DNA of 64,000 bases from positions 8,757 through 72,756 of the IMG/VR virus record IMGVR_UViG_3300046787_000345, one strand, 5' to 3'. A model generated the notes under the pieces. The model saw nothing but the letters and a program-made list of their open reading frames with translations. It was not told the DNA's origin and searched no databases. The stretch is from a virus. The translations under genes were made by a program, and so were the position numbers. Of the stretch, positions 1 to 64,000 are shown in pieces; positions within the stretch are counted from its first letter, which is position 1; each line of letters starts with the position of its first letter.

Positions 1-171
1 AATTGCTTTATTTGCAGTTTCAACTGAATCTATTTCGTTTTGTAAAGAATCGATTTTTCGGTTATATGCTTCAACATCAGTACGGATACTATTGTTAGTA
101 AAGATATTATATCCAACTAAAACAATAAGAATGACCAGTATGATATTTTTAAAACTTAACAAATTTTTCAT
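1..171 (-). CDS. N-terminally membrane-anchored coiled-coil protein (5' part only; spanin-like architecture)
   Basis: Manual translation from ATG at 171: MKNLLSFKNIILVILIVLVGYNIFTNNSIRTDVEAYNRKIDSLQNEIDSVETANKAI..., runs off the window edge. Confidence 0.6.
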   Translation of the reverse strand, partial: MKNLLSFKNIILVILIVLVGYNIFTNNSIRTDVEAYNRKIDSLQNEIDSVETANKAI

Positions 172-195
172 AAATAATTTTTCTTTTTATATTAA

Positions 196-204
196 TATAA
201 GTAT
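196..204 (-). promoter_or_regulatory. Class-2 promoter motif ATACTTATA
   Basis: Recurrent intergenic 9-mer, 24 nt upstream of ATG at 171. Confidence 0.55.
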
Positions 205-1635
205 TTAAAACGAAACTTTTGAACCAATTTGGAAGTTATTTAACAATGTAAATTCTGGTTCGAACATCATGTTTGCTCTATACGCAATATTAAATCCAAA
301 TCGTTTACTAATTTTATAATCAAAAGATGCACCTAACATACTACCAGGAATTCGTGTCACCAACGTTGCACCTGTTACTGAATTATAGTTAATTGGTGAA
401 TTCATTAAGAATACTTGTGGTGAAATTGCTAGTTTTTTAGATACATTATATGGTTTCATCCAAAACAATACCAATGAGGTTGAAAACGATGATTGTAAGG
501 TTTGCTTAGCATCTGGCATTAATAGTGTAATAAGCCCCACGTTTGCCCCATACGTTCCCAATTTAGGATGTGGTTTAATAAATGTATACCCAACCATACC
601 CATATAAGTTCCTTTCAAATATGCAGTGGTTAATGAGTAACTATGTAGAGAGTGTAATTTACCATTTTCTAACTTCATTTGAGTCATACCACCTGATATT
701 GCAAATTGGTCCATTGTACTCCAAATCAAAGCTGTTGCTGAATATGATTTATCCCCCATTAAAGATGATTTAGATATACCCATTGACATCATAGCAGAAT
801 ACCTACCATCCACATCTTCAGTTCCAGCTAAATCTGCTGCTACTAACATTGGATTTGTGTTTGCTGCTTTTTTCTTTTCCTTCTTTTCTTCCTTTTTCTC
901 CTCTTCTTTCTTCTCCTCCTTTTTCTCTTCTTTCTTTTCTTCCTTTTTAGATTCAGATTTAGTTTCTTCTTTTTTTTCTTCACTCTTACTTTCAGATTTT
1001 GATTCTGATTTTGATTCTGACTTAGTTTCAGTTTTGGTTTCAGTTTTGGTTTCTGATGAAGATGAACTTGAAGATGAACTTGAAGATGAACTATTAGATG
1101 ACGATGATGAACTACCCCCACTTGTTGTAGATGAACTATTAGATGTTGGTGGTGGAGTAGATGTTGTTGCGGAAGATGATGCTGCCGATGAAGCAGATGA
1201 ACTTGCTGCCGATGAAGCAGAAGATGATGCTGCCGAACTTGCTGCAGATGATGCTGCGGTTGATGCGGCTGAACTTGCTGCGGTTGATGCTGCTTGAGTT
1301 GCTGCAGAGGTGGCTGCTTGAGATGCTGCTTGTGTAACTGCCTGTTGGACAGTTTGTTGAACTACTATATTAGTAGGACATCCCATTGTTGAATATGCTA
1401 AATAAACGGAATTTAACCAAAGTTTAACTGCTCCACCTTGAACTTCTAATGGTGTAAATACTTTTACTTGGTCATAGAATGATACCACTGCATTACCATT
1501 TACCATAGTAGTTGTTGCAGTTTTTATTTGACCACTACATTTATCTACAAAAGTTTGTGTGTAAGTTTGTCCGTTCACATTTTCAGCAAATAAACAACAC
1601 AATATTACCATTCCTATTACTAAAATTTTTTTCAT
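205..1635 (-). CDS. Exported protein with long Ser/Ala and Lys/Glu low-complexity linker and C-terminal beta-barrel-like domain
   Basis: Signal peptide; ASSAASS, KSES and KKEE repeats; amphipathic beta-strands ending in C-terminal Phe (QIGSKVSF). Confidence 0.6.
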   Translation of the reverse strand: MKKILVIGMVILCCLFAENVNGQTYTQTFVDKCSGQIKTATTTMVNGNAVVSFYDQVKVFTPLEVQGGAVKLWLNSVYLAYSTMGCPTNIVVQQTVQQAVTQAASQAATSAATQAASTAASSAASTAASSAASSAASSSASSAASSSASSAASSSATTSTPPPTSNSSSTTSGGSSSSSSNSSSSSSSSSSSSSETKTETKTETKSESKSESKSESKSEEKKEETKSESKKEEKKEEKKEEKKEEEKKEEKKEKKKAANTNPMLVAADLAGTEDVDGRYSAMMSMGISKSSLMGDKSYSATALIWSTMDQFAISGGMTQMKLENGKLHSLHSYSLTTAYLKGTYMGMVGYTFIKPHPKLGTYGANVGLITLLMPDAKQTLQSSFSTSLVLFWMKPYNVSKKLAISPQVFLMNSPINYNSVTGATLVTRIPGSMLGASFDYKISKRFGFNIAYRANMMFEPEFTLLNNFQIGSKVSF

Positions 1636-2447
1636 TACTTATTATTCAATCCGATACCAATTTGTGAATAACCTCTTATTGGGTCGGTATCGAATTTCAA
1701 AGTAAACAATTTGAAATCTCTTATTATACCAACTTTAAATGTTGTAAAATTTGTATTTGATTTTGGAAAAGAAATACCGCCTAACACATCTCTACCTTGA
1801 TATCTTAGAATTTCGTTACCGAATCCAATCATTCCATGTACTCCTAATTTACCAAATCGTTTACCACCCCCTAAATATAATGTGTGTTCTTTTCTAAAAT
1901 CTTCTTTACTAATTGGAAAATCTGCTGTGGCTATGTTACCATTTGGAAAATACTGATTTCTATCTATATCATACGTCATCACATAATCTATAATAAAGTA
2001 TCCCTTAGTTCCTCCAATAGTTCCCCAAAATGAAGCTTGTTCATTATTAGTTCTACCAATACCTGCTGTGAATGATATGGGTTTTACTACAATTGTATCT
2101 CTTTTACCATTTTCATATACACGAACTACACTTTGATGCCTCCATCCAAAATCGTCATACCAAATGTATGGAAATGGTTGATACCAACCCCAAGTTCCCC
2201 ACATTAATCCATATGGGTTTACCATATTACCTCGCCATCTTCTAGTCAAAGGTTGATTTGGTATTGGTTGACCTGGTCTAATTGGTTCAGTTTGAGTTCT
2301 CCATCTGCTAACATCATTTCTTTGTGGAATTGATTGTTGTACTCTAGGAGTTTGTACTCTTTGTTGTGGTGAATTGTTTCTCCAACTACTAACTTGTGAA
2401 AATACTAATGTTGGTATAACCGCCAATAAAAATAATAATTTTTTCAT
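1635..2447 (-). CDS. Exported protein, putative small outer-membrane beta-barrel with Pro/Gln/Arg-rich N-terminus
   Basis: Signal peptide MKKLLFLLAVIPTLVFS; alternating hydrophobic strands in the C-terminal half. Confidence 0.5.
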   Translation of the reverse strand: MKKLLFLLAVIPTLVFSQVSSWRNNSPQQRVQTPRVQQSIPQRNDVSRWRTQTEPIRPGQPIPNQPLTRRWRGNMVNPYGLMWGTWGWYQPFPYIWYDDFGWRHQSVVRVYENGKRDTIVVKPISFTAGIGRTNNEQASFWGTIGGTKGYFIIDYVMTYDIDRNQYFPNGNIATADFPISKEDFRKEHTLYLGGGKRFGKLGVHGMIGFGNEILRYQGRDVLGGISFPKSNTNFTTFKVGIIRDFKLFTLKFDTDPIRGYSQIGIGLNNK

Positions 2448-2467
2448 AGGTATAATGTTTAATTACC

Positions 2468-2476
2468 TATAAATAT
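2468..2476 (-). promoter_or_regulatory. Class-2 promoter motif ATATTTATA
   Basis: Recurrent 9-mer, 20 nt upstream of ATG at 2447. Confidence 0.55.
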
Positions 2477-2500
2477 AAAAAAAGGGAGTATTAACTCCCT
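2477..2500 (-). terminator. Intrinsic terminator
   Basis: AGGGAGT/ACTCCCT stem followed by a T-tract on the minus strand. Confidence 0.7.
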
Positions 2501-2540
2501 ATCTTTGATATAAAATTGTATTACCAATACCGATACTATG

Positions 2541-3197
2541 TTATACTAATTTATTTTTAACTAATTGTTGAAACAAATATTCTGAAATTTTTGTATCTGA
2601 TGGGTAATGTACTCCACTTATTTCTCTGACTGTTCTTATATCTTTATATAAGTTATCCAACAAATTTGTTGCTTCTGGTTTTAGTTTTTTTAAGTGAAAA
2701 ATAATATTTAAAAAATCCAAAGTATGACCAGATGGATATGCTGCTGAGTTTGCATCAGTTGCTATGATTGGATATAATTCTGTACCATATTCTTTGGCCA
2801 ATTGATATGGTCTTGGTCTATTGAACACATCTTTTAAATAAAATAATACAGGGTCTAAATTACCCACCCAATCTAATATTTGTTCCTTAGAAACATCCAA
2901 CCCTAATTTTTTAGCAACCACAACAAAAAAATCGTAATGATGATGTTCCATAAGTTCACATAACTTTAAATCATCTTCATCTGCTTGGGTTGTTATTTTA
3001 GTAAGATACTCTAATTCTTTTTTTGTTTCATCAGATGAATTTGCTGGGAATGGGTGGTTTTCTAATATATCTTTTATAATGCCTAATTGAATTGCACGTT
3101 TTAAAACACCACCTTTATCTTTTTTTATTTTTTCGATTTGGTCTTTTCTACTATTTCCATATCGAATATCATCTAATATTTCGGAAAGTCTAATCAT
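2541..3197 (-). CDS. PAP2 / acid phosphatase family protein
   Basis: Motifs K...RPRP, YPSGH and R..SGVHYPSD. Confidence 0.85.
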   Translation of the reverse strand: MIRLSEILDDIRYGNSRKDQIEKIKKDKGGVLKRAIQLGIIKDILENHPFPANSSDETKKELEYLTKITTQADEDDLKLCELMEHHHYDFFVVVAKKLGLDVSKEQILDWVGNLDPVLFYLKDVFNRPRPYQLAKEYGTELYPIIATDANSAAYPSGHTLDFLNIIFHLKKLKPEATNLLDNLYKDIRTVREISGVHYPSDTKISEYLFQQLVKNKLV

Positions 3198-3916
3198 TAT
3201 TTTTCAAATACACCTTTTTTAACCATTCTTAATAAAATTCTAGAACATGCTATATCTAACGCTTTCTTAGTAGATGTACCAATTGTTGATTGATTAAATT
3301 TAACTTCATCTACTGTTGCATCTGAAAGGAATGATAATTCTCTCGTAGTTTTTGCTTCACCTAATCCAGATGCTGCAATAATTTCACCGGTCTCTGCGTT
3401 TGTAAATCTTACTTGTAAACCTAAACGGGTTACTACCATATTCTTAACACCATCTTTTAAATTTACCGTCTCATCTTCTGAAACAGAAAAATCGTATACT
3501 TCGATTTCAACAAAGTAATGTGCTAAACGAATTTTACCTCTACCATCTAATTTATCTTGTGATATACCTGATTGAGAAGCCTGAAATTGCTTTACCATTC
3601 GGTTTTTAATTTCAGTTTTATCTTCCGTAAATGTAAATCTATTAAGATTCTCCAAATATTCCATCGTGATGTTAGCCACACCCAAACCCACTTTCTTTTC
3701 TTTGAGTTCTGGATATTGCTCATAAACTTCATCACCAATACCACATTTAAGGATTTGAATCGGAATTTGCTTTCCCTCATAATCTAAAAATTGACTAATG
3801 TCTACTTTTGTTTCGAATGATGCTTTATAATTTTCTGTCTTTGTTGTTCCCACAGTTTGGGCAATGGCAACATTGCTTAGTAAAACACCAAGCAAGAATA
3901 CTAATAATTTTTTCAT
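3197..3916 (-). CDS. CsgG-family (curli transport/assembly-like) exported protein
   Basis: Signal peptide; RF..TED, A.YFV..EVYDF and LQVRFTNAETGEII.ASG pattern typical of the CsgG/FlgO/TolB-N fold. Confidence 0.7.
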   Translation of the reverse strand: MKKLLVFLLGVLLSNVAIAQTVGTTKTENYKASFETKVDISQFLDYEGKQIPIQILKCGIGDEVYEQYPELKEKKVGLGVANITMEYLENLNRFTFTEDKTEIKNRMVKQFQASQSGISQDKLDGRGKIRLAHYFVEIEVYDFSVSEDETVNLKDGVKNMVVTRLGLQVRFTNAETGEIIAASGLGEAKTTRELSFLSDATVDEVKFNQSTIGTSTKKALDIACSRILLRMVKKGVFEK

Positions 3917-3941
3917 ATACGTTTTTCATATTTTGTTCGTA

Positions 3942-3950
3942 TATAAATAT
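3942..3950 (-). promoter_or_regulatory. Class-2 promoter motif ATATTTATA
   Basis: Recurrent 9-mer, 25 nt upstream of ATG at 3916. Confidence 0.55.
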
Positions 3951-3979
3951 AAAAAAAGGGAAACTTTCGTCTCCCTTTT
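3951..3979 (-). terminator. Intrinsic terminator
   Basis: Minus strand GGGAGAC-GAAA-GTTTCCC followed by T7. Confidence 0.8.
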
Positions 3980-3983
3980 CAAA

Positions 3984-4238
3984 TTATCCTAATTCTTCAT
4001 CTTTTGGTTCTTCTTTTTTGTTGAATATCTTTCCAACTTCAGCTATACCAAAAGCTCCTAATGTTATATACATAAATGAATTATAAATAAATTCATTCAC
4101 TAACAACTCATTTCCCATATATCCTGTTACCAAATCGGTAACTGCGAATGCTGTCATTACTATAAATGATGCAAACCCTACGATTGTTTTCTCATTCAAA
4201 TCATTTGAATCTTTGAAAATATCAGTAAATTTAGCCAT
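3984..4238 (-). CDS. Small two-TM membrane protein (holin-like)
   Basis: Two hydrophobic segments and a charged C-terminus. Confidence 0.5.
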   Translation of the reverse strand: MAKFTDIFKDSNDLNEKTIVGFASFIVMTAFAVTDLVTGYMGNELLVNEFIYNSFMYITLGAFGIAEVGKIFNKKEEPKDEELG

Positions 4239-4284
4239 AGTCTTTTTTCCTTTTTTTAATTATTAAACTATGTAACCTTTATTA

Positions 4285-4893
4285 TTATCCTACTTGTTCA
4301 GCATCTTCATCTTTAATTTTTCCACATTTCAAACACTCTTCTTCACCATCTCCATCTAAATCTCCCCAAACGTGTTCACATTGTCTATGTGCGAAGTATT
4401 CATCGATTTTACCATCACCATCGAAATCTAAACCATCCATTACACCATCTCCATCTTCATCGATTTCAGTTCCCTTTTTTTCTTCTTTTGGTGCATCAAC
4501 GACTTGGTCGGTAACTTGGTCAGTAACTTGGTCGGTTGTTGGTAACACTAATGGTGTTACACTCATTGGAACTATTGGAGTATTTGGTATATCGGCTGTA
4601 TTTGATAATGATGTACCATCTTCCTCATCCATCTTTTGTACTAACATCTTATCCTTATCGGTATCACTAAACCAATAATCGATAATCTTACCATAAGAAC
4701 CAATAAAAGCTCCTAATAACAACAATAGAAGTTCTTTCCATTCTCCTGCTATTTCGTTTTTATTAATAATAGCAGCAAACATACCACCAATTATTAACAT
4801 AAATCCACCCAATACCAACGCAGTGATATACCATCTACGTTTCATCATATTACTCAATAGGTCTTTGAAACCACTCGGTGCTTGTTCTGCCAT
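4285..4893 (-). CDS. Two-TM membrane protein with acidic DxDGDG repeats and a Cys/His cluster
   Basis: TM helices; IDYWF; DEDGDG, DFDGDG, DLDGDG; CEH...CLKC. Confidence 0.6.
   Translation of the reverse strand: MAEQAPSGFKDLLSNMMKRRWYITALVLGGFMLIIGGMFAAIINKNEIAGEWKELLLLLLGAFIGSYGKIIDYWFSDTDKDKMLVQKMDEEDGTSLSNTADIPNTPIVPMSVTPLVLPTTDQVTDQVTDQVVDAPKEEKKGTEIDEDGDGVMDGLDFDGDGKIDEYFAHRQCEHVWGDLDGDGEEECLKCGKIKDEDAEQVG
4501..4537. repeat. 12-bp tandem repeat x3 encoding TDQV
   Basis: acttggtc(g/a)gta units seen in sequence. Confidence 0.8.
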
Positions 4894-4916
4894 ATTATTC
4901 TCCTTTATTTTTTATA

Positions 4917-5240
4917 CTACCACTTCGGTGCTTCTTCTTTAAACTCATCACCTTCTTTTTTCTTAGGTTTTGGTTGAGGTTGTGCCGGTTGAGCATTTCC
5001 ACCTACTGCCTTTTCTTTGATGATTATAGTCTTACCACCTGCTGATTGTTGTTGAGCCTGTTGGTTACTATTAGTGATGTTAATTACCGGTGCTGCTTGT
5101 TGTACCGGTGTTTCTTCTTTATCACCACCTGTTAATTGTGTAGTAACCCAAGTACCAACACCTAATGTGATAGTGCTCACTAATCCGATAATCATATTTT
5201 TGATTGAGCTACCTGTACTTTGTTCTTGTTCTTCTGCCAT
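4917..5240 (-). CDS. Single-TM membrane protein with Gln/Pro-rich tail
   Basis: ORF with one hydrophobic segment and upstream GGAG. Confidence 0.6.
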   Translation of the reverse strand: MAEEQEQSTGSSIKNMIIGLVSTITLGVGTWVTTQLTGGDKEETPVQQAAPVINITNSNQQAQQQSAGGKTIIIKEKAVGGNAQPAQPQPKPKKKEGDEFKEEAPKW

Positions 5241-5258
5241 TTGTTTTTCTCCGTTTTG

Positions 5259-5630
5259 TTATTGTATTTTGTTAAAATCTGTTATTCCTAATTGTCTACC
5301 ATTTGCATCATACAATCCTATTCTATATGCAGATGATGGTAATGCCGATGTATATACTTTAAGTACATTATCACCTGCAACTACATTCATAGTTTCTTTC
5401 GATACTACTTTATTTGCAATATCAAATATTCTTATTGTTACCGAACCTGCTGTTTCAGTTTTAACATTCATAGCAACTTCCGATGTTACAAATTGTGTTT
5501 GTAATTTAATACCAGTTGAACTTGTTATTTTAAGTTCTTCGGATACTGATTGTGGTGTTGGTAATATATCTTCTTTTGAACATCCTACTAGTAAAATAGT
5601 AAAGAATATCAATACAAATATTTTTTTCAT
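5259..5630 (-). CDS. Lipoprotein consisting of a stand-alone T9SS C-terminal sorting domain-like Ig fold
   Basis: Lipobox LLVGC; C-S-K-E-D; VTIRIFDIANKVV...G.N.L.V..S.LP..Y pattern. Confidence 0.6.
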   Translation of the reverse strand: MKKIFVLIFFTILLVGCSKEDILPTPQSVSEELKITSSTGIKLQTQFVTSEVAMNVKTETAGSVTIRIFDIANKVVSKETMNVVAGDNVLKVYTSALPSSAYRIGLYDANGRQLGITDFNKIQ

Positions 5631-5639
5631 TTTGTTCTC

Positions 5640-5981
5640 CTAATTGATTATTATCGTTGTTTTAGCTATTTCTTTTTTAGTAACATCTTCTAATAACAAA
5701 TATAAGTATTTAACCGATATCGATTTAGTGTAAATTTTCTTTACATTTTCACCATTTTGACCAATAAATCGTTCTCTACTGATTACTTGTCCACTTTCTT
5801 TATCAATTAAAGTTAAAGTGTATGTTCCTGCCGATGGTAAATCAAAGTATATAGATTGCCCGTTTGCTACCGAACTTTCTTTTACCTCAAATATTTTTTC
5901 AACGGGCATAGTTGGAGTTGGTAATTCAGGTTTAGTACATCCCACCAATAAAATTAATGATATCAATATTATTTTTTTCAT
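5640..5981 (-). CDS. Lipoprotein, paralog-like T9SS CTD/FlgD-Ig-like domain
   Basis: Lipobox LLVGC; YTLTLID..GQVI...G.N...IYT. Confidence 0.5.
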   Translation of the reverse strand: MKKIILISLILLVGCTKPELPTPTMPVEKIFEVKESSVANGQSIYFDLPSAGTYTLTLIDKESGQVISRERFIGQNGENVKKIYTKSISVKYLYLLLEDVTKKEIAKTTIIIN

Positions 5982-8275
5982 TAGTTTACCTTTACTTTTA
6001 ATTGTGTTCCACTTTTATTAACAGCATCTGTATTTGAAATTGATGTTAATCCCAATGTACCATTTAACCCTATCAATGGTAAGAATGTTATTTTATATTC
6101 AGTTGTTTTATCTAACGTAGTTGAACCATCGGTTATCAATGAACCCAATGTTATAGATGAACCTCTATCAGTTCCAAAATTGGTAGGTGTTCCCTTTGTA
6201 GTGAATTCTACCTTTTCAAAACTTAATGCGGTATTATCATAGTTTAAATTAAATTGAGTACCAACTAACTCTTGTTGTAATGGGTCTACTGAAATTGTTA
6301 CTATCAATTTACCACCAACATTTTCACTCATTAGGTATGCGTTGATTTGATTGGAAACTGATTGAGTTGATAAACTCATAGTTCTATATGAATTAGTAGC
6401 AACACTACTTTGGGTTTGTTGTGCCGAATGTGATAGATTTACATCTCCCACCCAAGTTACATTAACATTGTAAGTGTTATTCAACGTACCACTATTCAAA
6501 TTAAAAGGAAACAAACTTCTTGTTGAGTTAAATTGGGTGTTCCAATTAGATTTTGTTATCGCATCGTATTCGGATTTACTATAAAGTTTCATCAAATATG
6601 GTAATGCAGAATATTGTGTAAGTGGTGCAACACCTGTCAAATGTTGTAATAGTTTGTATGTATCCGTTTCATTAAATACACCATTACCATCTACATCCGC
6701 GTTCATATACTGAATACCATTTGTAAATTCTAATCCACTTTGGTTTCCAAATATACCACCATTTGATAATTCTTTAAATGCTAAATACACATCTGTTACA
6801 CTCACAATACTATTGTATAAAGTGTTTAGTTCCGTTTGGTTAGTATATGCTAATTCTATTCCATGTTGTTTAAATAATGTATTTGGTGTAAATGTATATT
6901 CGGCTCTAAATGCATACCATCCATCTTGCAATCGTATATTACTTTGAAATGAACTTGATGCCACCTTACTAGCTAAATTAATATTTCCAGGTACTAACCA
7001 TTGTTTCCACCATCCATTAAAATCCAAAGGTTGAATAGGTCCATCGTATATATCAAATAACTGTACTGATTTTATCTGATTTAAGTTTACACCCGTTCCA
7101 AAAAATTCTCTTTCATCAATTTGTAATCGATGTCCGTTTCTTGAAGTTTCATATGGATTTATAAGTGACCACTCTACTTCTCCTGGTGTTATAATAGCTC
7201 TAATTCCATCTGTTGTTTTTGTAGTATCTAAATCGTTTGTTATATCGACTTTACCCAAGCCACTTATTGCTCTCGATGTATTATTAGTTACCCCCCATAC
7301 ATTGTTTACGAAAGTATTTGCTTTTGCTGAAAATTTTGTTTCATCTATACTACTGCCAAAATCAAAATTAAATCTTGCAGTTAAAACATCTCCGTTTGTA
7401 TGTGTTACTGAATTTGTATAAAACTCCGTAAATGTTGCATCATCGGGATTAGTCCAAGTTCCATATTCAATTACATAAGGATTAAAAAAGTTATTAGGTA
7501 AATCATTCCATTGAGAACCATTCCACTTTGTTACAGCATAATCTTCATTACCACTATTGTTTGGTTCACCGGGTGCCCAGTTATTATATTGCCCAACTAT
7601 GTTTCCGGCAGTTTGTCCGTTTGATGTTTTTATTAGAGTTCCTGCTTCAGGTCCTGCATCGATTCTCCATTGACCTTCAACGGCTTCATCGGTTAATGCA
7701 AACCATATATTACTTTGTGGTACGTTATTAAAAATAAAAGCATCTTCATCTGCCGAAGTTATTGTTACTAAATATCCTTGCTGACCTTTGAATGTAGTGT
7801 TTAATGCAGCTGTTCTTGCACCTGTATATGAGTTTCCCGTTGATACCGGTCTATAAAAGTGTCCGTTTGTTCCGTTGTAAAAGAAACCCGTTGGGTTTAC
7901 AGTTGCTGCTACTGATAATACGATATTACCTCTTACTGAACCTGTGTTTACTTTTAACGATTGTAAGGCAGTATTGATATTAGACATCGTTCCGGTTACC
8001 ACTAAACGAGTTTTATTACCCGCTAATGTGAATCCACTTGCTGCGGTTAAACCTGTTGTTGTAGTTAGGTTAAATGTTGTACCAGATGGTGGATTTACTA
8101 GACTGATTGATGCTAATAAGGTCGCAGTAGAACCGAAACCATTTAAACTAAATCCACTAGCATCTTGTCCAGTTGTGGATGGTATAAACGATTTAGAGTC
8201 CGGAGCAGATACACTCTGTCCGAACCCTAATAATGATGTTAAAATAAATAAAAATGTAACTATTAAATTTTTCAT
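5981..8275 (-). CDS. Exported protein with C-type lectin, permuted dockerin-like and C-terminal cohesin-like domains
   Basis: Signal peptide (ATG 8275); GYLVTITS.E, W.PGEPNN..EDY..WND (C-type lectin); ADVDGNGVFNETD..LL ... GDVN; GTQFNLNYD (cohesin-like). Confidence 0.7.
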   Translation of the reverse strand: MKNLIVTFLFILTSLLGFGQSVSAPDSKSFIPSTTGQDASGFSLNGFGSTATLLASISLVNPPSGTTFNLTTTTGLTAASGFTLAGNKTRLVVTGTMSNINTALQSLKVNTGSVRGNIVLSVAATVNPTGFFYNGTNGHFYRPVSTGNSYTGARTAALNTTFKGQQGYLVTITSADEDAFIFNNVPQSNIWFALTDEAVEGQWRIDAGPEAGTLIKTSNGQTAGNIVGQYNNWAPGEPNNSGNEDYAVTKWNGSQWNDLPNNFFNPYVIEYGTWTNPDDATFTEFYTNSVTHTNGDVLTARFNFDFGSSIDETKFSAKANTFVNNVWGVTNNTSRAISGLGKVDITNDLDTTKTTDGIRAIITPGEVEWSLINPYETSRNGHRLQIDEREFFGTGVNLNQIKSVQLFDIYDGPIQPLDFNGWWKQWLVPGNINLASKVASSSFQSNIRLQDGWYAFRAEYTFTPNTLFKQHGIELAYTNQTELNTLYNSIVSVTDVYLAFKELSNGGIFGNQSGLEFTNGIQYMNADVDGNGVFNETDTYKLLQHLTGVAPLTQYSALPYLMKLYSKSEYDAITKSNWNTQFNSTRSLFPFNLNSGTLNNTYNVNVTWVGDVNLSHSAQQTQSSVATNSYRTMSLSTQSVSNQINAYLMSENVGGKLIVTISVDPLQQELVGTQFNLNYDNTALSFEKVEFTTKGTPTNFGTDRGSSITLGSLITDGSTTLDKTTEYKITFLPLIGLNGTLGLTSISNTDAVNKSGTQLKVKVN

Positions 8276-8276
8276 A

Positions 8277-9929
8277 TTATTCAACTATTAAGTCAATTTT
8301 ATTACCCTTTGAATCAACCGCATCAGAAACTACAAAGAAGAATAATCCTGCAGTATTTGTTAGAGGTGTTTTAGGAGTAAATATTAATTTATATGGAGTT
8401 CCAACTTTAATTCTAGCAGTTTTCAATTGGTCAATAGAACCAAATGTTAATCTACCATCTTTATGAGTTGAAAAGTTAGTTATAGTACTTCCTGCATCAA
8501 ATATCACATTATCCAAAGTTAATTTAGATTCATCATAATTCATAATAACTTGTAAACCTGCCAATTCTGCTTTTGTTAAAGTAGTAGTCAATACAACTTT
8601 ACCACCTTCTAATGTAGATGTAATACCCAATTTCGCTTGTTCTACTGATAAAGTTCTATAACTCATCGAAACATTACTCATAGAACTAATTGAGTTTGTA
8701 GTTTTATTGTTTACTGCATTTGTAAATTGTCCTGCTGTTATTCTACTAGCAATTACCGCTGGGTCTGATGAATGTGACCAGTTCAAATCACCACCCCATG
8801 CAAATACTGCGTATACTTCTTTTATAGGGGTATCAATCAATACTCTATTTTTTACAACTCCATCTAACCAACTTTGATTTAATAAACCACTATACCATCT
8901 TACTGATGTTGAAGTTGGTGTTGGAATCATTGCGTTTGAATCCATATTCTGTCCCATTACATGTGCAAATAATGCGTATGAATCTCCTTCACCAAATGGA
9001 TTTTGATTATTAGTTACTTTACCAACTCTTCTTTCTAACGCAGGTAATGTAAAGAAGTTTGCAGTTCCACTAATATCAGTTTGTGAGTGTCCTAAGAATG
9101 CTTTATAAGCATCGGATACTGTTACAATATTGTTCATCCAAGTCTTTTGCATTGCAGGACCAACGAATACACCAACTGAATCACCAACTTTTACTTGTGT
9201 TGTGAAAAGTGCTTCACCGCTACCGTCTAATGGTAACTGTGCTATTGGCTGTCTACTCCAATCTATATCACCACTACCATCAGTTTTAAGATGCATTAAT
9301 TGAACATTGTGGTCGGTTATAGTGTATCCTTGTGGGAATAGAACTTTTACTTTAAATTGAGATGTATTACCCACAACACCATTTAATGATGACCAACCAC
9401 CACCATATATAGTTCCAACATTCGCACCTGTCGTATCAGTACCAGTTGCTAAATCTATTTTGAATATATTATTGTAAGTATTTTTATCTTTTAGAATATA
9501 TTTTTGAGTAGCAATTAAACCACTAATAGATGCATCTGCTCTTTGGACAGTTAATTGACCAACATTCCAATCGGAATTTACAGCATATCCCCACGGACTT
9601 AATCCATATTGAACATCTAAATCGTTATCACTCGCACCACCATTTGGTGTGAACTTATAATTTGTCCAACCTGTATAGAATGTTTGGGCAGATGAACCTT
9701 GATTAAACGTAGTAGATACATAAGTTAGTGCCTTATTATTAAATTGGTATCTAAACCAAAGGTAACGAGCATTTTTAATCACTTGTCCTTTTGTTAGATT
9801 ATATCTTACAGTAATTGTGTCACCTACTTTTAAACCAGTAGCAGGTGTTAAAGATTGACTGATTGTCAATTGTCCGAATGATGATAGTGATATTAAGAAT
9901 ATCCCCAAAAATACGATTAGTTTTTTCAT
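8277..9929 (-). CDS. Exported protein with degenerate dockerin-like and cohesin-like domains
   Basis: Signal peptide; VTVSDAYKAF...GDLNWSHS and C-terminal GLQVIMNYD...LTFGS, paralogous to the downstream gene. Confidence 0.6.
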   Translation of the reverse strand: MKKLIVFLGIFLISLSSFGQLTISQSLTPATGLKVGDTITVRYNLTKGQVIKNARYLWFRYQFNNKALTYVSTTFNQGSSAQTFYTGWTNYKFTPNGGASDNDLDVQYGLSPWGYAVNSDWNVGQLTVQRADASISGLIATQKYILKDKNTYNNIFKIDLATGTDTTGANVGTIYGGGWSSLNGVVGNTSQFKVKVLFPQGYTITDHNVQLMHLKTDGSGDIDWSRQPIAQLPLDGSGEALFTTQVKVGDSVGVFVGPAMQKTWMNNIVTVSDAYKAFLGHSQTDISGTANFFTLPALERRVGKVTNNQNPFGEGDSYALFAHVMGQNMDSNAMIPTPTSTSVRWYSGLLNQSWLDGVVKNRVLIDTPIKEVYAVFAWGGDLNWSHSSDPAVIASRITAGQFTNAVNNKTTNSISSMSNVSMSYRTLSVEQAKLGITSTLEGGKVVLTTTLTKAELAGLQVIMNYDESKLTLDNVIFDAGSTITNFSTHKDGRLTFGSIDQLKTARIKVGTPYKLIFTPKTPLTNTAGLFFFVVSDAVDSKGNKIDLIVE

Positions 9930-10429
9930 TTTGTTAAGTCCTTTATGATATTTTCACAAACTTTTTTTAATGCATTACTTGTTGATTGTTGATTAAATTT
10001 ACCATCAGTTCCTACAATTAAAGTTGAAGTTGATATTTCTTCACTTTCACCTTTTTGTACGGTCTTCTTAATACGTTTATCACCATCCCACAATTCTGCA
10101 GATGCAATAATTTGAGTTGTAGCAACACCTTTATGGAACACACTAATATTTGTTCCAACGTTTGCTACATCAAAAAACAATAACCTAACTTTAATTTTTA
10201 ATTTCGAGTCTTTTACTAATGGATATCCTAAATCCATTAAACTTTCTTCTATGATGTTTTTCACACCAAATGCAAGATTTTTATTTCCTGCTAAATTTCC
10301 TAATTTAATATCATTCACAACCTCACCTACACTAATTTGTGGTAGTTCGGTTTGTGCTTTTAATGATGTTGTTGTAAGTGCAAAAAATGCCACTAATAAA
10401 ATTGTAGTGAATTTTAAACCAATTTTCAT
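9926..10429 (-). CDS. Exported CsgG/FlgO-like alpha-beta protein
   Basis: Signal peptide; C-terminal KFNQQSTSNALKKVC resembles KFNQSTIGTSTKKALDIAC of 3197..3916. Confidence 0.5.
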   Translation of the reverse strand: MKIGLKFTTILLVAFFALTTTSLKAQTELPQISVGEVVNDIKLGNLAGNKNLAFGVKNIIEESLMDLGYPLVKDSKLKIKVRLLFFDVANVGTNISVFHKGVATTQIIASAELWDGDKRIKKTVQKGESEEISTSTLIVGTDGKFNQQSTSNALKKVCENIIKDLTK

Positions 10430-10508
10430 GTTACCTCCTAAGTAAGTTTAGGCGTAACCTTCATTAAAATAACGTGATTTACGAAACGAATTTGTGACGA
10501 GTGTCAGT

Positions 10509-10517
10509 AATAAGTAT
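10509..10517 (-). promoter_or_regulatory. Class-2 promoter motif ATACTTATT
   Basis: Lies after a terminator, ~80 nt upstream of the envelope cluster. Confidence 0.5.
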
Positions 10518-10528
10518 CAAATAGACAT

Positions 10529-10556
10529 AAAAAAACCCCACTATTAAGTGAGGTTT
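10529..10556 (-). terminator. Intrinsic terminator ending the glycosylation island
   Basis: Minus strand AAACCTCACT-TAAT-AGTGGGGTTT plus T-tract. Confidence 0.75.
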
Positions 10557-11437
10557 CCCAATTCTTCATTAAAATTTTCTTCTGCTATTTTCTTAAATTC
10601 CTCTCGTCTATCTAATATACTTATATTACTGATGTAATGAGTGTTGTTTCTATACCTATAATTCTCGCAAACTACTAAGTTTTTAATCTTATATTGTTGA
10701 ATGGTTATATCAGTTGTTTTCATTAATTTCTCAGCACCCCACATTACAAACGTATCCTCATATCCGTAGTGACTGAAAGAATTTGGTATTCCTACTCTTC
10801 GTAGTAAATCTCCACTTAAACAAGTGAACCAACCTCCAGCGAATTTAAATCGTGGTTGGTTTGGAAATGAGTTACTAACTGGTTCTAAACCAATTTCACC
10901 TTTGATACCCGAATCTAAATATGGGTCATTAGTTTTATGATAATTTAACGATTTGGTAATATAATTTTCATTTACTAAGCAATCCCAAGTTGAATCCCAT
11001 ATTCTAACAATTTCAGGAGTTAAAATTGAATAGTTTGTTTTTTCTGAAACTATCGGTAATATATTTTCGAAATATACCAATGTTCTTTCATCAAATATAA
11101 TATCAGTATCTAGCCAAATATAAAAATCAGCAGTATCTTGATGTATTAAAGTATGTTTTCGTTGAGATACACATCCTTTGATATTATCATCTATTTGAAA
11201 ATATTTAGCACACCAATCAACTCCATTTGATAATTTTAACATTTTATCTATGAAAAATTGTTTTGGTAATGATGATTGTTTCCAATCTACCATATCATCT
11301 GCTAAACACATTGTTACATCCAATACCCATTCATTAGTTTTATTAAGATAATACGATGCTTTACGAAGTTGGGTTAGTGTATTTTCCAACTCATCGATTT
11401 CGTGCGGTAATGCAAATATTGATATTACTATTCTCAT
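10544..11437 (-). CDS. GT-A fold glycosyltransferase-like protein
   Basis: WLDTDIIF (DxD), GGWF, YGYED motifs. Confidence 0.65.
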   Translation of the reverse strand: MRIVISIFALPHEIDELENTLTQLRKASYYLNKTNEWVLDVTMCLADDMVDWKQSSLPKQFFIDKMLKLSNGVDWCAKYFQIDDNIKGCVSQRKHTLIHQDTADFYIWLDTDIIFDERTLVYFENILPIVSEKTNYSILTPEIVRIWDSTWDCLVNENYITKSLNYHKTNDPYLDSGIKGEIGLEPVSNSFPNQPRFKFAGGWFTCLSGDLLRRVGIPNSFSHYGYEDTFVMWGAEKLMKTTDITIQQYKIKNLVVCENYRYRNNTHYISNISILDRREEFKKIAEENFNEELGNLT

Positions 11438-12231
11438 TTATATAACTCTATTATTTCTTGTTTGATTTTAGGGTCTCTATCGTACTGATGAACTATTACA
11501 AATTCATCACCATTTTGATTGTAGAACTTACCATCTCTATAAATAGGAGTTGGTTCTAAAATTGGTAATTCATCTTTTTTACACCAAACTGTTCCTAATT
11601 GTGTTACAAATCCTTTTTCTTGATTAACAAGTTGTGTAGATGTTCTAAATTGTTCTAAATTTATAAGAACATTGAATGCTGCCTGGTCAGATAGTTGGTC
11701 TGGATTAGCAGTTGTCTTACTCCATCTATAAATTTGAATAAATAAATCTCTAATAGATTCCAAATCACCTACAATTGTTCCAGCACAATAACTAATTTTT
11801 TCACTCAATCCTAACTGCCATTCCATAGGAAATGATGAACCAGTATTTACTACAGCCCACGGGTCATCTTTAAGTTTAACACATTCTGAAAAAGCAAATA
11901 ATTTAGTAAATGAACTATTATCTTCAATCCAACCAATTGGATTTTTTTGAAATATAACATCTTTTACATCGGTCCAAATAATCCAATCAGTTTTATACTG
12001 ATTAAGAATTACATACATATCTCTAAATCGTTGTAAAATTATATGTTCTTGTAATTCAGATTGGAATAATATCCAACCTTTCTTTGTTAGATATTCAATA
12101 ACATCGGTAGATACATCGTAAATCAACATTACCTTATCACCATTGAACCCACTTTTCTCAACCGATTCTATATATGGTCTGATATCATCTACTCCGTATT
12201 TGGTTATACAACCTACTATTGTGTATTTCAT
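11434..12231 (-). CDS. GT-A fold glycosyltransferase-like protein
   Basis: WTDVKDVIFQ, DQAAFN, VHQYDR. Confidence 0.65.
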   Translation of the reverse strand: MKYTIVGCITKYGVDDIRPYIESVEKSGFNGDKVMLIYDVSTDVIEYLTKKGWILFQSELQEHIILQRFRDMYVILNQYKTDWIIWTDVKDVIFQKNPIGWIEDNSSFTKLFAFSECVKLKDDPWAVVNTGSSFPMEWQLGLSEKISYCAGTIVGDLESIRDLFIQIYRWSKTTANPDQLSDQAAFNVLINLEQFRTSTQLVNQEKGFVTQLGTVWCKKDELPILEPTPIYRDGKFYNQNGDEFVIVHQYDRDPKIKQEIIELYK

Positions 12232-12237
12232 TATAAC

Positions 12238-12921
12238 TTATTTTCTTGCATATAACATACCAGTTGTACCGGCACCATCAAAGTCAATTTTAACCTCAAA
12301 TCCTGCTGATTGTATTTTTGATACCAATCCCACAACTTTTAAATCAGTTGGTGGGTTATGAAATTCTATTGCAATTTTATCTATTTTAGTACTCAATGTA
12401 TCAATATCAATTGCTTCAAATATTTCGTATTCAGCACCTTCACAATCTACTTTAAAATAATTTATTTTGTCATGCGGTTTTAAAACATCATTTATATTAT
12501 AAACTTGAACTTCATATGATGATTTAATTGTATTAGGACTCATTTCAGAATGTAATGAGGACCTACCAGGAAAATTGTTTTCGTAAAAGGTAACGATACC
12601 ATTCTTATTCGATACTGCCGCCTGATTTAGTTCAACATTCGGTATATTTAATTTTTTAAAAAACCCAATTAATTTTGGGTTAGGTTCATAACCAACTATT
12701 TTAGATGGATTGTATTGTAATGCATCTAAACTAAATAATCCAAAATTTACTCCAATATCAATTACAACATCACCTTCTTCGATTGATACGAAATCATTGT
12801 TGTAGACATTTAAATTTATAATTTCATTTAATATGTAATTAATATCCATTTTATCGGTATCCGATAATTCAGATTGAATCGTTTCTAAGTATTTATCGAA
12901 ATGTTCTCTATTATTTTTCAT
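12238..12921 (-). CDS. FkbM-family methyltransferase
   Basis: VIDIGVNFG, YEPN, KVDCEGAE. Confidence 0.9.
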   Translation of the reverse strand: MKNNREHFDKYLETIQSELSDTDKMDINYILNEIINLNVYNNDFVSIEEGDVVIDIGVNFGLFSLDALQYNPSKIVGYEPNPKLIGFFKKLNIPNVELNQAAVSNKNGIVTFYENNFPGRSSLHSEMSPNTIKSSYEVQVYNINDVLKPHDKINYFKVDCEGAEYEIFEAIDIDTLSTKIDKIAIEFHNPPTDLKVVGLVSKIQSAGFEVKIDFDGAGTTGMLYARK

Positions 12922-13531
12922 AGTACCAGCATTGGTTATTTGTAATTACATTTAAATTATTTTTATCAGCATATGTTTTAACGGCACGTTCAACATCACC
13001 ATTTGGCCAAAGATAATCATCACCACATAAAACAGCGTTTGGCCAGTATTTTCCAGCGGTTTCGATATCATATAATACATGCTCATAATCATGATGTGCA
13101 TCTATATAAATCAAATCAAATGGTATATCTAATTTACTAAGTAAATCCAATCCTTCATTTGTTTTTTTTCTAATAGGAGTTAAACGATTGCGATATTCCC
13201 AATTATTTACCAAAAAAATTTCCCATAAATTAGATATTTCATCATACAATTCCATTGCAGCTTCTCTATCAAATGAACTTTGTATATGGTCTTCTATATC
13301 AGTACTCCAATGGTCTACACAAACTAAATGGGCATTGGGTGAGTTTTTTAAAATAAAATTAGTAGAACCAATTCCAGTCCAACTACCCATTTCTAAAATA
13401 AAAGATGGGTTTATTTTTTTAATTAATTTTCGTAATACCTCAGCGTTTTGTTCACAAAACCAATTGTGTGAACTTGGTATTATTGTCGGTTTTTCAGTTG
13501 GCCACTGAAATAAGTTATTAATTTTATCCAT
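12911..13531 (-). CDS. Class I SAM methyltransferase (Methyltransf_24-like)
   Basis: ILEMGSWTG, FDLIYIDAHHDY, CGDDY. Confidence 0.85.
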   Translation of the reverse strand: MDKINNLFQWPTEKPTIIPSSHNWFCEQNAEVLRKLIKKINPSFILEMGSWTGIGSTNFILKNSPNAHLVCVDHWSTDIEDHIQSSFDREAAMELYDEISNLWEIFLVNNWEYRNRLTPIRKKTNEGLDLLSKLDIPFDLIYIDAHHDYEHVLYDIETAGKYWPNAVLCGDDYLWPNGDVERAVKTYADKNNLNVITNNQCWYYEK

Positions 13532-14256
13532 TATAATTTATTTTTGTAATCTAAATATTTTTTATAATCAGTTTGGTTATAAAATTCTTTCCATTGGTGG
13601 TCGAATACTGCGTTTGACCTAAATATTCCACTTGCAGTTTCAGATAACCCATCCCATTCTGAATAACTATATCCATTTAAATGTAATAATGCTGAAATTA
13701 GAACATCCCCATGTCTTGTTATTCGTCTATCCAAACTATTTAAGTAATCCGTAGTATATTCATCTTTAATTATAGATTCAATTGATTTAACCATAGCATC
13801 CATTTTAACAATACTACCACCGCACATATTGTATTTAATATCATGTGGATTTACATTTGGATATTTGTGTAATATCAATAAACAAAAGTTGTCATGAAAT
13901 TGATGACCTACTACACCACCAGAATCTTTTTTTGGAAATACTATGTTATTGTGTAATGTATTTACATCTTCTTCTAAAAACAATAACCATTCATTTGGAA
14001 ATGTTTTACAAGTTAATAATATTCGTTCTAAATAATTATACCAATTATCATCACCCAATCCTTTCGGTGATATATTAATATCCCAATGTGTATATTTTAG
14101 GTTGAACTTATTTTGAAATTCAGCAAAATTATAACCGTTATCTCCATGTAAATATATAGGTGTATTTGGAAAATTTAAACGAAATCTTCGGATACATTCC
14201 TCTACTGCTATTTGATTATTATGAACCTGAAGATGCGTGGTTATATTATTTACCAT
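13531..14256 (-). CDS. Putative glycosyltransferase-like protein
   Basis: WLLFLEEDV, CGGSI; lies within the GT cluster; likely start ATG 14256. Confidence 0.5.
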   Translation of the reverse strand: MVNNITTHLQVHNNQIAVEECIRRFRLNFPNTPIYLHGDNGYNFAEFQNKFNLKYTHWDINISPKGLGDDNWYNYLERILLTCKTFPNEWLLFLEEDVNTLHNNIVFPKKDSGGVVGHQFHDNFCLLILHKYPNVNPHDIKYNMCGGSIVKMDAMVKSIESIIKDEYTTDYLNSLDRRITRHGDVLISALLHLNGYSYSEWDGLSETASGIFRSNAVFDHQWKEFYNQTDYKKYLDYKNKL

Positions 14257-15001
14257 ATTTTTGCCAGTCGTTGTGTTTGAATAACCCCTCACCATGTGCT
14301 ACACCAAAGTTTTGTCTTGGCCACCAGTAAGCAATCTTTCTTTCTAAATCGATACCCTCACCCATAAATGGTTCTATTACATTTAAGTAAAATTCTTTTT
14401 TGTATAAACAAGGATTATTAGTCCAATTACCATATCTTGAACTTGTTAAAAAGTATTCACCAAATTGACCTATTTGTTCAGGAAATTCTTTTTTAGGGTC
14501 ACACCAATGTACTGAATCTAAAAGATGCGGTGATTGTATTTCATGCCAATCATCATAGTAAGTAAGTTCCTTACCTTTATATTGAAATGAGAAATGTGGG
14601 TGACCGGGTTCGTTTCTGTGTCTATATCTTACTACATCAACACTTCCACCTAATAACTCTAATCCAGATAATAATCTATCATAAGTAGTTGCTCTATCTT
14701 CGATTAGATTCCAATCATGCTCTAAAATTAAAACGTGCTCTGATTGTGCTGTTTCGGTTAAACGTTTAAATGCTTTTCCAATACCAATATTTTTCTGTAA
14801 TCCAATACAATCAATTCCAAAATGAGATGCAATCTGATAATCTTGTTCGGTTACTTCTTGAAAAAGAATAGTAACATCGTTTACCATATCCAACAACCCA
14901 TTTTGGTAATAAGTTGTCAACGTGTCTACCAGTACTTGACCGGAATGCCATGCAAGTATTCCAATTGAAATTGGTAGTTTATTTGTAGTATTGTTTGACA
15001 T
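14246..15001 (-). CDS. GT2-like glycosyltransferase
   Basis: ISIGIL, NIGIG, ILEHDW, WTNNP. Confidence 0.6.
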   Translation of the reverse strand: MSNNTTNKLPISIGILAWHSGQVLVDTLTTYYQNGLLDMVNDVTILFQEVTEQDYQIASHFGIDCIGLQKNIGIGKAFKRLTETAQSEHVLILEHDWNLIEDRATTYDRLLSGLELLGGSVDVVRYRHRNEPGHPHFSFQYKGKELTYYDDWHEIQSPHLLDSVHWCDPKKEFPEQIGQFGEYFLTSSRYGNWTNNPCLYKKEFYLNVIEPFMGEGIDLERKIAYWWPRQNFGVAHGEGLFKHNDWQKYGK

Positions 15002-15731
15002 GATTCCAAATTTGTTTTATGATATTTTTTTTATTCGTATGACCACCCATTTTACTACCAGTAAAATGCCAGATGTATGAATCATTTATAAATTCACCAT
15101 CATCGTATTTACTCATCACCATATTGTTCCACTCCCACCCTAAGAATTTTATATCTTTTGGTAGATACCCATCGTCATCTACATACAAATCATACATAAT
15201 AATGTTTACAGGTGTTTGTTCACATGCATTAGGACCAGTTGGACCTACTTTATAGAATGATGACCAATACTCATGATATTTTGGTATTTCGTTTCTAATT
15301 GCTAAATACTTTTCTTTTGATAAAAATACAAAACCAGTATTACAATAGTTGACTGGTGGAGTTTTTATATTTGGGTTTAAATCTACCCATTGGTTTAAAT
15401 GATATTTACCGACTTGTGGACCTCCGGCATCTCTAATCATACACATCGTATAATCCTTAGCAACTTCAAAGATGTTAGGTGCATCCCAACGAATCATAGT
15501 ATCGGAATCAATTAGAATAACTTTATCGTAATCTAATTCAACTAATCTTTCATCATACCACGGCTCAAAACATCCATTACCCCACGGCTCAAATTCATAT
15601 TCTTTTTCTTCGTTTGCTATGATTAATTGAATATCCCATTTATTACAATAATATTTCCAACTTTCAATACCTTCAGGCCATTCTTTATCAAATCCATTAT
15701 ATGCAGGAATGAATATTATATTTTTACTCAT
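14979..15731 (-). CDS. GT-A glycosyltransferase (GT8/GT34-like)
   Basis: ILIDSDTMI, NTGF, EQT..N, WN, HFTG. Confidence 0.75.
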   Translation of the reverse strand: MSKNIIFIPAYNGFDKEWPEGIESWKYYCNKWDIQLIIANEEKEYEFEPWGNGCFEPWYDERLVELDYDKVILIDSDTMIRWDAPNIFEVAKDYTMCMIRDAGGPQVGKYHLNQWVDLNPNIKTPPVNYCNTGFVFLSKEKYLAIRNEIPKYHEYWSSFYKVGPTGPNACEQTPVNIIMYDLYVDDDGYLPKDIKFLGWEWNNMVMSKYDDGEFINDSYIWHFTGSKMGGHTNKKNIIKQIWNHVKQYYK

Positions 15732-16576
15732 AAACTTTGTATATATTCTTTTAATCTATCTTTGGGTTTCCAATTTAATCTGATTAGAGTATCATCATTT
15801 TCCCTAAGTGTTTTACGATAATTTCCATGTTGGTCTGGAATATGTACTTTATCTACTCCAAATTTATTTTTAAACAATTCATATACTTCATTTATAGAAT
15901 AGTTTGTTCCAGTTCCCAATTCCCAAGCATCTTCATGTGATTCAGAACTCATTCCTATTTTATATAAACCATCTACTATATCTTCAACGTGAGTAAAATC
16001 TCTACGTTGTTCACCATCACCCACAATTGTAATTGGTTCATTATCACGTGTTTGTCTTCTCCATATTCCAATCACTGCTGCCCAATCACCATCTACAATT
16101 TCATTTGGTCCATATACATTATAAAATCTTGCAATCTCTGCATTTAGTCCATATACTTTTTTATACATTTTAAGAATTTCTTCTCCAATGTGTTTATAAC
16201 ATGCGTAAGGTGATTGATATGGATTGTGCCAACGAGATGATGAACCTGCGTAAATTAATTTTACATTATTATGTCTTGCAAATTCACAAACTGCTTCAGT
16301 TCCCCTACTATTTACTCTAAAAGTTTCAACCGGATTTTCAAACGATGGTTGGATTCTACTTAATGCTGCTAAGTGGTAAACTATATCAAAGGAATCCCCT
16401 TCCCAATATTCAAGTTGTTCTATGTCTCCACTTATGTAATTACATCCTTCTATATGATTTTCTCTTAAACCACTATCGTAATTATCTAATGAATGAACTG
16501 AATGACCTTCAGTTAGTAATCGTTTTATAAGATTTGTACCTACAAACCCTGCACCACCTGTAACTAATATTTTCAT
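15728..16576 (-). CDS. NAD-dependent sugar-nucleotide epimerase/dehydratase
   Basis: VTGGAGFVG, YxxxK (YACYK), RFYNVYGP, RDFTHVED. Confidence 0.92.
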   Translation of the reverse strand: MKILVTGGAGFVGTNLIKRLLTEGHSVHSLDNYDSGLRENHIEGCNYISGDIEQLEYWEGDSFDIVYHLAALSRIQPSFENPVETFRVNSRGTEAVCEFARHNNVKLIYAGSSSRWHNPYQSPYACYKHIGEEILKMYKKVYGLNAEIARFYNVYGPNEIVDGDWAAVIGIWRRQTRDNEPITIVGDGEQRRDFTHVEDIVDGLYKIGMSSESHEDAWELGTGTNYSINEVYELFKNKFGVDKVHIPDQHGNYRKTLRENDDTLIRLNWKPKDRLKEYIQSL

Positions 16577-16577
16577 A

Positions 16578-17210
16578 CTATTTTTGTAATTCAGAATAAT
16601 AATTATTTTGTTTCTCCTGTCTTACTATATCTTTATGGTGATATAATGAGAATTGTTCTTCTGCAGGGAAATTTGAGAATGTGTTATAACCAGTAATTTG
16701 TTCGTGAACTTTATTCATCCAAACTACATCATCGGTATTCTTATAAATTCTTGTTTGATAATCTGGATAATTTACCCATCCTTTTTCGTTCACCTTCCAT
16801 CCCCATTTTTGAATATGGGAATCAGTTAAACCATTGACTGTATTTACGCGTGGTACAAATACAATATCTACACTATTGGTATCTAATACTTCACCTAAAA
16901 TTTCAATTAGGTACTCATGTGGAATTTCATCTGCATCGATTTGAAAGATATAATCTTTACTACAATGTGATTTTAAATTATTCTTAAATGATGCGAAATC
17001 ATTATCTAATGAAAATGATATAACTTTATATTCATTATGTAATAGATTCATTACATTTAGATATTCTTTTACTTCTTGAGTTGCAGAAGATGAATCATAT
17101 TGAATTACGATTTCATCTTCTTCTCTAATATGTAATTGTAAAAAGTTTAATAATGTAGTTATTTCTTCTAACTCATTACAAACTGTAATTGCGTAACTGA
17201 TACTAGCCAT
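16578..17210 (-). CDS. GT2 glycosyltransferase
   Basis: FQIDADE, PDYQTR, VHE motifs. Confidence 0.85.
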   Translation of the reverse strand: MASISYAITVCNELEEITTLLNFLQLHIREEDEIVIQYDSSSATQEVKEYLNVMNLLHNEYKVISFSLDNDFASFKNNLKSHCSKDYIFQIDADEIPHEYLIEILGEVLDTNSVDIVFVPRVNTVNGLTDSHIQKWGWKVNEKGWVNYPDYQTRIYKNTDDVVWMNKVHEQITGYNTFSNFPAEEQFSLYHHKDIVRQEKQNNYYSELQK

Positions 17211-17724
17211 CGTTTTCGTTTATTTCTTTTTTAATAACTTCTCTTCTATTGGAAGGAGTAGTTCCTTCCTTAAATATATCTTGTAAAAACCCATCTTCAA
17301 ATCTAATTTCCCATGCGTTTTGTATTTTATCGATAAAATATGTTCTATAATTATCTAACATAGGTGAATAAATTTTTGGATTATTTTTTACATATCCCTC
17401 AAATAATTGTCTACCATCTCTTGGGAATAATTTTAGTATTTCACTAAGTGGTTGAGTTTTTTCAATAGGTTTAGCTTTGTTTCGTAACTTATTTAAAAAA
17501 GTTATAAAATTATCAGGAAGTATCTGATTTAATAATAGACAATGTATCTTATTATTGAGTTTACCAATAACAAAAACATAACGAGATTCTAATCCCACTT
17601 TAGTTGGAGGAACGCCATCTTTGTATGTTGAAATACGATAAATGTTACAAGGTAAAATTTGATTCTTACCAACTCTAATTTCAGGAGTTAAAATTTGTTT
17701 GTATTGTTGGGTAAATAATCTCAT
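17203..17724 (-). CDS. Hypothetical protein
   Basis: 173-aa ORF translationally coupled to its neighbours. Confidence 0.6.
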   Translation of the reverse strand: MRLFTQQYKQILTPEIRVGKNQILPCNIYRISTYKDGVPPTKVGLESRYVFVIGKLNNKIHCLLLNQILPDNFITFLNKLRNKAKPIEKTQPLSEILKLFPRDGRQLFEGYVKNNPKIYSPMLDNYRTYFIDKIQNAWEIRFEDGFLQDIFKEGTTPSNRREVIKKEINENDG

Positions 17725-18989
17725 TACAATTTCTTAATTTCAGGTAATTTAAGAGCAATATGTTCAGTTGTCTTTACATATTTACCAAAAATTTTACCCA
17801 TTTCTTCAGTCATTTTATTTAATGAAAAGTTATTCTTTATATTAGAACTCAATCCTTTGGATGATTCTAAGTGTTTTGAATAATTTTTAAATACGTCTAA
17901 TAGTTTTTGTGCTGCATTTGAATAATTGACAGTGAACCATTTTGATTCTTTTAATAAAAACTGATTTGATGCAGATGCATGTACGGGTGTAAGTTCACCA
18001 TCTAATAAAATTGTATTCTCTTTAGGTAAAAAATCAACATGACCACTCCAATTACTAACTAAAATAGGTTTACCAGTACAAGCAAATTCTGCAAGTGGTC
18101 TACCATATCCTTCACCTTTGGTAAATGAAATCATAGTTTTTACTTTTGGATGATGATATAATGATGATAATTCTTCAGCTGTCATATCTCCAAATAATAA
18201 ATATATTGGTGGACACTGATTACCATATTCAGTTGTTAATTCTTTAATTTTATTTGCTATAGATTCTCTATCCATTACACTAAATCCTGCAGTTGATGTT
18301 TTTAAAATCAAACCAGGTTGTTTATCTTTTGGAGTATTTTTGAAAATAGTACAAAATGTTTTGATTAACATCCCCACATCTTTTCTATCTTGTCCTAAAT
18401 CACCTGATAACCAGTGTCCTACGAATAAAAAGTTAAATTCACTTTCAATATTTTCTAATACATCTTTTGATGTTTGGTGAGATTTAGTGAATACATCAAT
18501 ATCAACACCTTCGAAAAGAACTTCAATAGGTTTAACAATTGAAATATCTCTAATTTTTTGATTAGTTCTTTTATCTACCTCTGAAAATGTTGTTGATTTT
18601 AATACTTCTTTTGTGAAATTGGATGGTACTAAAACTAAATCCATTCGATTACACCCATCGATAAAATCTTTCGGTGCGATTGTAGTTTCAACTCCGGCAG
18701 TTACACCGATGTTGTACTTACCTAATGTTTGGAATTCATTTGCAACTGTTACTTGAACATATACATCTGGTTGTCTATCCAAATGAGTTACAACATTATC
18801 CAATATTCGTTGTCCGAATTCAGTTGTGATATCCAATTGGTTTTGTGGGGTAGTTCCCCAACGTGTTGGTATAATTTTCACATCGTACTTATCCAATTGA
18901 AAAATACTATGTAACAAATCTCTAGCGTGGTCGCCATATCCAGAACGTGTTGCTACAGGTCCTTGAAATACTAATAATGGTTTACTCAT
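17724..18989 (-). CDS. GT4 (GT-B) glycosyltransferase
   Basis: SGYG, KGEGYGRPLAE..CTGKP; likely start MSKPLLV at 18989. Confidence 0.88.
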   Translation of the reverse strand: MSKPLLVFQGPVATRSGYGDHARDLLHSIFQLDKYDVKIIPTRWGTTPQNQLDITTEFGQRILDNVVTHLDRQPDVYVQVTVANEFQTLGKYNIGVTAGVETTIAPKDFIDGCNRMDLVLVPSNFTKEVLKSTTFSEVDKRTNQKIRDISIVKPIEVLFEGVDIDVFTKSHQTSKDVLENIESEFNFLFVGHWLSGDLGQDRKDVGMLIKTFCTIFKNTPKDKQPGLILKTSTAGFSVMDRESIANKIKELTTEYGNQCPPIYLLFGDMTAEELSSLYHHPKVKTMISFTKGEGYGRPLAEFACTGKPILVSNWSGHVDFLPKENTILLDGELTPVHASASNQFLLKESKWFTVNYSNAAQKLLDVFKNYSKHLESSKGLSSNIKNNFSLNKMTEEMGKIFGKYVKTTEHIALKLPEIKKL

Positions 18990-19254
18990 TGCGTAATCTT
19001 TTTCGTTGTTCTTCTTGCTTGATACATCTTTCGATTGACATCTCAACCAATTTTGTAATATTTTGTAATGTGGTTGGTTGGTGTGGTGAATTAAACATTT
19101 CAAACTTTACGTTTTCAACTTCACTATCACCCAACACAAATATATAATAATCATCTGCTAGACCAGGAGTTTTATATATACTCTCTCTAGCTCTTTCTAT
19201 TCTTTCTTGTTCCCACATACCGGGAAGTCTTATTATGAATATAGGTTTACTCAT
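18982..19254 (-). CDS. Hypothetical protein
   Basis: ORF; likely start MSKPIFII at 19254. Confidence 0.55.
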   Translation of the reverse strand: MSKPIFIIRLPGMWEQERIERARESIYKTPGLADDYYIFVLGDSEVENVKFEMFNSPHQPTTLQNITKLVEMSIERCIKQEEQRKRLRNE

Positions 19255-19255
19255 A

Positions 19256-19681
19256 TTATTTACCTGTTGAACCAAATCCACCAGTTCCTCTTTCAGTAGT
19301 TGATAACTCATCTACTTCAGTCAATTCTATAATAGGATGTGGAATAATCATAATCTGACAAACTCGTTCTCCTACTTTGTAAGATATAGAATCCAATCCA
19401 TTTGATTTATTAAAAGTTGCTTGCAATTCTCCTCGATAACCCGAATCAATTACTCCTACCGAATTACTTAATGTAAGTTCCGTATTTCTGATTGATGAAC
19501 GAGGGAATACTAATCCAACAAATCCTTCAGGTATTTCCAATGCAATACCCAATCCATATGTTATTTGAAAAGTAGTATTTGAAATGATTGATGTTGCCAC
19601 CAAATCCAATCCTGCATCACTTTCCTTTGCGTACGCTGGGATTATTGCGTTAGGATGTACTCTTTTTATTTTTACTTTCAT
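19256..19681 (-). CDS. dut: Trimeric dUTPase
   Basis: AGLDL, PRSS, GVIDSGYRGE, RGTGGFGSTG. Confidence 0.96.
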   Translation of the reverse strand: MKVKIKRVHPNAIIPAYAKESDAGLDLVATSIISNTTFQITYGLGIALEIPEGFVGLVFPRSSIRNTELTLSNSVGVIDSGYRGELQATFNKSNGLDSISYKVGERVCQIMIIPHPIIELTEVDELSTTERGTGGFGSTGK

Positions 19682-19682
19682 T

Positions 19683-21077
19683 TTATGCTATTTTATATAG
19701 ATTATATCTATCTTTTGGTTTCCAATTTTGTAATGCAGTTTCCATACCATCAATCAATGTTTTACACATATATTTGGTATTTAAACCATCTTCTTTAATC
19801 ATCCAATTTCTACCTACCAATCCTCTTTGTTTACGTTCTTCTTTCGGAATATCATACCAATATCGAAGAACTTCTGCAACTTCATAGATATCTACTTTGT
19901 CATCGATAATATATGGAGTTGGGACTGAACCCACTAATGTTTGAACTTTACTAAATACTGGTTTAACCCATTCACCATGTTTAAGTTTATCACCCCACTC
20001 TCTAACATCATGCAATGAACCAATCTTTACATAATCTTCAGCAGTTAATTCTTTACCATCTAATGTAAATCCACACTGGTCTTGCAATCCACCCGTTACG
20101 TTTACAATGATTGGAGTTCCGGCCATAACTGATTCTGCAGTTACTAAACCAAATCCTTCATTACCTGCAATGTTAATTGTGATATCAGATAAATTGTATA
20201 GATAATTTAATTCTTGTTGTGAAATACGTGATTGTGAAAATCTAACATCGTAATCTGGACAAATGGTTTCTTTTACTGCGAATAAATCAGTTCCGTTTTG
20301 GTCAATTGGTGCTGTATGCATCAATAGTAAAACTTTACTCCTATCTTCTTCAGGTAACCCATCAACAAAACGTTTGTATGCCCAAATTACATCAGATGGT
20401 TGTTTACGTCTGATATTACGATTCATCCAAAATAAAACGAATTTGTAATCCTTATCACCTAAAATTGCTTTACGGAATTCTGCAGGTACTTCAGTTGGTT
20501 TGTATTTTTGAGGGTCAATACCATGCGGTACATAACTTACTTGCCAATCTTCTAATGGTTTAAACGTAACCTTATCATCGCGTTGACCTACTCTTTTTAC
20601 AATACCATAGGTTTGTTTAGAAATACATCCTAACCAATCACATGATTCATAATAATCTCTATTATATTGTGGGTCTGGTAAATCATCCCAAATATGGTAA
20701 AAGAAAATAGGAACATTTTGTCTAACTTCTGCTTCCATTTCGTATAACCATCTCCAATAACGAGGGTCAGTAAAATGTAGAATTGCATCAGGTTGATGTC
20801 TCATAATTAATTCACGTAAAATATTTGCATCACCATATCCACTATATGGAATGATTTTTACTGATGCATCTTCAATACCTGATATTTTTCTAGCATCTTC
20901 ACCCAAATCGATTTCTTTACCACTTTCTGGATGTTCTACTGCTGCACCTAATTGTACCCAATCGTATTTGTCTAACGTACCAAAAATAAGGTCTTTGGAT
21001 ACTGTTGCTATACCAGATGACATTCTAAAATCATCTGATAGTAAAAGAATTTTCTTTTTCTTTCTTTGTTCTGCCAT
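19683..21077 (-). CDS. GT4 (GT-B) glycosyltransferase
   Basis: VPHG, NRNIRRK, EGFGL..AES..AGTP. Confidence 0.9.
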   Translation of the reverse strand: MAEQRKKKKILLLSDDFRMSSGIATVSKDLIFGTLDKYDWVQLGAAVEHPESGKEIDLGEDARKISGIEDASVKIIPYSGYGDANILRELIMRHQPDAILHFTDPRYWRWLYEMEAEVRQNVPIFFYHIWDDLPDPQYNRDYYESCDWLGCISKQTYGIVKRVGQRDDKVTFKPLEDWQVSYVPHGIDPQKYKPTEVPAEFRKAILGDKDYKFVLFWMNRNIRRKQPSDVIWAYKRFVDGLPEEDRSKVLLLMHTAPIDQNGTDLFAVKETICPDYDVRFSQSRISQQELNYLYNLSDITINIAGNEGFGLVTAESVMAGTPIIVNVTGGLQDQCGFTLDGKELTAEDYVKIGSLHDVREWGDKLKHGEWVKPVFSKVQTLVGSVPTPYIIDDKVDIYEVAEVLRYWYDIPKEERKQRGLVGRNWMIKEDGLNTKYMCKTLIDGMETALQNWKPKDRYNLYKIA

Positions 21078-21087
21078 TTAAATAAAA

Positions 21088-21282
21088 TTAAAATTGTGAA
21101 CCACTAGTGTGTAGTTCGGAATATTCGTTGATTTCAGTTCTAAAAGTTTCGTCCTCTATGTATTTGTTGATTGAACGATTTACTAACTTTTGTAGTGTGA
21201 TATTAGAATCAAACGAAAGTTGTTTGAATTTTGAGTAAACATCTTTTACGATTTTTACTGTTGTTAATTTTGTGTTTGTCAT
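21088..21282 (-). CDS. Ribbon-helix-helix DNA-binding protein
   Basis: LTTVKI beta-ribbon followed by two helices; heads the glycosylation cluster. Confidence 0.55.
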   Translation of the reverse strand: MTNTKLTTVKIVKDVYSKFKQLSFDSNITLQKLVNRSINKYIEDETFRTEINEYSELHTSGSQF

Positions 21283-21305
21283 AACTCTCTCCTTTTTATG
21301 TTATG

Positions 21306-21314
21306 TATAAATAT
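21306..21314 (-). promoter_or_regulatory. Class-2 promoter motif ATATTTATA
   Basis: 23 nt upstream of ATG at 21282. Confidence 0.55.
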
Positions 21315-21340
21315 ATACAAATATATAAAAAAGAAAAAAA

Positions 21341-22198
21341 TTACTGCCAAATAGGACATATTTTTCGAGTCTTAAACTCACACCAATCACATGATTTACC
21401 TTTATTGGTAGGAAATTCAACATCTTTTACCTTACCCTCTTCATCGTAAACCGCATCTACGAATTCAGTAAATCCTTTCCATGCTGCGTTTACCGATGGT
21501 TTACCATTGGGTGGTACAAATTTTGAAATACGTGGGATTGCATATTCAGTATTTTCACTAATCTTACGTTTTAAGATTTGATATTCTACTTTGATTTTAT
21601 CCAAAGGTACATTGTACTTTTCAGAATAGAATTTCTTATACAATAACATTTGTGATGTTTTAACCTTATCTGTTTTTTGGTAACTACTCCAACCACGTGT
21701 TGAAGTTTTAAGGTCAATAATAATGATATCACCAGATGAAACATCCTTTAATACGATATCGATAAATCCAACAAAATTAACGCCAGGTCTGACCTCTGCA
21801 TTCAAAGGTAATTCGATTGATACTAATTCAAATCCACTTTTAGTATAAAGTTTATCTAATTTGGATTTAAAATATTGTAAAATTAATCTACCATCTCCAA
21901 AGAATTCTTCCAATTCTTCTTTTTCACATGGTGCACCTTCTGTCATCTTAGCCTTTTCAGCAGTAAAATGTTCCACCAACTTATCTTTTAACATAAGTTC
22001 GAGGTCTAACTCTAATGCTTGTTTTTTAGTTACACCATACATCACACTTAAAAAGTGTTGGATTGTTTCGTGCATTGCAGAACCAAAAATTGTATGTATA
22101 TTTGCTGAAGATTCTCCTAACTTATCAATATAACTTAGTTTGAATTGTTGTGGACAACTAGTCCACATTCCGTATTGACTATAACTTACTCTTGCCAT
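21341..22198 (-). CDS. PD-(D/E)XK exonuclease (RecB/Cas4-like)
   Basis: SYS...CP, FGSAMH, GFIDIV, IIDLKT, Q..LY, C.WCEF...C. Confidence 0.85.
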   Translation of the reverse strand: MARVSYSQYGMWTSCPQQFKLSYIDKLGESSANIHTIFGSAMHETIQHFLSVMYGVTKKQALELDLELMLKDKLVEHFTAEKAKMTEGAPCEKEELEEFFGDGRLILQYFKSKLDKLYTKSGFELVSIELPLNAEVRPGVNFVGFIDIVLKDVSSGDIIIIDLKTSTRGWSSYQKTDKVKTSQMLLYKKFYSEKYNVPLDKIKVEYQILKRKISENTEYAIPRISKFVPPNGKPSVNAAWKGFTEFVDAVYDEEGKVKDVEFPTNKGKSCDWCEFKTRKICPIWQ

Positions 22199-22217
22199 TA
22201 TCTATCTTTTTATATAA

Positions 22218-22249
22218 CAAATATACGAAAAATATATGAAAAAACCAAA
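22218..22249 (-). promoter_or_regulatory. Bacteroidota-type sigma promoter (TTTG-N20-TATATTTG)
   Basis: Exact -33/-7 consensus upstream of 22198. Confidence 0.8.
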
Positions 22250-22699
22250 TTAAATTTTAAGTTTTAATTTGGTTATTTCTTTTGTTTCGATTCCGTATTT
22301 TTCACAAATGTATTTTATATGTTCTCTACCTTCTTTTGTAGCATATAAAATTTCTAAATATTCTTCTGCCTGTTTTGTGGAACATTGGTAATCCTTTACT
22401 ACCAATTCCACTAACCATTTTTCGTATGAATCTTCCTTTTTACCTTTAACGTAACGTAGGTAATATTTTCCTTTGGGAATAATACCGATTAATGCAAGGT
22501 AAAGTTGTTTAGGTTCTAATATTTCAGTATATGGTTGCAATTCTGATATAAATTGTATCCAATCAGGATTCATAGATAAAAATCTATGTACCATATAATT
22601 AGACCAGGTCTTTTTATCGGCATCATCTAACTTATCCCAATACTTTGGGTCTTGGTCAGTTGTAATTGCTTTAATATGTTCGAAAAGCGATTTAGCCAT
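22250..22699 (-). CDS. Clamp loader small subunit (T4 gp62-like)
   Basis: LFEHI.AI, YMVHRFLS, Y.RY.K pattern; close to the clamp loader ATPase. Confidence 0.65.
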   Translation of the reverse strand: MAKSLFEHIKAITTDQDPKYWDKLDDADKKTWSNYMVHRFLSMNPDWIQFISELQPYTEILEPKQLYLALIGIIPKGKYYLRYVKGKKEDSYEKWLVELVVKDYQCSTKQAEEYLEILYATKEGREHIKYICEKYGIETKEITKLKLKI

Positions 22700-22967
22700 T
22701 TTGTTCTTTACTTAATTTATCTTTGTGTTCTAATGCTTGTAATTCTAATGCAGACATCTCATGATTTACCTCTCCACATTCACCACAAACTAACACTTCA
22801 AATGGAATAACCATATCTTGTTCACCACCGAATGCTAGTTTAGATAGTTTTCTAAACTTTGTACCACTAATGAATACATCGTATCCACAATGAGGACATA
22901 ACATTGGAACTGAATTGGATATATCTACTTTTTGTTTTGGTGGTTGTTGACCTAATATATTTGCCAT
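22692..22967 (-). CDS. Zinc-ribbon protein
   Basis: CPHC...CGEC. Confidence 0.65.
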   Translation of the reverse strand: MANILGQQPPKQKVDISNSVPMLCPHCGYDVFISGTKFRKLSKLAFGGEQDMVIPFEVLVCGECGEVNHEMSALELQALEHKDKLSKEQNG

Positions 22968-22971
22968 AATT

Positions 22972-23277
22972 TTATTTTATAATCATTTCTAAATCCATCT
23001 CTCTACATAGATAGTATTCTTTATCACCTAAGTTAATCTTACGCAAACTCATTCCACCTGCAGGTAACATTACTTTATCACCAACTTCCACTTCCATTGG
23101 GATTCTAGTACCATTTTGGGTATAAATACCATTTCCAACTGAAACTACTACTCCAATTTGGTTTTCAGTATCTTTGACACTATCGGGTATGATAATACCA
23201 CCCACGGTCTTTTCTTTTGTTTCTACTTCGATTAGGACTCTATCTCCTAATGGTTTTGCTAATTGTTCGTTTGACAT
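22972..23277 (-). CDS. groES: Co-chaperonin GroES
   Basis: KPLGDRVLI, GGIIIPD, VVSVG.G, VGDKV. Confidence 0.93.
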   Translation of the reverse strand: MSNEQLAKPLGDRVLIEVETKEKTVGGIIIPDSVKDTENQIGVVVSVGNGIYTQNGTRIPMEVEVGDKVMLPAGGMSLRKINLGDKEYYLCREMDLEMIIK

Positions 23278-23290
23278 ATGTTTATTTTAA

Positions 23291-23500
23291 TTAATCGAAC
23301 CATTGGGTTCTATTTGTTTTTACATTTTTTACACCACTTTTTTTAAGGATTTCGTGTCCTTTCTTTTTCCATTGACTTACAACCTTTTTATCCTTACGTT
23401 TATATAAAGATAATTGGTCTAAATAAGAGATGAAATCTTCCTCTGATAATTTAGTTAAATCATCATCGGTTAGTGGATTGTTAGGGTCGAATGTTATCAT
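23291..23500 (-). CDS. Hypothetical protein
   Basis: 69-aa ORF downstream of a host-type promoter. Confidence 0.55.
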   Translation of the reverse strand: MITFDPNNPLTDDDLTKLSEEDFISYLDQLSLYKRKDKKVVSQWKKKGHEILKKSGVKNVKTNRTQWFD

Positions 23501-23517
23501 ATCTTTTTATTTATACT

Positions 23518-23549
23518 CAAATATACGAATAATATTCCATATTACCAAA
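23518..23549 (-). promoter_or_regulatory. Bacteroidota-type sigma promoter
   Basis: TTTG-N20-TATATTTG. Confidence 0.8.
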
Positions 23550-23557
23550 TTTATTTA

Positions 23558-24100
23558 CTATATATTCAATAATTTTAATATATCTTCAACTGTCTTATCC
23601 CCCACATCCACAATATCATACGAAATGTTGTATTTTATTAGTGAATTTTCAATCTCAGCATCCAATATCTTAGATTCTTCTAATGATTGATATCGTTCCT
23701 TCTCATTATACCCACCTTCCGTTCGATTTAACACTATATTTAGGGAATCATACTGATTATGGATATCTAATACCATTCTATCAAAAGACTCTCCATATAA
23801 GGTTGCTGGGTACTCTAATCCTTTATATACTGAACGATATACTAAGGATAGTAGGATTGGTGAATCTAATATTATATAATCTACCTTACCAAAACTTTTA
23901 ACAATCCCTCTATGTTGATTTGCTAACACATATAATTGGTCTTTAATAGCCGAGTGGTTTTCATCCCATGCAAGTTGTTTTGGAAACTCATATGGATTGT
24001 CACACGTTATATGTTTCTTTTTAAGTTTATAGGTAAGACCGGAGGCAATTGAGGATTTACCTATACCCGGTCCACCAAATAGATTTATTATTTTACTCAT
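23558..24100 (-). CDS. P-loop nucleotide kinase-like ATPase (AAA_28/NadR-type)
   Basis: IINLFGGPGIGKS, ILDSP; likely start ATG 24100 coupled to the upstream stop. Confidence 0.75.
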   Translation of the reverse strand: MSKIINLFGGPGIGKSSIASGLTYKLKKKHITCDNPYEFPKQLAWDENHSAIKDQLYVLANQHRGIVKSFGKVDYIILDSPILLSLVYRSVYKGLEYPATLYGESFDRMVLDIHNQYDSLNIVLNRTEGGYNEKERYQSLEESKILDAEIENSLIKYNISYDIVDVGDKTVEDILKLLNI

Positions 24101-25047
24101 TATAGGATTCCGTTGATACCAATTAAAGTTGCCATAAAACAAATTTCTTTATCTACCACCAAAGCATCTCTATGTTGCCCTTGTGATAATTCTAAGATAA
24201 CTGCGGATGTATTACCTGCTGCATATTCATCTACTTTTTCATAAAGATATGTGTATAATTCCGTAAAATCTTGTACACGAGAATCTGCAACAGCTTGTCT
24301 TAAATTTACATAACGATTTCGTTTATCGTCTTTTGATTTAAGAATATCTACAATCTTAACTTTAACATCAGAATCTAATATAGAACCAGTATCAACTTTT
24401 AATACACCCTTAGATGAATTTAATTGACAAGTATTGATAATTTTACGAATATCAGGATACGATGCATCTACAATAGGAACTATTTCTTTTGGTTCAAATT
24501 GTACTTTTTCAGCATTCAATATTTTACTGATTTGAATTGCAACATCTCGTTTTGTAGGTGGTACTATTTGAAATGTTTGACAACGTGATTGAATTGGGTC
24601 AATTACTTTCTCAACATAATTACAAGTCAAAATAAAACGACAATGTTTTGAAAAAGTTTCCATTAAGTTACGCAAGATTGCCTGTGCATTTGGAGTCATA
24701 TAATCAAACTCATCCAAAATGATAATCTTAGTATCTTTAAATCCAATAGTAGAAGCAAAAGATTTCACCTTATTACGGACAGTATCTACGTTATTTTCAT
24801 CAGATGCATTGATAATCATAAAATCACAATTAATTGAATTTACAATCAACTTTGCTAATGTAGTTTTACCAGTACCTGCTTTACCGAATAGTAATAGATG
24901 GGGTACATCTCCGGTACTGATATAATCACCAATCTTTTGTTTTAAATGGTCATTACCAACATAATCTTCCAATTTTTTTGGTCGATACTTTTCAACCCAT
25001 AATGTATTATTGGTTTCTTCTCGTGTTACTTCTTCAAAAAACGCCAT
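24100..25047 (-). CDS. Clamp loader ATPase subunit (RFC / T4 gp44-like)
   Basis: WVEKYRP, GKAGTGKT, INASD, ILDEFD, SRC. Confidence 0.95.
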   Translation of the reverse strand: MAFFEEVTREETNNTLWVEKYRPKKLEDYVGNDHLKQKIGDYISTGDVPHLLLFGKAGTGKTTLAKLIVNSINCDFMIINASDENNVDTVRNKVKSFASTIGFKDTKIIILDEFDYMTPNAQAILRNLMETFSKHCRFILTCNYVEKVIDPIQSRCQTFQIVPPTKRDVAIQISKILNAEKVQFEPKEIVPIVDASYPDIRKIINTCQLNSSKGVLKVDTGSILDSDVKVKIVDILKSKDDKRNRYVNLRQAVADSRVQDFTELYTYLYEKVDEYAAGNTSAVILELSQGQHRDALVVDKEICFMATLIGINGIL

Positions 25048-25072
25048 ATTATATATTTTAAACTTTTATAAA

Positions 25073-26695
<1,623 letters not shown>

Positions 26696-26718
26696 TTATT
26701 TTTTTAATTATTATTTTA

Positions 26719-26750
26719 CAAAGATACAAAATATTTTTGAAATTACCAAA
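26719..26750 (-). promoter_or_regulatory. Bacteroidota-type sigma promoter for groEL
   Basis: TTTG-N20-TATCTTTG. Confidence 0.8.
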
Positions 26751-26751
26751 C

Positions 26752-26777
26752 AAAAATGGGAGAATTTTTCTCCCATT
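26752..26777 (-). terminator. Intrinsic terminator after the TonB-dependent receptor
   Basis: AATGGGAGAA/TTCTCCCATT stem plus T-tract. Confidence 0.75.
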
Positions 26778-26798
26778 AATGTTTAGTTTAAAATGATA

Positions 26799-29700
26799 TT
26801 ATCTACCAAATGTATATCTAATACCTAATTGTGCACTCCATACATCAAATACTGATGAGTTGTACTGATAGGTATCTCTAGCTAAGATAGTAGAACCATC
26901 AGTTAATCTTTGAGTTGCTAATCTATATGATGGAACATTGTTTGCATCTCTACTTACAAAGTTCAACAATTGAGGAGCAGTTGCTCTTTGAGAAACACCG
27001 AATTGGTTATCAACTAAGTTACCAAAGTTTAAGATATCTGCTCTGATTTGGAATGAATTTCTCTTTCCACCAATCTTAACAAAGATATCTTGTGCTACTG
27101 ATAAATCAAATCTATGTAAGTAAGGTAACAAACCACCATTTCTTTCAGCGTATTGACCTCTACGAGTTTTTAAGTAATCATCTTGGTCAATGAACTTATC
27201 AAATGCTGCTTGTTGTTCAGCTTCGGTATAAGTTCTTCCACCTGCAGTTAATGGTACGAATCTAATATCTGAACCTTTATTTGGAACGAAGATTAAATCG
27301 TTATTGTTTACTCTATCACCATTTAAATCACCTGCTGCAATATAAGAGAATGGATTACCTTGTTGTCCTACATATCCTAATGTAAATGTAGTTGCTCCAC
27401 CATAGTTTCCGCCATATTCAATTCTATAACCTAATAAACCTACGAATCTATTCTTAACAAACGCATCTGCAAATGATAATCCTAAATCGTTATTACCATT
27501 AACTGATAATGCTGATTGCCAACTACCACTAGCGATTGAACCTGCACTCATATAATCTTTTGAGTTAGCAGTTGTCCAAGCGATTGAACCCCAAAATCCT
27601 TTTTGAACTGGTTTTTCTAATTTTAATGTCAATGATTCGTGGAATGCACCATCTCTATTCGTAAGAACTGCTGCTCTACTTACATTGTTATTTACTCTTA
27701 CAGTTGCATCACTTCCACCGAAACGAGGTCTATTATCTACACCACCCAAAGTTCCAACAGGATTTCTTAGGTTAGCTTCGTAGTAATGAACTGCGTTAAG
27801 TGTTTGATTGTAAAGATATTCAGCACTTGCTATCAATCCGAAGAATGGTAACTTTTGGTCTACTGCCAAATTAGTTTTCCATACCTGTGGGAATTTATAG
27901 TTAGGGTCTGTCAATGCTAAATCAAATGTAGATGGTAAAGTTGGAGTTGATGGGATAAAGTATTTGTTAGGGTCAGCAGTAAATCCATATTGTGCTGCTG
28001 CTGCACCACTTACATCAATAAATCCTGTCAACACCCCATTGTTACCAATTTGGTTAGATAAGAATACATAAGGAGGTCTACCCGTGAATACACCAGTACC
28101 ACCTCTAAATTGTGTTTTGCTTTCACCTTTTAAATTATAGTTGAAACCAACACGTGGTTCAAATAAAACTTGTGTTTTTGGCATTAAACCAGTATTCCAT
28201 TTTTCTCCATTTGCAAATGTCATTGCAGATACTGCTTTGTTTTCTAACGCAGTATTATCAAATCCAATAATGTTTGCTCTAACACCAAACGTTAATTTCA
28301 AATCTTCAGTTGCATCATACTCATCTTGTAAGTATAAATCTAATCTATTTGACCTTAAAGTTTGTAATGGTTCAATTGCTCCTGGTAATGCCGAATAACG
28401 GAATTGGAAACGAGCAGGTGCGAATGTAGACGGTCTACCACCATTTGCTAATGATTGATTAGCTGCAGTATAAAAATCATTCAAACTATTGAAGATATAA
28501 ACACCATTTGATGCAGGGAAGAATAAGTTATTAGATTCATAACTTTGAAAATTGAAACCACCTACTAATGTATGTTTGTTCAAATATTTTGTTAAGTTAT
28601 TTGTTACGTTAAATGTAGAATAATCTAACTTATTTCCCGGAGTGAATGGGTCAAATCCTACTGATGTTAATGTAGTAGAACCTTGTAAGATATCAATCGT
28701 TGGAAACATTTGAGACATATAACCTCTATTTTCAATTTGTTTATCATAAGAAACGATTAAGTTATTATGTAATGTATTTGAAAACTTTGAGTTTAATTCC
28801 AATACTGCTGAACGAGTATTATCCTGAATAGTATAGCCACTATTTTGGAAACTCATTGCATTGATGTTTTGTGTTCTATTACCGAAACCTGCAGATTGTG
28901 AATTTGATATACCGATTTGTGCCTCAGAATCATGATAAACGTAACGTGCAGTTAATTTATTGTTTGCATTGATATTCCAGTCAACACGAACTAAAAATTT
29001 GTTAGATGTGTTTGTGTTAGAATATCCTTCAAATGGACCGGTTTCGTAGTTGAACTTATCTTTCATAAATTTAGAAAGGTCAGTCAATTGTTGGAAAGTT
29101 GGTCTACTCACTTGTGAACCCGTTAAAGGAGAACCTGATGAAATCCAAGTTGTACCTGGTTCAGTTCTTTCGATGCCTTCGTAGTTACCAAAAATGAATA
29201 ATTTGTTCTTAATGATTGGTGCACCTAAACGGAAACCTTGCACTCTTTCATCAAATTTAGATGGAGTAATAGTTGTTCCTCTTGCGTTATTACCAATGTA
29301 AGTAGAACTATTATTTCGTTGTGTTGTATATACCGAACCTTCAACTTCGTTTGTACCACTTCTCGTTACTGCGTTGATACCTGCTCCGGTGAAACCAGAT
29401 TGACGAATATCAAAAGGTGCAATATTAACTTGTAATTGGTCAATCGCATCTAATGAAATAGCACTTGCTCCAGTTCTACCACCCGCTTGTGCAGATGAAC
29501 CTAAACCGAAGTTGTTATTAAATTGAGAACCATCGATTGTGAAGTTATTCAAACGAGAATCTTGTGCTCCAAATGAGTTACCATTACCGAATGGATTGTA
29601 TTTTGTAATACCATCGATAGTTCTAGCACCCACAATTGGGATAGTTTGTAATTCTCTACGAGAAAATTGTTGAGATGCACCGGTTCTTTCTCTTGAAATA

Positions 29701-30074
29701 ATATTATTTCTTCCGGCTGTTACAACTACCTCTGATAATGTAGTTGTTCCATCAACTAAAATGAAATTAACGTTTGTAGTAATACCCAATTGAGTATTTA
29801 CATCTTTAATTTCATCTTTTTTGTACCCTACATAAGTAGCGTGTAATACATATGGTCCACCTACTCTTGTTGCAGGTAGTACATAAGTACCATTTTTGTT
29901 GGTTACAGTGTTGTACTGCGTACCTGTCGGTGTATGTACTGCGTGAATCGTAGCACCTACCAACACTTCATTTTTCTCGTTCTTCACAACACCAGAAATT
30001 GAGGAAGTAGTAATCTGACTAAATCCAAAAAACGTGGTCATTGCAAAAACTAACGATAAAATCAGTTTTTTCAT
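26799..30074 (-). CDS. TonB-dependent receptor (Oar-like, carboxypeptidase-regulatory-like N-domain)
   Basis: Signal peptide; LSEVVVTA; NNFTIDG; FTGAGINAVTRSGTN plug motif; C-terminal QLGIRYTF. Confidence 0.92.
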   Translation of the reverse strand: MKKLILSLVFAMTTFFGFSQITTSSISGVVKNEKNEVLVGATIHAVHTPTGTQYNTVTNKNGTYVLPATRVGGPYVLHATYVGYKKDEIKDVNTQLGITTNVNFILVDGTTTLSEVVVTAGRNNIISRERTGASQQFSRRELQTIPIVGARTIDGITKYNPFGNGNSFGAQDSRLNNFTIDGSQFNNNFGLGSSAQAGGRTGASAISLDAIDQLQVNIAPFDIRQSGFTGAGINAVTRSGTNEVEGSVYTTQRNNSSTYIGNNARGTTITPSKFDERVQGFRLGAPIIKNKLFIFGNYEGIERTEPGTTWISSGSPLTGSQVSRPTFQQLTDLSKFMKDKFNYETGPFEGYSNTNTSNKFLVRVDWNINANNKLTARYVYHDSEAQIGISNSQSAGFGNRTQNINAMSFQNSGYTIQDNTRSAVLELNSKFSNTLHNNLIVSYDKQIENRGYMSQMFPTIDILQGSTTLTSVGFDPFTPGNKLDYSTFNVTNNLTKYLNKHTLVGGFNFQSYESNNLFFPASNGVYIFNSLNDFYTAANQSLANGGRPSTFAPARFQFRYSALPGAIEPLQTLRSNRLDLYLQDEYDATEDLKLTFGVRANIIGFDNTALENKAVSAMTFANGEKWNTGLMPKTQVLFEPRVGFNYNLKGESKTQFRGGTGVFTGRPPYVFLSNQIGNNGVLTGFIDVSGAAAAQYGFTADPNKYFIPSTPTLPSTFDLALTDPNYKFPQVWKTNLAVDQKLPFFGLIASAEYLYNQTLNAVHYYEANLRNPVGTLGGVDNRPRFGGSDATVRVNNNVSRAAVLTNRDGAFHESLTLKLEKPVQKGFWGSIAWTTANSKDYMSAGSIASGSWQSALSVNGNNDLGLSFADAFVKNRFVGLLGYRIEYGGNYGGATTFTLGYVGQQGNPFSYIAAGDLNGDRVNNNDLIFVPNKGSDIRFVPLTAGGRTYTEAEQQAAFDKFIDQDDYLKTRRGQYAERNGGLLPYLHRFDLSVAQDIFVKIGGKRNSFQIRADILNFGNLVDNQFGVSQRATAPQLLNFVSRDANNVPSYRLATQRLTDGSTILARDTYQYNSSVFDVWSAQLGIRYTFGR

Positions 30075-30110
30075 AATTGTCCTTTTTTGTTGTTAAAAAT
30101 TAAATAAACC

Positions 30111-30129
30111 ATTTGAGACCGTCTCAAAT
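30111..30129. promoter_or_regulatory. Perfect 9-1-9 palindrome upstream of the TBDR gene (putative operator)
   Basis: ATTTGAGAC-C-GTCTCAAAT. Confidence 0.45.
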
Positions 30130-30150
30130 TTTATAATAAAAAGGTTTCCC

Positions 30151-30393
30151 TTATTTATTCGAAAGTAGTAATTCCTTATTAGGCACAAAATCATCATCAC
30201 CTCCAGTTGTGTATGGTGGATTAGTATCATTTGTAAATTTAGGGGAATTAGTTCCATGTTCCGGTTTCCATTCACCGGTATCAACTTTGATTAGGGTATG
30301 TTTGATAAACTCCCAATCTGATGGGGATGGGTTGTTTGTCCCCAATCCTTTTGTGTAACCTCGCAACCAACATATAAATTCGTTTGATGTCAT
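30151..30393 (-). CDS. Hypothetical protein
   Basis: Likely start MTSNEFICWLRG at 30393. Confidence 0.55.
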   Translation of the reverse strand: MTSNEFICWLRGYTKGLGTNNPSPSDWEFIKHTLIKVDTGEWKPEHGTNSPKFTNDTNPPYTTGGDDDFVPNKELLLSNK

Positions 30394-30397
30394 TGTA

Positions 30398-30406
30398 GAT
30401 AAGTAT
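30398..30406 (-). promoter_or_regulatory. Class-2 promoter motif variant ATACTTATC
   Basis: 4 nt upstream of ATG at 30393. Confidence 0.35.
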
Positions 30407-30448
30407 TGCATACATTAGGTTTTTTATATTACCAAATTGTTAAGAAAT

Positions 30449-31795
30449 TTATTTAAGAATGAACTTTCTAAAATAGTCCAATTCATTATAAATCCAATCT
30501 AATATTATTTTTTTGTTTTCTTTAATTTTAGGTAAGTTTTCCAAATAGATTCGTTTAGCATCTTCTAATGAAATCTTTTCTAATGCTTCAATTACATAAT
30601 CCATTTGTTTAATTGGGTCTTCTGTTTCTAAGAATATAGGATTTATACCCAACTCTTTGATAAATGTATGACCACCTAATTTTTCAAACTCTCTATAAAA
30701 TTTATTGGCACCTACTGAAATAAACAACTTTTCAAAAAATACCCCGTGATATGTTTTTTCAGACCAGAAATCATATAATTTATTAAATAGTATATGAGTT
30801 TCACCTACAACTTCAATATAACTTTTATTATAATCTTTGTTTACAATATTTTCAGTCGAATATTCAAATCGTTTATGTTCACCTAATGGGTCGTGAATTT
30901 GATTATAGTGAGATATTGGTTTATAAAATTCTTTATTCCAATATTCAAATACTTCTTGTTTAATTAGATTAGTACCATCGGTGTTTGGATTATTGTTTCT
31001 TACTTGCATTGAATATTCATCAAAGAAGAATTTGTTCATAGTTACATATCCGTTATCAACTAAACCATTTTCTATGATTTTGTTAATGAAATATAATCTA
31101 TGATAACGAGGTTTACCTCCTAACATTCCAAATACTTTTTCTCTATCTTCAATTGGTTCTACTAACCCATCTAACCAATTATAGAAAGTTTCTTCGCCAT
31201 TTAAAATTTGATGCCAATTATTTGGAGATACTTCAAACGCAAGAATATCATAAATGTAATTCCAAAGAGAATTAAACGTATTTACTTTTGTATTTTTCAA
31301 TCCTTCAAATAATGGATAATCGGCCATTTTGATGTACTCAAACTCATAATCATTTATACATCCAACATAGTGGTCTGCTTCATAATCTAATGGTTCGAAA
31401 TATGATAATCCAAACGCAATTCTACAATTACGTTCTTTGTAAACTTTTTCAAGTTGTTTTACAAATCCGATGCCAAATACTCTAAATAATTTAACCCACA
31501 CTCCTACAAACTGCCATCTATCTAAAATGAAAGTTGTATTTTGAGGTGGGTTAATAAAAATAGAGTGTTGATTAGTATCGAAGAAATTATAGTTAGTAAG
31601 TTCATGTCCTTCTTTGTTACGAGTAGTCCATATAATATTATTTTCATCAAACTCACTATATAATTTAATCTGATACTCATTGTTATCATGAGTAAGATTC
31701 AAAACTTTATATTCCTTAGTAACTTCAGTTTGTTTAAACTTAGATTTACCAAATAGGGAAAATAATTGAGGTTCTCTTGATACTATATTAATCAT
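30449..31795 (-). CDS. Hypothetical protein, possible GT-B-like transferase
   Basis: PR.HR and EVVGET...SEKTY motif loosely reminiscent of GT10-like proteins. Confidence 0.4.
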   Translation of the reverse strand: MINIVSREPQLFSLFGKSKFKQTEVTKEYKVLNLTHDNNEYQIKLYSEFDENNIIWTTRNKEGHELTNYNFFDTNQHSIFINPPQNTTFILDRWQFVGVWVKLFRVFGIGFVKQLEKVYKERNCRIAFGLSYFEPLDYEADHYVGCINDYEFEYIKMADYPLFEGLKNTKVNTFNSLWNYIYDILAFEVSPNNWHQILNGEETFYNWLDGLVEPIEDREKVFGMLGGKPRYHRLYFINKIIENGLVDNGYVTMNKFFFDEYSMQVRNNNPNTDGTNLIKQEVFEYWNKEFYKPISHYNQIHDPLGEHKRFEYSTENIVNKDYNKSYIEVVGETHILFNKLYDFWSEKTYHGVFFEKLFISVGANKFYREFEKLGGHTFIKELGINPIFLETEDPIKQMDYVIEALEKISLEDAKRIYLENLPKIKENKKIILDWIYNELDYFRKFILK

Positions 31796-31797
31796 AA

Positions 31798-33435
31798 TTA
31801 TGGTTTATAGAAAACAAATATTGGTTCAAACTTATAAGCTTTACCATCATGTTTTACTGCGTTTTTAATACCAGTTTTAGTTGGGTCTAATCCAACCATT
31901 CGAGTCATTAACATCTTTAATTTACCTTTGTATTGACATCCTAATTCATTAAGAATATCAATGGAATCTTTTTCTAAAGCATAATAGGTATCTTTACCAA
32001 TTTTAATATCTGCAATGTTCCATAGAATGTACCTATCATTCTTAGTATACTCATAGATAGTAGTTAAAGTAGGACGTAGGAAATTATCTCTCCAATCATC
32101 GTACTCACCATATGCTCTGAATGATTGATTCTCATCTTGTGAATATTGTTCTCTATTAAAGTATGGAGGTGATGTAAATGATAAATCCAACTTACCTTTG
32201 TATTTTTGGAACTTAGGATTATGTTGAATTAATTCAGAACCATCTTGAAACAATTCGTATGTATTACCTTGCTTTTCTACATCAAAGAATTTAGTAAATG
32301 TTTCAGAGAAATCATCCACACAATTATCATTGTAGAATTTAGCTGCATATTCATAACGAGATATCCCTAATTCTTCAATAAAGTTATCAGGATTTGGGTC
32401 AGTACCAATGTAATGGGTTTTCTTACGAGATGCCATTGCACCTAAAATTCTACCACCCCATCCACTTGATGAATCATAAATATGAAGAGGTTCATCTTGT
32501 TCAATATGTGATGTAAAATGTTCGTAAATCCACTTTGCAGTTAATGCAGGAAAGTTTACTGCAGGTTGTCCACAACTTAAACGGAATACTTGTAGGATTT
32601 TTGGAAATATACCAACTGTCTTATCGTACCAACGAATCAAATAATAAAACTTTTTAGTTGTTTTACCATCTGCAAGTGTCATACTATCTTCAATTACCTT
32701 AACATTTGATAATTGAGTTGGATTTAACCAACCATTATCTACACATCCTTGTAATTGTTCAGCAGTTAAATATAAGTTACCAAACCCAATATATTGTTCA
32801 TTGATAGTTCCGTAATTATCAATAGTATCTTCTTTTACTTTTGCAATTACGATATCCAAATCAGAATGTTTACCTACAAAGATTTTACCTTCATGTACTT
32901 TCTGAATAAACTCTACACCAGTTTCACCATCCCAAAACTCATTCTCATCTTTTTTATTTACGATGGAACGTGACCACGAATACATAGAATCTCTTTTAAC
33001 TGCTCTACGCATAATTTTCACAAACAATTCTTCTAAGTTAGGGTCAGAGAAATGGTCATAAATCGATAATCCACCATCAGCAGTTTTTCCGATTGAAATT
33101 TTAGTTTTCAACATTGTAGGGAAGAACTGATTAATAGCAGATGCATCTTTGTTAAAATTCTGAATAATACCTAATGATTCGTCATCTCCTGTTAAATCTT
33201 TTTGTAGGAAATCACAATCGTTTCCCTTTAATTTTTTAAATGATTCTATGATACCATCCTTATCTTTACCGATAACAGGAGGTACACCATCTTCATCCCA
33301 TTGCTTTGTAACTTCTTTACGAAGTAACTTAGCCCAATTGATGAACTCATCATCAGTCATTTGTAGTAACTGATGATAAGTTCTATTGGATTGGAATTCA
33401 GAAAATTTTGAACGTTCGTAGTAGTATTTACTCAT
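31798..33435 (-). CDS. DNA amino-methyltransferase (N4-C/N6-A type)
   Basis: YDSSSGWGGR (motif I), FTSPPYF (motif IV). Confidence 0.8.
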   Translation of the reverse strand: MSKYYYERSKFSEFQSNRTYHQLLQMTDDEFINWAKLLRKEVTKQWDEDGVPPVIGKDKDGIIESFKKLKGNDCDFLQKDLTGDDESLGIIQNFNKDASAINQFFPTMLKTKISIGKTADGGLSIYDHFSDPNLEELFVKIMRRAVKRDSMYSWSRSIVNKKDENEFWDGETGVEFIQKVHEGKIFVGKHSDLDIVIAKVKEDTIDNYGTINEQYIGFGNLYLTAEQLQGCVDNGWLNPTQLSNVKVIEDSMTLADGKTTKKFYYLIRWYDKTVGIFPKILQVFRLSCGQPAVNFPALTAKWIYEHFTSHIEQDEPLHIYDSSSGWGGRILGAMASRKKTHYIGTDPNPDNFIEELGISRYEYAAKFYNDNCVDDFSETFTKFFDVEKQGNTYELFQDGSELIQHNPKFQKYKGKLDLSFTSPPYFNREQYSQDENQSFRAYGEYDDWRDNFLRPTLTTIYEYTKNDRYILWNIADIKIGKDTYYALEKDSIDILNELGCQYKGKLKMLMTRMVGLDPTKTGIKNAVKHDGKAYKFEPIFVFYKP

Positions 33436-33438
33436 ATA

Positions 33439-34152
33439 TTAACTAGCGATTTCTACTAAGTAGTAATCAGATGTATATTCACCCGCTTCAAAATGGATGT
33501 GTGATAAACCTTGTGATGAAATGTTTAAAGTAGCATCTTTTGCTTCTTTGTTAGCAACTAAAATTTCTTTTAAGTATGTTGCTGAGAATGAGATTGGTTC
33601 TACATCACCATCAATTTCACCATCTACATCAATAGAAATTCGGTTAGTATTGATATTAGAATGTCCTAATACGATTTGTGCCTTACCATTCTTTACAACG
33701 AATGTAAAGTTGTTTTCATCCGTTAATGCACTCTTAGCACGAATGAATTTAGTAATAAAGTTTTCATCCAATTTGATTTTGATATTGAAATCTGGTAATT
33801 TCTTCAAATCAGGTACGTTAGGAATAACCGAAAGGTCTGCTAACATATAGTTTACTGAAGTTGAACCATCTTTGAATTTCAAAGAAACTGCTTTACCATC
33901 TACATCAGAAATTTCAAAATCAACTGATTCACCTAATACACCTAACATCTTTGTTAGTTTGGATGTATCATATACACCGAATGTTGTATCGTTAAAATTG
34001 AACTCAGTCATTGTTACTTTACCCAATACCGATTTATCATCAGAAATGAATGAAGTTGTTAATGAATTGTCTTTTGTTTCCCATTTTACTGATTCTACCA
34101 AACCAGCAAGGTTGTACTTTTGTACGAAACGATTTAATTTACCTTTTTCCAT
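33439..34152 (-). CDS. Sliding clamp (gp45/PCNA-like)
   Basis: 237 aa; FGVYD..L pattern; adjacent to PolB. Confidence 0.75.
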   Translation of the reverse strand: MEKGKLNRFVQKYNLAGLVESVKWETKDNSLTTSFISDDKSVLGKVTMTEFNFNDTTFGVYDTSKLTKMLGVLGESVDFEISDVDGKAVSLKFKDGSTSVNYMLADLSVIPNVPDLKKLPDFNIKIKLDENFITKFIRAKSALTDENNFTFVVKNGKAQIVLGHSNINTNRISIDVDGEIDGDVEPISFSATYLKEILVANKEAKDATLNISSQGLSHIHFEAGEYTSDYYLVEIAS

Positions 34153-34186
34153 TTGTTTGTTTTTTATTATTTAATTTATTGTTACA

Positions 34187-34218
34187 CAAAGATACGAATA
34201 ATTTTTGAATTATCCAAA
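34187..34218 (-). promoter_or_regulatory. Bacteroidota-type sigma promoter
   Basis: TTTG-N20-TATCTTTG. Confidence 0.8.
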
Positions 34219-34224
34219 TTTATT

Positions 34225-36732
34225 TTAAAATGAGAAGAATTTCTCTGCTGTTTTTTGTTCACTCATCACTTCACCCCAATCTAAGGCGTTATAAAAATCT
34301 TGTAATTTACCCTTTAATTCGGCTTCGAAGATTCTATTATGGTCTATGTAGGTTGAAATGAATTTTGTTATTTCTTCGGGGTCATCATAACCTGTAAACC
34401 CTAACCCATCGATTCCTAATGGATTGTTTTTAAGATATACCCATTTAATTTTATCACCATCTTTCATAGGTGAATATTTGAATGGTGCATTGAAATGTTT
34501 CAAACAATCATTATATAGAATTGCTGCTTTAACGTGAGCAGGAACACCTTTCTCCATTTGGAAAAGTTGTCTTTTCTTTGGTAGATATTTTGATAAGTTT
34601 TTTACTGCAGAGTTTTTAGCAATTTCAGTAATTGGTCTATCTACCATACTCTTTTTAAATGCGAGAACAAATGCTGTAATTTCTTCTTCTGGTTTACTTC
34701 GTAGGATATCAATTAAGACAGTTCCCATACACTCCTGAAATGCTTTTGGAAATGATGAACGTTTAACGTCTAATCCCTTAACATCTAATTTATCTACCGC
34801 AATACCATTGTTTGATATAATCCATTGAGCATAACGTTTCTTTGCAATCCAAATACCTGCTCTAGCAACGTATTCCTTTTTAATTTCCAATCGGTGTTTT
34901 TGAACGTTAAATAGTTTATCAGAAAGTATATCATAGAATTTATTCAGATAATCTTGCATTTCACCTGCAATACCATCCACCAATTGAGCAACTTCACTAT
35001 CTGGCATTTCTTTCCAATTTGGATGACGAAAATCTAAAAGTGGAACTGCTGAAAAGAATACTGAATCCGTATCGATATAAATGTTTGAATCTACATCGGT
35101 TGTACCTAACTCTTTATTGTATTTGATGTTCCCCATATTCGCCGAGTTTTTAATAACCGTCTGACCAGTAGTCGTAACCGCCTCAGCATTATCAACATCA
35201 TAAAACCGAAAGGCAGGAAGACCAAGCACACCATAAAGAGAGTTAAGTAAGATTTTTTGAACCAACTGTCTTTTTCCGTAAAAGGCATATTTTTCTTTAT
35301 CACCCTCCTGACCGTACTTCTTTTCCAATTTTCTAAATTCAACCCTTTCATTGAACCATATGTCTAATATTTCTGGAATACATCCTATTTTATCTTTACG
35401 ATATAACACACCATTTGATGATATAGTTAAATCTGCTTCTTTAATATATTTTTCTAAGTTATCACGTGAAATTCTATCATCACCCATTTGGTAATAATCA
35501 ACTTCTTTTTTCATAAATGTTTGAACATCCCAATCCGAAATCTTAGCAACCTTAGTTTCTGGACTAATGTTCAAAGTCATAATGATTGATGGATATAGTG
35601 ATGTTAAATCCAAATCATATACCCAGTCATATTTACCCACAATTGGGTCTTTTACATATGCACCGATAAACTTCTCCTCACCTGCTTCAGCCATAGCTGC
35701 GAGTTTCTCTTTTCTATCTGCAGGTTTATTTGGTGCAACCAATCCTTTACGTTTAAGGAAACATAGTAATGCACCCTCCAAATATTTCGATGAATAAACG
35801 AAATCTTCATATGGAACGTGACCTGCATGACAGATACCTCTACATAAATCAATGAATTGTAATTTCTTATCTAATTCTACAACAATCTCAACGTCCACTA
35901 AGTTATACTCAATGAACTTTTCAATATCTTCGTTAAATAAATCATCCAATGAACCTTGATACTCAATCTTACCTTTACCCAATTCAATTGTACCAATGGT
36001 ATCCAAACGATAGTTAGGTAATTCGTTGTAGTTAAATTTCTTATAAAGAGAAAGGTAATCTAAACAACTTACTCCAGCCAAAAACCATCTTTGACGATAT
36101 GGTGAATAGAATGCTTGACCGATAGGTGATAATCTTTTTGCTTGGGATTCGCCTAAGATTCGTTTCATTCTATTGAATAGATAGGGAATATCGAAATTAT
36201 CAATGTTCCAACCTGTTAAAATATCTGGTGCAATTCCTTCGTATAACTCTAAGAACTTCATACACATATCTCTCTCATCTCTGAAAGGGATTACGATTGC
36301 CTTATCGGTTTTACGTTCAACCATTTGACCTTTCTTATCCATCACCAATACCCAATATTGATTGGTTACACTATCTTGTAAACCAATCGCAGTAAGTTCG
36401 TTCTCTGCCTTTTCAGTATCAGGTAATCCACTCTCCATCTCCACCTCAATATCGAAAGTCATTGTTACAATACCTTCGGATGGGATATCAGAATCGACAT
36501 AAGTATCCACTAACACACGAGTTGTTTCTGGTACATCTGATTCGAATAAATTCGGGTCATCATTTTTGAATTTGTAAATTTTGGTTAATCGGTCACCATA
36601 GATGGAACGTGCTTCACCTCTCTCTGCCCTTTCATACGCATAACGTGTGTATGGGAATGTTCTATAACCTAAATGGGAATCCCATAAATGTATTAGGTTT
36701 CTTTCTCTCTGATAGTATATATTCTTGTAAAT
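34225..36732 (-). CDS. Family B DNA polymerase (probable ATT start at 36732)
   Basis: Exo FDIE; DLTSLYPS; K..LNSLYG; YIDTDS; KKRY. Frame is open 72 codons upstream of the GTG at 36516. Confidence 0.95.
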   Translation of the reverse strand: MYKNIYYQRERNLIHLWDSHLGYRTFPYTRYAYERAERGEARSIYGDRLTKIYKFKNDDPNLFESDVPETTRVLVDTYVDSDIPSEGIVTMTFDIEVEMESGLPDTEKAENELTAIGLQDSVTNQYWVLVMDKKGQMVERKTDKAIVIPFRDERDMCMKFLELYEGIAPDILTGWNIDNFDIPYLFNRMKRILGESQAKRLSPIGQAFYSPYRQRWFLAGVSCLDYLSLYKKFNYNELPNYRLDTIGTIELGKGKIEYQGSLDDLFNEDIEKFIEYNLVDVEIVVELDKKLQFIDLCRGICHAGHVPYEDFVYSSKYLEGALLCFLKRKGLVAPNKPADRKEKLAAMAEAGEEKFIGAYVKDPIVGKYDWVYDLDLTSLYPSIIMTLNISPETKVAKISDWDVQTFMKKEVDYYQMGDDRISRDNLEKYIKEADLTISSNGVLYRKDKIGCIPEILDIWFNERVEFRKLEKKYGQEGDKEKYAFYGKRQLVQKILLNSLYGVLGLPAFRFYDVDNAEAVTTTGQTVIKNSANMGNIKYNKELGTTDVDSNIYIDTDSVFFSAVPLLDFRHPNWKEMPDSEVAQLVDGIAGEMQDYLNKFYDILSDKLFNVQKHRLEIKKEYVARAGIWIAKKRYAQWIISNNGIAVDKLDVKGLDVKRSSFPKAFQECMGTVLIDILRSKPEEEITAFVLAFKKSMVDRPITEIAKNSAVKNLSKYLPKKRQLFQMEKGVPAHVKAAILYNDCLKHFNAPFKYSPMKDGDKIKWVYLKNNPLGIDGLGFTGYDDPEEITKFISTYIDHNRIFEAELKGKLQDFYNALDWGEVMSEQKTAEKFFSF

Positions 36733-36759
36733 AACCTTAAAATTTAATTGTTAGTAATA

Positions 36760-36791
36760 CAAATATACGAAATAATTTCCGTATTTCCAAA
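36760..36791 (-). promoter_or_regulatory. Bacteroidota-type sigma promoter for polB
   Basis: TTTG-N20-TATATTTG. Confidence 0.8.
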
Positions 36792-36799
36792 AGTTTTTC

Positions 36800-37639
36800 T
36801 TAAAACTTATAAATTCCACCAATATTCCAGAACAAAATAGTTCCTTCAATTTGGTCTATATTCTCTTCTAACCATTTCCATTGTTTTATATCCCAAAATT
36901 GGTTACAAGGGAATGGTGCTTCATATCCATCCAAACGATTTTCGAATAGATACTCTGATTTTCGTATGTTTAACGGAATTGGTATTCCACTCTTTTTTAG
37001 AGTTTTTTTGATTGAACTTTCAGATGATACACATGTTGTCCAAATCTTTCTACTAACCGATGGGAAAAACTCTTTAAGTTCTTCTCTATAATATCCTCTA
37101 GCCAAACCAGATAAAGTTACTCCACTACCTGATGATACTACTAAATTATCAAAATGTACGAATGGTTGAATTCTTTCTGCAAGATAATCTTTATAAAAAT
37201 CGTGGTCAAAAGCGTAAGGTAACATTTGCCAACCATTTTCTCTTGCCTGACCTCTAAGTGAGTTGTACATAATCTGCATCATATTAGGTCTGATTGGATT
37301 CAAATGTACTTTTGGATACATTTCCTTAATCATTCCTAAATACTCTTGTGATATCTTTTTAGAATCAGGATGTGAAACATAAAATTCTATATCCAATTCT
37401 TCACATATTGCTGCAAGTGCCCAACCTGTCCAACTTCCATCTACTGAAAGGTGGGTTAATGGTTTAGATTTATCAATATATTTTTTAACCAATTCATATA
37501 ATGCTGCTACTTTTCCCCACGGCGGTAAAAGTGTACCATCACCCATAAGGTCATCTCTTTTTACCCAAACTTCTCTACCTTTAATATGATAAAGTTCTAA
37601 TGGAGTATCTTCATTTAAACCTTTTAATTTTAAATCCAT
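36800..37639 (-). CDS. PLP-dependent enzyme, fold type II (ACC deaminase/D-cysteine desulfhydrase-like)
   Basis: TPL...VWVKRDDL.G....GK (PLP lysine); SSGSGVT phosphate loop; LFWNIGG. Confidence 0.75.
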   Translation of the reverse strand: MDLKLKGLNEDTPLELYHIKGREVWVKRDDLMGDGTLLPPWGKVAALYELVKKYIDKSKPLTHLSVDGSWTGWALAAICEELDIEFYVSHPDSKKISQEYLGMIKEMYPKVHLNPIRPNMMQIMYNSLRGQARENGWQMLPYAFDHDFYKDYLAERIQPFVHFDNLVVSSGSGVTLSGLARGYYREELKEFFPSVSRKIWTTCVSSESSIKKTLKKSGIPIPLNIRKSEYLFENRLDGYEAPFPCNQFWDIKQWKWLEENIDQIEGTILFWNIGGIYKF

Positions 37640-39135
37640 TTATACAACCCTCCTGCGTTTGATATCAACTCACCTTTCATACTTCTATGTGAGAATCCAT
37701 AAATTTTTTCAAAATTATCCCCAATCACATTAATCATCTTCTTTCTATTTTTGAAATTGATGATAGGGTCATTTAAAATAATATCTTCAATATATTGTTT
37801 AAAGTTTGTACCTTTTTGAAATGCTCTTTTCTCTTGGTCTAATATTTCATCAGGTAACTTACCTCTAAATGCATTTGCTAATGGTAGTTTCCATTGGTTT
37901 CCTTTTGCCAAGTATTCATCAGTAAGATTTGTGGTATAGTTTAAAAATTCTCTATCAAAGAATGGACATCTTAATTCGATTGTACCATAATTCATAAAGA
38001 TATTGTTACCTCTTAATAAATTACCATAGTATTGTTTTTCAAATAATTTTTTACGAACATCACTCCAATCTGGTTTCTTACTGAACATACGGAAAGTTCC
38101 ATATGAACCATATGATTCATCACTACCCTCACCACTAAATGCTACTTTGATACCATCCTTTGCCATTTCTTCGGCAATAAAGGATTGTAAAATACCCACT
38201 TCCATTTGAACAGTTGATGGGTATTCGATTACTTTAATTGAATCTATAAATCTTTGTTTAATTATTTCCTCATCACGAGGTACGAATACTTCTATCAATT
38301 CTACACCTAAATATTTGGCACATACTCTTGCTTTTTGTAAATCCTTAGATTCTTGGTCAAATGCAATTGTATACGCTTTTAGATTGGGAATTCTTTGTGA
38401 TAGTAAATATGTAATAACTGCCGAATCAATCCCTCCACTTAATGATGTGGCAATTGGAACATCTGAAAGTAGACGTTTGTCAACTGCACTTTCTAATAAC
38501 TTAAAAGTAGTTTCAGCAACTTCATCATGTGAATTAACTTCAGTAGGTTCGGATGCAAACTGAAAATAGTAATTTTCGTTTACTACAATTGTATCAGTAT
38601 CCAAATCAATCTCAACTAATGAGTTTTTTGGTACAAATTTTATATCAGATGTTTTATGTTGGGTAACAATTGATTTTATTTCACTTGCAATAATATATTT
38701 GTTTGTGTTGTAAATATACAATGGCAACTTACCCACCCAATCGCGTGATACTAATAATTTGTTATTATCAAAAATAACAAACGAAAACATACCCTCAAGT
38801 CGTTTCAGTTCATTTTCTTTATATAAGAATAGGATAATTTCTGAATCGGAGTTCGATTTAAATGTATACCCTCGTTCTTCATATTCTTTACGAAGTTGTG
38901 GGTAATTCCATATCTCACCATTTACTACTAATTCTACACCATCATATTCCATAGGTTGATTACCCAAAGGAGATGTATCGTTAATAGATAAACGATTATG
39001 TCCTAAAATGATATGCTTATCTCCATACTTAAATTCTTTGATACCGCGGTTATCTCTACCACGATGTTCAATTGCTTCAAGCATATCGTTCACATCTTCT
39101 TTATTATACCCTATGGTTGCTACGATTCCACACAT
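37630..39135 (-). CDS. Asparagine synthetase B-like glutamine amidotransferase
   Basis: MCGI Ntn-Cys; HRG.D; NGEIWN; SLSGGIDS; SGEGSDE; R.PF.D. Confidence 0.92.
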   Translation of the reverse strand: MCGIVATIGYNKEDVNDMLEAIEHRGRDNRGIKEFKYGDKHIILGHNRLSINDTSPLGNQPMEYDGVELVVNGEIWNYPQLRKEYEERGYTFKSNSDSEIILFLYKENELKRLEGMFSFVIFDNNKLLVSRDWVGKLPLYIYNTNKYIIASEIKSIVTQHKTSDIKFVPKNSLVEIDLDTDTIVVNENYYFQFASEPTEVNSHDEVAETTFKLLESAVDKRLLSDVPIATSLSGGIDSAVITYLLSQRIPNLKAYTIAFDQESKDLQKARVCAKYLGVELIEVFVPRDEEIIKQRFIDSIKVIEYPSTVQMEVGILQSFIAEEMAKDGIKVAFSGEGSDESYGSYGTFRMFSKKPDWSDVRKKLFEKQYYGNLLRGNNIFMNYGTIELRCPFFDREFLNYTTNLTDEYLAKGNQWKLPLANAFRGKLPDEILDQEKRAFQKGTNFKQYIEDIILNDPIINFKNRKKMINVIGDNFEKIYGFSHRSMKGELISNAGGLYKWI

Positions 39136-39136
39136 A

Positions 39137-39835
39137 TTATTTATTTAATACTTCTAATAACTTATGAGTTTTTTTTGTTTCATCATTCATTTTACCGATA
39201 TGACAAGAACATGCTAGAACTGATACTTTTTCTAATTCCATATCACTTTCTTTAGCTAAGAATTTACCCATCTCAACTAATGCAGTATAATCTGCATAAC
39301 CTGATTTAGATACTCTATTTGAACGAATAATTGATGTCAGATAAATTTTACCATTACGAGGTTTGATATCAATTGCTAACATACAAGGTTGTGAATATGG
39401 ATTTCTTGCATCTCTGCTTGGGTCAAAGATAATTAATTCACATCTCTTAACTGCTTTACCAGTCTTTAAGATTTTAATTACATTTTCTACCTGATTGAAT
39501 GTTCCTTGCCATGCAACCATTCTACCCCAATATGAATCACTCCATTTATCTTTAATAAATTTATATTCCAATCCTTCTTCTGCTGCAAAGAATGGACTAT
39601 CTGAAACGTGTGGTTGTGGTTCTAAAAATGTTACTGTCTTTGCATAATCAATTCTATCATCACCCATAATTTCTCTAAAATGTGGGTCAAACCAATCATC
39701 AGATTCAAACTTTGTGATTTCAGTCATCACATTTAGTTCTTCGGTTAAATCACCTACTTTTACTCCATTTGCAATAAGGTGTTTAGATACCTTTACCCAT
39801 GCATCGCCGGGGGATGTTGCTTCTATTACTGTCAT
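39137..39835 (-). CDS. Divergent thymidylate synthase / dCMP hydroxymethylase homolog
   Basis: Y.GR...NQ..VI..LK, DP, PC catalytic Cys, RSN, H near the C-terminus. Confidence 0.75.
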   Translation of the reverse strand: MTVIEATSPGDAWVKVSKHLIANGVKVGDLTEELNVMTEITKFESDDWFDPHFREIMGDDRIDYAKTVTFLEPQPHVSDSPFFAAEEGLEYKFIKDKWSDSYWGRMVAWQGTFNQVENVIKILKTGKAVKRCELIIFDPSRDARNPYSQPCMLAIDIKPRNGKIYLTSIIRSNRVSKSGYADYTALVEMGKFLAKESDMELEKVSVLACSCHIGKMNDETKKTHKLLEVLNK

Positions 39836-39846
39836 ATGTGTTTATT

Positions 39847-41079
39847 TTATAATTTACGCCAGACCCATACAGGTTCACCAAACGTTTTATCTTTTGCTTC
39901 TTCGTTCTTTTTCAATTCCTCTTCGGAATATCTTTCTTCATCACCATCTATAATCATCCCTGCCCCTGCAGAACCCGGTCTTTTAGCCATTTCCATACCC
40001 AAACACCCCTCGTAGTGTGCACCGTCTAGAGTGGAAATAAAATCGTTCATAGGATTAGTGATTTCTTGTTGACCTTTACCATCACCTTTCGATGATGCAT
40101 ACACATCGGCAATGTTTATAGCCAAATATCCACCTTTAGCGATAGTAGGCCAAACATTAGCGATTGTCTTATGTAAAAAGTTTTTATTCCAATCATCAAT
40201 TGTTTTATATCTAATCCAACTTTGAGTGTCATCATATGAATAACGTTCTACGTTAAAATAAGGTGGTGAACTGAATACAATATCGAAGTATTCTTTATAT
40301 TCACTCAAATCCAAATCTTCTGCTGGAGATTCATAGAATGTTGATTTCTTTTCCGTTTCGAAGAACCCATTGTTCTTCTCATAGAAATCTGCTTGTTGTC
40401 TATAAATTGGATGATTTTCTTTACGAGGGTCAATACCTACATAATGCTCACCATGCTCGGATGCATAAAATCCACATAATCTATCACCCCATCCTGCTGA
40501 AATATCTAATACGTTTTTTGCTTCTACAAAATCGTATAATACTTTAGCAACGTTTGGTTTAAATTGTGAACAAATGTATTTTCGTAGGGATAGACACGTT
40601 CGTAAAGTATTCTTACTAACCTCATCGAATTTTAATGTATACATTCCACCCATAAGGGAGAACATAAAATCTGGATTATTCCAAGTACGATAAGGACCAG
40701 GTGAAACTGTGCCATCAACACTCCATCTATTTGCTTGTTGGAAATAGTTTGATGCTGGATTACCTGTATTTATTCTACGAACAAATTGTTGTTTTCCTTG
40801 AAATGTTAGTGGGTATTTGGATTCGGTTGCTTTTCGAGGCACCCATTCTCCTTCAGTAAATAATTCATGCCAACGAAATCCTTTTAGTTTAAGGTATTCT
40901 TTTCTGGCTTCTTCTTCAGTAATATCTGCATATGGAATTTCGTATGTTGCTGCTACTTTTGCTAAAGATTCTTTTACATCTTCTCTATCAAAAGTTCTTT
41001 TAATATACTCCCATTCTTCATTACCGATAAAGAGATATGGTGTCATACCATAAAACTTATCAAAATATTCTAAATACAT
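39847..41079 (-). CDS. DNA amino-methyltransferase (N4-C/N6-A type)
   Basis: LDISAGWGDR, FSSPPYF; paralog of 31798..33435. Confidence 0.8.
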   Translation of the reverse strand: MYLEYFDKFYGMTPYLFIGNEEWEYIKRTFDREDVKESLAKVAATYEIPYADITEEEARKEYLKLKGFRWHELFTEGEWVPRKATESKYPLTFQGKQQFVRRINTGNPASNYFQQANRWSVDGTVSPGPYRTWNNPDFMFSLMGGMYTLKFDEVSKNTLRTCLSLRKYICSQFKPNVAKVLYDFVEAKNVLDISAGWGDRLCGFYASEHGEHYVGIDPRKENHPIYRQQADFYEKNNGFFETEKKSTFYESPAEDLDLSEYKEYFDIVFSSPPYFNVERYSYDDTQSWIRYKTIDDWNKNFLHKTIANVWPTIAKGGYLAINIADVYASSKGDGKGQQEITNPMNDFISTLDGAHYEGCLGMEMAKRPGSAGAGMIIDGDEERYSEEELKKNEEAKDKTFGEPVWVWRKL

Positions 41080-41103
41080 AACCTTTTATTCTTTTATATT
41101 TTA

Positions 41104-41135
41104 CAAAGATACGAAAAATATTTCGTATTTCCAAA
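41104..41135 (-). promoter_or_regulatory. Bacteroidota-type sigma promoter heading the modification operon
   Basis: TTTG-N20-TATCTTTG. Confidence 0.8.
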
Positions 41136-41321
41136 TTAAATGTGTGTCCAAGTGTGACGTTTTACGATTTCCTCAACATTCCATTTACTAACTTTAAAGT
41201 TTCTAGCGATAACGTTAGTAGAGAACCCTTGTTTAAAGAGTTCTCTAATTATCCTAACTTGTTCGTTTGTAAGTTTTGCTTTCGGATGATTTTCACCACA
41301 CCTTTTATTTGATACACTCAT
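41136..41321 (-). CDS. Small HTH protein resembling the C-terminal DNA-binding tail of HNH homing endonucleases
   Basis: GENHPKAKLT...V..IR, IARNFKVS..V..I...W.H. Confidence 0.65.
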   Translation of the reverse strand: MSVSNKRCGENHPKAKLTNEQVRIIRELFKQGFSTNVIARNFKVSKWNVEEIVKRHTWTHI

Positions 41322-41568
41322 TTAATGCGTTTACATAAGTCATTTTAGAACTCATTCCAGTGAATCGTTCTATTTCCTTACCATCTTGTTCAATGATAAC
41401 AGTTGGTACGGAACGTATTCCATATTTAGTTGCTTCATCATACGCAACATCAACATCATAATCCTCAAATGTTACATTTGGGAATTGTCCTTTTACTTCG
41501 TTTATTACTGGTGCCAATGCTTTACATGGACCACACCATGCTGCTGAGAATTTTTTTAATGTTATCAT
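41305..41568 (-). CDS. trxA: Thioredoxin
   Basis: WCGPC, IRSVPT. Confidence 0.93.
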   Translation of the reverse strand: MITLKKFSAAWCGPCKALAPVINEVKGQFPNVTFEDYDVDVAYDEATKYGIRSVPTVIIEQDGKEIERFTGMSSKMTYVNALNECIK

Positions 41569-41586
41569 CTTTTGTTTTCTTTTATT

Positions 41587-43368
41587 TTATCCATCACAAC
41601 TTAAACATTCAGGGTCCATTGCTTTTGTTGCAATGTCACCTCTCAATACGGATTCAGTTCTCATATAGTATAATGTTTTTACACCTTGTTTCCAAGCTTC
41701 TAATGTTACCTGATTAATCCATTTTGGTTCTGCAATTGCAGGAAATGCTAAGTTTAATGAAACTGATTGGTCAATATATTGTTGTCTAATTCCTGCTTGT
41801 CTTACTAAATCTAACTGATTGATTTCTTTAAATGTTTTGAATACATCTTTAACATTAAATGTTTTGTGTTTATCTTCGGTTGAAATTTCCGAACATAAAA
41901 CTACCTTACCATTTACGAAACACCAATTATCCAATTCAGCGATATCTTGTATAGAACCCCCATCTGCAAGAATTTTATCCCAAGTTTCTTTTGTGTTTAT
42001 ACCAACTTTCTTTAATATTTTTTCTAATTCAGAATTTCTTCTAATGAAAGTTCCTTTTGATGTTTGTTCGGTAAATACATTTGCAGCCCAAGGCTCAATA
42101 CCGGAACTAACATCTCCACTCAATTTGGAATTAGAAACTGTTGGTGCGATTGCTCTTAGGTGAGTATTACGGAATCCACTATCTTTACACCATAATGGTT
42201 CACCATATTCAGATGCCATATCTCTACTTGCTTGCTCTGATTCAATTTTCATTTGAGAGAAAATCTTACGAGTTTCAAATTGAGCAGTCATACCTTCGAA
42301 TGGAATACCTCTTTGTTGTAAATAAGTGTGCCATCCTAATACACCTAATCCCAATGCTCTACCTTTTTCTGCTGAACGAACTGAATTCTCAAATCCTTTC
42401 ATATTCTTTGCTTTCTGAATGAACTCTGAAAGAACACCATCTAAGAAATACGTTGCTGTATAAATTAAATCCGTATCTTTCCATTCATCATACTTTGCTA
42501 AGTTTAATGAAGATAAACAACATACAAATGAATGTGATTCATCGGTATGTAATGTGATTTCAGAACATATATTAGTCATAAACACCTTCAATCCATTTTG
42601 TTTGTACATTGATGGATTTTGTTTGTTTACATTACCCTTAAACATAATATAGGGTTCACCTGTTGCTTTTCTTTTTTGTAAAAGTTTAGACCACTTTCTA
42701 CGAGCATCTTCATCACCATCTTGTAGTTTTCTCATAAACTTATCACCAACCACTGCACATTGATGAAGATTTAAACATTGACGATTAACATCACCCTTCG
42801 GTTCTCTAATCTCCAACCAATCTTCAAAATCTTTATGTTCGATGTTTAAGTTTACTGATGCTGCACCTCTTCGTACTGAACCTTGATTTGTTGCAAGGAT
42901 TGTAGAATCGTATATCTTTGCAAATGGTACGATTCCATCTGATGTACCATTACCGGTAATCATTGAACCTGCTGGTCTGATTTGGTTTATTCCAATACCA
43001 ACACCACCACCATGTTTTGCCAATAACATTAACTCTAAGTTTTTGTTACCAATATCAAAGATTGAATCTGCAACATCAATACCAAAACAAGATATAGGTA
43101 AACCTCTATCAGTGCCGGTATTTGATAATACAGGAGTTGCTAAACATAACCAACCACGCCAGATGTAATCGAAGAATTTCGAAGCAAGTTGTGGTTTGTT
43201 CAAACGTTGTGCAACCTTTGTAGAAACTCTCCAATATGCATCTTTTGGTGTTTCACCGGGTAGTAAGTAACCTTTGGATATAGTTTTTATATATACCTCC
43301 GTATTACCCCACTCTGGAAAATCGACACCTAATTCCCAACCCAAATCTTCTGCGTTATTTTTTGCCAT
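41587..43368 (-). CDS. nrdA: Ribonucleotide reductase class I alpha subunit
   Basis: ISCF, TNICSEI, CCLSS, APT, KTLYY, C-terminal CLSC. Confidence 0.96.
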   Translation of the reverse strand: MAKNNAEDLGWELGVDFPEWGNTEVYIKTISKGYLLPGETPKDAYWRVSTKVAQRLNKPQLASKFFDYIWRGWLCLATPVLSNTGTDRGLPISCFGIDVADSIFDIGNKNLELMLLAKHGGGVGIGINQIRPAGSMITGNGTSDGIVPFAKIYDSTILATNQGSVRRGAASVNLNIEHKDFEDWLEIREPKGDVNRQCLNLHQCAVVGDKFMRKLQDGDEDARRKWSKLLQKRKATGEPYIMFKGNVNKQNPSMYKQNGLKVFMTNICSEITLHTDESHSFVCCLSSLNLAKYDEWKDTDLIYTATYFLDGVLSEFIQKAKNMKGFENSVRSAEKGRALGLGVLGWHTYLQQRGIPFEGMTAQFETRKIFSQMKIESEQASRDMASEYGEPLWCKDSGFRNTHLRAIAPTVSNSKLSGDVSSGIEPWAANVFTEQTSKGTFIRRNSELEKILKKVGINTKETWDKILADGGSIQDIAELDNWCFVNGKVVLCSEISTEDKHKTFNVKDVFKTFKEINQLDLVRQAGIRQQYIDQSVSLNLAFPAIAEPKWINQVTLEAWKQGVKTLYYMRTESVLRGDIATKAMDPECLSCDG

Positions 43369-43384
43369 AATTTACTTTCTATTT

Positions 43385-44398
43385 TTAAAATATATCTCCC
43401 CAATCTTCACCTTCTCCTGCTTTTGAATAATCAGTTGGTCTGATTGCAAAGAAATCGGTGTGAGTTAAACCACCTGTCAAATGGTAGAACCAATCTAATT
43501 CGGATGCAGAATCTACATCGAATGGGAAATAATCATCCCCACCGGGGATTGGATTGTATCCTAACTCTGCTAATTTTTCATTAACACGTTTTACGATAAA
43601 GTTTTTTAAATCTTCTTTTCTAAGATTTTCTAAATCACCTCTTTCAAACATTTTATCAATAAATTTATGTTCTAAATCAATGATAAGTTTTCCTGCTTCG
43701 TAAATTGATGATTTAGCTTCTTCTAATAGTTCTGGGAATTCTTCACACATATGTCTGAATAATTGACAACCCATTCTACTATGAAGTGATTCATCTCTTA
43801 CACTCCATTTCATTTGTTGACCAATTCCTTTTAACTTATTTCTCATTTGAAATGAGTAAAGAACTGCAAATGATGAATATAGAGATACTCCTTCCGAAAA
43901 TGCTGAGAATATTGCCAAACTTCTGGCAACTTCCCTTCTTGCAATAGGATTGGTATCCAAATCTTTTGGTGTCCAATCTGCAGTGGTTTCGGTTAGCAAA
44001 GTAAACTTCTCTGCAATAGCAGGTTCGTGCAAGAATGCAGAGAAGTCATCTAAGCCTAATGTTTCATTCAGATATGAATATGCAGTAGCATGAATAGTTT
44101 CTTGCGAACCAAACATCATTGCCATTTGTCTTATTTCATGTTTTGGAAACCACTTGGTAACCATACCAGTCCAATAATCACTCACAGCACATTCCGTTTG
44201 GGCAAACCCTAAAAGAATATTACCAACTAAATGTTTTTCAGATTCAGTAAGATTTTCATTCCAATCTTTGATATCACCTTGCATTGGAATTTCAGTATGT
44301 AACCAAAAAGCTTGTGCTTGTTTCAACCAACCCTCCGTATAATAGTCAGGAAATTCGAATGGTTTGAAAGGTACTCTTTCAGTAAATAGTTTGCTCAT
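43385..44398 (-). CDS. nrdB: Ribonucleotide reductase class I beta subunit
   Basis: W...E, E.IH..AY, EG, RDESLH, DFF. Confidence 0.96.
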   Translation of the reverse strand: MSKLFTERVPFKPFEFPDYYTEGWLKQAQAFWLHTEIPMQGDIKDWNENLTESEKHLVGNILLGFAQTECAVSDYWTGMVTKWFPKHEIRQMAMMFGSQETIHATAYSYLNETLGLDDFSAFLHEPAIAEKFTLLTETTADWTPKDLDTNPIARREVARSLAIFSAFSEGVSLYSSFAVLYSFQMRNKLKGIGQQMKWSVRDESLHSRMGCQLFRHMCEEFPELLEEAKSSIYEAGKLIIDLEHKFIDKMFERGDLENLRKEDLKNFIVKRVNEKLAELGYNPIPGGDDYFPFDVDSASELDWFYHLTGGLTHTDFFAIRPTDYSKAGEGEDWGDIF

Positions 44399-44407
44399 CG
44401 TTATAAT

Positions 44408-44578
44408 TTATTTTGCTTCTTCTACTGATTGTTTTCTATATTCTGTAATAAGTTTTTTTAGTTCACCAATTGCTTTTCTTGCTCTTGACTTTGCTGCTTT
44501 TGTTGTTCCGTTGTGTTCGGTTTCAAATTGAACGAATAAATCCTTCATTTGTTCAAATAATTCTTGTGAATTTGCCAT
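44408..44578 (-). CDS. Histone H1-like (Hc1 family) small basic protein (not in the ORF track)
   Basis: Manual translation: MANSQELFEQMKDLFVQFETEHNGTTKAAKSRARKAIGELKKLITEYRKQSVEEAK; KAA..RARK...L.KL..EYRK.S motif. Confidence 0.75.
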   Translation of the reverse strand: MANSQELFEQMKDLFVQFETEHNGTTKAAKSRARKAIGELKKLITEYRKQSVEEAK

Positions 44579-44630
44579 AAATTTTTATTTTTTAAATTAA
44601 ACATACCCAACCCAGAATGGAGTTGGTGAG

Positions 44631-44639
44631 TATAACTAT
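44631..44639 (-). promoter_or_regulatory. Class-2 promoter motif variant ATAGTTATA
   Basis: Upstream of the Hc1-nrdB-nrdA run, followed by a short hairpin. Confidence 0.4.
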
Positions 44640-44736
44640 TGTATATATTGAAAAACGAAATAGAATTTTTAATAATTTTTTTTATCTTTTTTATTATCCC
44701 ATATTAACCCAATAGAATCTCTTTATTATAATATAG

Positions 44737-46095
44737 TTACCCCATATTTTCTACATACTTCTTATGAAGTAATTGTTTTTGAACTAATTGTCCATTGGCA
44801 GATTCTTTCGTAGCCATAATACCATCTGATGATGAAGCATCATAAACTTCGATAAATCCGGTATTAGTATCCATCTTACATGGGAACGTAATTCCATCTG
44901 GCCCGAATCTATTTTTCATAACGTGAGCTCTTGCAGTATTGTTCAATTTATCTTTTGATTTTCTACTCCAACTCATAATGAAATCTGCGTTCATAACCTT
45001 TGCATATGAATCTGCAATCTTATCTGCCTCAATTACATCGGAATCAATCGCAGAACGATTGGTTTGTGATGCAGTCCAGACAGGGATTCTTAGTTCACCA
45101 CCCATTCCTCTAAGGTCAATATATACACCTCCTTGTTCAGCATAAGTGGAATCAGTTTTGTTCGAATGTGATAGTAATAAATCAGCATAATCTACAATGA
45201 TTAAATCAGGTTTATTTCCTGCAGCAATCATCTTTTCAATATGTAGTTGTAATTTCTTAACCGATACACCTTTTGGTGGGTAGTATTTGATAAGTAACTT
45301 ACCTTTTAATCCACCTATTTTATGTCTAACCTCGTCTCTCTTATCTTTTAAGTCAGCAGAAGGAATGTGAGTAAAAACAGTATCATATCTAGCACCTACA
45401 TAGTGTTCGGATAATTCCATTGTGTAGTGAACTACACTTAAACCAGCTCTAACAGCAGATGCACCTAATGCAGTTAGAATCCAAGTCTTACCAACACCTG
45501 ATGGTGCAACTACTACTCCCAATTCACCTGGTCCTAAACCACCATCCATTAAATCCGTAATTGGTTTCCAATCGGTTGGGACAGTATCTCGTTTAACATC
45601 AGTTGCACGGTCTTCGTAATCCAAAATGTAATCGTGACCTAAATCATTTTCTACACCAACTTTCATTGCTTTATCAACCAAATCTTTGATTTTATCAAAG
45701 TTACCTGCTTTCAATAAATCTACTGATTGTAGAATTACCTGTTTTAGATTTTGGTTTTTACAAAACGATGAAAATTCGTTTTTGATATAATCGGAATCAA
45801 CATTACCTACTTGAGTATAGACGTGACGTAATTGTTCTATTATAGTAGTTTCTAATCCCTTATTCTCTAATTTTGATATCCGTACCTTAAAAACATCCAA
45901 TGATGGTGTTTTTTTGTACTCATTATGGTATGATAATATCTCACCTACTATCCATTTATTAGCATCCGATTCAAAGAATTTAGGAGTAACAATTTCAGAT
46001 ATTTGGTCTAAGAATTTTTCATCAGTTAGTAACGCAGATACAACTTTTGATTGAAAGGATTGCCCATACTTCGCTAAGTTGTCTATCTCTTGCAT
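44737..46095 (-). CDS. Replicative DnaB/gp41-like helicase
   Basis: APSGVGKT, TMEL, IIVDYAD, TASQTNR, KNRFG. Confidence 0.93.
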   Translation of the reverse strand: MQEIDNLAKYGQSFQSKVVSALLTDEKFLDQISEIVTPKFFESDANKWIVGEILSYHNEYKKTPSLDVFKVRISKLENKGLETTIIEQLRHVYTQVGNVDSDYIKNEFSSFCKNQNLKQVILQSVDLLKAGNFDKIKDLVDKAMKVGVENDLGHDYILDYEDRATDVKRDTVPTDWKPITDLMDGGLGPGELGVVVAPSGVGKTWILTALGASAVRAGLSVVHYTMELSEHYVGARYDTVFTHIPSADLKDKRDEVRHKIGGLKGKLLIKYYPPKGVSVKKLQLHIEKMIAAGNKPDLIIVDYADLLLSHSNKTDSTYAEQGGVYIDLRGMGGELRIPVWTASQTNRSAIDSDVIEADKIADSYAKVMNADFIMSWSRKSKDKLNNTARAHVMKNRFGPDGITFPCKMDTNTGFIEVYDASSSDGIMATKESANGQLVQKQLLHKKYVENMG

Positions 46096-46268
46096 TATTT
46101 ATCCTCGTTTACTACTTTTTGAACTCTTGTTGCTGATTTCCATTCTGATTTAGGACAGAATCCCCATACACCAGTACTCACTTTTGAATCAGCTTCATTA
46201 TTACCTACTCTACGAATAGTTCCTAATTTATTGTCTTTTGTTTCTTTGATTACTTTAATACACTTCAT
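46095..46268 (-). CDS. Hypothetical 57-aa protein (not in the ORF track)
   Basis: MKCIKVIKETKDNKLGTIRRV...WGFCPKSEWK...; stop overlaps the helicase ATG. Confidence 0.6.
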   Translation of the reverse strand: MKCIKVIKETKDNKLGTIRRVGNNEADSKVSTGVWGFCPKSEWKSATRVQKVVNEDK

Positions 46269-46291
46269 AGTTTTTCTCCATGTTTAAATTG

Positions 46292-47335
46292 TTAGTTAAT
46301 TATAATATTTCCAAACGTTCCTTTTAACCAATCGTTTAAATCACCAAAGCTATTTGTAACTTTGTACTTTAAACACACTTTCATAAAATCTAATTTATTG
46401 AGAGGGTTTAGTGGTTCGTTGAATTTATCCAAAATTTGCATCTTAATGATTCCACTAATGTCAGGGTCTTTTAACTGCATCAATTCGTGGTTCATTAGGA
46501 TTTGTTCTTTTGATTCTAAGATATCATTGTATAGTTTGATTTTACCCTTCTTTTCTTCACATAAACGTAGTAAATCATCAACAGATAATTCTACCTCCTC
46601 AGTCAGTTCAGGAAACCTCTTTACAAGGGTTTTAATACCACATCCATTAACTCCTGGTATATTATCTGATTTATCACCATCTAAAATACGATAAAGTAAT
46701 AGGTTTTTGGATTCTAACCCAAATTCATCTTTAATTGCTTTCTTATTGTAAATTTTCTTCTTAGTAGGAGACCAAACGATGGTCTTGTCATTTACCAATT
46801 GTAGGAAATCCTTATCGGTAGACATTACCACCGCTTGTTCATCCTCTTTAAGAAGTTGGGTGGCGATATACGCCATAACATCATCTGCTTCAACACCATC
46901 ATAAATCATAGTAGTTACAGGTAGGTGATGTAACATTTCTGCTAACCAAACGAATTGTCTCTTCATTGATTCACGTTCATCTTCAACGTTCATCATTTCA
47001 GCATATTGACGATTCACTCTTAATTTGTTAGGGTCTCTGTCTGCTTTATATCCACTAAATCGTTTTTTACGATTAGCAGAACCACCCTTACCATCGAAAA
47101 CTACAATAACACGAGTAGGTTGAGTTTGACGGATTGCGTAACCTATTGATTTTAATACACCCGTTACACCAGCAACGTGGTCGCCATCTTCATTCATTGT
47201 GGGAATGGATGACCAGCAACGGATGAATGTGTTTAATCCATCAATTATAAGAACTCTCGAGTTTTTCGTTTTGGTAGAATTACTCGTATATTCTTTCTCT
47301 ACCGATTCTAAAATGTTTTTGTATATTGCTTTCAA
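46292..47335 (-). CDS. 5'-3' exonuclease / flap endonuclease (T4 RNase H, PolI N-domain-like)
   Basis: IIDGLN, VVFDG, YKA.R, EADD, STDKDF, GDKSDNIPG. Confidence 0.93.
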   Translation of the reverse strand: MKAIYKNILESVEKEYTSNSTKTKNSRVLIIDGLNTFIRCWSSIPTMNEDGDHVAGVTGVLKSIGYAIRQTQPTRVIVVFDGKGGSANRKKRFSGYKADRDPNKLRVNRQYAEMMNVEDERESMKRQFVWLAEMLHHLPVTTMIYDGVEADDVMAYIATQLLKEDEQAVVMSTDKDFLQLVNDKTIVWSPTKKKIYNKKAIKDEFGLESKNLLLYRILDGDKSDNIPGVNGCGIKTLVKRFPELTEEVELSVDDLLRLCEEKKGKIKLYNDILESKEQILMNHELMQLKDPDISGIIKMQILDKFNEPLNPLNKLDFMKVCLKYKVTNSFGDLNDWLKGTFGNIIIN

Positions 47336-47346
47336 TGCCTTTCTTT

Positions 47347-48471
47347 TTAGTCATCCATACCAGGACCTGAAACATCTATTTCTAAATCTTCCATGTCAAT
47401 ACCATCGGATTTGTATTGTAAAATTGTAGATTCACAAATCTTTTTATAAATTTGTTCTCTAACCTCTTCTCTTTCCGTCATCAAAGGAATGAAATCCTTA
47501 GATTGGAATTTGATGATTTCACCAGTATCAGTATCAGTATATTCATACCATGCACCGGCTTGTTTTACGATTTTATTGTCTTTCATTACGGACAACCACG
47601 AACCATAGTTATCAATACCTCTATCAAAGAAGATATCAAAATCTGCTGCTCTCAATGGTGGACCCATTCGGTTTTTCACAACTTGTGCTCTAACCTTCAT
47701 TCCAACAATTCTATCGTTACCACCAACTTTAGATTTAATCTGTCCCATTCCTTTCAAACGTAATCTTACGGATGCGTGGAATGCCAATGCCTTACCACCC
47801 GAAGTTGTCCAAGGGTCACCGAATGGCATTGCGTTCATCTTCTGTCTTAATTGGTTAGTATATACTAATAAGATTTTTTGTCTACCAATCATATTAGTAA
47901 TCTTTCGCATCGCCTTAGAAATGATGATTGCTTTATCGGTTGCATAACCATCTTTACCATAATCAGCTGCCAACTCCGTTTTTGTTGATGCGGCTGCAAC
48001 TGAATCGGTTACAATTGTTACCAAACGATTTTTATCAGTTTGTCTAACTTTTTCAATAATGGTTTCAGTAAAATCAAAGATTTGTTCAACTGAATCCGCA
48101 GATACATAAAGTAATTTTTTCACATCCACACCGATTGCTTCTAAAAATTCTCTACTTACTGCTGTTTCAGTATCAATCAATACTGCAACTCCACCTTGTT
48201 TCTGCGTTTCCGCAAGTAAGTGGGCTGATAGTAATGATTTACCACTTTGTTCTAACCCCGTTACCTCAACAATTCTACCAACTGGCAAACCACCATAAGG
48301 ACGATTTGAAATCGCTACATCTAGCATTGCACATCCGGTTGATACCCATCCCTCAACGTTTGTAGGGGTCGAATCATCATCCAAAAAGAATGCTACCTTT
48401 TGGTCTTTTGATTGTTTATTTAGCTCACCCGCTAGGATATCGGCTAAATCCAATTCTTCTTTTTTTGCCAT
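47347..48471 (-). CDS. recA: RecA/UvsX recombinase
   Basis: GRIVEV.G.EQSGKS, IDTE, DSVAA, NQLR, GGKAL.F. Confidence 0.95.
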   Translation of the reverse strand: MAKKEELDLADILAGELNKQSKDQKVAFFLDDDSTPTNVEGWVSTGCAMLDVAISNRPYGGLPVGRIVEVTGLEQSGKSLLSAHLLAETQKQGGVAVLIDTETAVSREFLEAIGVDVKKLLYVSADSVEQIFDFTETIIEKVRQTDKNRLVTIVTDSVAAASTKTELAADYGKDGYATDKAIIISKAMRKITNMIGRQKILLVYTNQLRQKMNAMPFGDPWTTSGGKALAFHASVRLRLKGMGQIKSKVGGNDRIVGMKVRAQVVKNRMGPPLRAADFDIFFDRGIDNYGSWLSVMKDNKIVKQAGAWYEYTDTDTGEIIKFQSKDFIPLMTEREEVREQIYKKICESTILQYKSDGIDMEDLEIDVSGPGMDD

Positions 48472-48484
48472 AAAATGGGTTTAA

Positions 48485-49321
48485 TTAGTTGTTGAATAAA
48501 TCATCAAATGCTGCTGCTACATCATCAGTTTTCTTAGAAACTGCTGGTGCTGATTGTACAGGTGTTTCTACTGAACCACCTAAATCATGAGATACGGATG
48601 GTGTAGGTTTTGCTGATGATAAAGTTTCTGCTGCTACTGAACTTTCGGTTTCATCTTCATCAGATGTTGCTGATGGATTTAACCAACCTTCCAGTACATT
48701 TTTTAATTCTGCGTAAGATAACTCCTGATACAATTCAGTAATTTCAGTTTGATTCTCTAAGAATTTAGCAATATCCCCACCTTCTGCTAATGGTGTTTGA
48801 TTTGGTTTTACTCTAAGAGTAGTTGTTGGATATGAAGTTCCAGCATCTTCTGCTGAAATATATTCAACTGTCAAATCTCTACCTGCGTTCGGGTCAGTAA
48901 TATCACCATAATCGGGGTCAGCAATGTACCCTAAGATTTCTTGATAAACTGTCTTACCAAATCCCCAAAATTTAACACCTTCGTTTTCTTGACCACGAAC
49001 GATTACCGGAACAAAGGTTCTCAACTTAGGCTCCATTGCCTTTGCTGCTTTCCAATCTTCCTTATCGCCCATTCTTTTAAGTTTGTCTGCAAACTCAACA
49101 ATTGGGTCAGGTCTACCGAATGATGCCGGAGATAGATAAGTTTTGTTATTTACGTTGTAGTGAAAATACAATTCAATGAACGGATTGTCTTTATTGAATT
49201 TGTAAGGTACGATACGGACTTGTGATTTACCAGGGGTTGGTTTCCATAATGCATCCGTTTTCTTTTGTGTGTTTTGTAGTTTGTTTAGTCTACCTCTAAT
49301 TGCGTTAATGTCTAATGCCAT
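48485..49321 (-). CDS. ssDNA-binding protein (gp32-like)
   Basis: WKP..G...VRI.P, FWGFGK, DP..GRD; acidic C-terminal tail AFDDLF. Confidence 0.8.
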   Translation of the reverse strand: MALDINAIRGRLNKLQNTQKKTDALWKPTPGKSQVRIVPYKFNKDNPFIELYFHYNVNNKTYLSPASFGRPDPIVEFADKLKRMGDKEDWKAAKAMEPKLRTFVPVIVRGQENEGVKFWGFGKTVYQEILGYIADPDYGDITDPNAGRDLTVEYISAEDAGTSYPTTTLRVKPNQTPLAEGGDIAKFLENQTEITELYQELSYAELKNVLEGWLNPSATSDEDETESSVAAETLSSAKPTPSVSHDLGGSVETPVQSAPAVSKKTDDVAAAFDDLFNN

Positions 49322-49399
49322 TGTTTTTGCCTTTTAAGTTTAATAATTAATTTGTTTTATGGTTTTATTTACGAGTCTTTCCTACTCGCGGTGTGTAAG

Positions 49400-49408
49400 T
49401 ATAAATAT
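49400..49408 (-). promoter_or_regulatory. Class-2 promoter motif ATATTTATA
   Basis: 78 nt upstream of the SSB ATG. Confidence 0.55.
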
Positions 49409-49462
49409 ACGATTTACCGATTTTCGTATATAATTATTCAAAGAATTTGTATAATTATTTTG

Positions 49463-51154
49463 TTATTTTGAAAGTTCAAGCGAATAAAAATTATCCACAT
49501 TACCATTAATTAAATCATCAAATGAAACTACATAAACATCCTTTAAATTATAAATTTGATATTTTTTTTGTAAAACATTTTTTAAAGATTTTATTTTCTT
49601 TTGATTGGTTGGTGTTTTTGGGTTACCATCTATTAAAAGTATTCCCAACTCAACTTCATCTGAAAACGAGTCTAACTGCCAATTAAACTGACGAGTATGT
49701 AGATAGTCTAAATTTGTATTTAACGCTTCAATTAAAATACTTTTAGTTCCATTTTTTCCAATATACCAATCTAATTCACCTTGTTCAGTTACTTCGGTTA
49801 ATTGATGACTTTCTGCATTCATAACATCTCTAATAGTTAGAGATGTGATTCCACACATACCAATCATATAATTAATAGAATTGGTTATTTGTTGTTTGGT
49901 TGATTTATTATCTTTAATACCAACTTGGATATTATAAATTTCCTCTACTTTGGCGTTTTCAATTTTTCCAAGACCAGTATGTTGAGCAGATATGTTTTCA
50001 TCTAAATACTTTTGATGAAAATCTGCAGCATCTTGTCTAAACTCTTTTCCTGCACCATCGGTTTTTACAACATTGTATGGAAGTTCACCTTCTTCTAATA
50101 CAAATATCATATTTGAATAGTTGTATTTTACAGCAGTCAATCCTAAATTATAATGATTATCGGAAAATATCCACTTACCAGTGTGGTCAAAAAAATGACC
50201 AAATGTTGTGGATGGTTTTGTTTTATATGGAGCAAATATATTACCATCTGCTACTTTATTAAAGTTTTTTCCACCAATCATATCCAAATCTTCGGTTAGA
50301 TGTTTGTATTGATATGCCTTAAATTTTGAGGTTTTAACAATATTTCCATTTCTATCTTTTGCATGATATACGAAATATACATATTTACCCTTTTCGTCTA
50401 AAATTGGAGTCAAATCGCTAATAGTAGTTGCATATTTACCTTTATCGTTAGGTAATGTTGGAAAATATAATTGTGAACCGCTACCTACATTTGGTTTTGA
50501 TTTAGTAGTATCGATTAAATCGAAATTAAAATTCGGTTTATCAATGAATGTCATATTAAGTATATGATTTAATTTGGACCATTGTGGTTTAATCGGATGG
50601 GATTGGTAATCATATCGTTTTATTTTAAAGGCTACATTTGGTGTAAATGGTATGTATTTTCTAATTTCAGAAAATTCTTCATTATACTCATCTAGAGTTA
50701 GTGTAGATTTCATAACACTAACATCCTCACCTTTACCATTAAGTAAGTTCCAATCATTGTCATGTAATGAATTTAATGGAAAATAGCTTGGATACTTTAA
50801 ATGATATCGTCTAAAATCATTTGGTGATGATGTATATAATTCTACCAACGCACCCAGTCTAGCAACAGTTAATTTAGTACTTCCAGACCCAAACATTGAT
50901 GTATATTTTGTTGAAAATCCACCTTTTTTATATCCGAAAATTTTATTAATTACATCATCTTCTAAAATAACATCTCCATTATTTATGAACCATATGTATT
51001 CATCAGTAAAAATTACTACAAACTTTTTTCCGTTGTAATCTTGAGCACCATGTGCAAATTCTACTGCGAACGTATCTCCATCAATTTGGCTCAAAGATGA
51101 GTTTTGAAAAAATGGTGTAAAATAATCTTTAGAAAATTTCATTAATTCCGTCAT
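49463..51154 (-). CDS. Hypothetical protein, possible degenerate GHKL-ATPase N-domain plus nuclease-like C-domain
   Basis: AVEFAHGAQD, INNG, SMFGSGSTK; C-terminal ELD...ILIEA. Confidence 0.35.
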   Translation of the reverse strand: MTELMKFSKDYFTPFFQNSSLSQIDGDTFAVEFAHGAQDYNGKKFVVIFTDEYIWFINNGDVILEDDVINKIFGYKKGGFSTKYTSMFGSGSTKLTVARLGALVELYTSSPNDFRRYHLKYPSYFPLNSLHDNDWNLLNGKGEDVSVMKSTLTLDEYNEEFSEIRKYIPFTPNVAFKIKRYDYQSHPIKPQWSKLNHILNMTFIDKPNFNFDLIDTTKSKPNVGSGSQLYFPTLPNDKGKYATTISDLTPILDEKGKYVYFVYHAKDRNGNIVKTSKFKAYQYKHLTEDLDMIGGKNFNKVADGNIFAPYKTKPSTTFGHFFDHTGKWIFSDNHYNLGLTAVKYNYSNMIFVLEEGELPYNVVKTDGAGKEFRQDAADFHQKYLDENISAQHTGLGKIENAKVEEIYNIQVGIKDNKSTKQQITNSINYMIGMCGITSLTIRDVMNAESHQLTEVTEQGELDWYIGKNGTKSILIEALNTNLDYLHTRQFNWQLDSFSDEVELGILLIDGNPKTPTNQKKIKSLKNVLQKKYQIYNLKDVYVVSFDDLINGNVDNFYSLELSK

Positions 51155-51193
51155 AATTTTTTGTTTTAAGTTTTATATTTTAATCCTATAATG

Positions 51194-51225
51194 CTAATAT
51201 ACGAAAAATAGTTGATACTACCAAC
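51194..51225 (-). promoter_or_regulatory. Bacteroidota-type promoter variant
   Basis: GTTG-N20-TATATTAG. Confidence 0.6.
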
Positions 51226-51236
51226 TATTTTATCAT

Positions 51237-51698
51237 TTATTTTGCCCATTTTCCATTGGAAACGATTTGGGCTATAATTCCATATACTGAAAGGTCTTGA
51301 AATGTATCTTCTAAGGATTCACCAACTAAATCTTCTTTGTTTAAAACTACTAATTGTTTCAAACGTTGGATTTTATCGTTTACTCTGAACCAAAGACCTG
51401 TTAGTGATAATTTCTTATCATCTTCAGTTTCTAAGGATGTACCCACTGCAATGTTTCCTGGTCCATAATTGGATTGTTTCATGCAGAATAATTCATATTG
51501 AGTAAACATAATACGTTTAAACTCATCAGTCATTTCTGGATATTGTTTTTCGATTTCTTCTACGAGTTTGGGATTATCGTATTTGATGAACGCAACCTCA
51601 TCATCGTTTTGTTCGATTTTAGGTGCGATATTAAGTTCTAACTTATTCTTGCTCTCCTGTTTAATGATACGAGGAGTTTGTGTTGTGCTCTTTGACAT
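51237..51698 (-). CDS. Nucleotide modification associated domain 1 (Nmad1/DUF1599-like) protein
   Basis: K..NYG, R..DK..R, E...DT..DL..Y pattern. Confidence 0.8.
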   Translation of the reverse strand: MSKSTTQTPRIIKQESKNKLELNIAPKIEQNDDEVAFIKYDNPKLVEEIEKQYPEMTDEFKRIMFTQYELFCMKQSNYGPGNIAVGTSLETEDDKKLSLTGLWFRVNDKIQRLKQLVVLNKEDLVGESLEDTFQDLSVYGIIAQIVSNGKWAK

Positions 51699-51722
51699 AT
51701 AACCTTTATTAATTTATTTATA

Positions 51723-51754
51723 CAAATATACGAAATATATCTGATACTACCAAA
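51723..51754 (-). promoter_or_regulatory. Bacteroidota-type sigma promoter
   Basis: TTTG-N20-TATATTTG. Confidence 0.8.
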
Positions 51755-51756
51755 TA

Positions 51757-51784
51757 TAAAAGGGTGATAATTTCTTATCACCCT
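51757..51784 (-). terminator. Intrinsic terminator
   Basis: AGGGTGATAA/TTATCACCCT 10-bp stem plus T-tract. Confidence 0.75.
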
Positions 51785-51791
51785 CTATAAT

Positions 51792-51956
51792 TTACTTTAC
51801 TTCTGCAGAATCTACTTTTACTGCTGCTGAATCAGTTGCAACTACTGCTGTGTCTACTACCACTGCTGTTGAATCTGAAGCTGTTTCTGATTGTGATTTT
51901 GAACCACAAGATGTAATCATCAAAGCGATTACTGCTACTGCGAATAATTGTTTCAT
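51792..51956 (-). CDS. Small lipoprotein with D-S/T-x repeats (not in the ORF track)
   Basis: MKQLFAVAVIALMITSCGSKSQSETASDSTAVVVDTAVVATDSAAVKVDSAEVK; lipobox ITSC; own promoter and terminator. Confidence 0.8.
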   Translation of the reverse strand: MKQLFAVAVIALMITSCGSKSQSETASDSTAVVVDTAVVATDSAAVKVDSAEVK

Positions 51957-51992
51957 TTTGTTTGTTTTTTTTGTTTATTAATTAATTGAATA

Positions 51993-52024
51993 CAAATATA
52001 CGAAAAAAAACTGAAACTTCCAAA
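51993..52024 (-). promoter_or_regulatory. Bacteroidota-type sigma promoter
   Basis: TTTG-N20-TATATTTG. Confidence 0.8.
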
Positions 52025-52025
52025 T

Positions 52026-52427
52026 TTATTTTTGAGAATATTCAATTACTTCAAAAATTCTTGTACTAATTTTCTTCGTTCCTTCGGTATTTGTAACGAT
52101 GATTGTATTTTTGAACTTATCCCAATCTACCACAAAATCTTTATCTGCTTTACCACCATTCTCTTCCTTAACTAATTCATTTAAGGCATTAATAGTATAT
52201 AATGTATTAGATTGTTTTTTTCTATGAACCAATATTGTATCCTTTAATGGATTTGTTGGTTTATATTGGGTATCTATATTATATGTTATATATAGTTCTT
52301 CTAAATTAGCCTTATTTTGTAAGACGTAAATATAGTTGTAAACTATATAATAAGTTTGTTTTATATGTTCTAATGTATTTTGTAACTCATCCTTTGATGT
52401 AAAGGTACACAATAGTTGTGTCTGCAT
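52026..52427 (-). CDS. Hypothetical phage protein
   Basis: 133-aa ORF with AGGAG upstream. Confidence 0.65.
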   Translation of the reverse strand: MQTQLLCTFTSKDELQNTLEHIKQTYYIVYNYIYVLQNKANLEELYITYNIDTQYKPTNPLKDTILVHRKKQSNTLYTINALNELVKEENGGKADKDFVVDWDKFKNTIIVTNTEGTKKISTRIFEVIEYSQK

Positions 52428-52454
52428 TCTTTCTCCTAATTTTATACTCTCTAT

Positions 52455-52463
52455 AATAAGTAT
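52455..52463 (-). promoter_or_regulatory. Class-2 promoter motif ATACTTATT
   Basis: 27 nt upstream of ATG at 52427. Confidence 0.5.
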
Positions 52464-52488
52464 AAAAAACGAAATCGAAAGACTTTTT

Positions 52489-54702
52489 TTACGATTCTAA
52501 TGGTAATATTTCACCATTAGGTCTTTCACCATCGCCAGTGAATGACATTTGGATTCCACCACCATTTCTACCAGCAGTTCTTTCGTTACGAATAGTTAAA
52601 GAATAATCATCTGGAATATCAGTACCTTTATCAGTTTTGGATACCGGTGATTTGTTTTCATCATAGTATTGTTTATTATGTGAAAGACCGTATCCACCAC
52701 CACTTCTAATATTTTCCGTTAATAACACACCTGCTAAGAATACATCCGGTGTCATTCTAGTTTTAAAGTTAGGTACGTTATTTTTACCAACAATTTTTTC
52801 TAATTTTTCAGGTGTTACTATTTTTTGAATTTGTTGTGCATATTCTTTTTTGAATTTAGCCAATTCTTTTTGATACTCACCCCAAAAAGTATCTGCACCA
52901 ACATTTCCTAATTCAGTTTCTAATTTAGTTCTAAGTTGATTTAGTTTGTAGTAGTATTCTGAACATATAGTAGAAACTTCAGTTAAATCACTCGTATCAA
53001 ATACATCTGAAAGGTTTTGGTTCATTAATGATTTTTTTAGTAAATCATTAGTTTTCTTAGTAGTTTCTTCTTTGGTTTCACCTACGATTAAATCATCTTT
53101 AATCATCATAGTGTAACCTTTTTCACCTACATATTGACCAAACAAATCTCTTTTAGATTCATCTGGATGTAATTGAGTTACTGCTTTCATATTCGCAGGA
53201 CATCCGTATATTCTACCTTCTTTACCGAACTTACAACTTACTAAGGATACAGTTTCAACATCACCATCAGTTCCACCAACTCTAATCATATCACCACCAG
53301 GAAACGAACCATTTGATGGTAAATAAACTTCTTCACCTCTTGCAAGTGCTTCTTCGTATAATCTATTTTCGGCTAGTTGTTTCATTACTGCCGATGCTGC
53401 TTCAGAATCTGCATTGTTCAAATCAACCATTAAATCATTATATGAATCTGCAATAGCAACTGCAGCCTCTTCACTTGGAACTTCATATACACCTAAGATA
53501 CCAGCTAATCTATTTTGATGTTGTTTTAGTGCATCTACATATTCTTTTGAAATTTGTCCTTTATCTGCGTATTCAGATGCTAAATTAATTGTATTAACCA
53601 ATGCAGGATTTTCAAATGATTGTTTTAGGTATGCACGAGAATGTTTGTTAGATGGGAATATTACATCACCATTTTCATCTTTTGGAGCAAATACACCATG
53701 TACACTTTCTCTAATTCTACTCAATACCGGTGAGGAATTGAATAATTGTTTTACTCTATCATCATCTTTTGGTTTAACTTCATTAGTTTTACCTAAATCA
53801 GGTTTAGCTGCAGTTGTTAAATTCTTTTTTAACCCAGAAAAATCAACTTGGTCTAATTGTGTATATTTTTTAAGTTGAGAAACTAATTTTTCAGTTGATG
53901 TTGTACCATCACCGAATATTTTTCTTTTACCCCCCAATACATTTATATAATATTTACTACCACTTGCGTTCGTAGTAATTTTATATTTATCCCTTAATTC
54001 AGTTGCAATATTAACTTTTTCATCATCTGAAATTGTTTCATCGAATAACTTTTCTGTCAATTCATAACAATCATTAGCTATTTTCTTTTGTTCATCGCTA
54101 AGTGTTACTGAATTTTTATTAATCTGTTCTTTAACTCGTTTAAGAGTAACACCATCTTCTTTACTAATTTGAGATTGTCCCTTTTCAGATGTTGGTTCAT
54201 TAGATTTTGTTGCTGCTTCTGCTTCTTTTTTATATCTTGCTTGGGTTTCCGGTGATTGTAAAGAAGTTCCTTTTGGTGGTTCTTGTTTAGGCTGTTCACC
54301 ACCACCTTGTTGTCCATCTTGTGGAGTATTTTGGTTAGGTTCTGCGTTTGGGTTGTTAGTTGGACCACCCTCTTCACCTGCTTTAGCTTTTTGTTTTTCG
54401 TATTCGTCTTGTGATACTACATTATACTTACCATTATCATCTTTGGTAAACTTTTGAGCATCTTCTTTATCTTCTTGTCCTTTTACAACATAATATCCCT
54501 GGCCAACGTGGGTATACTTTTCATCATCAGGCCCTTCAGTTAAATTTTTTATTAATTCAGTTTGAAGTTCACCTAATCCCCATTCGGTAAGAATATCTGA
54601 AATTATTTCGATATGTTCTTTCTTAGATAAAATAGGATATCCCTCTTTACTTCTATATGAAAGTTCTCTTAATAATTTTTGTATAAAGTTTTTCTTTTGC
54701 AT
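52489..54702 (-). CDS. Large hypothetical protein with low-complexity linker
   Basis: 737-aa ORF; possible D...SxK nuclease-like motif (GGDMI...VSCKFG). Confidence 0.55.
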   Translation of the reverse strand: MQKKNFIQKLLRELSYRSKEGYPILSKKEHIEIISDILTEWGLGELQTELIKNLTEGPDDEKYTHVGQGYYVVKGQEDKEDAQKFTKDDNGKYNVVSQDEYEKQKAKAGEEGGPTNNPNAEPNQNTPQDGQQGGGEQPKQEPPKGTSLQSPETQARYKKEAEAATKSNEPTSEKGQSQISKEDGVTLKRVKEQINKNSVTLSDEQKKIANDCYELTEKLFDETISDDEKVNIATELRDKYKITTNASGSKYYINVLGGKRKIFGDGTTSTEKLVSQLKKYTQLDQVDFSGLKKNLTTAAKPDLGKTNEVKPKDDDRVKQLFNSSPVLSRIRESVHGVFAPKDENGDVIFPSNKHSRAYLKQSFENPALVNTINLASEYADKGQISKEYVDALKQHQNRLAGILGVYEVPSEEAAVAIADSYNDLMVDLNNADSEAASAVMKQLAENRLYEEALARGEEVYLPSNGSFPGGDMIRVGGTDGDVETVSLVSCKFGKEGRIYGCPANMKAVTQLHPDESKRDLFGQYVGEKGYTMMIKDDLIVGETKEETTKKTNDLLKKSLMNQNLSDVFDTSDLTEVSTICSEYYYKLNQLRTKLETELGNVGADTFWGEYQKELAKFKKEYAQQIQKIVTPEKLEKIVGKNNVPNFKTRMTPDVFLAGVLLTENIRSGGGYGLSHNKQYYDENKSPVSKTDKGTDIPDDYSLTIRNERTAGRNGGGIQMSFTGDGERPNGEILPLES

Positions 54703-54722
54703 TTCTTTACTAATTTATTTTA

Positions 54723-54754
54723 CAAATATACGAAATATATTTGAATTATCCAAA
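54723..54754 (-). promoter_or_regulatory. Bacteroidota-type sigma promoter
   Basis: TTTG-N20-TATATTTG. Confidence 0.8.
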
Positions 54755-54775
54755 TTTCAACGAAACTATTTCTAA

Positions 54776-55414
54776 TTAGTGACCGTGATTTTGAGTTCTT
54801 TGAATGAAGAATATTACATTTGCTATACTGACCGTATTTCCAAATGCTTGAACATTCCATCGGTTTCCGTTTGTTACAAAATCAGAATCTCCATAATATT
54901 GAAATACTTCATGAAATTCGTGCCAAGTATCGTTTCCTTTTCCAAAAAATAAATCCTTACCAACTCTTTCATATGGAGTTCCGATTGTATTATCCAATTG
55001 AACTCTTATAGATGTTCCATTTGCATTTGAAGTTTTTGCTTTAAATACAATTGTACACATATAAACATCACCATCATTTTCTACTTGTATTTTACCAGAA
55101 CCACTATTATAAAACGATATCGAAGAATGTAAATGAGTTTCTATTGTATTGCCTGCGTTATTAGGTAAAGGTTGCTCTCCTGCTGCAACTGTCAATGTAA
55201 ATACTGATGATGTCGTGTATTGTGTACCATCGTATCTTGCCCAACCCAATCCACTACCACCCAAGCCAGGAGGAATTGAGCCAGTTACATTATTTATCAA
55301 ATTACCATAGGTTACTTTTTTAGTAGTTTCTTCGTTAATATCTACACAAACAAATACATCATCATTTGATAATGTTTCTAAGTTTGGTAATTCCGTTATA
55401 GTTTTATCTGCCAT
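54776..55414 (-). CDS. Putative virion fibre/decoration protein
   Basis: N-terminal MADK.I..L...D......TKK.TY..L module shared with 56405..58408; beta-rich C-terminus. Confidence 0.5.
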   Translation of the reverse strand: MADKTITELPNLETLSNDDVFVCVDINEETTKKVTYGNLINNVTGSIPPGLGGSGLGWARYDGTQYTTSSVFTLTVAAGEQPLPNNAGNTIETHLHSSISFYNSGSGKIQVENDGDVYMCTIVFKAKTSNANGTSIRVQLDNTIGTPYERVGKDLFFGKGNDTWHEFHEVFQYYGDSDFVTNGNRWNVQAFGNTVSIANVIFFIQRTQNHGH

Positions 55415-55623
55415 ACAAGTTTAAATCCGTTTTGTTGAAGTATATTATTTCTATTTTGTTGAAGTATATATCTTGTTTCACTCCCTAATTTTCTGATACA
55501 ATGTTCATATTGTTCATAAGTTTCGTACTGATAGATATAGCAGTTATAATCAGACATAACCTCATTCAACGGTTTCTTATCCTTCCATTTACTATACCAT
55601 TCTTGCCAACTTATATATTGCAT
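55396..55623 (-). CDS. Hypothetical protein
   Basis: 75-aa ORF with a duplicated ILQQN. Confidence 0.45.
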   Translation of the reverse strand: MQYISWQEWYSKWKDKKPLNEVMSDYNCYIYQYETYEQYEHCIRKLGSETRYILQQNRNNILQQNGFKLVWQIKL

Positions 55624-55626
55624 ATG

Positions 55627-55635
55627 TATAAATAT
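55627..55635 (-). promoter_or_regulatory. Class-2 promoter motif ATATTTATA
   Basis: 3 nt upstream of ATG at 55623. Confidence 0.45.
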
Positions 55636-55636
55636 C

Positions 55637-56398
55637 TTATTTTATATAAACTGCTAGTGTATTGAAATTTGATGTTATAGCATTACCGGTTGTAGTAACA
55701 TTTGCCAAACCATAGACAGTATTATTCAATCTATTTGTCCAACCACCATTCCCCAATGCGTTTCCACTTCTACCATATGCAGTTGATAAATCGGTAGTTG
55801 GGGTTGTTACATTCCACCAGTTTGCAGTATCATATAACCAATCAGGTGGTGCTTGAGTTGGTAAAGACCCAGTCATAAATGTATATCCTTTTATTGGTGT
55901 CCAACTACCTGTTAATGGTGTAGATAATTTTAGAATTTGAGTTGCTCTCGTATCAATGTCTAAAACATTTGGATTTGTATATGTTACCGAATGTGCAATA
56001 CTACAATTTGTTAAATGTGGTTGAACCGATGCAGTAGATGCCATTCTCATTACTGAATTACATTGTGCAGAACCTGATGTTGAATACCAAAGATTTTCTG
56101 CGTTTCTATAATGTTTAATAAGAGATGGAGTCGATAAACTACCACTATCTGCGTTTGGATATGGATACCCCAATTGTGTTGAACCGGATGGATTATATGA
56201 TACTAACATCCAACCACCCCCATTATCGGTTTGGTTACAATAAACTTGTACCGAACCAGTCATCATTCCAGTCTTTATCCAATACCAACCATCTGTTCTA
56301 ACTCCGGCATTATATAATTGAACGGCAGAAAGTGCCGGATTTGAGATTGTTCCCAAATTTGCACCTATTGTTATTCCGTTTCTAAATTCTATTGCCAT
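55637..56398 (-). CDS. Fibrinogen C-terminal-like (FReD) domain protein, likely virion-associated
   Basis: DGWYWI....VYC...DNGGGWMLV. Confidence 0.75.
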   Translation of the reverse strand: MAIEFRNGITIGANLGTISNPALSAVQLYNAGVRTDGWYWIKTGMMTGSVQVYCNQTDNGGGWMLVSYNPSGSTQLGYPYPNADSGSLSTPSLIKHYRNAENLWYSTSGSAQCNSVMRMASTASVQPHLTNCSIAHSVTYTNPNVLDIDTRATQILKLSTPLTGSWTPIKGYTFMTGSLPTQAPPDWLYDTANWWNVTTPTTDLSTAYGRSGNALGNGGWTNRLNNTVYGLANVTTTGNAITSNFNTLAVYIK

Positions 56399-56404
56399 AT
56401 CGTA

Positions 56405-58408
56405 TTAAAATAATCTTTCTATTGAAATAAAGTTACTGATGTATGACACACCTATCATCATTGTAATACGATAAAATCTATCATTGGTTTTATCTCTTAA
56501 ATTAACTTGTACCATATCACCATGTGCACCCAAGTTCCAACCAAATGCCGATGCAGATGCAGTTGTAGTATATGAGATATTATTTGTAGAACCTCCACCA
56601 CTGCCACCAGGAACAGTGTACCAGCCACTCAAATCTGCCTCAAAATTTGTAGATACCGCACCGATACTTAATCCTCTACTACCACTTGTTGTGATTGTAC
56701 ATTTGAGATTATCTAATGTTACAAATGTTCCTGCTGCTACCATTCCACTTGCTTTCCATAATAATTCACCTGCATTGCCGGCTGGTGTTTTGCTTAAATC
56801 AACATATACACCTTTTGAGTCTGCACCGGCTTCCCAGAATCTTAATCTATTTTGAAAAACATCAATAATAACTTTATTTGTTAAAGATGTATTTGTTTGA
56901 GGTACTGCTAATTGAATTTCACCACCTTCATCTCCACTACCCGTTCCAACTAATAAACTATTCACATTTAAATTCGTAGAACCACTTACTATTAATGAAC
57001 CTGTAATTTCTACTAATCCATTATTTTGAACATATAAGTTACTACCACTTGTCAAATAAAGTGATGAAGTGTTTGCAGTAAGTTGTGAACCAATAAACGA
57101 ACCTGATGTTACTATTAAAGAACCCGTAATTATTTGTGTTCCGTTAAATGAGTTTGAACCGGTTGTAACAGTCTGTGCAGATGCAGTGAATGAGTTGAAT
57201 GATGCCGTTGTTGTATAACTACCACTTACAAATCCAAATGCACTGATTTGTGCAGAACCACTAATAGTTCCAACAGGAGTTGTTCCACTTACCACACTAC
57301 CACTCAATGTATAACGAGTATCGTATGATGAAGTAAGTTGTGATGAACCACTAATTAAAGTTGGTTTATTTGCAATTGTATCAAAGTTTGTCGAACCAGT
57401 AATACCATCAGTTGCATTGAATGAACCTATAATTCTTGTTGAACCACTTACTTCTAGTCTAAATCCATTATCAACGTAATCCCCCCCATCTTGTATAGTT
57501 ACATTACCATTTGTCCAAAATCTAGCTGATTCAACATTATAAGTTGGCATAACTGAAATATACTTACTACCATCCGTAGTAATTTTTCCAAATGTTGTAC
57601 CTGCTCCAATTAATAAATCCTGAAATGTAAATGAACTTCCTGCGGAATAAATATTTCCATTTATTTGTGCAGATGAACTATAAACACCACTACTTCCCAA
57701 TACTTGCTCCGAAGAACTTATTGCTCCACTTAATGATGTCAAAAACGAACCCGTTTGACTTTCAGTAATCCAACTACCACTTACACTTTCAATTACATTT
57801 AATCTATCAACTAAACTTGCAGTTGAAATACTTGCAGTAAAATTATTTAAAGATGTTAAATCCGTAGATTGTGAAACTATACCAGATGGTTTGTTTGCTA
57901 TATTATCCCATGTTGTTTGAGTAATACTACCACTAATTACATATCTTTCATCATAAGAAGATGTTAATTGTGAAGAACCACTAATTGTTCCATTCAACGA
58001 TGTTAAATAAGAACCTGTATGACTTTCTAAATTATCTAATCTATCTACTAAACTTGCAGTTGAAATGCTTGCAGTATATTCATTGAAAGATGATGTAGTA
58101 ACTAAACCTGTATTTTGGGAAACTATACCGATTGTTGCTGCTACTGAACTACTTACAATCGAAACTTGTAAATCTGTTGCAAACGTAGAATCCAATGATG
58201 AACTCCAACTTTCTAATATATCGACTCTGCTATCGATACTTTCGGTAAATATATTTAGGGCACTAATATTAGGTTGAGACCCTGTGATTGCAGAACTTAA
58301 ATCAGCATAAGTAATCTTTTTAGTTTCGTTATTATTTACGATTACTAAAATGTCACTTCCACTTGGTGATGTATGTGAGTTAAGTTGGGAAATTCTTTTA
58401 TCCGCCAT
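56405..58408 (-). CDS. Tail-fibre-like Ser/Gly/Thr-rich repeat protein
   Basis: Many SGS/TGS motifs; internal repeats TASISTASLVDRL x2, ISGSSQLTSSYD x2, D.IANKP x2. Confidence 0.7.
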   Translation of the reverse strand: MADKRISQLNSHTSPSGSDILVIVNNNETKKITYADLSSAITGSQPNISALNIFTESIDSRVDILESWSSSLDSTFATDLQVSIVSSSVAATIGIVSQNTGLVTTSSFNEYTASISTASLVDRLDNLESHTGSYLTSLNGTISGSSQLTSSYDERYVISGSITQTTWDNIANKPSGIVSQSTDLTSLNNFTASISTASLVDRLNVIESVSGSWITESQTGSFLTSLSGAISSSEQVLGSSGVYSSSAQINGNIYSAGSSFTFQDLLIGAGTTFGKITTDGSKYISVMPTYNVESARFWTNGNVTIQDGGDYVDNGFRLEVSGSTRIIGSFNATDGITGSTNFDTIANKPTLISGSSQLTSSYDTRYTLSGSVVSGTTPVGTISGSAQISAFGFVSGSYTTTASFNSFTASAQTVTTGSNSFNGTQIITGSLIVTSGSFIGSQLTANTSSLYLTSGSNLYVQNNGLVEITGSLIVSGSTNLNVNSLLVGTGSGDEGGEIQLAVPQTNTSLTNKVIIDVFQNRLRFWEAGADSKGVYVDLSKTPAGNAGELLWKASGMVAAGTFVTLDNLKCTITTSGSRGLSIGAVSTNFEADLSGWYTVPGGSGGGSTNNISYTTTASASAFGWNLGAHGDMVQVNLRDKTNDRFYRITMMIGVSYISNFISIERLF

Positions 58409-58425
58409 AATATTATCCTTCGAAA

Positions 58426-59067
58426 TTATTTAAATTTCAATCCTGTTAATTTTTCAATATCCGAAACTAATACTTTGTTATTGTTTATTCCATCTGGTTT
58501 AGATAAATCATTCTGAAATAAATACGCGAACCATTCTTTTGTTTTTACTATATAAACCACTTTCCAACATTGTGTCGGAACTGCAACTTTATTTACACCT
58601 ATTGTTTTAGCAACTCCAATATTTCCAGCCCAGATATGAACTGAATCTTGTTTCACTGCCCATTCTCTTGTTAGAGTTTCTAATGATTTCCAATCACCTG
58701 CATTTAATCTATGATATTGTGCAGCCATATTAGAATAATAGAAACATTCATCTTGTACCGCTTGGGTTTGACATTGATTTGATTTTGCAGGCATTAAATG
58801 ACCTCTATCCGTTCCACTATTTACATAATCTGCACCAATATTTGTTTCTTTTGGTAATAAAGGGTCGGGCTTGAAATTATCTTTACGTGGTAACGGATTT
58901 GGACAACCAACTTTTGCTTTGGTTTCCCACCATTCTACTAATACCGGGTATTTTTTTGATTTTGAAAAGTGTGATGTGTAATTTGTATGTTTTAGAACTA
59001 CCACATCTTGTGCCTTAAGACCTAAGGCGAAACATAACACTAAAATTAGTGTAAAAAATTTTTTCAT
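58426..59067 (-). CDS. Secreted DNA/RNA non-specific endonuclease (NucA/EndoG family)
   Basis: Signal peptide; DRGHL; F.YSNM.Q...LN...W..LE; VP...WK. Confidence 0.92.
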   Translation of the reverse strand: MKKFFTLILVLCFALGLKAQDVVVLKHTNYTSHFSKSKKYPVLVEWWETKAKVGCPNPLPRKDNFKPDPLLPKETNIGADYVNSGTDRGHLMPAKSNQCQTQAVQDECFYYSNMAAQYHRLNAGDWKSLETLTREWAVKQDSVHIWAGNIGVAKTIGVNKVAVPTQCWKVVYIVKTKEWFAYLFQNDLSKPDGINNNKVLVSDIEKLTGLKFK

Positions 59068-59090
59068 ATACTAAATCCTCTCGTTTAGTA

Positions 59091-59099
59091 TATAAATAT
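59091..59099 (-). promoter_or_regulatory. Class-2 promoter motif ATATTTATA
   Basis: 23 nt upstream of ATG at 59067. Confidence 0.55.
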
Positions 59100-60376
59100 T
59101 AAATTTTTGAGTAATCCATACCCCAACTTGCCTTAATTGGGAATCCAAAACTTTCGAGCACGGATTTAATCTCCTTTGCCCTCTCCATATCCCAGCTCAA
59201 ATTGTATTCAAATAAGAATGAATCATATGTGTAAAGAATCGGCAACTCCATCCCACTTACCTTCAACTTTTTCAGAACTTCCATATTGAACTCTGTTTCT
59301 GTCGCTTGTAATAGATAGTTGAATACCTTTTGGGGATTCTCACCTTCAATCCACGTTAGAGGTATCTTCCTTCCTTTTGGGGTTAGGATATATCCTCTTT
59401 GTTGGGATTCGGTATAGACCCGTTGGATGAACTTATCAACCTCATTGAAGAATGGTATCTCCTTATCTTCATCACTCACACCACCATAAAGGATTCGGAA
59501 TGTTCTTCCTTTGGATTCATCATAAGGACATCCGTATTGGTCTGCTAACCATTGGTGAACGGAACTCTTTGGCAAATCATACCCAATCAACTTACCGATA
59601 ATACGAACGTGGTATGCATCATAATCGAATTGTAAGAACATTGTGTTTTCTCGAGGAATGAAAACTTCTCTCGAACCATCCTTTTTGTTAAGTGCACCAA
59701 AATTGATACCACCATGACGATTGGAGGGACGTGATGTAAGGGTATATGGGTTATACTCTGTCCAAATAATATCGTTGTGTAGGTGTTTGCCGTTAGATGA
59801 CCATCTATCAATAAATTTTTCGTAGTCGACGTGGAGTCCCTTTCGTTCGATATCTGAAAGGATAGGAATCATCGTATCATCAATCCAATCAATTTTACCA
59901 TTATTTGAGAAAAGTGGTAAAAGTGAGTATTTGTCAATAATACCACTTAATACCTCAATCCACTTCATTATAGGGATTGATTTACCTAAGTTATCACGTA
60001 ATCCCAAACGAGTATAAAAGTTCGTTATGGGTTCGATATGGGTGTTTAAATCAATTAGGTTATTATGTATAAAGAATGAATAAGATTGGATATCGCGGGT
60101 TTCTTGTAATCCCAAATTTGTTTGTAAAATACCTTTCTTGTTCCATACCCATTTTGATTGTGTAGATTGTGATAAATCAATTTCGATATTTTTACAATCG
60201 TTATGGTCAAATGGTATAATATAATCACCATCATCAAATCTTACATATAAGAATGATAAATGAGTATTCATTGGATGACATTCCAAATCAGCCCAAATAG
60301 GAATGACTATTGAGGGTTTTGTTCCCCAATAGTCCATAAAACCATTTATCTCTTTTTGAGATTCTACTATAACCAT
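59099..60376 (-). CDS. Compact family A DNA polymerase-like protein
   Basis: T.TSRPS; motif A FDYDAYHVR; motif B K..TF.ILYG; NYLLQATE; motif C LYTYDSF. Confidence 0.8.
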   Translation of the reverse strand: MVIVESQKEINGFMDYWGTKPSIVIPIWADLECHPMNTHLSFLYVRFDDGDYIIPFDHNDCKNIEIDLSQSTQSKWVWNKKGILQTNLGLQETRDIQSYSFFIHNNLIDLNTHIEPITNFYTRLGLRDNLGKSIPIMKWIEVLSGIIDKYSLLPLFSNNGKIDWIDDTMIPILSDIERKGLHVDYEKFIDRWSSNGKHLHNDIIWTEYNPYTLTSRPSNRHGGINFGALNKKDGSREVFIPRENTMFLQFDYDAYHVRIIGKLIGYDLPKSSVHQWLADQYGCPYDESKGRTFRILYGGVSDEDKEIPFFNEVDKFIQRVYTESQQRGYILTPKGRKIPLTWIEGENPQKVFNYLLQATETEFNMEVLKKLKVSGMELPILYTYDSFLFEYNLSWDMERAKEIKSVLESFGFPIKASWGMDYSKI

Positions 60377-60380
60377 TCTA

Positions 60381-60412
60381 CAAAGATACGAATTATTTTT
60401 GATATTACCAAA
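60381..60412 (-). promoter_or_regulatory. Bacteroidota-type sigma promoter (probably yields a leaderless mRNA)
   Basis: TTTG-N20-TATCTTTG ending 4 nt before ATG 60376. Confidence 0.75.
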
Positions 60413-60421
60413 TGTTGGTAA

Positions 60422-60802
60422 TTAGAAACTACCAGAAGTGATATTAGATTTGATATTTTCTAATAACTCTACTTCATTTTGAAATACAGTTTCTTCAAAC
60501 TCATTTCTATCAGCTTCGATGAACATATTTACCATTTCAACTAATTTCTTTTGATATTCCGAATTGACAGTATTGGTTAAGGTGAATTTGTGATTGGTAA
60601 TCGATACACTAAAATCTTCTACTTTAGCCCAATATGATAATCGTTTGTTCACCATAAAGTATCTACCAGTAAGTGGTGCAATTTTCAAATCAGTATCCTT
60701 TTGTTCACATAACATTTTAATAACATCATATGTGAGGGTTTCCTTCTCATTCATTTTGTAAGGAGGAAATATTTTTTCTTTAAATGTTTTAAATAGTTTC
60801 AT
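60422..60802 (-). CDS. Hypothetical protein
   Basis: 126-aa ORF. Confidence 0.6.
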   Translation of the reverse strand: MKLFKTFKEKIFPPYKMNEKETLTYDVIKMLCEQKDTDLKIAPLTGRYFMVNKRLSYWAKVEDFSVSITNHKFTLTNTVNSEYQKKLVEMVNMFIEADRNEFEETVFQNEVELLENIKSNITSGSF

Positions 60803-60947
60803 CTTCTTTATCGTTTATTACTAAATATTTATAACCTTTTTCATTTTCTTTTATTGTACCTGAATCAATTAATTGTTGTACTTCCATTACAGCATCTTCA
60901 CCTTTTTCCATTGCTAGGTGGTACATCAATCCAAGTGTTTGTTCCAT
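60789..60947 (-). CDS. Hypothetical 52-aa protein (not in the ORF track)
   Basis: MEQTLGLMYHLAMEKGEDAVMEVQQLIDSGTIKENEKGYKYLVINDKEDETI fills the gap between two genes. Confidence 0.5.
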   Translation of the reverse strand: MEQTLGLMYHLAMEKGEDAVMEVQQLIDSGTIKENEKGYKYLVINDKEDETI

Positions 60948-60952
60948 ATAAA

Positions 60953-61432
60953 TTACCATATTTCAAATCCTCCACAATTTCGTAAAAATTCTATAAATTG
61001 TTTGATTCTAGCAACCGATGTAGAGTGTGCAGATTCTACTAATTGTCCTGATTCGGTTATGATTGGGGTATAGTGAATAGTTCCATATTCATATTGTTGA
61101 TTTAAACTCATGTCAACCTCACTACTAATCATCTTACCAGTTCCTGCTTCACACCAACTTCCTAAACATAGATACACTCTATCATCATCTTGTTTAGCAT
61201 CGATTTCATTACCTAACAATTCTTCTAATGCATCAGCAAGATTGTTACACTCTTCTTCATTCTCCAATCCCTTACCATCATTAGAACCCCAATAATCAGT
61301 ATTGTAATTTAATTTAGAATCGTAGATTGCCATTTGACAAAGATGGTTGATAGGTCTCCATCCCCACCAATTAGAACCGAAATAATCGCCTGTTTCACTT
61401 ATTGGGTTTTTACCCGAAATATCTACTCCCAT
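60953..61432 (-). CDS. Hypothetical phage protein
   Basis: MGVD...YF..NWWGWRP...FL..CGGFEIW. Confidence 0.65.
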   Translation of the reverse strand: MGVDISGKNPISETGDYFGSNWWGWRPINHLCQMAIYDSKLNYNTDYWGSNDGKGLENEEECNNLADALEELLGNEIDAKQDDDRVYLCLGSWCEAGTGKMISSEVDMSLNQQYEYGTIHYTPIITESGQLVESAHSTSVARIKQFIEFLRNCGGFEIW

Positions 61433-61680
61433 TATTGTATGATTTTATTGGTGATTCGTAAAATTGTTGCTTCATCTTCATTGGATAATCTCCAAGCATT
61501 ACCGATAAGTTTACTAACTTCTCTATCAAATTGACCAGTTGGTAAATCATCAGGATGAACTCCACCCATTTGTTCCGGTACGAATCCATCATCATATAGT
61601 GAATTTACCAATTCTTGCTTATCATAATCGGACATTCCCCATATGATATCGTTAATACTTACATCAATTGAAATACTCAT
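61432..61680 (-). CDS. Hypothetical protein
   Basis: 82-aa ORF coupled to the downstream gene. Confidence 0.6.
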   Translation of the reverse strand: MSISIDVSINDIIWGMSDYDKQELVNSLYDDGFVPEQMGGVHPDDLPTGQFDREVSKLIGNAWRLSNEDEATILRITNKIIQ

Positions 61681-61685
61681 AATTT

Positions 61686-62039
61686 TTAGTTTTTAGTTTT
61701 TAATTCTTTTATATGTTTACAATCTCGTCCTCTACTAAATCCATATGCCGGACATGAACAACTCCATCTACCACCACTATTAATTACTTCATAAATCTTA
61801 CCTTTACTACCCTCTACTGAAAATGTTTGTTTTTCTACTTTTTTTGGTAGTGATACTACTACTTCTTCGGTTTTTTTAAACTTAGTAATAGTTTTTGTCC
61901 ACATTTTTTCTAATTCAGACCAACTATATTTTCTGTCTACTTTAACCCAACCTAATTTAGGGTCGGTTGTTACGATATACCATTGACCAGATATTACCGA
62001 TTGAAAAGCTACAGGTGGTAAAAGTGATTCTATTCTCAT
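61686..62039 (-). CDS. SWIM zinc-finger protein
   Basis: GS.G..Y.V....WSCSCP......CKHI. Confidence 0.8.
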   Translation of the reverse strand: MRIESLLPPVAFQSVISGQWYIVTTDPKLGWVKVDRKYSWSELEKMWTKTITKFKKTEEVVVSLPKKVEKQTFSVEGSKGKIYEVINSGGRWSCSCPAYGFSRGRDCKHIKELKTKN

Positions 62040-62041
62040 AA

Positions 62042-62413
62042 TTATACCATTGGAAATCCAGTTACTGAATTTGTTGTTGAACGAAAGGGTTTTGATGTCT
62101 GAGCAAATCTACCATAACTTTGAACCATTTGTGAAGGTGAACCGATGGTATCCCAAGCAGATTCCCACTTATCGGGTATCTTACCATCTTTGAGTACCAA
62201 TAACCCAATTGCGTTAAAATACTCCTCGATATCACTATATTTTATCTTAAAGAAGGTATTTACCCTATTAGGTTTATCAACGTGAATAAAGAGAACTGAG
62301 CGGGGTTTAACCTTACATATTTTAAGGTTACGGGTCTTAACCTTTCCGTTAAGTGAAACTGTCACATCTAAGAATGAACCTGCCGGTAGATTATCAAAAA
62401 TTGAAGAATTCAT
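62042..62413 (-). CDS. Hypothetical early protein
   Basis: 123-aa ORF downstream of a promoter cassette. Confidence 0.6.
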   Translation of the reverse strand: MNSSIFDNLPAGSFLDVTVSLNGKVKTRNLKICKVKPRSVLFIHVDKPNRVNTFFKIKYSDIEEYFNAIGLLVLKDGKIPDKWESAWDTIGSPSQMVQSYGRFAQTSKPFRSTTNSVTGFPMV

Positions 62414-62444
62414 ATCGTTTATAGTTTAATCATTAATTATACAG

Positions 62445-62476
62445 CTAATATAGGAAATATTTTTCACATTTCCAAA
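62445..62476 (-). promoter_or_regulatory. Early promoter, TTAG variant
   Basis: TTTG-N20-TATATTAG. Confidence 0.7.
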
Positions 62477-62478
62477 TT

Positions 62479-62691
62479 TTATCGGTACAAAGTTACAAAA
62501 TCTCCGAAATAATTATCAAAGGTCTGAACCAGATGTTCGTAATCACCTTCTTTCATTTTTCCACAAACTTCTTCCGAATTTAATCCTAATTGTCTAGCCA
62601 AATTCATTGCAGTTCCCAATAGGAAAAAAGCGTTACCTTGTGGGCCAGTTAAATCAATTTCAATACCTGTGTTTTTCTTATTCTTTATCAT
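62479..62691 (-). CDS. Conserved-looking small phage protein
   Basis: IDLTGPQGNAFFLLG...GDYEHL. Confidence 0.65.
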   Translation of the reverse strand: MIKNKKNTGIEIDLTGPQGNAFFLLGTAMNLARQLGLNSEEVCGKMKEGDYEHLVQTFDNYFGDFVTLYR

Positions 62692-62693
62692 CG

Positions 62694-63104
62694 TTATCCT
62701 CTATAATTTGATTGATATAATTTATGAACTTTGTTACCATTTGTATCTTTGGTTACATATGATTTCATACCTGATGATGTATTCATATAAAACCATCCCC
62801 AATCTTCGTTTGAATAGAATCGTTCGTAATTAGGACCTTTTTGTAAAATCTTCGTTACGGGATTGTACATCAACACACCGATTTCTTTTAAGGTTTTATA
62901 TACACACGAGTAGTAACCAGGAGAAATTTCTCCCATATCTCTTACAATAGTAGACCATTTTGGATTACTTACTAATTCCATTACTCTATTCATTGGTTCA
63001 TAAATACGAAGTAAATATCGTTTATTCACTTCACTCCAATACGTGGTTTCTAACTTTTCCGAAAACAACTCATCGTGTTTTAATTCTAATAGATTCTTAT
63101 TCAT
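62694..63104 (-). CDS. Hypothetical early protein
   Basis: 136-aa ORF. Confidence 0.6.
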   Translation of the reverse strand: MNKNLLELKHDELFSEKLETTYWSEVNKRYLLRIYEPMNRVMELVSNPKWSTIVRDMGEISPGYYSCVYKTLKEIGVLMYNPVTKILQKGPNYERFYSNEDWGWFYMNTSSGMKSYVTKDTNGNKVHKLYQSNYRG

Positions 63105-63146
63105 ATTTTATATTTTAAGTGTTTATTATCTCTCAATCTTATAAAG

Positions 63147-63178
63147 CTAATCTACACTTTTTTTTTCAATTTTCCAAA
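63147..63178 (-). promoter_or_regulatory. Early promoter, TTAG variant
   Basis: TTTG-N20-TAGATTAG. Confidence 0.7.
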
Positions 63179-63214
63179 TATTTTACCACTTTTTTTTCAA
63201 TTATTTTTGGCCAT

Positions 63215-63242
63215 AAAAAAACTCGTTGGTTATCAACGAGTT
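63215..63242 (-). terminator. Intrinsic terminator
   Basis: AACTCGTTG/CAACGAGTT stem plus T-tract. Confidence 0.75.
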
Positions 63243-63260
63243 ATATATTATATTTAAATG

Positions 63261-63503
63261 TTACCAACACAACATATTACCTGCTTTATCCCAACTTCTA
63301 GCACCACTTTCGGTTGCTTTGTGAAGTGTTTTATAATCCACATCTAAATTGGAATTACCGAACTGGCGTTTAAGTTCTACTTTGAACTCTTTAAGGTTCT
63401 TAGCCCAAATATCATTGAACCCACCACTTACCCAATTAAATTGATAACGATATTGACCGTTAGAATTCTTTAACAATTTCTCATACTTTGCTCTATGTAC
63501 CAT
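63261..63503 (-). CDS. Hypothetical early protein
   Basis: 80-aa ORF. Confidence 0.6.
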   Translation of the reverse strand: MVHRAKYEKLLKNSNGQYRYQFNWVSGGFNDIWAKNLKEFKVELKRQFGNSNLDVDYKTLHKATESGARSWDKAGNMLCW

Positions 63504-63539
63504 AATTTTATGTTTTAATGTTTATCTCTTATTACTCAG

Positions 63540-63571
63540 CTAATCTACAACTATTTTTCCATATTTCCAAA
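63540..63571 (-). promoter_or_regulatory. Early promoter, TTAG variant
   Basis: TTTG-N20-TAGATTAG. Confidence 0.7.
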
Positions 63572-63589
63572 TTTTTTGTGGATTATTTT

Positions 63590-63949
63590 TTATAATCCTT
63601 GTTCTCTACGCAACATCATTTCGTGATATTCTACTTCTGAATACTCCACCACTTTTAAATAAGGGTCAAACTTTGTTTCATAGTAACCTCTAAGGTTAGC
63701 AATATCAATCATAGTATCGATGAATGATTTACGAACATAAGTCATATCAGATGAACCAAACCCCTGGTCTTCCGGCCAATCAGAATAATCTTCGGCAACT
63801 TCATTTAGAGCATCGAATACTGCTTCAGAGTAAGTGATTACTCTTTTAGTAAAACGACCTTCAACTGGAAACGAATTTTTAACAACATCAAATCCTTCGA
63901 TTAACGAAGCAGAAGCAAGAACGGAATTAAGATTAAATGGTAAGCTCAT
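63590..63949 (-). CDS. Hypothetical early protein
   Basis: 119-aa ORF. Confidence 0.6.
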   Translation of the reverse strand: MSLPFNLNSVLASASLIEGFDVVKNSFPVEGRFTKRVITYSEAVFDALNEVAEDYSDWPEDQGFGSSDMTYVRKSFIDTMIDIANLRGYYETKFDPYLKVVEYSEVEYHEMMLRREQGL

Positions 63950-63987
63950 AATTTTTATATTTTAATTGTTTATCTCTTATTACAAAG

Positions 63988-63995
63988 CTAACATA
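63988..63995 (-). promoter_or_regulatory. -7 element of an early promoter (truncated by the window edge)
   Basis: TATGTTAG in the same leader context as 63147 and 63540. Confidence 0.55.
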
Positions 63996-64000
63996 CGAAG

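Follow-up and report, generated by a model that had tools for sequence, protein, structure and literature searches.

Background

The question raised by this locus is why a phage should encode a type IX secretion system (T9SS) sorting domain with no protein attached to it. To our knowledge, T9SS sorting domains are known solely as C-terminal tags of cellular cargo proteins, and among open-access papers and bioRxiv preprints we found no description of a phage-encoded stand-alone or lipidated C-terminal sorting domain (CTD). The window analyzed here, a 64,000-nucleotide stretch of the IMG/VR virus record IMGVR_UViG_3300046787_000345 (positions 8,757 to 72,756), holds two small adjacent genes, P1 and P2, whose products a first-pass annotation made without database searches had read as lipidated look-alikes of type A CTDs, and as possible decoys that jam or hijack the host T9SS or in-trans adaptors for neighboring cargo.

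A lipid-anchored tag without cargo, which an abundant freshwater jumbo phage lineage conserves as two paired genes, could matter in several ways. Were the heads of these proteins to engage PorV/SprA, they would be naturally occurring, gene-encoded agents that inhibit or hijack gliding and type IX secretion, and would offer a handle on CTD recognition and a new kind of phage-host conflict. T9SS shut-off, or CTDs supplied in trans, would make them the first effector encoded by a phage to be made out of a secretion signal, and if they are anchors for the lectin/cohesin-like proteins encoded beside them, the phage would be assembling a surface complex of its own on the host.

A tandem pair of lipoprotein genes

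Both of the lipobox-bearing ORFs previously reported are present on the minus strand, each lipobox ending in Cys (Table 1), with P1 beginning MKKIFVLIFFTILLVGC-SKED and P2 beginning MKKIILISLILLVGC-TKPE. The pattern said to be common to the two proteins was recovered as well (IFDIANKVVSKETMNVVAGDNVLKVYT in P1, LIDKESGQVISRERFIGQNGENVKKIYT in P2), and the "first" protein, described as starting C-S-K-E-D, is P1, which comes first by coordinate but second in transcription order. Upstream of P2 lies the 767-aa gene n767, and its TAA stop shares one base with the P2 ATG at 5979-5981 (TAATG). Each protein starts with a signal peptide carrying the lipobox (LLVGC) and continues through ~20 linker residues into a single seven-stranded beta-sandwich, with which it ends. 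P1 and P2 are 25% identical over 104 residues (BLASTP, E 5e-7), and their orthologue sets align with 98.1% probability (hhalign, E 8.4e-14); they are real tandem paralogous genes.

Table 1 Features of the P1/P2 locus in transcription order (coordinates are those of the window)
Feature	Coordinates	Strand	Description
Terminator-like hairpin upstream of unit	10530..10559	(-)	Consensus scan alone
n167	9926..10429	(-)	First gene of unit; secreted, signal peptide ends KAQ
n550	8277..9929	(-)	Secreted, 550 aa; paralogue of n767 C-terminal region, cohesin-like lead; no CTD
n767	5981..8275	(-)	Secreted, 767 aa; signal peptide ends FGQ; C-type lectin and C-terminal dockerin-like/cohesin-like region; no CTD
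P2 gene	5640..5981	(-)	ORF, 113-aa lipoprotein precursor
P2 signal peptide, lipobox LVGC	5937..5981	(-)	Cys15 at 5937-5939, then T-K-P-E
P2 beta-sandwich domain, residues 28-113	5643..5900	(-)	Diverged paralogue of P1 domain
P1 gene	5259..5630	(-)	ORF, 123-aa lipoprotein precursor; stop codon 5259-5261
P1 signal peptide, lipobox LVGC	5580..5630	(-)	Cys17 at 5580-5582
P1 S-K-E-D, +2 to +5 after lipidated Cys	5568..5579	(-)	Matches C-x-K-(D/E)2 export signal
P1 beta-sandwich domain, residues 37-123	5262..5522	(-)	Homologous to T9SS type A CTD / DUF3244
n107	4917..5240	(-)	Small, one N-terminal hydrophobic segment; directly downstream of P1
n202	4285..4893	(-)	Membrane protein; residues 46-93 at least 95% conserved; acidic DGDG-rich tail
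n84	3984..4238	(-)	Last gene of unit; small membrane protein, charged C-terminus
Terminator-like hairpin downstream of unit	3953..3980	(-)	Consensus scan alone

The predicted lipidation sites are strongly conserved: Cys17 of P1 is invariant among 46 family representatives, with a recognizable lipobox in 60 of 62 distinct P1 orthologues, and Cys15 of P2 is likewise invariant. The best lipoprotein export signal in Bacteroidota is C-X-K-(D/E)2-X according to PMC5080379, and P1, reading C-S-K-E-D-I, matches this LES motif and is identical to the published optimum, so that the earlier identification of C-S-K-E-D as the Bacteroidota surface-export signal holds. The strict motif occurs in 32 of the 60 distinct lipobox-bearing P1 orthologues. 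P2 carries an incomplete signal (C-T-K-P-E-L), with the strict motif in one of 49 distinct lipobox-bearing P2 orthologues. Surface exposure is thus predicted for P1 from its export signal, by a route that would be independent of the T9SS.

Homology of the domain to T9SS type A CTDs

Searches with the two curated CTD models, which the first-pass annotation had proposed as a check, did not bear out membership at the curated level: P1 scored below the cut-offs of both PF18962 Por_Secre_tail (16.9 versus 27 bits) and TIGR04183 (17 versus 23 bits), and P2 had no match in Pfam (E<=1) or NCBIfam (E<=10). The top single Pfam match of P1, DUF3244 (PF11589), was likewise below its cut-off (20.3 versus 25 bits). 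Among 46 family members, Por_Secre_tail matched 15 and DUF3244 matched 21 at E<=0.01; the DUF3244 model also matches true CTDs at 21-25 bits, so a DUF3244 match does not separate the two families.

The family domain aligned to 30 true Flavobacterium type A CTDs with 90.3% probability (hhalign, E 1.5e-6, 73 columns), as against 0.3-0.5% in reversed-alignment controls, while a P1-only profile gave a weak match (21.9%, E 9.7e-4) and a P2-only profile was barely recognizable as CTD-like on its own (2.4%, E 0.019); P2 is tied to CTDs solely via P1 (98.1%). In a scan of 201 Bacteroidota genomes, the family profile matched 60 (best E 7.8e-11), picking out domains at the C-terminus of large proteins; all 12 matches that were fetched, in frames of 279-1917 aa, lie 2-12 residues before the stop. 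When P1 was compared with 1.84 billion representatives (phmmer), seven of the 77 matches at E<=0.001 were long proteins, five of which carry Por_Secre_tail above its cut-off; one of these five is a 591-aa protein matched at residues 502-587. Conversely, an HMM built from the 30 true CTDs and run against 4613 phage ORFs found 24 of 81 P1 orthologues at E<=10 and nothing else. The sorting-domain likeness of P1 and P2 is therefore true homology, though below the curated cut-offs, and the claim that the domain resembles a type A CTD stands on this homology together with the fold described below.

In CTD motif L-beta3-beta4, a Gly is conserved where strand 4 starts (PMC11285876), and at this position P2 has G64 (D-K-E-S-G-Q-V), P1 has N73 (D-I-A-N-K-V), and the family is mixed, the register being that of the hhalign/HMM alignments. 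A Lys conserved in the last strand marks motif C-t. in PMC11285876 and PMC10994853; P1 K121 (GITDFNK) is present in all 60 lipobox-bearing distinct orthologues tallied (at least 95% conserved) and P2 K107 is conserved as K-T, though in the hhalign alignment the CTD Lys comes one position pattern before P1 K121, so that the two are at most tentatively equivalent. In common with type A CTDs (PF18962, TIGR04183), P1 and P2 have a seven-stranded Ig-like sandwich at the extreme C-terminus and the pattern D-x-x-G-(K/R)-x-V (its Gly being retained by P2 and by many members of the family), G-x-N, L-x-x-G/S-x-Y, with a possibly equivalent Lys in the last strand. Unlike them, they are phage-encoded, form a tandem pair, score below cut-off, have an SPII rather than an SPI signal peptide, and lack both the PNP motif found at the N-terminal side of true CTDs and any passenger, with only ~20 linker residues between the lipobox Cys and the domain.

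No truly fused longer form was found in the family, the two longer matches being a LacI chimera on a 1.6-kb contig and a garbled tail. A scan of genome contigs with P1 returned two loci in which the signal peptide alone was matched (residues 1-27 and 1-21), so that no close cellular homologue was found by that scan, and five further small frames from Bacteroidota genomes yielded no lipidated stand-alone CTD (two are unrelated lipoproteins with a signal-peptide match, and the rest are incomplete). A PDB sequence search with the family profile gave nine matches at E 0.41-0.7, none of them meaningful.

Predicted fold

AlphaFold models of P1 (pLDDT 93.5) and P2 (pLDDT 89.8) each have seven strands, the last ending at residue 121 of 123 and residue 112 of 113, respectively, and both form a compact 3+4 seven-stranded beta-sandwich at the extreme C-terminus. 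Among 48,161 chains compared by VIA-align, the top two matches of P1 were the CTDs of mirolase (Z 10.6, rmsd 1.9, 77 residues) and PorU (Z 10.4, rmsd 2.1, 86 residues), with the translocon-bound NucA CTD at Z 9.5. An unrelated fold, which the first-pass annotation had named as counting against its own claim, was therefore not what the P1 model returned. These CTD matches came from VIA-align alone and were tied, at Z about 10, with complement/macroglobulin MG domains; the best 50 Foldseek matches in the PDB were generic Ig/Fn3/MG domains without a CTD entry, DUF3244 (4g5a) standing at rank 43. For P2, the best Z was 8.1, and the mirolase CTD (Z 7.7) shared the tied top rows with unrelated sandwiches.

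DUF3244 proteins, small Bacteroides proteins such as BT_1867, BT_3571, and BVU_0276 (PDB 4g5a, 3sd2, 3d33), are similar to P1 and P2 in being of the same size, with one sandwich reaching the C-terminus (Z 8.0-8.7). As a control, this family shows that a CTD-like domain also occurs in Bacteroides thetaiotaomicron, for which we know of no T9SS, and CTD-like domains are found as internal repeats of large proteins as well (P0310, P0317); the fold itself is thus not tied to secretion.

Neighboring genes

P1 and P2 belong to eight genes lying between two terminator-like hairpins, and all eight encode exported or membrane proteins. The two large neighbors had been described as "dockerin-cohesin" proteins lacking a CTD. 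The absence of a CTD was confirmed for n767 and n550, and the domain assignment survived in part. For n550, a language-model look-up of residues 400-550 returned as nearest viral clusters those with 15-29% PF00963 Cohesin members (score 0.92-0.94), which hints at a cohesin-like region, but Pfam Cohesin matched neither protein, a PDB sequence search with n550 returned nothing, and Dockerin_1 was sub-threshold in n767 (14.1 versus 22.9 bits). The n767 protein has a Lectin_C domain above cut-off (30 bits) and matches C-type lectins in the PDB (E 3.6e-5). The two proteins have ~300 C-terminal residues in common (27% identity, E 1e-18). At the end of the unit, n84 has two apparent hydrophobic segments, one of them above the hydropathy threshold. 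Relatives of P1, n107, n202, n550, and n167 are covered by metatranscriptome contigs, 85-99% alike, from three freshwater libraries (three studies). Since these contigs come from relatives and DNA may be among them, they are evidence of neither transcription nor an operon, and the parts left uncovered carry no meaning.

Conservation and probable host

Database searches returned 3663 relatives of P1 and 1457 of P2 at E<=0.01. Exactly one P2 lies directly upstream of one P1 in all 80 related viral loci, which were gathered with P1 alone as query, and most of the unit accompanies the pair (n767 in 77/80, n550 in 77/80, n167 in 67/80, n107 in 78/80, n202 in 74/80, and n84 in 39/80). In a distant lineage, one cohesin-like gene is followed by one CTD-like lipoprotein gene whose start overlaps the stop of the cohesin-like gene (4/4 loci). 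In the cultured-phage database, window positions 3000-12000 had no DNA match and tblastn with P1, P2, or n550 found nothing, and no protein passed the Por_Secre_tail cut-off in any of three related whole phage genomes (287-324 kb, 97-100% complete).

Related contigs reach about 340 kb, and the phage very probably belongs to a widespread lineage of freshwater jumbo phages infecting Bacteroidota. In this phylum, Gln is exposed after signal peptide cleavage (the Q-rule, PMC5837995), and the phage fragment encodes many exported proteins of this kind. Cleavage would leave Gln exposed for all eight signal peptides of SPI type in the window, which makes a Bacteroidota host very probable. Marker proteins were not decisive on the host: by DNA polymerase the nearest cultured phage infects the cyanobacterium Microcystis (51% identity), and GroEL is ~60% identical to that of Proteobacteria and of Bacteroides, Flavobacterium, and Cellulophaga phages alike. 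The previously noted link between T9SS/gliding and phage susceptibility in Flavobacterium agrees with the literature, which associates gliding/T9SS mutations with phage resistance.

Docking on PorV

The PorV part of the complex predictions suggested earlier gave a weakly favorable result. Docked with custom alignments on PorV from a Flavobacterium MAG, a stand-in that may not resemble the PorV of the true host, the P1 domain reached a score of 0.40 (runs 0.48, 0.40, and 0.01), which counts as weak support, with the best of three controls at 0.00, at least 69% of contacts common to the runs, and a pLDDT of at least 76 for the partner. Of 80 solved complexes, 58 attained the docking mark, as did 2 of 110 mismatched pairs; the passes at scores <=0.60 comprised seven of those solved complexes and both mismatches. 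According to the docking tool, passes of this weak class mislead more often than not, except where the guess already had good odds. CTD-PorV complexes have already been solved, including the NucA substrate-bound translocon (entry 8glk; PMC10994853), and the P1-PorV pass may therefore reflect mere likeness.

Possible functions of the pair

These CTD-only lipoproteins suggest, rather than prove, that the phage interferes with or exploits the T9SS of its host. We tentatively propose, at a probability of about 0.35, that P1 and P2 act as lipid-tethered pseudo-substrates that would dock on PorV/SprA. A Bacteroidota CTD would have been captured by the phage and fused to a lipoprotein signal peptide at the place where cargo would otherwise be. 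Following Sec export, lipidation, and Lol transport, the heads would be held at the outer membrane on their ~20-residue linkers, where a CTD-shaped head could dock in the host CTD-recognition site (PorV loops and SprA cavity) and the lipid tether would keep the docked pseudo-substrate from release. As described in PMC10994853, type A CTD motifs define the fold, while the pocket of the translocon shows plasticity and is hydrophobic for the most part, which makes a CTD-shaped head a plausible ligand. T9SS export and gliding might then stall in the infected cell, excluding other phages whose infection depends on surface proteins delivered by the T9SS; or else the lectin/cohesin-like proteins encoded alongside, which have no CTD, might be retained at the translocon. 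P1, with the surface-export motif, and P2, without it, may work on opposite faces of the outer membrane. The specific functions that would follow, namely a phage counter-measure shutting down T9SS and gliding, or in-trans CTDs that export and lipid-anchor the lectin/cohesin-like proteins, we regard as unlikely.

As the chief alternative, the pair could act as an anchor that has nothing to do with the T9SS, P2 and P1 each tethering one of n767 and n550 (in either pairing) to the outer membrane, so that the module would decorate the envelope of the infected cell and the CTD fold would be a mere small binding domain. We consider this somewhat unlikely, although the invariable adjacency of the pair and its near-constant association with n767 and n550, the overlap of the n767 stop with the P2 start, the paired paralogy (n550/n767 and P2/P1), the arrangement in the distant lineage, and the exported or membrane character of all eight genes between the hairpins argue for it. 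Cohesins are known as binders of dockerins rather than of Ig-like domains, and an anchor of this kind gives no account of why the domain stays recognizably CTD-like. A further family of comparisons is with T5 Llp, Cor, and o-spanins, which, like P1 and P2, are small phage lipoproteins acting at the outer membrane; in this case the PHROG likeness is one of signal peptides alone, and the comparisons made show no relationship of the folded domain to them. Superinfection exclusion or receptor masking in the manner of Llp or Cor, with surface P1 covering an outer-membrane receptor against further phages or lysis progeny, would fit the P1 lipobox and exact export motif, as small phage lipoproteins are known to serve superinfection exclusion, and faint PHROG Cor matches were obtained (P1 E 0.008, P2 E 0.0095). 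The matches to Cor (phrog_1119) and other PHROGs are, however, confined to the signal peptide (P1 1-26, P2 1-24), a Cor reading being rejected for this reason; P2 orthologues all but lack the export motif, no receptor-binding gene was identified beside the pair, and exclusion by receptor masking is distinctly unlikely.

Gene content nearby invites a role in lysis, with P1 or P2, as the o-spanin-like outer-membrane partner of an inner-membrane protein, contributing to disruption of the outer membrane when infection ends. Lysis genes are found near the unit, the same record carrying a 129-aa TM and coiled-coil ORF (L178 8538-8927) and an endolysin-like ORF with PG_binding_1 and Glyco_hydro_19 (L178 1581-2429); an Amidase_2 gene is close to the module in the distant lineage, n84 is small, with apparent hydrophobic segments and charges in its tail, and P1 is immediately followed by n107, a small TM protein. 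Yet the TM gene lies behind the lipoprotein genes, not ahead of them; P1 and P2 are well-folded seven-stranded sandwiches (pLDDT 90-94), whereas short length and little structure characterize o-spanins; the spanin match in PHROG is limited to residues 1-19, in the signal peptide; and the P1 export signal would place the protein on the wrong membrane face. On folded domains, gene order, and the signal-peptide-limited match, the spanin reading was rejected, and a lysis component is very unlikely. Another precedent for a small protein with the CTD as its functional part is PorA of Porphyromonas gingivalis, which is found bound to PorV and signals via PorY according to PMC12152298; unlike P1 and P2, it is a cargo that cells themselves export by the T9SS, bears an SPI signal peptide, and becomes attached to A-LPS. 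By analogy, a tethered CTD might imitate the binding of PorA to PorY and rewire PorXY-SigP control of T9SS genes, since the PorA CTD activates PorXY via PorY and inner-membrane-retained PorA still signals (same source). Such signaling is known solely from P. gingivalis, P1 and P2 are predicted to be at the outer rather than the inner membrane, and mimicry of this kind appears exceedingly improbable.

Further observations weigh on the pseudo-substrate proposal itself. The P1 export signal would imply a surface route independent of the T9SS, which counts against it. Moreover, lipoprotein and cohesin-like genes occur at a ratio of 2:2 here and 1:1 in the distant lineage, which points to the neighboring proteins as partners and likewise speaks against pseudo-substrates; this tracking of copy number favors a partner or adaptor role at least as much as jamming of the translocon.

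A conserved pair of phage lipoproteins

Two small tandem ORFs, P1 and, upstream of it in the direction of transcription, P2, are real genes, because thousands of relatives were recovered (3663 for P1 and 1457 for P2 at E ≤ 0.01 in a 5.8-billion-protein collection, on contigs of up to ~340 kb) and because the pair is kept in 80 of 80 related viral loci that P1 retrieved, each with exactly two family members, P2 then directly P1. Each starts with a short signal peptide, basic and hydrophobic, that closes with the lipobox L-V-G-C, and the lipidated Cys is invariant across the family alignments. Their sequences share 25% identity across 104 residues (BLASTP, E = 5e-7), and the residue pattern by which the first-pass annotation had likened them to sorting domains is indeed common to both. 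After the Cys, P1 reads C-S-K-E-D and P2 reads C-T-K-P-E; the former exactly matches C-X-K-(D/E)2-X, given as the optimal Capnocytophaga lipoprotein export signal in PMC5080379, and the strict motif occurs in 32 of 60 distinct, lipobox-bearing P1 orthologues vs 1 of 49 for P2. On this basis, the prediction is that P1 flips to the cell surface, whereas P2 may stay at the periplasmic face.

Coordinates of the features discussed (window positions unless a fetched locus is named; L178 is the same virus record including bases before the window start)
Feature	Position	Strand	Description
P1	5259-5630	-	ORF, 123 aa
P2	5640-5981	-	ORF, 113 aa
Terminator-like hairpin, one end of unit	10559-10530	-	consensus scan only
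Terminator-like hairpin, other end of unit	3980-3953	-	consensus scan only
129-aa N-terminal-TM coiled-coil protein	L178 8538-8927, window 1-171 and beyond	-	looks like i-spanin
136-aa SPI-type ORF	L178 8249-8659		overlaps the 129-aa coiled-coil ORF
Endolysin-like protein	L178 1581-2429		PG_binding_1 + Glyco_hydro_19; ~6 kb past the coiled-coil ORF
159-aa coiled-coil lipoprotein	L175 8375-8854	+	distant lineage; faint TSP_3 calcium-repeat match
104-aa SPI-type secreted protein	L154 1453-1767	-	Por_Secre_tail 21 bits (sub-threshold)
n202	4285-4893	-	gene of the unit
n218	2541-3197	-	PAP2-type phosphatase, 22.5 bits (under cut-off)
Sugar-modifying block	10544-21077	-	directly upstream of the unit
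1091-aa outer-membrane beta-barrel protein	26799-30074	-	OMP_b-brl_4, 161 bits
DNA/RNA non-specific endonuclease	58426-59067	-	Endonuclease_NS, 130 bits; secreted

Phage and host

The window covers part of a jumbo phage genome, since complete relatives measure 287-324 kb (one with direct terminal repeats); it spans bases 8757-72756 of a virus record of 72,756 bases that is estimated to be 40% complete. Every long ORF lies on one strand, GC is ~32%, and PHROG matches include family B DNA polymerase, clamp loader, DnaB-like helicase, UvsX-like recombinase, ribonucleotide reductase, GroEL, and several glycosyltransferases. The host very likely belongs to the Bacteroidota, judging from Gln exposure, the export motif, and sorting-domain homology: in a simple scan of the window, 11 N-termini looked signal-like, of which eight are SPI-type, two belong to the lipoproteins, and one is a false positive, and all eight SPI-type peptides carry a small residue then Gln at the predicted cleavage site, N-terminal Gln exposure being stated as Bacteroidetes-specific in PMC5837995. 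By DNA polymerase, the closest cultured phage (51% identity) infects Microcystis, and the GroEL comparison was uninformative as to host. For much of window 3900-10600, relatives are covered by metatranscriptome contigs (85-99% alike) from three freshwater libraries, which places close relatives in freshwater samples and is no proof of transcription.

Relationship to type IX sorting domains

By homology and modeled fold, the P1/P2 domain belongs to the superfamily of DUF3244 and the type A C-terminal sorting domains (CTDs) of type IX secretion (T9SS), the family-level sequence evidence being much stronger than that of single-protein scans. In the latter, P1 stayed below every cut-off (DUF3244 20.3 bits, cut-off 25; Por_Secre_tail 16.9, 27; FlgD_ig 15.9, 27; TIGR04183 17, 23) and P2 matched nothing. 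The DUF3244 model cross-matches true CTDs at 21-25 bits, and the P1 score with it therefore marks no separate origin.

With P1 as query, phmmer found 77 matches at E ≤ 0.001 among 1.84 billion cluster representatives, mostly 113-128-aa lipoproteins of P1 and P2 types along with seven long proteins, five of which exceed the Por_Secre_tail cut-off (C-terminal residues 502-587 in one 591-aa protein). At E ≤ 0.01, DUF3244 was found in 21 and Por_Secre_tail in 15 of the 46 representatives in the family alignment. Against 30 genuine type A CTDs, drawn from one Flavobacterium MAG (48 matches over cut-off), the family domain aligned at 90.3% probability (hhalign, E = 1.5e-6, 73 of 82 columns) vs 0.3-0.5% for reversed-alignment controls; taken singly, the P1 and P2 orthologue sets reached 21.9% (E = 9.7e-4) and 2.4% (E = 0.019) against the CTDs, and 98.1% against each other. 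An HMM of the same 30 CTDs, scanned over all 4613 ORFs ≥ 50 aa from the window and the 80 loci, matched P1 orthologues (24 of 81 at E ≤ 10, 10 at E ≤ 0.01) and no P2 or other ORF. Of the 201 Bacteroidota genomes sampled, 60 contained matches to the phage-family profile (best E = 7.8e-11); in all 12 loci fetched, the match lies 2-12 residues before the stop of a 279-1917-aa frame with PNP, D-x-G-(K/R)-x-V, and G-x-Y motifs, and these 12 are genuine cargo CTDs. No ~120-aa cellular lipoprotein of the family was found among the genomes searched, and the Atlas clusters closest to P1 are 100% viral.

The AlphaFold models are confident (pLDDT 93.5 for P1, 89.8 for P2), each with seven strands reaching the C-terminus. 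When the P1 model was compared with all 48,161 chains (VIA-align), the best row was the mirolase CTD (Z 10.6, rmsd 1.9, 77 residues) and the next the PorU CTD (Z 10.4, rmsd 2.1, 86 residues), followed lower down by translocon-bound NucA CTD (Z 9.5), three DUF3244 structures (Z 8.0-8.7), and PorZ CTD (Z 8.3). Since complement and macroglobulin MG domains tie with these matches (Z ~10) and the Foldseek list is generic, fold alone does not single out CTDs, and it is the sequence links that do so. P2 is more diverged (best Z 8.1), its mirolase CTD match (Z 7.7) lying within the tie. According to PMC11285876, two residues matter functionally in Porphyromonas CTDs, a Gly starting strand 4 and a last-strand Lys; the candidate equivalents are G64 and K107 in P2, while P1 would have N73 instead of Gly and, as candidate Lys, K121 inside the invariant C-terminus GITDFNK.

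Because the domain falls short of the curated cut-offs and no passenger is present, P1 and P2 are not classed as T9SS substrates. They are closest to DUF3244 proteins and PorA in architecture and to phage exclusion lipoproteins in lifestyle. The CTD itself is known; what is new is its occurrence in lipidated form and without cargo, as a tandem pair retained by a phage envelope operon, of which open-access papers and bioRxiv yielded no description. Cargo-less CTDs do exist in cells, as a ~107-aa Flavobacterium MAG protein (G001:C2, ~37 kb) joins an SPI signal peptide exposing Gln and a short linker to a full-scoring Por_Secre_tail domain (63 bits); this example is not lipidated. The 104-aa secreted protein lies ~25 kb from the P2-P1 pair of a complete 287-kb relative and has no counterpart at E ≤ 1 in the window's own record.

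The eight-gene envelope unit

Between two hairpins lie eight tightly packed genes (n167, n550, n767, P2, P1, n107, n202, and n84, numbered by length in aa), all encoding exported or membrane proteins, although the hydrophobic N-terminal segment of n107 was read off the sequence and falls below the hydropathy threshold used. Gene n767 ends in a stop codon that overlaps the start of P2 (TAATG). A C-type lectin domain is present in n767, which shares with n550 a C-terminal region of ~300 residues (27% identity, E = 1e-18), possibly cohesin-like according to a language-model lead only. Gene order is kept across the 80 loci (n767 in 77, n550 in 77, n107 in 78, n202 in 74, and n239 in 77). In a distant lineage, whose P1-like protein is 29-33% identical, four of four loci hold a single cohesin-like gene and, after it, a single CTD-like lipoprotein, start overlapping stop. 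Lipoprotein copy number thus tracks the cohesin-like gene (2:2 vs 1:1), consistent with a one-to-one partnership.

Across 58 distinct orthologues of n202, conservation is at least 95% at residues 46-93 (second hydrophobic segment plus IDYWFSDTDKDKMLVQKMDEEDG). In its acidic tail, DGDG repeats resemble calcium loops, and C-x-H...C-x-x-C is conserved. The soluble-looking n218 lies among exported-protein genes; RP, PSGH, and H-x-x-x-D motif residues are visible and no signal peptide was detected. The sugar block holds GT2, GT8, two larger glycosyltransferases, a nucleotide-sugar epimerase, and two methyltransferases, whose target could be DNA or the cell surface.

Possible roles of the pair

We tentatively favor docking to the T9SS (rough probability 0.35), in which the lipid-tethered, CTD-shaped head would serve as a pseudo-substrate of the translocon. 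This is plausible because type A CTD motifs are described as specifying fold rather than contacts and the PorV/SprA pocket as plastic and mainly hydrophobic (PMC10994853), PorV is stated to recognize all type A CTDs (PMC12618676), and PorA shows that a CTD can be a ligand in its own right (PMC12152298). Complex prediction from our own alignments, pairing P1 residues 36-123 (46 rows) with Flavobacterium MAG PorV residues 20-389 (29 rows), scored 0.40 (runs 0.48, 0.40, 0.01) vs 0.00 for the best of three controls, a verdict of "weak support"; at least 69% of contacts agree between runs, and partner pLDDT is at least 76. Among solved complexes, 58 of 80 pass the mark, as do 2 of 110 mismatched pairs; passes at scores ≤ 0.60 comprise seven of the 80 solved complexes and both passing mismatches. 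As CTD-PorV complexes are already solved, the pass may be likeness only.

A T9SS-independent anchor for the lectin/cohesin-like proteins, to which the matched copy numbers are relevant, is rather unlikely as the pair's role, and it and T9SS docking are not mutually exclusive. Receptor masking or exclusion, recalling the exclusion lipoproteins, we consider improbable. A part in lysis is more doubtful still; lysis genes do lie near the unit in the same record (the TM plus coiled-coil and PG_binding_1 plus GH19 ORFs), as does an Amidase_2 gene near the reduced module of the distant lineage. Mimicry of PorXY seems very improbable beside the translocon docking we favor.

Other exported proteins

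In the distant lineage, the single CTD-like lipoprotein is followed by the 159-aa coiled-coil lipoprotein and also by an 85-aa TM protein, with the Amidase_2 gene 4 kb downstream. Elsewhere in the window, the 1091-aa beta-barrel protein, which matched no PHROG family, has an N-terminal CarboxypepD_reg domain and a Q-rule signal peptide (FFGFSQ), and the endonuclease likewise carries a Q-rule signal peptide (LGLKAQ).

Follow-up and report, generated by a model that had tools for sequence, protein, structure and literature searches.

The phage, which is large and T4-like, encodes a four-gene cassette for a methyltransferase-like (MT-like) protein, MT1, a thymidylate synthase (TS)-like protein, an AsnB-like ligase and a PLP enzyme. 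The cassette is mobile and widely conserved, and is also found in unrelated genome contexts. On the basis of homology, conserved catalytic residues and gene co-inheritance, it probably encodes a new cytosine hypermodification pathway, for which we propose the chemistry set out below. We give about an even chance to the full reading, in which the cassette produces, within the phage's own DNA, a hypermodified cytosine that has not been described before. Such a base, if made, would probably conceal the phage genome from bacterial defence systems, a presumed anti-restriction role. An earlier note on this DNA had not recognised the gene combination from any characterised pathway, and our literature search likewise found no paper describing a TS-like, MT-like, AsnB-like and PLP gene set. 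The observation made in that note is confirmed and its interpretation is partly supported.

Organization of the Cassette

All four genes are on the minus strand and span 41079-36800 of the window, the whole 64,000-nt stretch of DNA that was analysed. The open reading frame coordinates agree with the tight packing reported earlier, with gaps of 11 nt (39836-39846) and 1 nt (39136) followed by a 10-nt overlap (37630-37639). By Pfam, RNR and thioredoxin genes lie on one side of the cassette in the window and PolB on the other. PolB (34225-36516; Pfam DNA_pol_B, 125.9 bits) is 283 nt downstream, so the cassette does lie directly upstream of it.

As a motif, the promoter formerly placed at 41104 is confirmed. 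The promoter-like motif TTGGAAATACG-N10-CGTATNTTTG, also given as TTGGAAATACG-N10-CGTATCTTTG, occupies 41104-41134 on the minus strand and stops 25 nt ahead of the start codon of MT1, the first cassette gene. It occurs four times in the window, each time on the minus strand; shuffled sequence would give 0.01 matches. The second copy, before PolB (36760-36790), marks the boundary where the cassette transcription unit ends and the PolB unit starts. Further copies are at 23518-23548 and 60381-60411. A generic sigma-70 scan of the window gave no enrichment (26 found versus 28.4 expected). The motif presumably resembles the Bacteroidota -33 TTTG/-7 TAnnTTTG consensus.

Co-inheritance and Variants of the Cassette

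A scan seeded with the AsnB-like protein returned 64 viral loci, in which the order TS-like, AsnB-like, PLP is kept wherever the contig allows. Long flanks (upstream at least 4 kb, downstream at least 7.5 kb) are available at 31 loci. In all 31 the AsnB-like gene has the TS-like and PLP genes with it, along with one or more MT-like genes bearing an SPPY motif, so the co-conservation for which the earlier note had proposed a gene-neighbourhood survey holds. Conservation of the cassette's synteny across many viral contigs puts the clustering far outside what chance would give. In a second clade the MT2 (a paralogue of MT1), TS, AsnB and PLP genes overlap each other and have the unrelated neighbours UvdE, PhoH, GH6 and baseplate. 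A chance cluster was rejected on the grounds of this synteny and of the unrelated contexts.

A scan seeded with the TS-like protein gave 76 loci. Further clades combine one to four MT-like genes and TS with a stand-alone Asn_synthase/PP-loop protein and PLP. Close relatives too can have, at the same position, a PP-loop protein of about 300 aa lacking the glutaminase domain in place of the 501-aa enzyme. In another variant a radical-SAM enzyme replaces both ligase and PLP enzyme, giving TS, radical SAM and MT-like genes, once with a radical-SAM-MT fusion. The AsnB-like amidotransferase named earlier thus holds for this cassette but is not universal. The constant core of the cassette is the TS-like and MT-like genes. 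In every PLP-bearing clade at most one gene separates the TS and PLP genes, which directly overlap in locus L159. At one of the 64 loci (L032) TS is fused to AsnB and the AsnB Cys2 is lost; the fusion may reflect a deletion artefact and carry no meaning.

It is improbable that these are ordinary independent genes, together only as an early nucleotide-metabolism region. The TS-like protein would then be a dCMP hydroxymethylase or hydroxylase and the MT-like proteins N4-cytosine/N6-adenine DNA methyltransferases, while the AsnB-like gene would be an auxiliary metabolic gene for asparagine synthesis and free amino acids would be the substrates of the PLP enzyme. RNR, thioredoxin and PolB in the same region are consistent with this. 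However, the four genes move jointly, as overlapping reading frames, into contexts that are unrelated, and the replacement of the 501-aa enzyme by the shorter PP-loop protein in close relatives also argues against independence.

TS-like Protein and Target Base

The TS-like protein (232 aa; 39137-39835, minus strand) was identified by weak Pfam and NCBIfam matches together with profile and alignment support. It scores 20.1 bits against Pfam TS (cut-off 24.3) and 66.7 bits, also under the cut-off, against NCBIfam thy_syn_methano. The best solved structure in the PDB for the family profile is the CMP hydroxymethylase MilA (E 1.2e-6), and 9iqc, a 'thymidylate synthase', has E 9e-5. All four complete relatives encode a separate canonical ThyA (300-316 bits), so the TS-like protein is not the phage's ordinary thymidylate synthase. 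Family alignments identify the catalytic Cys151, the phosphate-binding Arg171-Ser172 and a cytosine-type Asp182. The latter is invariant and at the ThyA Asn177 position, suggesting that cytosine is probably the target base, as had been supposed. The complete relative G002 has no dCTPase or dCMP deaminase (Pfam, E <= 1e-5), so full replacement of cytosine is not indicated.

At position 169 the family has Arg or Ala (Arg174 here), versus Asp in folate-type enzymes and Asn in 5-hydroxy-dCMP synthases, and it has its own invariant SKSGY motif. The Arg or Ala places it in a new active-site class, neither of the folate kind nor of the flavin 5-hydroxylase kind. The TS homolog of the earlier note is therefore a TS family member and cytosine-type, but not of the classical folate type. 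A role as hydroxymethylase or hydroxylase is improbable, as the Asp169 and Asn169 signatures are both absent, which also speaks against independent genes; in favor of these, the closest isolate TS homologues (phages nattely and ATCCB) adjoin beta-glucosyltransferases, as hydroxymethylases do. Ser148 is at the Leu143 position, where hydroxymethylases have Asp or Glu according to the available text of PMC13326640. The alignment, unreliable at such distance, suggests that some 20 residues in the region of the Glu58 helix are missing.

The match to MilA, an antibiotic-pathway enzyme, would suit a product other than genomic DNA. Either RNA (e.g., tRNA) would be modified, or the product would be a modified cytidine in free form, as nucleotide or nucleoside, that could serve as a precursor for a nucleoside antibiotic of the MilA type or divert the host's immune signalling as a decoy. 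Gly214 is also in line with this, as it replaces a ThyA Tyr that we take to contact the deoxyribose 3'-OH. We consider such a product very improbable. The cassette is found on phage contigs only (in a comparison with 185,579 prokaryote species, each represented by one genome), and in several clades PolB or replication genes are directly beside it.

MT-like Proteins

MT1 (410 aa; 39847-41079, minus strand) is SAM-dependent amino-methyltransferase-like by its SPPY motif and fold. Its translation contains motif I as LDISAGWGDR and motif IV as SSPPYF, and the N-terminal domain of about 170 aa is family-specific. No Pfam match was found for MT1; it matches phrog_12517 (E 1.9e-16) and phrog_498, 'DNA methyltransferase' (E 5e-4). 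The predicted model (pLDDT 88.7) has a Class I methyltransferase fold. An O-methyltransferase is the top row (Z 15.8), with TrmN at Z 15.5 and Trm11 at Z 15.1, and many unrelated methyltransferases are near-tied (Z 13-16). TrmN and Trm11 are tRNA m2G enzymes, which would fit an RNA substrate; against this, MT-like relatives score above the cut-off of the DNA methylase family PF01555. A full-length MT1 homologue from a distant clade is above the cut-off for Pfam N6_N4_Mtase, as would be expected of ordinary, independent DNA methyltransferases.

MT2 (545 aa; 31798-33435, minus strand; motif IV TSPPYF) is a paralogue of MT1 by BLASTP (32% identity over 206 aa, E 1e-25). Its orthologues (69-73% identity) adjoin the TS-like gene, directly upstream, in the second clade (L035-L066), and an MT2-type gene is present at 23 of the 31 long-flank loci. 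SPPY is invariant across all MT-like paralogues, which likewise points to cytosine as the target. MT1 is a lineage-specific paralogue, and the constant cassette partner is the MT-like family as a whole. An amino-methyltransferase thus belongs to the cassette as first proposed, but as a family, with the MT2 type inside the cassette elsewhere. That MT-like enzymes move any group but methyl is a guess.

AsnB-like Ligase and PLP Enzyme

The AsnB-like protein (501 aa; 37630-39135, minus strand) is a glutamine-dependent amidotransferase/amide ligase by NCBIfam and Pfam (Asn_synthase, 147.6 bits; GATase_7, 107.1 bits). It retains an intact Cys2 (N-terminal nucleophile), PP-loop (SLSGGIDS) and SGEGSDE motif. 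Its TIGR01536 (asparagine synthase) score of 294.7 bits is above the 267.1 cut-off, which goes against the pathway and favors independent asparagine synthesis. Its score with the AsnB model NF006949 points the other way (258 bits, far under the cut-off of 499). The best phage-isolate match is TurkishDelight gp124 (31.5% identity, E 2e-55; family by hhalign, prob 100, E 1.3e-53), whose gene is flanked by C5-methyltransferase and CmoA-like genes. The E value with E. coli AsnB (1ct9) is 4.1e-40, and the family matches SpCmoY with prob 95.7. By sequence, the protein is closest to glutamine-dependent, amide-forming ligases beside CmoX/CmoA, relatives of CmoY. The intact Cys2 and PP-loop and these CmoX-associated relatives are consistent with the amidating role suggested earlier.

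The PLP enzyme (279 aa; 36800-37639, minus strand) is of fold type II and belongs to the M6 gp52 family by phrog_7093 (E 4.7e-24), fold and hhalign. With Pfam PALP it scores 22.4 bits, under the cut-off of 35. Foldseek matched the predicted model (pLDDT 91.0) to D-cysteine desulfhydrase (E 5.3e-11, TM 0.70) and an ACC-deaminase homologue (TM 0.72). The family alignment matches M6 gp52 (YP_001294560) over its full length by hhalign (prob 99.7, E 3.5e-26, 255 columns). Across 21 family sequences there is no variation in Lys43, the probable PLP lysine, or in the GSGVT loop. In the available text of PMC8989533, gp52 decarboxylates an amino-acid adduct on DNA, in keeping with the adduct-tailoring role given to the PLP enzyme before. 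Membership of this family, and the lack of any relative in 185,579 prokaryote species (one genome each), argue against an independent enzyme of free amino acids. Relatives, profiles and folds uphold the earlier family calls for all four proteins, though support within the window is weak for two of them.

Proposed Pathway

In the pathway we favor, Cys151 of the TS-like protein would activate C5 of dCMP and add a new group before replication. Once phosphorylated, the modified nucleotide would be incorporated into DNA by the PolB of the phage. MT1, MT2 and further SPPY paralogues would then flip the base out in differing sequence contexts and transfer a SAM-derived group. This may be methyl or, our preferred guess, the 3-amino-3-carboxypropyl of SAM, which would give both the alpha-amine and the carboxylate needed by the last two enzymes. 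On DNA, the AsnB/CmoY-like enzyme would adenylate a carboxylate and form a carboxamide with ammonia from glutamine, and the gp52-like PLP enzyme would process, most likely decarboxylate, the alpha-amino-acid end. A simple amino-acid adduct has one carboxylate, which decarboxylase and ligase would contest, so two carboxylates, two adduct populations or another PLP reaction would be needed.

Characterised TS-fold enzymes all act on mononucleotides, as far as the available text of PMC13326640 goes, and some or all of the later steps could therefore also be pre-replicative. A wholly pre-replicative route is unlikely, though less so than the other alternatives. The TS-like protein, PLP enzyme and ligase would build the side chain on dCMP, and the MT-like proteins would methylate the DNA or side chain afterwards. 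For example, the Cys-activated C5 could attack a PLP-bound aminoacrylate, like indole in tryptophan synthase, and the carboxylate of the resulting beta-(cytosin-5-yl)alanine nucleotide would next be amidated. Loss of the folate-contacting Asp169 for Arg or Ala, with the invariant SKSGY, fits a different electrophile, and the gp52 substrate is exactly beta-(pyrimidin-5-yl)alanine (PMC8989533, available text). The closeness of TS and PLP genes, the single TS-AsnB fusion and the position between RNR/thioredoxin and PolB are also in its favor. However, this route would require a PolB able to use a bulky zwitterionic dNTP, and the constancy of MT-like beside TS-like genes, even where radical SAM replaces PLP enzyme and ligase, would be unexplained. 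For both tailoring enzymes, the relatives that have been characterised use polymeric DNA as substrate according to the available portions of PMC12783734 and PMC8989533, which counts against this route and also against an RNA or free-nucleotide product.

Comparison with Known Systems

T4 gp42 dCMP hydroxymethylase and MilA share the TS fold, catalytic Cys and base-specifying Asp with the cassette TS-like protein, which differs in lacking Asp169 and in having Ser148 at the Leu143 position. In microcin C synthesis (MccD/MccE), 3-amino-3-carboxypropyl transfer from SAM is followed by PLP decarboxylation; in diphthamide synthesis the same transfer is followed by ATP-dependent carboxylate amidation. 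Both are chemical analogies, the substrate being a peptidyl-nucleotide in the first and a protein histidine in the second instead of DNA. MccD ranked 12 among Foldseek matches to the MT1 model, no better than many other methyltransferases.

The RB69/DLP3 5-hydroxy-dCMP synthases of T4-like phages make modified dCMP before replication (PMC13326640, available text). Like the cassette TS-like protein, they have Asp for Asn177 and have lost the folate-type Asp169. They differ in their diagnostic Asn169 and their arabinosyl/glycosyl transferase partners, whereas the cassette has Arg or Ala, SKSGY, and MT-like, ligase and PLP partners.

CmoY, of the CmoA-CmoX-CmoY system of Synechococcus phage S-B43, amidates 5-carboxymethylcytosine in DNA according to the available text of PMC12783734. 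Like that system and its glutamine-dependent variant, which act on phage DNA cytosine, the cassette combines a methyltransferase fold with an asparagine-synthetase-family, ATP-dependent amide-forming enzyme, and in both the ligase has stand-alone and glutaminase-fused forms. The methyltransferase partner is of the C5 type with SPPC there and of the SPPY amino type here, and the TS-fold and PLP enzymes are extra in the cassette. In the same portion of their paper, the authors found no N4/N6-type carboxymethyltransferase accompanying CmoA. CmoA was found in none of the five records that we searched, four of them complete.

In M6/ViI thymidine hypermodification a TS homologue supplies the base and tailoring, including a gp52-family PLP enzyme, follows (PMC8989533, available text); the cassette is alike, with a TS homologue that is of the cytosine type, unlike M6/ViI. 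A phmmer search (E <= 1) of G002 found no 5-hmU DNA kinase (gp54), aGPT-Pplases (gp51, gp55) or radical-SAM isomerase (gp53). Profile searches of the window also returned no aGPT-Pplase, matching its reported absence, and the radical-SAM protein of the variant cassette has no similarity to gp53. The modular logic, a core with swappable tailoring enzymes including radical SAM, is common to the cassette and the M6/ViI pathways as described in the available text of PMC8989533.

Layout of the cassette and its surroundings

The four cassette genes are on the minus strand, which holds nearly all genes of the window (G+C about 32%). First is a methyltransferase-like protein of 410 aa (MT1, P0001; 39847-41079), followed by a TS-like protein of 232 aa (P0002; 39137-39835), an AsnB-like protein of 501 aa (P0003; 37630-39135) and a PLP enzyme of 279 aa (P0004; 36800-37639). 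The tight packing described in the earlier note is borne out by the ORF coordinates, with gaps of 11 nt and 1 nt and then a 10-nt overlap. PolB (36516-34225, minus strand) is the next gene after the cassette. A 545-aa paralogue of MT1 (MT2, P0005) is encoded at 31798-33435 on the same strand.

The promoter that had been placed at 41104 was also recovered, as a 31-nt motif, TTGGAAATACG-N10-CGTATNTTTG, at 41104-41134 (minus strand), ending 25 nt ahead of the first cassette start codon. The motif recurs at 36760-36790, before PolB, and at 23518-23548 and 60381-60411, the last two intergenic. All four copies in the window are on the minus strand, versus 0.01 expected. A generic sigma-70 scan of the window found no enrichment. 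The motif has an inverted repeat inside it (ATACGnnn...nCGTAT) and ends in TAnnTTTG, resembling what we take to be the Bacteroidota promoter consensus (-33 TTTG / -7 TAnnTTTG), and its copies may be regulated promoters, early or middle in timing, that carry an operator. With one copy of this phage promoter before the first cassette gene and another before PolB, the four genes appear to be transcribed as a single unit. A 61-aa ORF (41136-41321, minus strand) lies between the thioredoxin gene and the cassette and is conserved in most clade-1 loci (48-100% identity). Its only similarity is to the C-terminal HTH of HNH/homing endonucleases (phrog_20467, E 4.7e-9), and it could be either a gene remnant or a small regulator that binds DNA.

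The parent IMG/VR record is 72.7 kb long with an estimated completeness of 40%. Encoded in the window is a T4-like replication set of PolB, sliding clamp, clamp loader, UvsX, gp32-like SSB, DnaB-like helicase, RNR and thioredoxin. Relatives with complete genomes measure 221-289 kb; G002, the only one of them scanned in full, has a T4-type portal and major capsid protein. A nucleotide search with the 4.3-kb cassette region against 50,697 phage records returned no match.

Other minus-strand genes of the window are also of note. The 1091-aa product of 26799-30074 combines an outer-membrane beta-barrel (PF25183, 161 bits) with a CarboxypepD_reg domain, a SusC/TonB-dependent receptor architecture that is unusual phage cargo and hints at a Bacteroidota host. 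A sugar-chemistry block at 12238-21077 codes for an FkbM methyltransferase, a Methyltransf_24 protein, GT8, an NAD epimerase/dehydratase, GT2 and two GT4-like glycosyltransferases, with a dUTPase also within it; its products could add sugars to DNA, to the virion or to glycans of the host. The 194-aa product of 23558-24142 is P-loop kinase-like (phrog_2107 'thymidylate kinase', E 3.3e-13; Pfam AAA_28) and might serve as the dNMP kinase for modified dCMP. The 153-aa protein at 51237-51698 matches DUF1599, 'nucleotide modification associated domain 1', at 25.8 bits (cut-off 25). Auxiliary chemistry is very rich in G002, which encodes a NodU/CmcH-type carbamoyltransferase, a tryptophan-halogenase-like flavoenzyme and two radical-SAM proteins (coordinates among these genes are L084:12954-14684, L084:2344-3594, L086:18572-19987 and L087:4350-5552), together with several 2OG-Fe(II) oxygenases, a sulfotransferase and an NAMPT/NAD salvage set.

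The cassette is inherited as a unit with exchangeable parts

Many environmental contigs of T4-like and jumbo phages carry the cassette. A scan seeded with the AsnB-like protein found at least 64 viral loci (61-90% identity), and one seeded with the TS-like protein at least 76, with co-occurrence examined in 23 of the latter records. Thirty-one AsnB-seeded loci have flanks of 4 kb or more on the upstream side and 7.5 kb or more on the downstream side. Counting plus-strand ORFs only, all 31 code for the TS-like protein, all 31 for the PLP enzyme and all 31 for at least one member of the SPPY SAM-dependent methyltransferase-like (MT-like) family, so the genes are co-conserved as expected of the operon first proposed. 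An MT2-type gene is found in 23 of these loci and an MT1-type gene in 21. The order TS-like, AsnB-like, PLP is constant among the AsnB-seeded loci wherever the contig allows. MT1 has no fixed place: it may lie upstream or downstream, be duplicated or be missing. A second clade carries an overlapping MT2-TS-AsnB-PLP arrangement among UvdE, PhoH, GH6 hydrolase and baseplate genes; these neighbors had no match among the window proteins. GroEL is encoded in the window at 25073-26692 (minus strand; phrog_5725, E 1.2e-178), and in locus L135 a GroEL gene directly follows the PLP gene.

The TS-seeded records are more varied. The PLP gene is present in 10/14 and 6/9 of them, and the 501-aa AsnB-like gene in 4/14 and 2/9. 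Thirteen records encode the PLP enzyme without the 501-aa protein, and 12 of these have a one-gene gap of about 900 nt between the TS-like and PLP genes; in the thirteenth, G017, the two genes overlap directly. Four of the 13 were inspected. The gap is filled in three by a stand-alone Asn_synthase/PP-loop protein of 303-308 aa, and in G017 (locus L159) a 280-aa protein of this kind is encoded after the PLP gene. One to four MT-like genes flank the cassettes with a stand-alone ligase. Neither PLP enzyme nor ligase is encoded in two records, G006 and G007, where a radical-SAM gene comes after the TS-like gene and an MT-like gene is also present; one of the two has a single 801-aa protein that joins the radical-SAM and MT-like parts. 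Among other records without a PLP gene, G019, G021 and G023 stop directly behind the TS-like or AsnB-like gene, and another is an 8.6-kb fragment with AsnB-like upstream of TS-like. As the TS-like gene and the MT-like family persist where ligase, PLP and radical-SAM parts are swapped, they are the constant core of the cassette. Around this core, the ligase, PLP and radical-SAM enzymes vary in the manner of exchangeable tailoring modules.

The TS-like protein differs from both characterized types of TS homolog

P0002 is a short, divergent TS-fold protein. It scores 20.1 bits against PF00303, for which the gathering cut-off is 24.3, and cassette orthologues pass that cut-off (L157, 27.9 bits; L136, 26.0; L137, 29.9; L135, 28.7). 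The family profile matches MilA (E 1.2e-6). The ESM Atlas places P0002 in TS-family clusters only, and in a large protein search the only matches were close relatives, which one source calls 'thymidylate synthase'. P0002 retains Pro150-Cys151 (ThyA Cys146), the phosphate-binding Arg171-Ser172 (Arg166-Ser167) and His212, the Pro-Cys and Arg-Ser pairs being invariant both in 20 sequences and in eight spanning all clades. Also invariant is Asp182, which takes the place of ThyA Asn177 in the alignment; the nattely and ATCCB homologs likewise have Asp there. Judged from this alignment, Asp182 is a cytosine signature, as in a predicted dCMP-specific TS homolog.

Position 169 (ThyA numbering) separates the family from known enzymes. 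According to a 2026 paper, Asp169 contacts folate and marks folate-dependent TS homologs, and Asn169 is the diagnostic residue of FMN/O2-dependent 5-hydroxy-dCMP synthases of the RB69 gp48 type (PMC13326640). Among eight representatives of the TS-like family, from all clades, this residue is Arg in six (Arg174 in P0002) and Ala in two, never Asn, and a SKSGY motif is invariant. Lacking Asp169, the family does not carry the signature of a folate-dependent ThyA or dCMP hydroxymethylase, and with Arg or Ala in 8/8 representatives it does not carry that of a 5-hydroxy-dCMP synthase; by this residue it belongs to neither type. Asp169 is present in the ThyA of G002 and in the nattely and ATCCB proteins, which are the nearest isolate homologs of P0002 (23-26% identity) and adjoin beta-glucosyltransferases. 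PDB entry 9iqc has Asn at this position and, at a guess from that residue, might be a 5-hydroxy-dCMP synthase; our literature search found no paper citing the entry.

A separate canonical ThyA is encoded in 4/4 complete relatives, and therefore the role of thymidylate synthase in the phage does not fall to the TS-like gene. These ThyA proteins are long, with open frames of 374-386 aa in three relatives and 308 aa in G003, and that of G002 (L084:9256-10362) has about 40 extra residues in the alignment, following the region of the catalytic Cys. Neither a dCTPase nor a dCMP deaminase was found in G002 by Pfam at E ≤ 1e-5.

MT-like proteins as possible relatives of amino-methyltransferases

MT1 and MT2 share 32% identity in the catalytic half. 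Across 24 MT-like sequences, motif I (DxSxGWGxR) and motif IV ((S/T)SPPYF) do not vary. P0001 and P0005 have no Pfam match. Their full-length homologs reach the N6/N4 family PF01555 with 33.5, 31.4, 33.2 and 28.6 bits (cut-off 26.7), and one passing homolog from another clade aligns over its full length with MT1 (prob 100). The predicted MT1 model (pLDDT 88.7) has a class I SAM methyltransferase fold whose nearest neighbors include the amine-directed tRNA enzymes TrmN and Trm11 (Z 15.1-15.5), with many other methyltransferases close behind. The N-terminal part of MT2 falls in unnamed viral clusters of the ESM Atlas. Four MT-like paralogues surround the cassette of G015, a 375-kb phage (L157:1390-8587; three in tandem upstream, one downstream), which would fit several sequence specificities for one modification.

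The AsnB-like protein is a candidate CmoY-type ligase

P0003 scores 294.7 bits against TIGR01536, the model for glutamine-hydrolysing asparagine synthases in general (cut-off 267.1), and 258 bits against the AsnB model NF006949 (cut-off 499). The family residues of asparagine synthases (N-terminal Cys, SGGxDS, SGEGSDE) are all present, as MCGI with nucleophile Cys2, SLSGGIDS (the PP-loop) and FSGEGSDES. These and the glutaminase motifs are invariant in 23 homologs. P0003 matches E. coli AsnB with E 4e-40 and SpCmoY with prob 95.7. A weak match to QueC reflects the shared PP-loop only; Pfam scans of the window and G002 found no QueC/D/E or transglycosylase family, and a 7-deazaguanine route was rejected.

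The best match among phage isolates is Streptomyces phage TurkishDelight gp124 (31.5% identity, E 2e-55; hhalign prob 100), which lies near ParB-like genes, between gp123, a C5-cytosine methyltransferase, and the CmoA-like gp125. PMC12783734 describes a TurkishDelight-like arrangement as that of the glutamine-dependent ligase cluster of the CmoA/CmoX/CmoY system, and the stand-alone ligase CmoY as joining glycine to 5-carboxymethylcytosine in DNA. Homology makes P0003 a candidate for CmoY-type activity on a DNA-borne carboxylate. The cassette as a whole does not match that system. CmoA (TIGR00740) was found in 0/5 records, a model that also gave no match in the control genome, Bacteroides thetaiotaomicron, and the MT-like neighbors are of the SPPY type, with no similarity found between MT1 or MT2 and TurkishDelight gp123 or gp125. 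We rate carboxymethyl transfer from Cx-SAM as less likely because the five records have no CmoA.

One locus (L032:7350-9482) codes for an in-frame fusion of TS-like residues 1-218 to AsnB-like residues 14-501. We give it no weight because the glutaminase nucleophile Cys2 is lost and it is seen in one of the 64 loci listed. It could be a real ammonia-dependent fusion or a deletion or assembly artefact.

The PLP enzyme belongs with M6 gp52

P0004 scores 22.4 bits against Pfam PALP (cut-off 35) and matches phrog_7093 (E 4.7e-24). Its predicted model, built from 21 homologs (pLDDT 91.0), superposes on D-cysteine desulfhydrase and ACC-deaminase homologs (E 5e-11, TM about 0.7). Isolate relatives come from 62 Pseudomonas, Bordetella and similar phages, the match in phage M6 being gp52 (YP_001294560). 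The profile alignment spans the two proteins in full (hhalign prob 99.7, E 3.5e-26; residues 10-278 with 4-277 of 278), and they have in common the C-terminal motif PFxCNxF(W/Y)DxKxWxWL...FWNIG. Lys43 and a GSGVT loop are invariant, and Lys43 aligns with the lysine region of gp52. By full-length homology and the predicted PLP lysine, P0004 is a member of the M6 gp52/ViI gp226 decarboxylase family. PMC8989533 reports that gp52 decarboxylates C-alpha-glycinylthymidine within DNA and that gp226 decarboxylates O-serinylthymidine. Relatives of P0004 were not found in one genome each of 185,579 prokaryotic species by a search with two short peptide patterns, which distant relatives could escape.

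The rest of the M6 cluster is not shared. With M6 gp49 and gp51-gp55 as phmmer queries against 327 G002 ORFs, only gp52 matched; the kinase, aGPT-Pplases and radical-SAM isomerase were not found. No aGPT-Pplase family is among the Pfam matches of the window either, which upholds the earlier reading that no such transferase is recognisable there. With no 5-hmU DNA kinase or aGPT-Pplase amino-acid:DNA transferase among the G002 ORFs or the Pfam matches of the window, the cassette does not fit an M6-type thymidine hypermodification cluster.

A probable cytosine hypermodification pathway

The reading that uses all the evidence is that the cassette probably encodes a DNA cytosine hypermodification pathway. 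Two enzymes belong to families with characterized members that edit base side chains in DNA polymers, the third is a cytosine-type TS homolog, the fourth resembles DNA amino-methyltransferases, and all are inherited as a unit. We would place the TS-like step ahead of replication and have the MT-like, ligase and PLP enzymes work on the replicated DNA. The main rival is wholly pre-replicative, with the TS-like and PLP enzymes together building a beta-(cytosin-5-yl)alanine nucleotide.

For hypermodification within DNA, our guess is that the MT-like enzymes would transfer the aminocarboxypropyl part of SAM, since no other enzyme in any cassette version could supply the free alpha-amino acid for a gp52-type enzyme or the carboxylate for the ligase. 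A decarboxylase and an amide ligase cannot share one carboxylate, and therefore the true chemistry must depart from the simplest scheme. We consider the following full scheme rather unlikely. The TS-fold class with Arg/Ala169 and SKSGY would make a new C5 handle on dCMP, SPPY enzymes would add the 3-amino-3-carboxypropyl group of SAM to that cytosine in DNA, and interchangeable ligases (glutamine-fused or stand-alone), a PLP enzyme or a radical-SAM enzyme would diversify it into amide- and amine-bearing cytosines across aquatic jumbo phages. If true, this would be the first natural aminocarboxypropyl-type DNA base.

Since the cassette comes in swappable versions, its products may form an entire series of new DNA bases. 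These would matter for restriction and CRISPR evasion, for sequencing bias in viromes and for tools for site-directed DNA functionalization.

Comparison with known hypermodification systems

The literature gave three related systems and not this set of genes, in line with the earlier remark that the combination is not recognisable from a characterized pathway; the supplementary tables of those papers might list such clusters. The whole falls within known phage DNA hypermodification pathways, and the TS-fold chemistry of the cassette is probably new. To our knowledge, there are three routes to the hypermodified pyrimidines of phage DNA, one through 5-hydroxymethyl handles, one through a 5-hydroxy handle discovered recently, and one through transfer of carboxymethyl from Cx-SAM. 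The cassette combines pieces of all three, a TS homolog, a gp52-type PLP enzyme and a CmoY-type ligase, but lacks the installer of each, namely the kinase/aGPT-Pplase pair, a glycosyltransferase and CmoA/CmoX. Pieces of all three routes without their installers therefore point to a fourth route and at least one new chemistry of a TS-fold enzyme.

Follow-up and report, generated by a model that had tools for sequence, protein, structure and literature searches.

Described systems and comparison with the present locus

Hypermodification of pyrimidines in phage DNA starts mainly with enzymes of the thymidylate synthase (TS) superfamily. In ThyA, Asn177 gives specificity for dUMP, an Asp at this position gives specificity for dCMP (as in the T4 dCMP hydroxymethylase), Asp169 contacts the folate, and Tyr209 contacts the 3'-OH. 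PMC13326640 (2026) describes ThyA position 169 as marking a cofactor switch, D169N being the state of the flavin-dependent 5-hydroxy-dCMP synthases, and an acidic residue at the ThyA L143 position as typical of hydroxymethylases. Phages M6 and ViI hypermodify thymidine by pathways (Lee et al. 2018, 2021) in which a TS homologue is found together with a pyridoxal phosphate (PLP) decarboxylase of the M6 gp52/ViI gp226 family. M6 gp52 has been demonstrated to be a decarboxylase of C-alpha-glycinylthymidine in DNA (PMC8989533), and uncharacterised clusters from metaviromes were noted to contain glutamine amidotransferase domains (Lee et al. 2018, 2021).

We analysed a 64,000-nucleotide stretch of viral DNA, here called the window (IMG/VR record IMGVR_UViG_3300046787_000345, positions 8,757 to 72,756), in which a conserved gene set of a large aquatic phage looks like an undescribed pathway decorating cytosines in the phage DNA (Table 1). 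Its TS-like protein, P0001, resembles the flavin-dependent 5-hydroxy-dCMP synthases (RB69 gp48, DLP3 gp80, and HY126 AfhB; structures 9iqu and 9iqc) in its small TS fold, short C terminus, and catalytic Cys, as well as in the Asp at the N177 position, the loss of Asp169, and being phage encoded, and these enzymes are also its top structural match, in a tie with MilA. However, P0001 belongs to a separate clade (16% to 17% identity) with Arg or Ala rather than Asn at position 169 and, as far as that position can be mapped, no Glu at the L143 position, and its gene neighbours encode an amidotransferase, a PLP decarboxylase, and a methylase-like protein and not arabinose or NDP-sugar enzymes. With the dCMP and CMP hydroxymethylases T4 gp42 and MilA, P0001 shares the catalytic Cys, the R-S phosphate motif, the Asp at the N177 position, and the histidine of the HxY motif, whereas these two enzymes use CH2-THF and retain Asp169, lacking in P0001, and the acidic residue at the L143 position, which P0001 also lacks as far as that position can be mapped. 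As in the M6 and ViI pathways, a gp52/gp226-type decarboxylase accompanies the TS homologue, and radical SAM enzymes occur as alternative or additional tailoring steps. In contrast to those pathways, the TS homologue appears to be of the cytosine type (Asp182) and not a dUMP hydroxymethylase, and the conserved partners are AsnB/PP-loop and N4-methylase-like genes. P0001 is also like the methanogen-type small TS proteins (TIGR03283) in its size and in its shortened N and C termini. However, its score against that family is far under the cutoff, and distant small TS relatives mostly keep both Asp169 and Asn177.

Table 1. Features of the TS-like gene and associated genes in the window
Feature	Position	Strand	Basis or remark
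P0001, small TS-fold enzyme, 232 aa	39137..39835	-	Stop-free translation
P0001 QPCM	39380-39391	-	
P0001 catalytic Cys151	39383-39385	-	Within QPC151M
P0001 IRSNRVSKSGYADY	39287-39328	-	
P0001 Arg174, ThyA D169 position	39314-39316	-	Alignment
P0001 Asp182, ThyA N177 position	39290-39292	-	Alignment
AsnB501, AsnB-type glutamine amidotransferase/PP-loop synthetase, 501 aa	37630..39135	-	MCGI N terminus, SGGIDS, SGEGSDE
Fold-type II PLP enzyme, 279 aa	36800..37639	-	Invariant Lys43; full-length M6 gp52 homologue
u410, N6/N4 amino-methyltransferase-like, 410 aa	39847..41079	-	SPPY motif IV at residue 271
u545, paralogous N4-methyltransferase-like, 545 aa	31798..33435	-	SPPY at residue 422
Thymidylate kinase (TMK)-like dNMP kinase, 194 aa	23558..24142	-	Candidate kinase for modified dNMP
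dUTPase-family enzyme, 141 aa	19256..19681	-	Possible dNMP supplier
DUF1599 protein, 153 aa	51237..51698	-	Pfam "nucleotide modification associated domain 1"
Glycosyltransferase genes	14979-21077		One conserved in 5/5 complete relatives

Fold and catalytic residues of P0001

P0001 scored 20.1 bits against Pfam PF00303, below the gathering threshold of 24.3, which some of its close homologues pass in precomputed annotation. The best NCBIfam model was TIGR03283 (E = 1.9e-18), for which the score of 66.7 bits did not reach the curated cutoff of 174.55, and the best sequence match in the PDB was MilA (5b6d; profile E = 1.2e-5). [quoted passage not shown] The best Foldseek matches of the model were AfhB (9iqu; E = 1.5e-11), 9iqc, and MilA. 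In the VIA comparison, the model aligned with AfhB 9iqu over 195 residues (Z = 17.8; root mean square deviation, 3.1), and the Z scores were 17.5 for 9iqc, 17.1 for MilA, and ~15 for ThyA, the gap of less than 1 between AfhB and MilA amounting to a tie.

In addition to the TS fold, P0001 has the Cys corresponding to ThyA C146 and the phosphate motif corresponding to ThyA R166/S167 (R171 and S172), and it also keeps H212, within SCHIG at residues 210 to 214. In an alignment of 19 sequences (A1), C151, K130/R131, R171, S172, D182, and H212 are invariant, and 85 columns are invariant in total, indicating strong purifying selection. These data support the view that P0001 is a catalytically equipped TS-fold enzyme with a putative cytosine-type Asp and without the conserved Asp169.

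Alignment register and the three-position signature

The initial annotation had placed an Asp at the ThyA Asn177 position and an Arg at the Asp169 position by manual alignment, and both placements hold in three alignments. HMMER alignments of P0001 with MilA (5b6d) and AfhB (9iqu) are free of gaps from the RS motif to the Asp, R174 being aligned to the Asp of MilA and the Asn of AfhB and D182 to an Asp in both. A MAFFT alignment including E. coli ThyA, T4 gp42, and RB69 gp48 matches R174 to ThyA D169, an Asp in T4 gp42, and an Asn in RB69 gp48, and D182 to ThyA N177 and an Asp in both phage proteins; it also matches H212-I-G214 to ThyA H207-L-Y209, in agreement with the change from HLY to HIG noted previously. 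The same ungapped register was obtained by hhalign with the family profile (A4) against a TS profile (A6) (probability, 99.9%; E = 3.5e-33; 218 columns). When ThyA was used as a single sequence, hhalign (probability, 4%) gave a shifted register with G179 at the N177 position and a +3/-3 gap pair; this result was rejected because it is weak and contradicted by the three stronger alignments.

In a hidden Markov model alignment of 269 proteins, comprising 120 close and 12 intermediate P0001 relatives and 137 more distant small TS proteins, the pattern Cys/Arg-or-Ala/Asp was present in all close (120/120) and intermediate (12/12) relatives. The catalytic PC reported initially (QPC151M) is kept, its Cys occurring in 132/132 members; the ThyA 169 position is Arg in 128 of them and Ala in 4; and the 177 position is Asp throughout, the Asn of dUMP specificity being absent. 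Among the 137 distant proteins, 52 were Cys/Asp/Asn and 31 were Cys/Asp/Asp. As judged from the alignment, the Cys/Arg-or-Ala/Asp pattern is not due to chance, and by its residues it is a signature distinct from both that of the folate enzymes (Asp) and that of the flavin-dependent 5-hydroxy-dCMP synthases (Asn). The choice of Arg or Ala at position 174 does not track the partner type (AsnB, short PP-loop protein, or radical SAM), and its use as a marker of partner type was abandoned. Since Ala substitutes in several members whatever their partner genes, Arg174 is not essential to the clade and hence cannot be a key ligand-binding residue.

Gly214, at the position of ThyA Tyr209, is variable across the clade, where the Tyr is not retained; the sugar or 3' side of the P0001 substrate may differ from that of a plain dNMP. 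Near the ThyA L143 position, the family has Ser or Gly and no acidic residue, although the mapping is less certain here and falls in an insertion of the A4-A6 alignment. The clade-specific conserved positions sit in two segments on the cofactor side, with the cofactor-facing invariant motifs FD..FR...G..RID.A (P0001 residues 49 to 65) and S-K-x-G-Y (residues 176 to 180).

Distribution of the clade and separate thymidylate synthases

In a quick tree of 101 rows, the P0001 clade formed a single branch of 25 rows (SH-aLRT, 99), with RB69 gp48 outside the clade on a long branch; small TS proteins that retain Asp169 make up the nearest outgroups. [quoted passage not shown] The P0001 clade is common and almost only viral. 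A word-indexed search of 5.8 billion clusters yielded 228 close homologues, and a set of cellular genomes (185,579 bacterial and archaeal species, each represented by one genome) yielded one full-length match, a 44-kb contig of a metagenome-assembled genome carrying the same gene module. Clade members were found in complete phage genomes of 177 to 289 kb. Related-locus searches with the single proteins P0127, P0124, and P0121 gave no confirmed locus. Two tblastn matches from cultured phages, Enterococcus phage nattely and Lactobacillus phage ATCCB, were rejected as clade members, being of the Asp/Asp type and located beside a beta-glucosyltransferase gene; Gordonia phages were also among the cultured-phage matches considered.

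Source annotations label P0001 homologues as "thymidylate synthase." A canonical ThyA (RSVDTFLGLPFN; 300 to 316 bits) is also encoded in 4/5 complete related genomes, and ThyX is encoded in the remaining one. Since all five complete relatives bear a separate canonical enzyme, the genome content indirectly supports the conclusion that P0001 is not the thymidylate synthase or dTMP source of the phage.

Conserved gene neighbourhood

The TS-like gene starts 11 nucleotides (nt) after the methylase-like u410 gene, the AsnB gene starts 1 nt after the TS stop codon, and the PLP and AsnB genes overlap by 10 nt (spacings in the window, 11, 1, and -10 nt). We counted synteny in 55 distinct loci with at least 2,600 nt downstream of the TS-like gene. 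A PP-loop protein (AsnB or a PP-loop amidotransferase) and the PLP enzyme were encoded downstream in 51/55 loci, and thus the neighbouring genes to which the initial annotation had drawn attention are tightly and conservatively linked. The other four loci had PP-loop, PLP, and radical SAM genes (one locus), PP-loop and radical SAM genes (two loci), or a radical SAM gene only (one locus). A gp52-family PLP gene was adjacent within the module in 52/55 loci, and six close relatives had an ~300-aa PP-loop-only protein instead of a full AsnB. Gene order is retained down to 40% identity, in part owing to the shared ancestry of related phages in a conserved replication module. Gene fusions were also observed, joining TS and radical SAM in one relative (P0127) and radical SAM and an N6_N4 methylase in another (L078). 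An N4-methylase-like gene occurred within 6 kb of the TS-like gene in 46/53 loci, and in one branch of relatives a u545 homologue lies directly upstream of the TS-like gene.

AsnB501 aligns along its whole length with E. coli AsnB at 30% identity and scores 294.7 bits against the NCBIfam asparagine synthase model TIGR01536, above the cutoff of 267.1; on this basis it could in principle simply make asparagine. The PLP family aligned with phage M6 gp52 over 261 columns (hhalign; probability, 99.8%; E = 8.2e-29). We considered and rejected a sulfur relay consisting of a PLP desulfhydrase and a PP-loop protein, since the PLP enzyme resembles gp52 and the PP-loop partner, which is of the AsnB type, retains its glutaminase Cys. 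The radical SAM partner weakly resembles a B12-binding class-B radical SAM enzyme, far below cutoffs, and has no detectable similarity to M6 gp53 (BLASTP E = 0.13).

Of the M6 queries gp51, gp52, gp53, gp54, and gp58, gp52 alone matched the window or the loci in tblastn searches. No match in the window or the collected loci was found for gp51 (transferase), gp53 (radical SAM), gp54 (kinase), or gp58 (TS), with gp51 and gp54 searched at an E value of ≤1e-3, at which remote homologues could escape. Among the window open reading frames that were scanned with Pfam, none gave a 5-hmdU DNA kinase or aGPT-Pplase/amino-acid:DNA transferase match. In these respects the locus differs from those of M6 and ViI: no homologue of that kinase, of that transferase, or of the gp53-type radical SAM enzyme was found in the window or the loci. 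For the step of amino acid attachment, no amino-acid:DNA transferase homologue was found to assign in the window and loci.

Proposed function and pathway

We assign a probability of roughly 0.6 to the reading that P0001 is an active, cytosine-directed enzyme that modifies C5 of dCMP as the first step of a new pathway of cytosine hypermodification. Its sequence shows P0001 to be equipped to bind a pyrimidine 5'-monophosphate via K130/R131, R171, and S172; the substrate would be dCMP, with Asp182 reading cytosine N3/N4. By analogy with the chemistry of the family, Cys151 would add to C6, turning C5 into a nucleophile, and C5 would capture an electrophile in a rebuilt co-substrate pocket in which Arg or Ala stands in place of the Asp that contacts the pterin. 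Phosphorylation by the TMK-like kinase could then prepare the modified dNMP for incorporation by PolB of the phage. The products of the next two genes, AsnB/PP-loop and PLP, may build or tailor the side chain. A carboxylate would be adenylated and turned into an amide by the AsnB or PP-loop enzyme, and an alpha-amino-acid moiety would be decarboxylated by the gp52-like PLP enzyme, which, like M6 gp52, probably works on DNA. The class-B-like radical SAM enzyme of certain relatives might take or share the place of the PLP enzyme there, and the flanking N4-cytosine-methylase-like proteins may target that same base within DNA. As the end product we predict a C5-substituted cytosine with an amine and/or carboxamide side chain, which would protect the phage DNA.

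For the co-substrate, we tentatively put two possibilities on the same footing, each somewhat short of even odds: one that is neither folate nor flavin, e.g., an amino-acid-derived or iminium-type electrophile, and a folate or pterin that is unusually bound. Flavin with O2, yielding 5-hydroxy-dCMP, seems to us rather doubtful, and a co-substrate of any other kind deserves very little weight. The initial annotation had suggested a non-folate co-substrate, perhaps the product of the neighbouring PLP or AsnB-like enzyme, in this role. The published cofactor switch at position 169 offers a precedent for the first part of this suggestion. For the PLP enzyme, homology to M6 gp52, which acts downstream, argues for tailoring of the product and not for supply of the co-substrate, and the earlier interpretation is, overall, partly supported. 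A more far-reaching and, on balance, unlikely version of the pathway is that the clade represents a third cofactor class of the TS superfamily, neither folate nor flavin dependent, in which C5 of dCMP, activated by the Cys, reacts with an electrophile that is derived from an amino acid or of the iminium type and which, together with AsnB/PP-loop, the gp52-like decarboxylase or radical SAM enzyme, and the N4-methylase-like proteins, builds a novel amine- or carboxamide-bearing cytosine. In aquatic jumbo phages, which are widespread, this base would replace or mark C in the DNA.

The clade shows a third state at ThyA position 169 together with the cytosine-type Asp. We did not find a description of the clade or of the TS-AsnB-PLP module in a full-text literature search covering main texts, and within that scope the conserved partner set, in which an amidotransferase is combined with N4-methylase-like proteins and with either a gp52-type decarboxylase or a radical SAM enzyme, is not in print. 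If the proposal is true, it would add a new modified cytosine, possibly a new chemistry of the TS fold, and new enzymes acting on DNA bases, which would be useful as enzyme tools and in work on restriction evasion and on sequencing artefacts in metaviromes.

Alternative explanations

Among other accounts of P0001, we consider it rather unlikely that the enzyme hydroxymethylates or methylates dCMP with a folate or pterin that it contacts in an atypical way. Such an enzyme would produce 5-hm-dCMP or 5-methyl-dCMP, with the 5hmC decorated afterwards by the downstream enzymes or by glycosyltransferases, whose genes are present in the window. The fold and catalytic residues common to T4 gp42 and MilA agree with this account, as do the Asp169 of the nearest outgroups and the small Ser/Gly near the L143 position, which could let water enter; in addition, the T4 dCMP hydroxymethylase uses folate although the long C terminus of ThyA is missing from it as well. 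Against it, Asp169 is found in every folate-dependent reference aligned (ThyA, T4 gp42, and MilA) and is Arg or Ala in 132/132 members here, both cofactor-side segments are rebuilt, and the acidic L143-position residue, typical of hydroxymethylases according to PMC13326640, is absent, although the mapping of this position is uncertain. That P0001 makes 5-hydroxy-dCMP with flavin, as RB69 gp48 and HY126 AfhB do, and that the 5-OH of the product is then derivatised, appears improbable. This would account for the top structural matches (9iqu and 9iqc), the Asp at the N177 position, the loss of Asp169, and the short C terminus, and also for the TMK-like kinase and glycosyltransferases encoded in the genome, a combination likewise seen in the RB69 cluster. 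However, the lead of AfhB over MilA in Z score is a tie, its sequence identity to P0001 is only 16% to 17%, RB69 gp48 branches outside the clade, and in place of the diagnostic D169N change described in PMC13326640 there is Arg or Ala, L143E being likewise absent as far as that position can be mapped. Nor do arabinose-5-phosphate or NDP-sugar genes adjoin; the conserved neighbours are of the amidotransferase and decarboxylase types.

Two further accounts concern the substrate and the role of P0001. P0001 might act on something other than a free dNMP, e.g., on CMP or on cytosine that the methylase-like proteins present within DNA; the lost and variable Tyr209 position, the P0127 and L078 fusions, the action of M6 gp52 homologues on DNA, and the preference of the near-best match MilA for CMP are consistent with this. 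Nevertheless, the 5'-phosphate-binding residues are invariant, and the P0001 gene is located among genes for RNR, thioredoxin, kinase, and dUTPase; to our knowledge, every characterised TS-fold enzyme uses mononucleotides. We regard a substrate of this kind as quite improbable. Still harder to credit is an ordinary TS or a decayed paralogue, with the AsnB and PLP genes being unrelated auxiliary metabolic genes adjacent by chance. The source annotation of homologues and the score of AsnB501 above the asparagine synthase cutoff would fit, but the complete relatives have their own ThyA or ThyX, Asn177 is replaced by Asp in all members, the 85 invariant columns of A1 indicate strong purifying selection, gene order is held to 40% identity with partner swaps and fusions, and the PLP gene is homologous to a DNA hypermodification enzyme.

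Additional genes of the window

The TMK-like kinase is present in 4/5 complete relatives, and both it and the dUTPase-family enzyme may belong to the module. A weak match to the domain of the DUF1599 protein was also seen in a distant TS protein (P0224).

Register, residues, and fold of the TS-like protein

The small thymidylate synthase (TS)-fold protein of 232 aa encoded at 39137 to 39835, here called P0001, contains the motifs QPCM (residues 149 to 152), IRSNRVSKSGYADY (residues 170 to 183), and SCHIG (residues 210 to 214). Its top model match was the methanogen-type TS TIGR03283 (E value, 1.9e-18; 66.7 bits versus a cutoff of 174.55); PHROGs TS families were matched with E values of 1e-7 to 1e-8, and the match to the Pfam TS model was weak and under the cutoff (E value, 3.9e-4; 20.1 bits versus 24.3). 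The AF2 model of P0001, obtained with 19 homologues as input (pLDDT, 81; pTM, 0.82; weak at residues 108 to 112 and 138 to 149), has a TS fold. Foldseek ranked AfhB, a flavin dCMP hydroxylase (9iqu; E value, 1.5e-11), first, followed by MilA, ThyA, and T4 dCMP hydroxymethylase. In VIA comparisons with the model, 9iqu (Z, 17.8; rmsd, 3.1; 195 aligned), 9iqc (Z, 17.5), and MilA 5b6e (Z, 17.1) were tied, with a Z spread of less than 1, and the ThyA entries scored ~15.

The initial annotation had aligned the protein by hand to Escherichia coli ThyA, placing Asp at the Asn177 position, Arg at the Asp169 position, and HIG at HLY. This register was reproduced in HMMER alignments with MilA and AfhB, which are ungapped between R171-S172 and D182, in a MAFFT alignment with E. 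coli ThyA, T4 gp42, and RB69 gp48, and in the profile-profile alignment of the wider family with TS (probability, 99.9%; E value, 3.5e-33). A three-residue shift, returned by hhalign against the lone ThyA sequence, was discounted (probability, 4%, versus 99.9% for the profile-profile alignment). P0001 Arg174 thus corresponds to ThyA D169 (Asp in T4 and MilA, Asn in RB69 gp48 and AfhB), Asp182 to N177 (Asp in T4, MilA, RB69, and AfhB), and H212-I-G214 to H207-L-Y209. D169 of ThyA contacts the folate. It is described as one of 12 residues within 6 Å of C5 of dUMP, and Asn at this position is described as marking flavin 5-hydroxy-dCMP synthases (PMC13326640). The folate enzymes of the superfamily have Asp there, whereas P0001, with Arg174, has neither residue.

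Family and relatives

A word-indexed search yielded 340 candidates, 228 of them with E values of ≤1e-3; the P0001 homologues listed (at least 120) were 67 to 100% identical, "thymidylate synthase" being the name given by the sources. When 1.84 billion representatives were searched exhaustively with a profile, 689 proteins had E values of ≤1e-3, 62 of ≤1e-10, and 14 of ≤1e-30. When 185,579 bacterial and archaeal species were scanned (one genome per species), the only full-length match came from a MAG contig of 44 kb, which carries the gene module described below as well; seven further matches listed span only 18 to 31 residues.

The three diagnostic positions were read from an HMM alignment of the 269 proteins collected: Cys, Arg or Ala, and Asp occupied them in all 120 close and all 12 intermediate relatives (128 Arg, 4 Ala). 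The 137 distant relatives had Cys/Asp/Asn (52 proteins), Cys/Asp/Asp (31 proteins), a gap at one or more of these positions (17 proteins), or mixed combinations. Two cofactor-side segments of the fold hold clade-specific conserved positions, F49-D50..F53-R54...G58..R61-I62-D63.A65 and S176-K177.G179-Y180 (comparison as far as residue 219). In a quick tree built by maximum likelihood from 101 rows, the 25 rows with Arg or Ala at 169 and Asp at 177 formed one branch (SH-aLRT, 99), and their sister group of 15 rows (SH-aLRT, 97) mostly lacked Asp169 and had Asn at 177. This sister clade, which includes P0152, P0186, P0202, P0211, P0233, P0243, P0254, and others, has H, F, Y, L, N, Q, T, or R at position 169 and keeps Asp in 2 of 15 rows; neither the phosphate residue Ser167 nor His207 was kept in the five members aligned, two of which also lack Arg166.

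The small TS-like protein is probably not the phage's thymidylate synthase. Five complete related genomes carrying the small gene were searched for a second TS: four also encode a canonical ThyA (300 to 316 bits), which upon translation and alignment has PPCH, RSVDTFLGLPFNIASY, and HLY, and the fifth encodes ThyX (158 bits). No second TS was seen in the window's own IMG/VR virus record (72,756 bp), which is estimated to be 40% complete.

Gene module and proposed pathway

The genes for the methyltransferase-like protein u410, P0001, the AsnB-like enzyme, and the PLP enzyme are tightly spaced (11, 1, and -10 nt). At least 2,600 nt of downstream sequence was available for 55 of the 64 distinct loci (close and wider family combined); 51 of these 55 encode a PP-loop enzyme and a PLP enzyme, one encodes both plus a radical SAM protein, two a PP-loop enzyme and a radical SAM protein, and one a radical SAM protein alone. 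Of the 53 loci also having enough upstream sequence, 46 contain a methylase-like gene no more than 6 kb away. The PP-loop partner is either a full AsnB (MCGI N terminus, SGGIDS and SGEGSDE motifs, 30% identity to E. coli AsnB lengthwise) or a PP-loop-only protein of ~300 aa, the two being swapped in six loci even at 77 to 79% identity of the TS-like protein. The radical SAM partners weakly resemble B12-binding class-B enzymes. Parts of the module are tied together by two fusions, TS-radical SAM (P0127) and radical SAM-N6_N4 DNA methylase (locus L078). Motif IV of u410 and of the second methyltransferase-like protein, u545, is SPPY; their relatives score at or near the PF01555 cutoff, and their Vibrio phage homologues are annotated as N4-cytosine methylases.

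The same L078 relative encodes a fusion of UDG and family A DNA polymerase, of a kind recently linked to phages with T-hypermodified genomes in PMC13697223. Homing-endonuclease genes or remnants also adjoin the module (see the table).

The PLP enzyme is the strongest lead to function. It matched phrog_7093 (E value, 4.7e-24), and its invariant Lys43 aligns to the Lys that binds PLP in 1j0a, an ACC-deaminase homologue. By tblastn, homologues were identified in 62 phage records, chiefly Pseudomonas and Bordetella phages of the M6/YuA group, the phage M6 match being gp52. The PLP family profile aligned with gp52 over the full length (probability, 99.8%; E value, 8.2e-29; 261 columns), and both have the tail PFPCN.F.D.K.W.WL...FWNIG. 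Lee et al. 2021 (PMC8989533) reported that purified gp52, which acts alongside a radical SAM isomerase, decarboxylates C-alpha-glycinylthymidine in DNA, yielding 5-(2-aminoethyl)uridine; glutamine amidotransferase domains are also mentioned there as occurring in uncharacterized metavirome clusters. The M6 pathway and the P0001 module have the gp52 homologue in common, whereas no homologue of amino-acid:DNA transferase gp51, radical SAM gp53, or kinase gp54 was detectable in the window and related loci. It had been suggested that P0001 may obtain its co-substrate from the PLP or AsnB enzyme; because of the homology to gp52, downstream tailoring is the likelier role.

P0001 is predicted to be fully equipped for Cys151 to attack a pyrimidine 5'-monophosphate at C6 by Michael addition, and Asp182 argues for a cytosine substrate. 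Because of Asp182, a position 169 that is neither Asp nor Asn, and the rebuilt cofactor-side segments, we read P0001 as the putative initiating enzyme of a module for cytosine hypermodification. Later steps would comprise carboxylate amidation and decarboxylation of an alpha-amino-acid moiety, with radical chemistry in some relatives, and the methylase-like proteins would aid the steps on DNA. New cofactor chemistry in the clade is a realistic possibility. The full texts searched contained no description of this TS clade or module; we read P0001 as a putative nucleotide-modifying member of the TS superfamily, encoded within a proposed hypermodification cluster of a phage.

Features of the window and of related loci (L and G numbers)
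Feature	Location	Strand	Description
Sugar/glycosyltransferase block	12238-21077	-	FkbM and Methyltransf_24 methyltransferases, GT8, NAD-dependent epimerase/dehydratase, GT2, two phrog_2170 glycosyltransferases (one also matching Pfam "GT4-conflict"); dUTPase gene in its midst
dUTPase family	19256-19681	-	
GroES	22972-23277	-	
Thymidylate-kinase-like	23558-24142	-	
GroEL	25073-26692	-	
Outer-membrane beta-barrel protein	26799-30074	-	1,091 aa; OMP_b-brl_4 (E, 4.9e-47) and CarboxypepD_reg domain
u545	31798-33435	-	545 aa
237-aa protein	33439-34152	-	phrog_12062; faint match to DNA polymerase III beta clamp C-terminal domain (E, 0.013)
PLP enzyme	36800-37639	-	279 aa
AsnB	37630-39135	-	501 aa
P0001	39137-39835	-	232 aa
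u410	39847-41079	-	410 aa
HNH fragment	41136-41321		61 aa; upstream of u410
DUF1599 protein	51237-51698	-	153 aa; "nucleotide modification associated domain 1" (E, 1.4e-5)
DNA/RNA non-specific endonuclease	58426-59067	-	E, 1.2e-37
GroEL	L044:12462-14084		NCBIfam, 750+ bits; immediately follows PLP gene
GIY-YIG/NUMOD3 ORF	L053:7233-8687		Runs into TS-like gene
Radical SAM-methylase fusion	L078:4486-6891		801 aa
UDG-family A DNA polymerase fusion	L078:9139-11748		
GIY-YIG gene	L114:10181-10807		After radical SAM gene
Thymidylate-kinase-like	G003:C1:198800-199357		In one complete relative; in-frame TAA stop within match

Genome setting

The window has a GC content of ~32%, and nearly all of its genes are on the minus strand. 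The TS-like gene is surrounded by a replication and nucleotide metabolism block (family B DNA polymerase, ribonucleotide reductase [RNR] alpha and beta, thioredoxin, DnaB-like helicase, FEN-type nuclease, RecA/UvsX-like protein, and gp32-like protein). Related contigs of 177 to 289 kb were rated complete by CheckV.

The dUTPase-family, thymidylate-kinase-like, and DUF1599 genes fit a modified-nucleotide lifestyle, as do the non-specific endonuclease gene and the sugar block; the kinase-like gene is present in four of five complete relatives. P0224, a distant 543-aa TS protein, also matches DUF1599 weakly. The endonuclease would suit a phage whose own DNA is protected while that of the host is broken down. 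The products of the sugar block, whose GT4-like gene is kept in all five complete relatives, could glycosylate DNA or some other target.

The 1,091-aa beta-barrel protein encoded amid the phage genes has a predicted TonB-dependent-receptor-like architecture and may be host derived or a virion or host-range protein. Chaperonin genes are found in the window and in one related locus. The 237-aa protein encoded next to PolB is probably a sliding clamp, outside the modification module.
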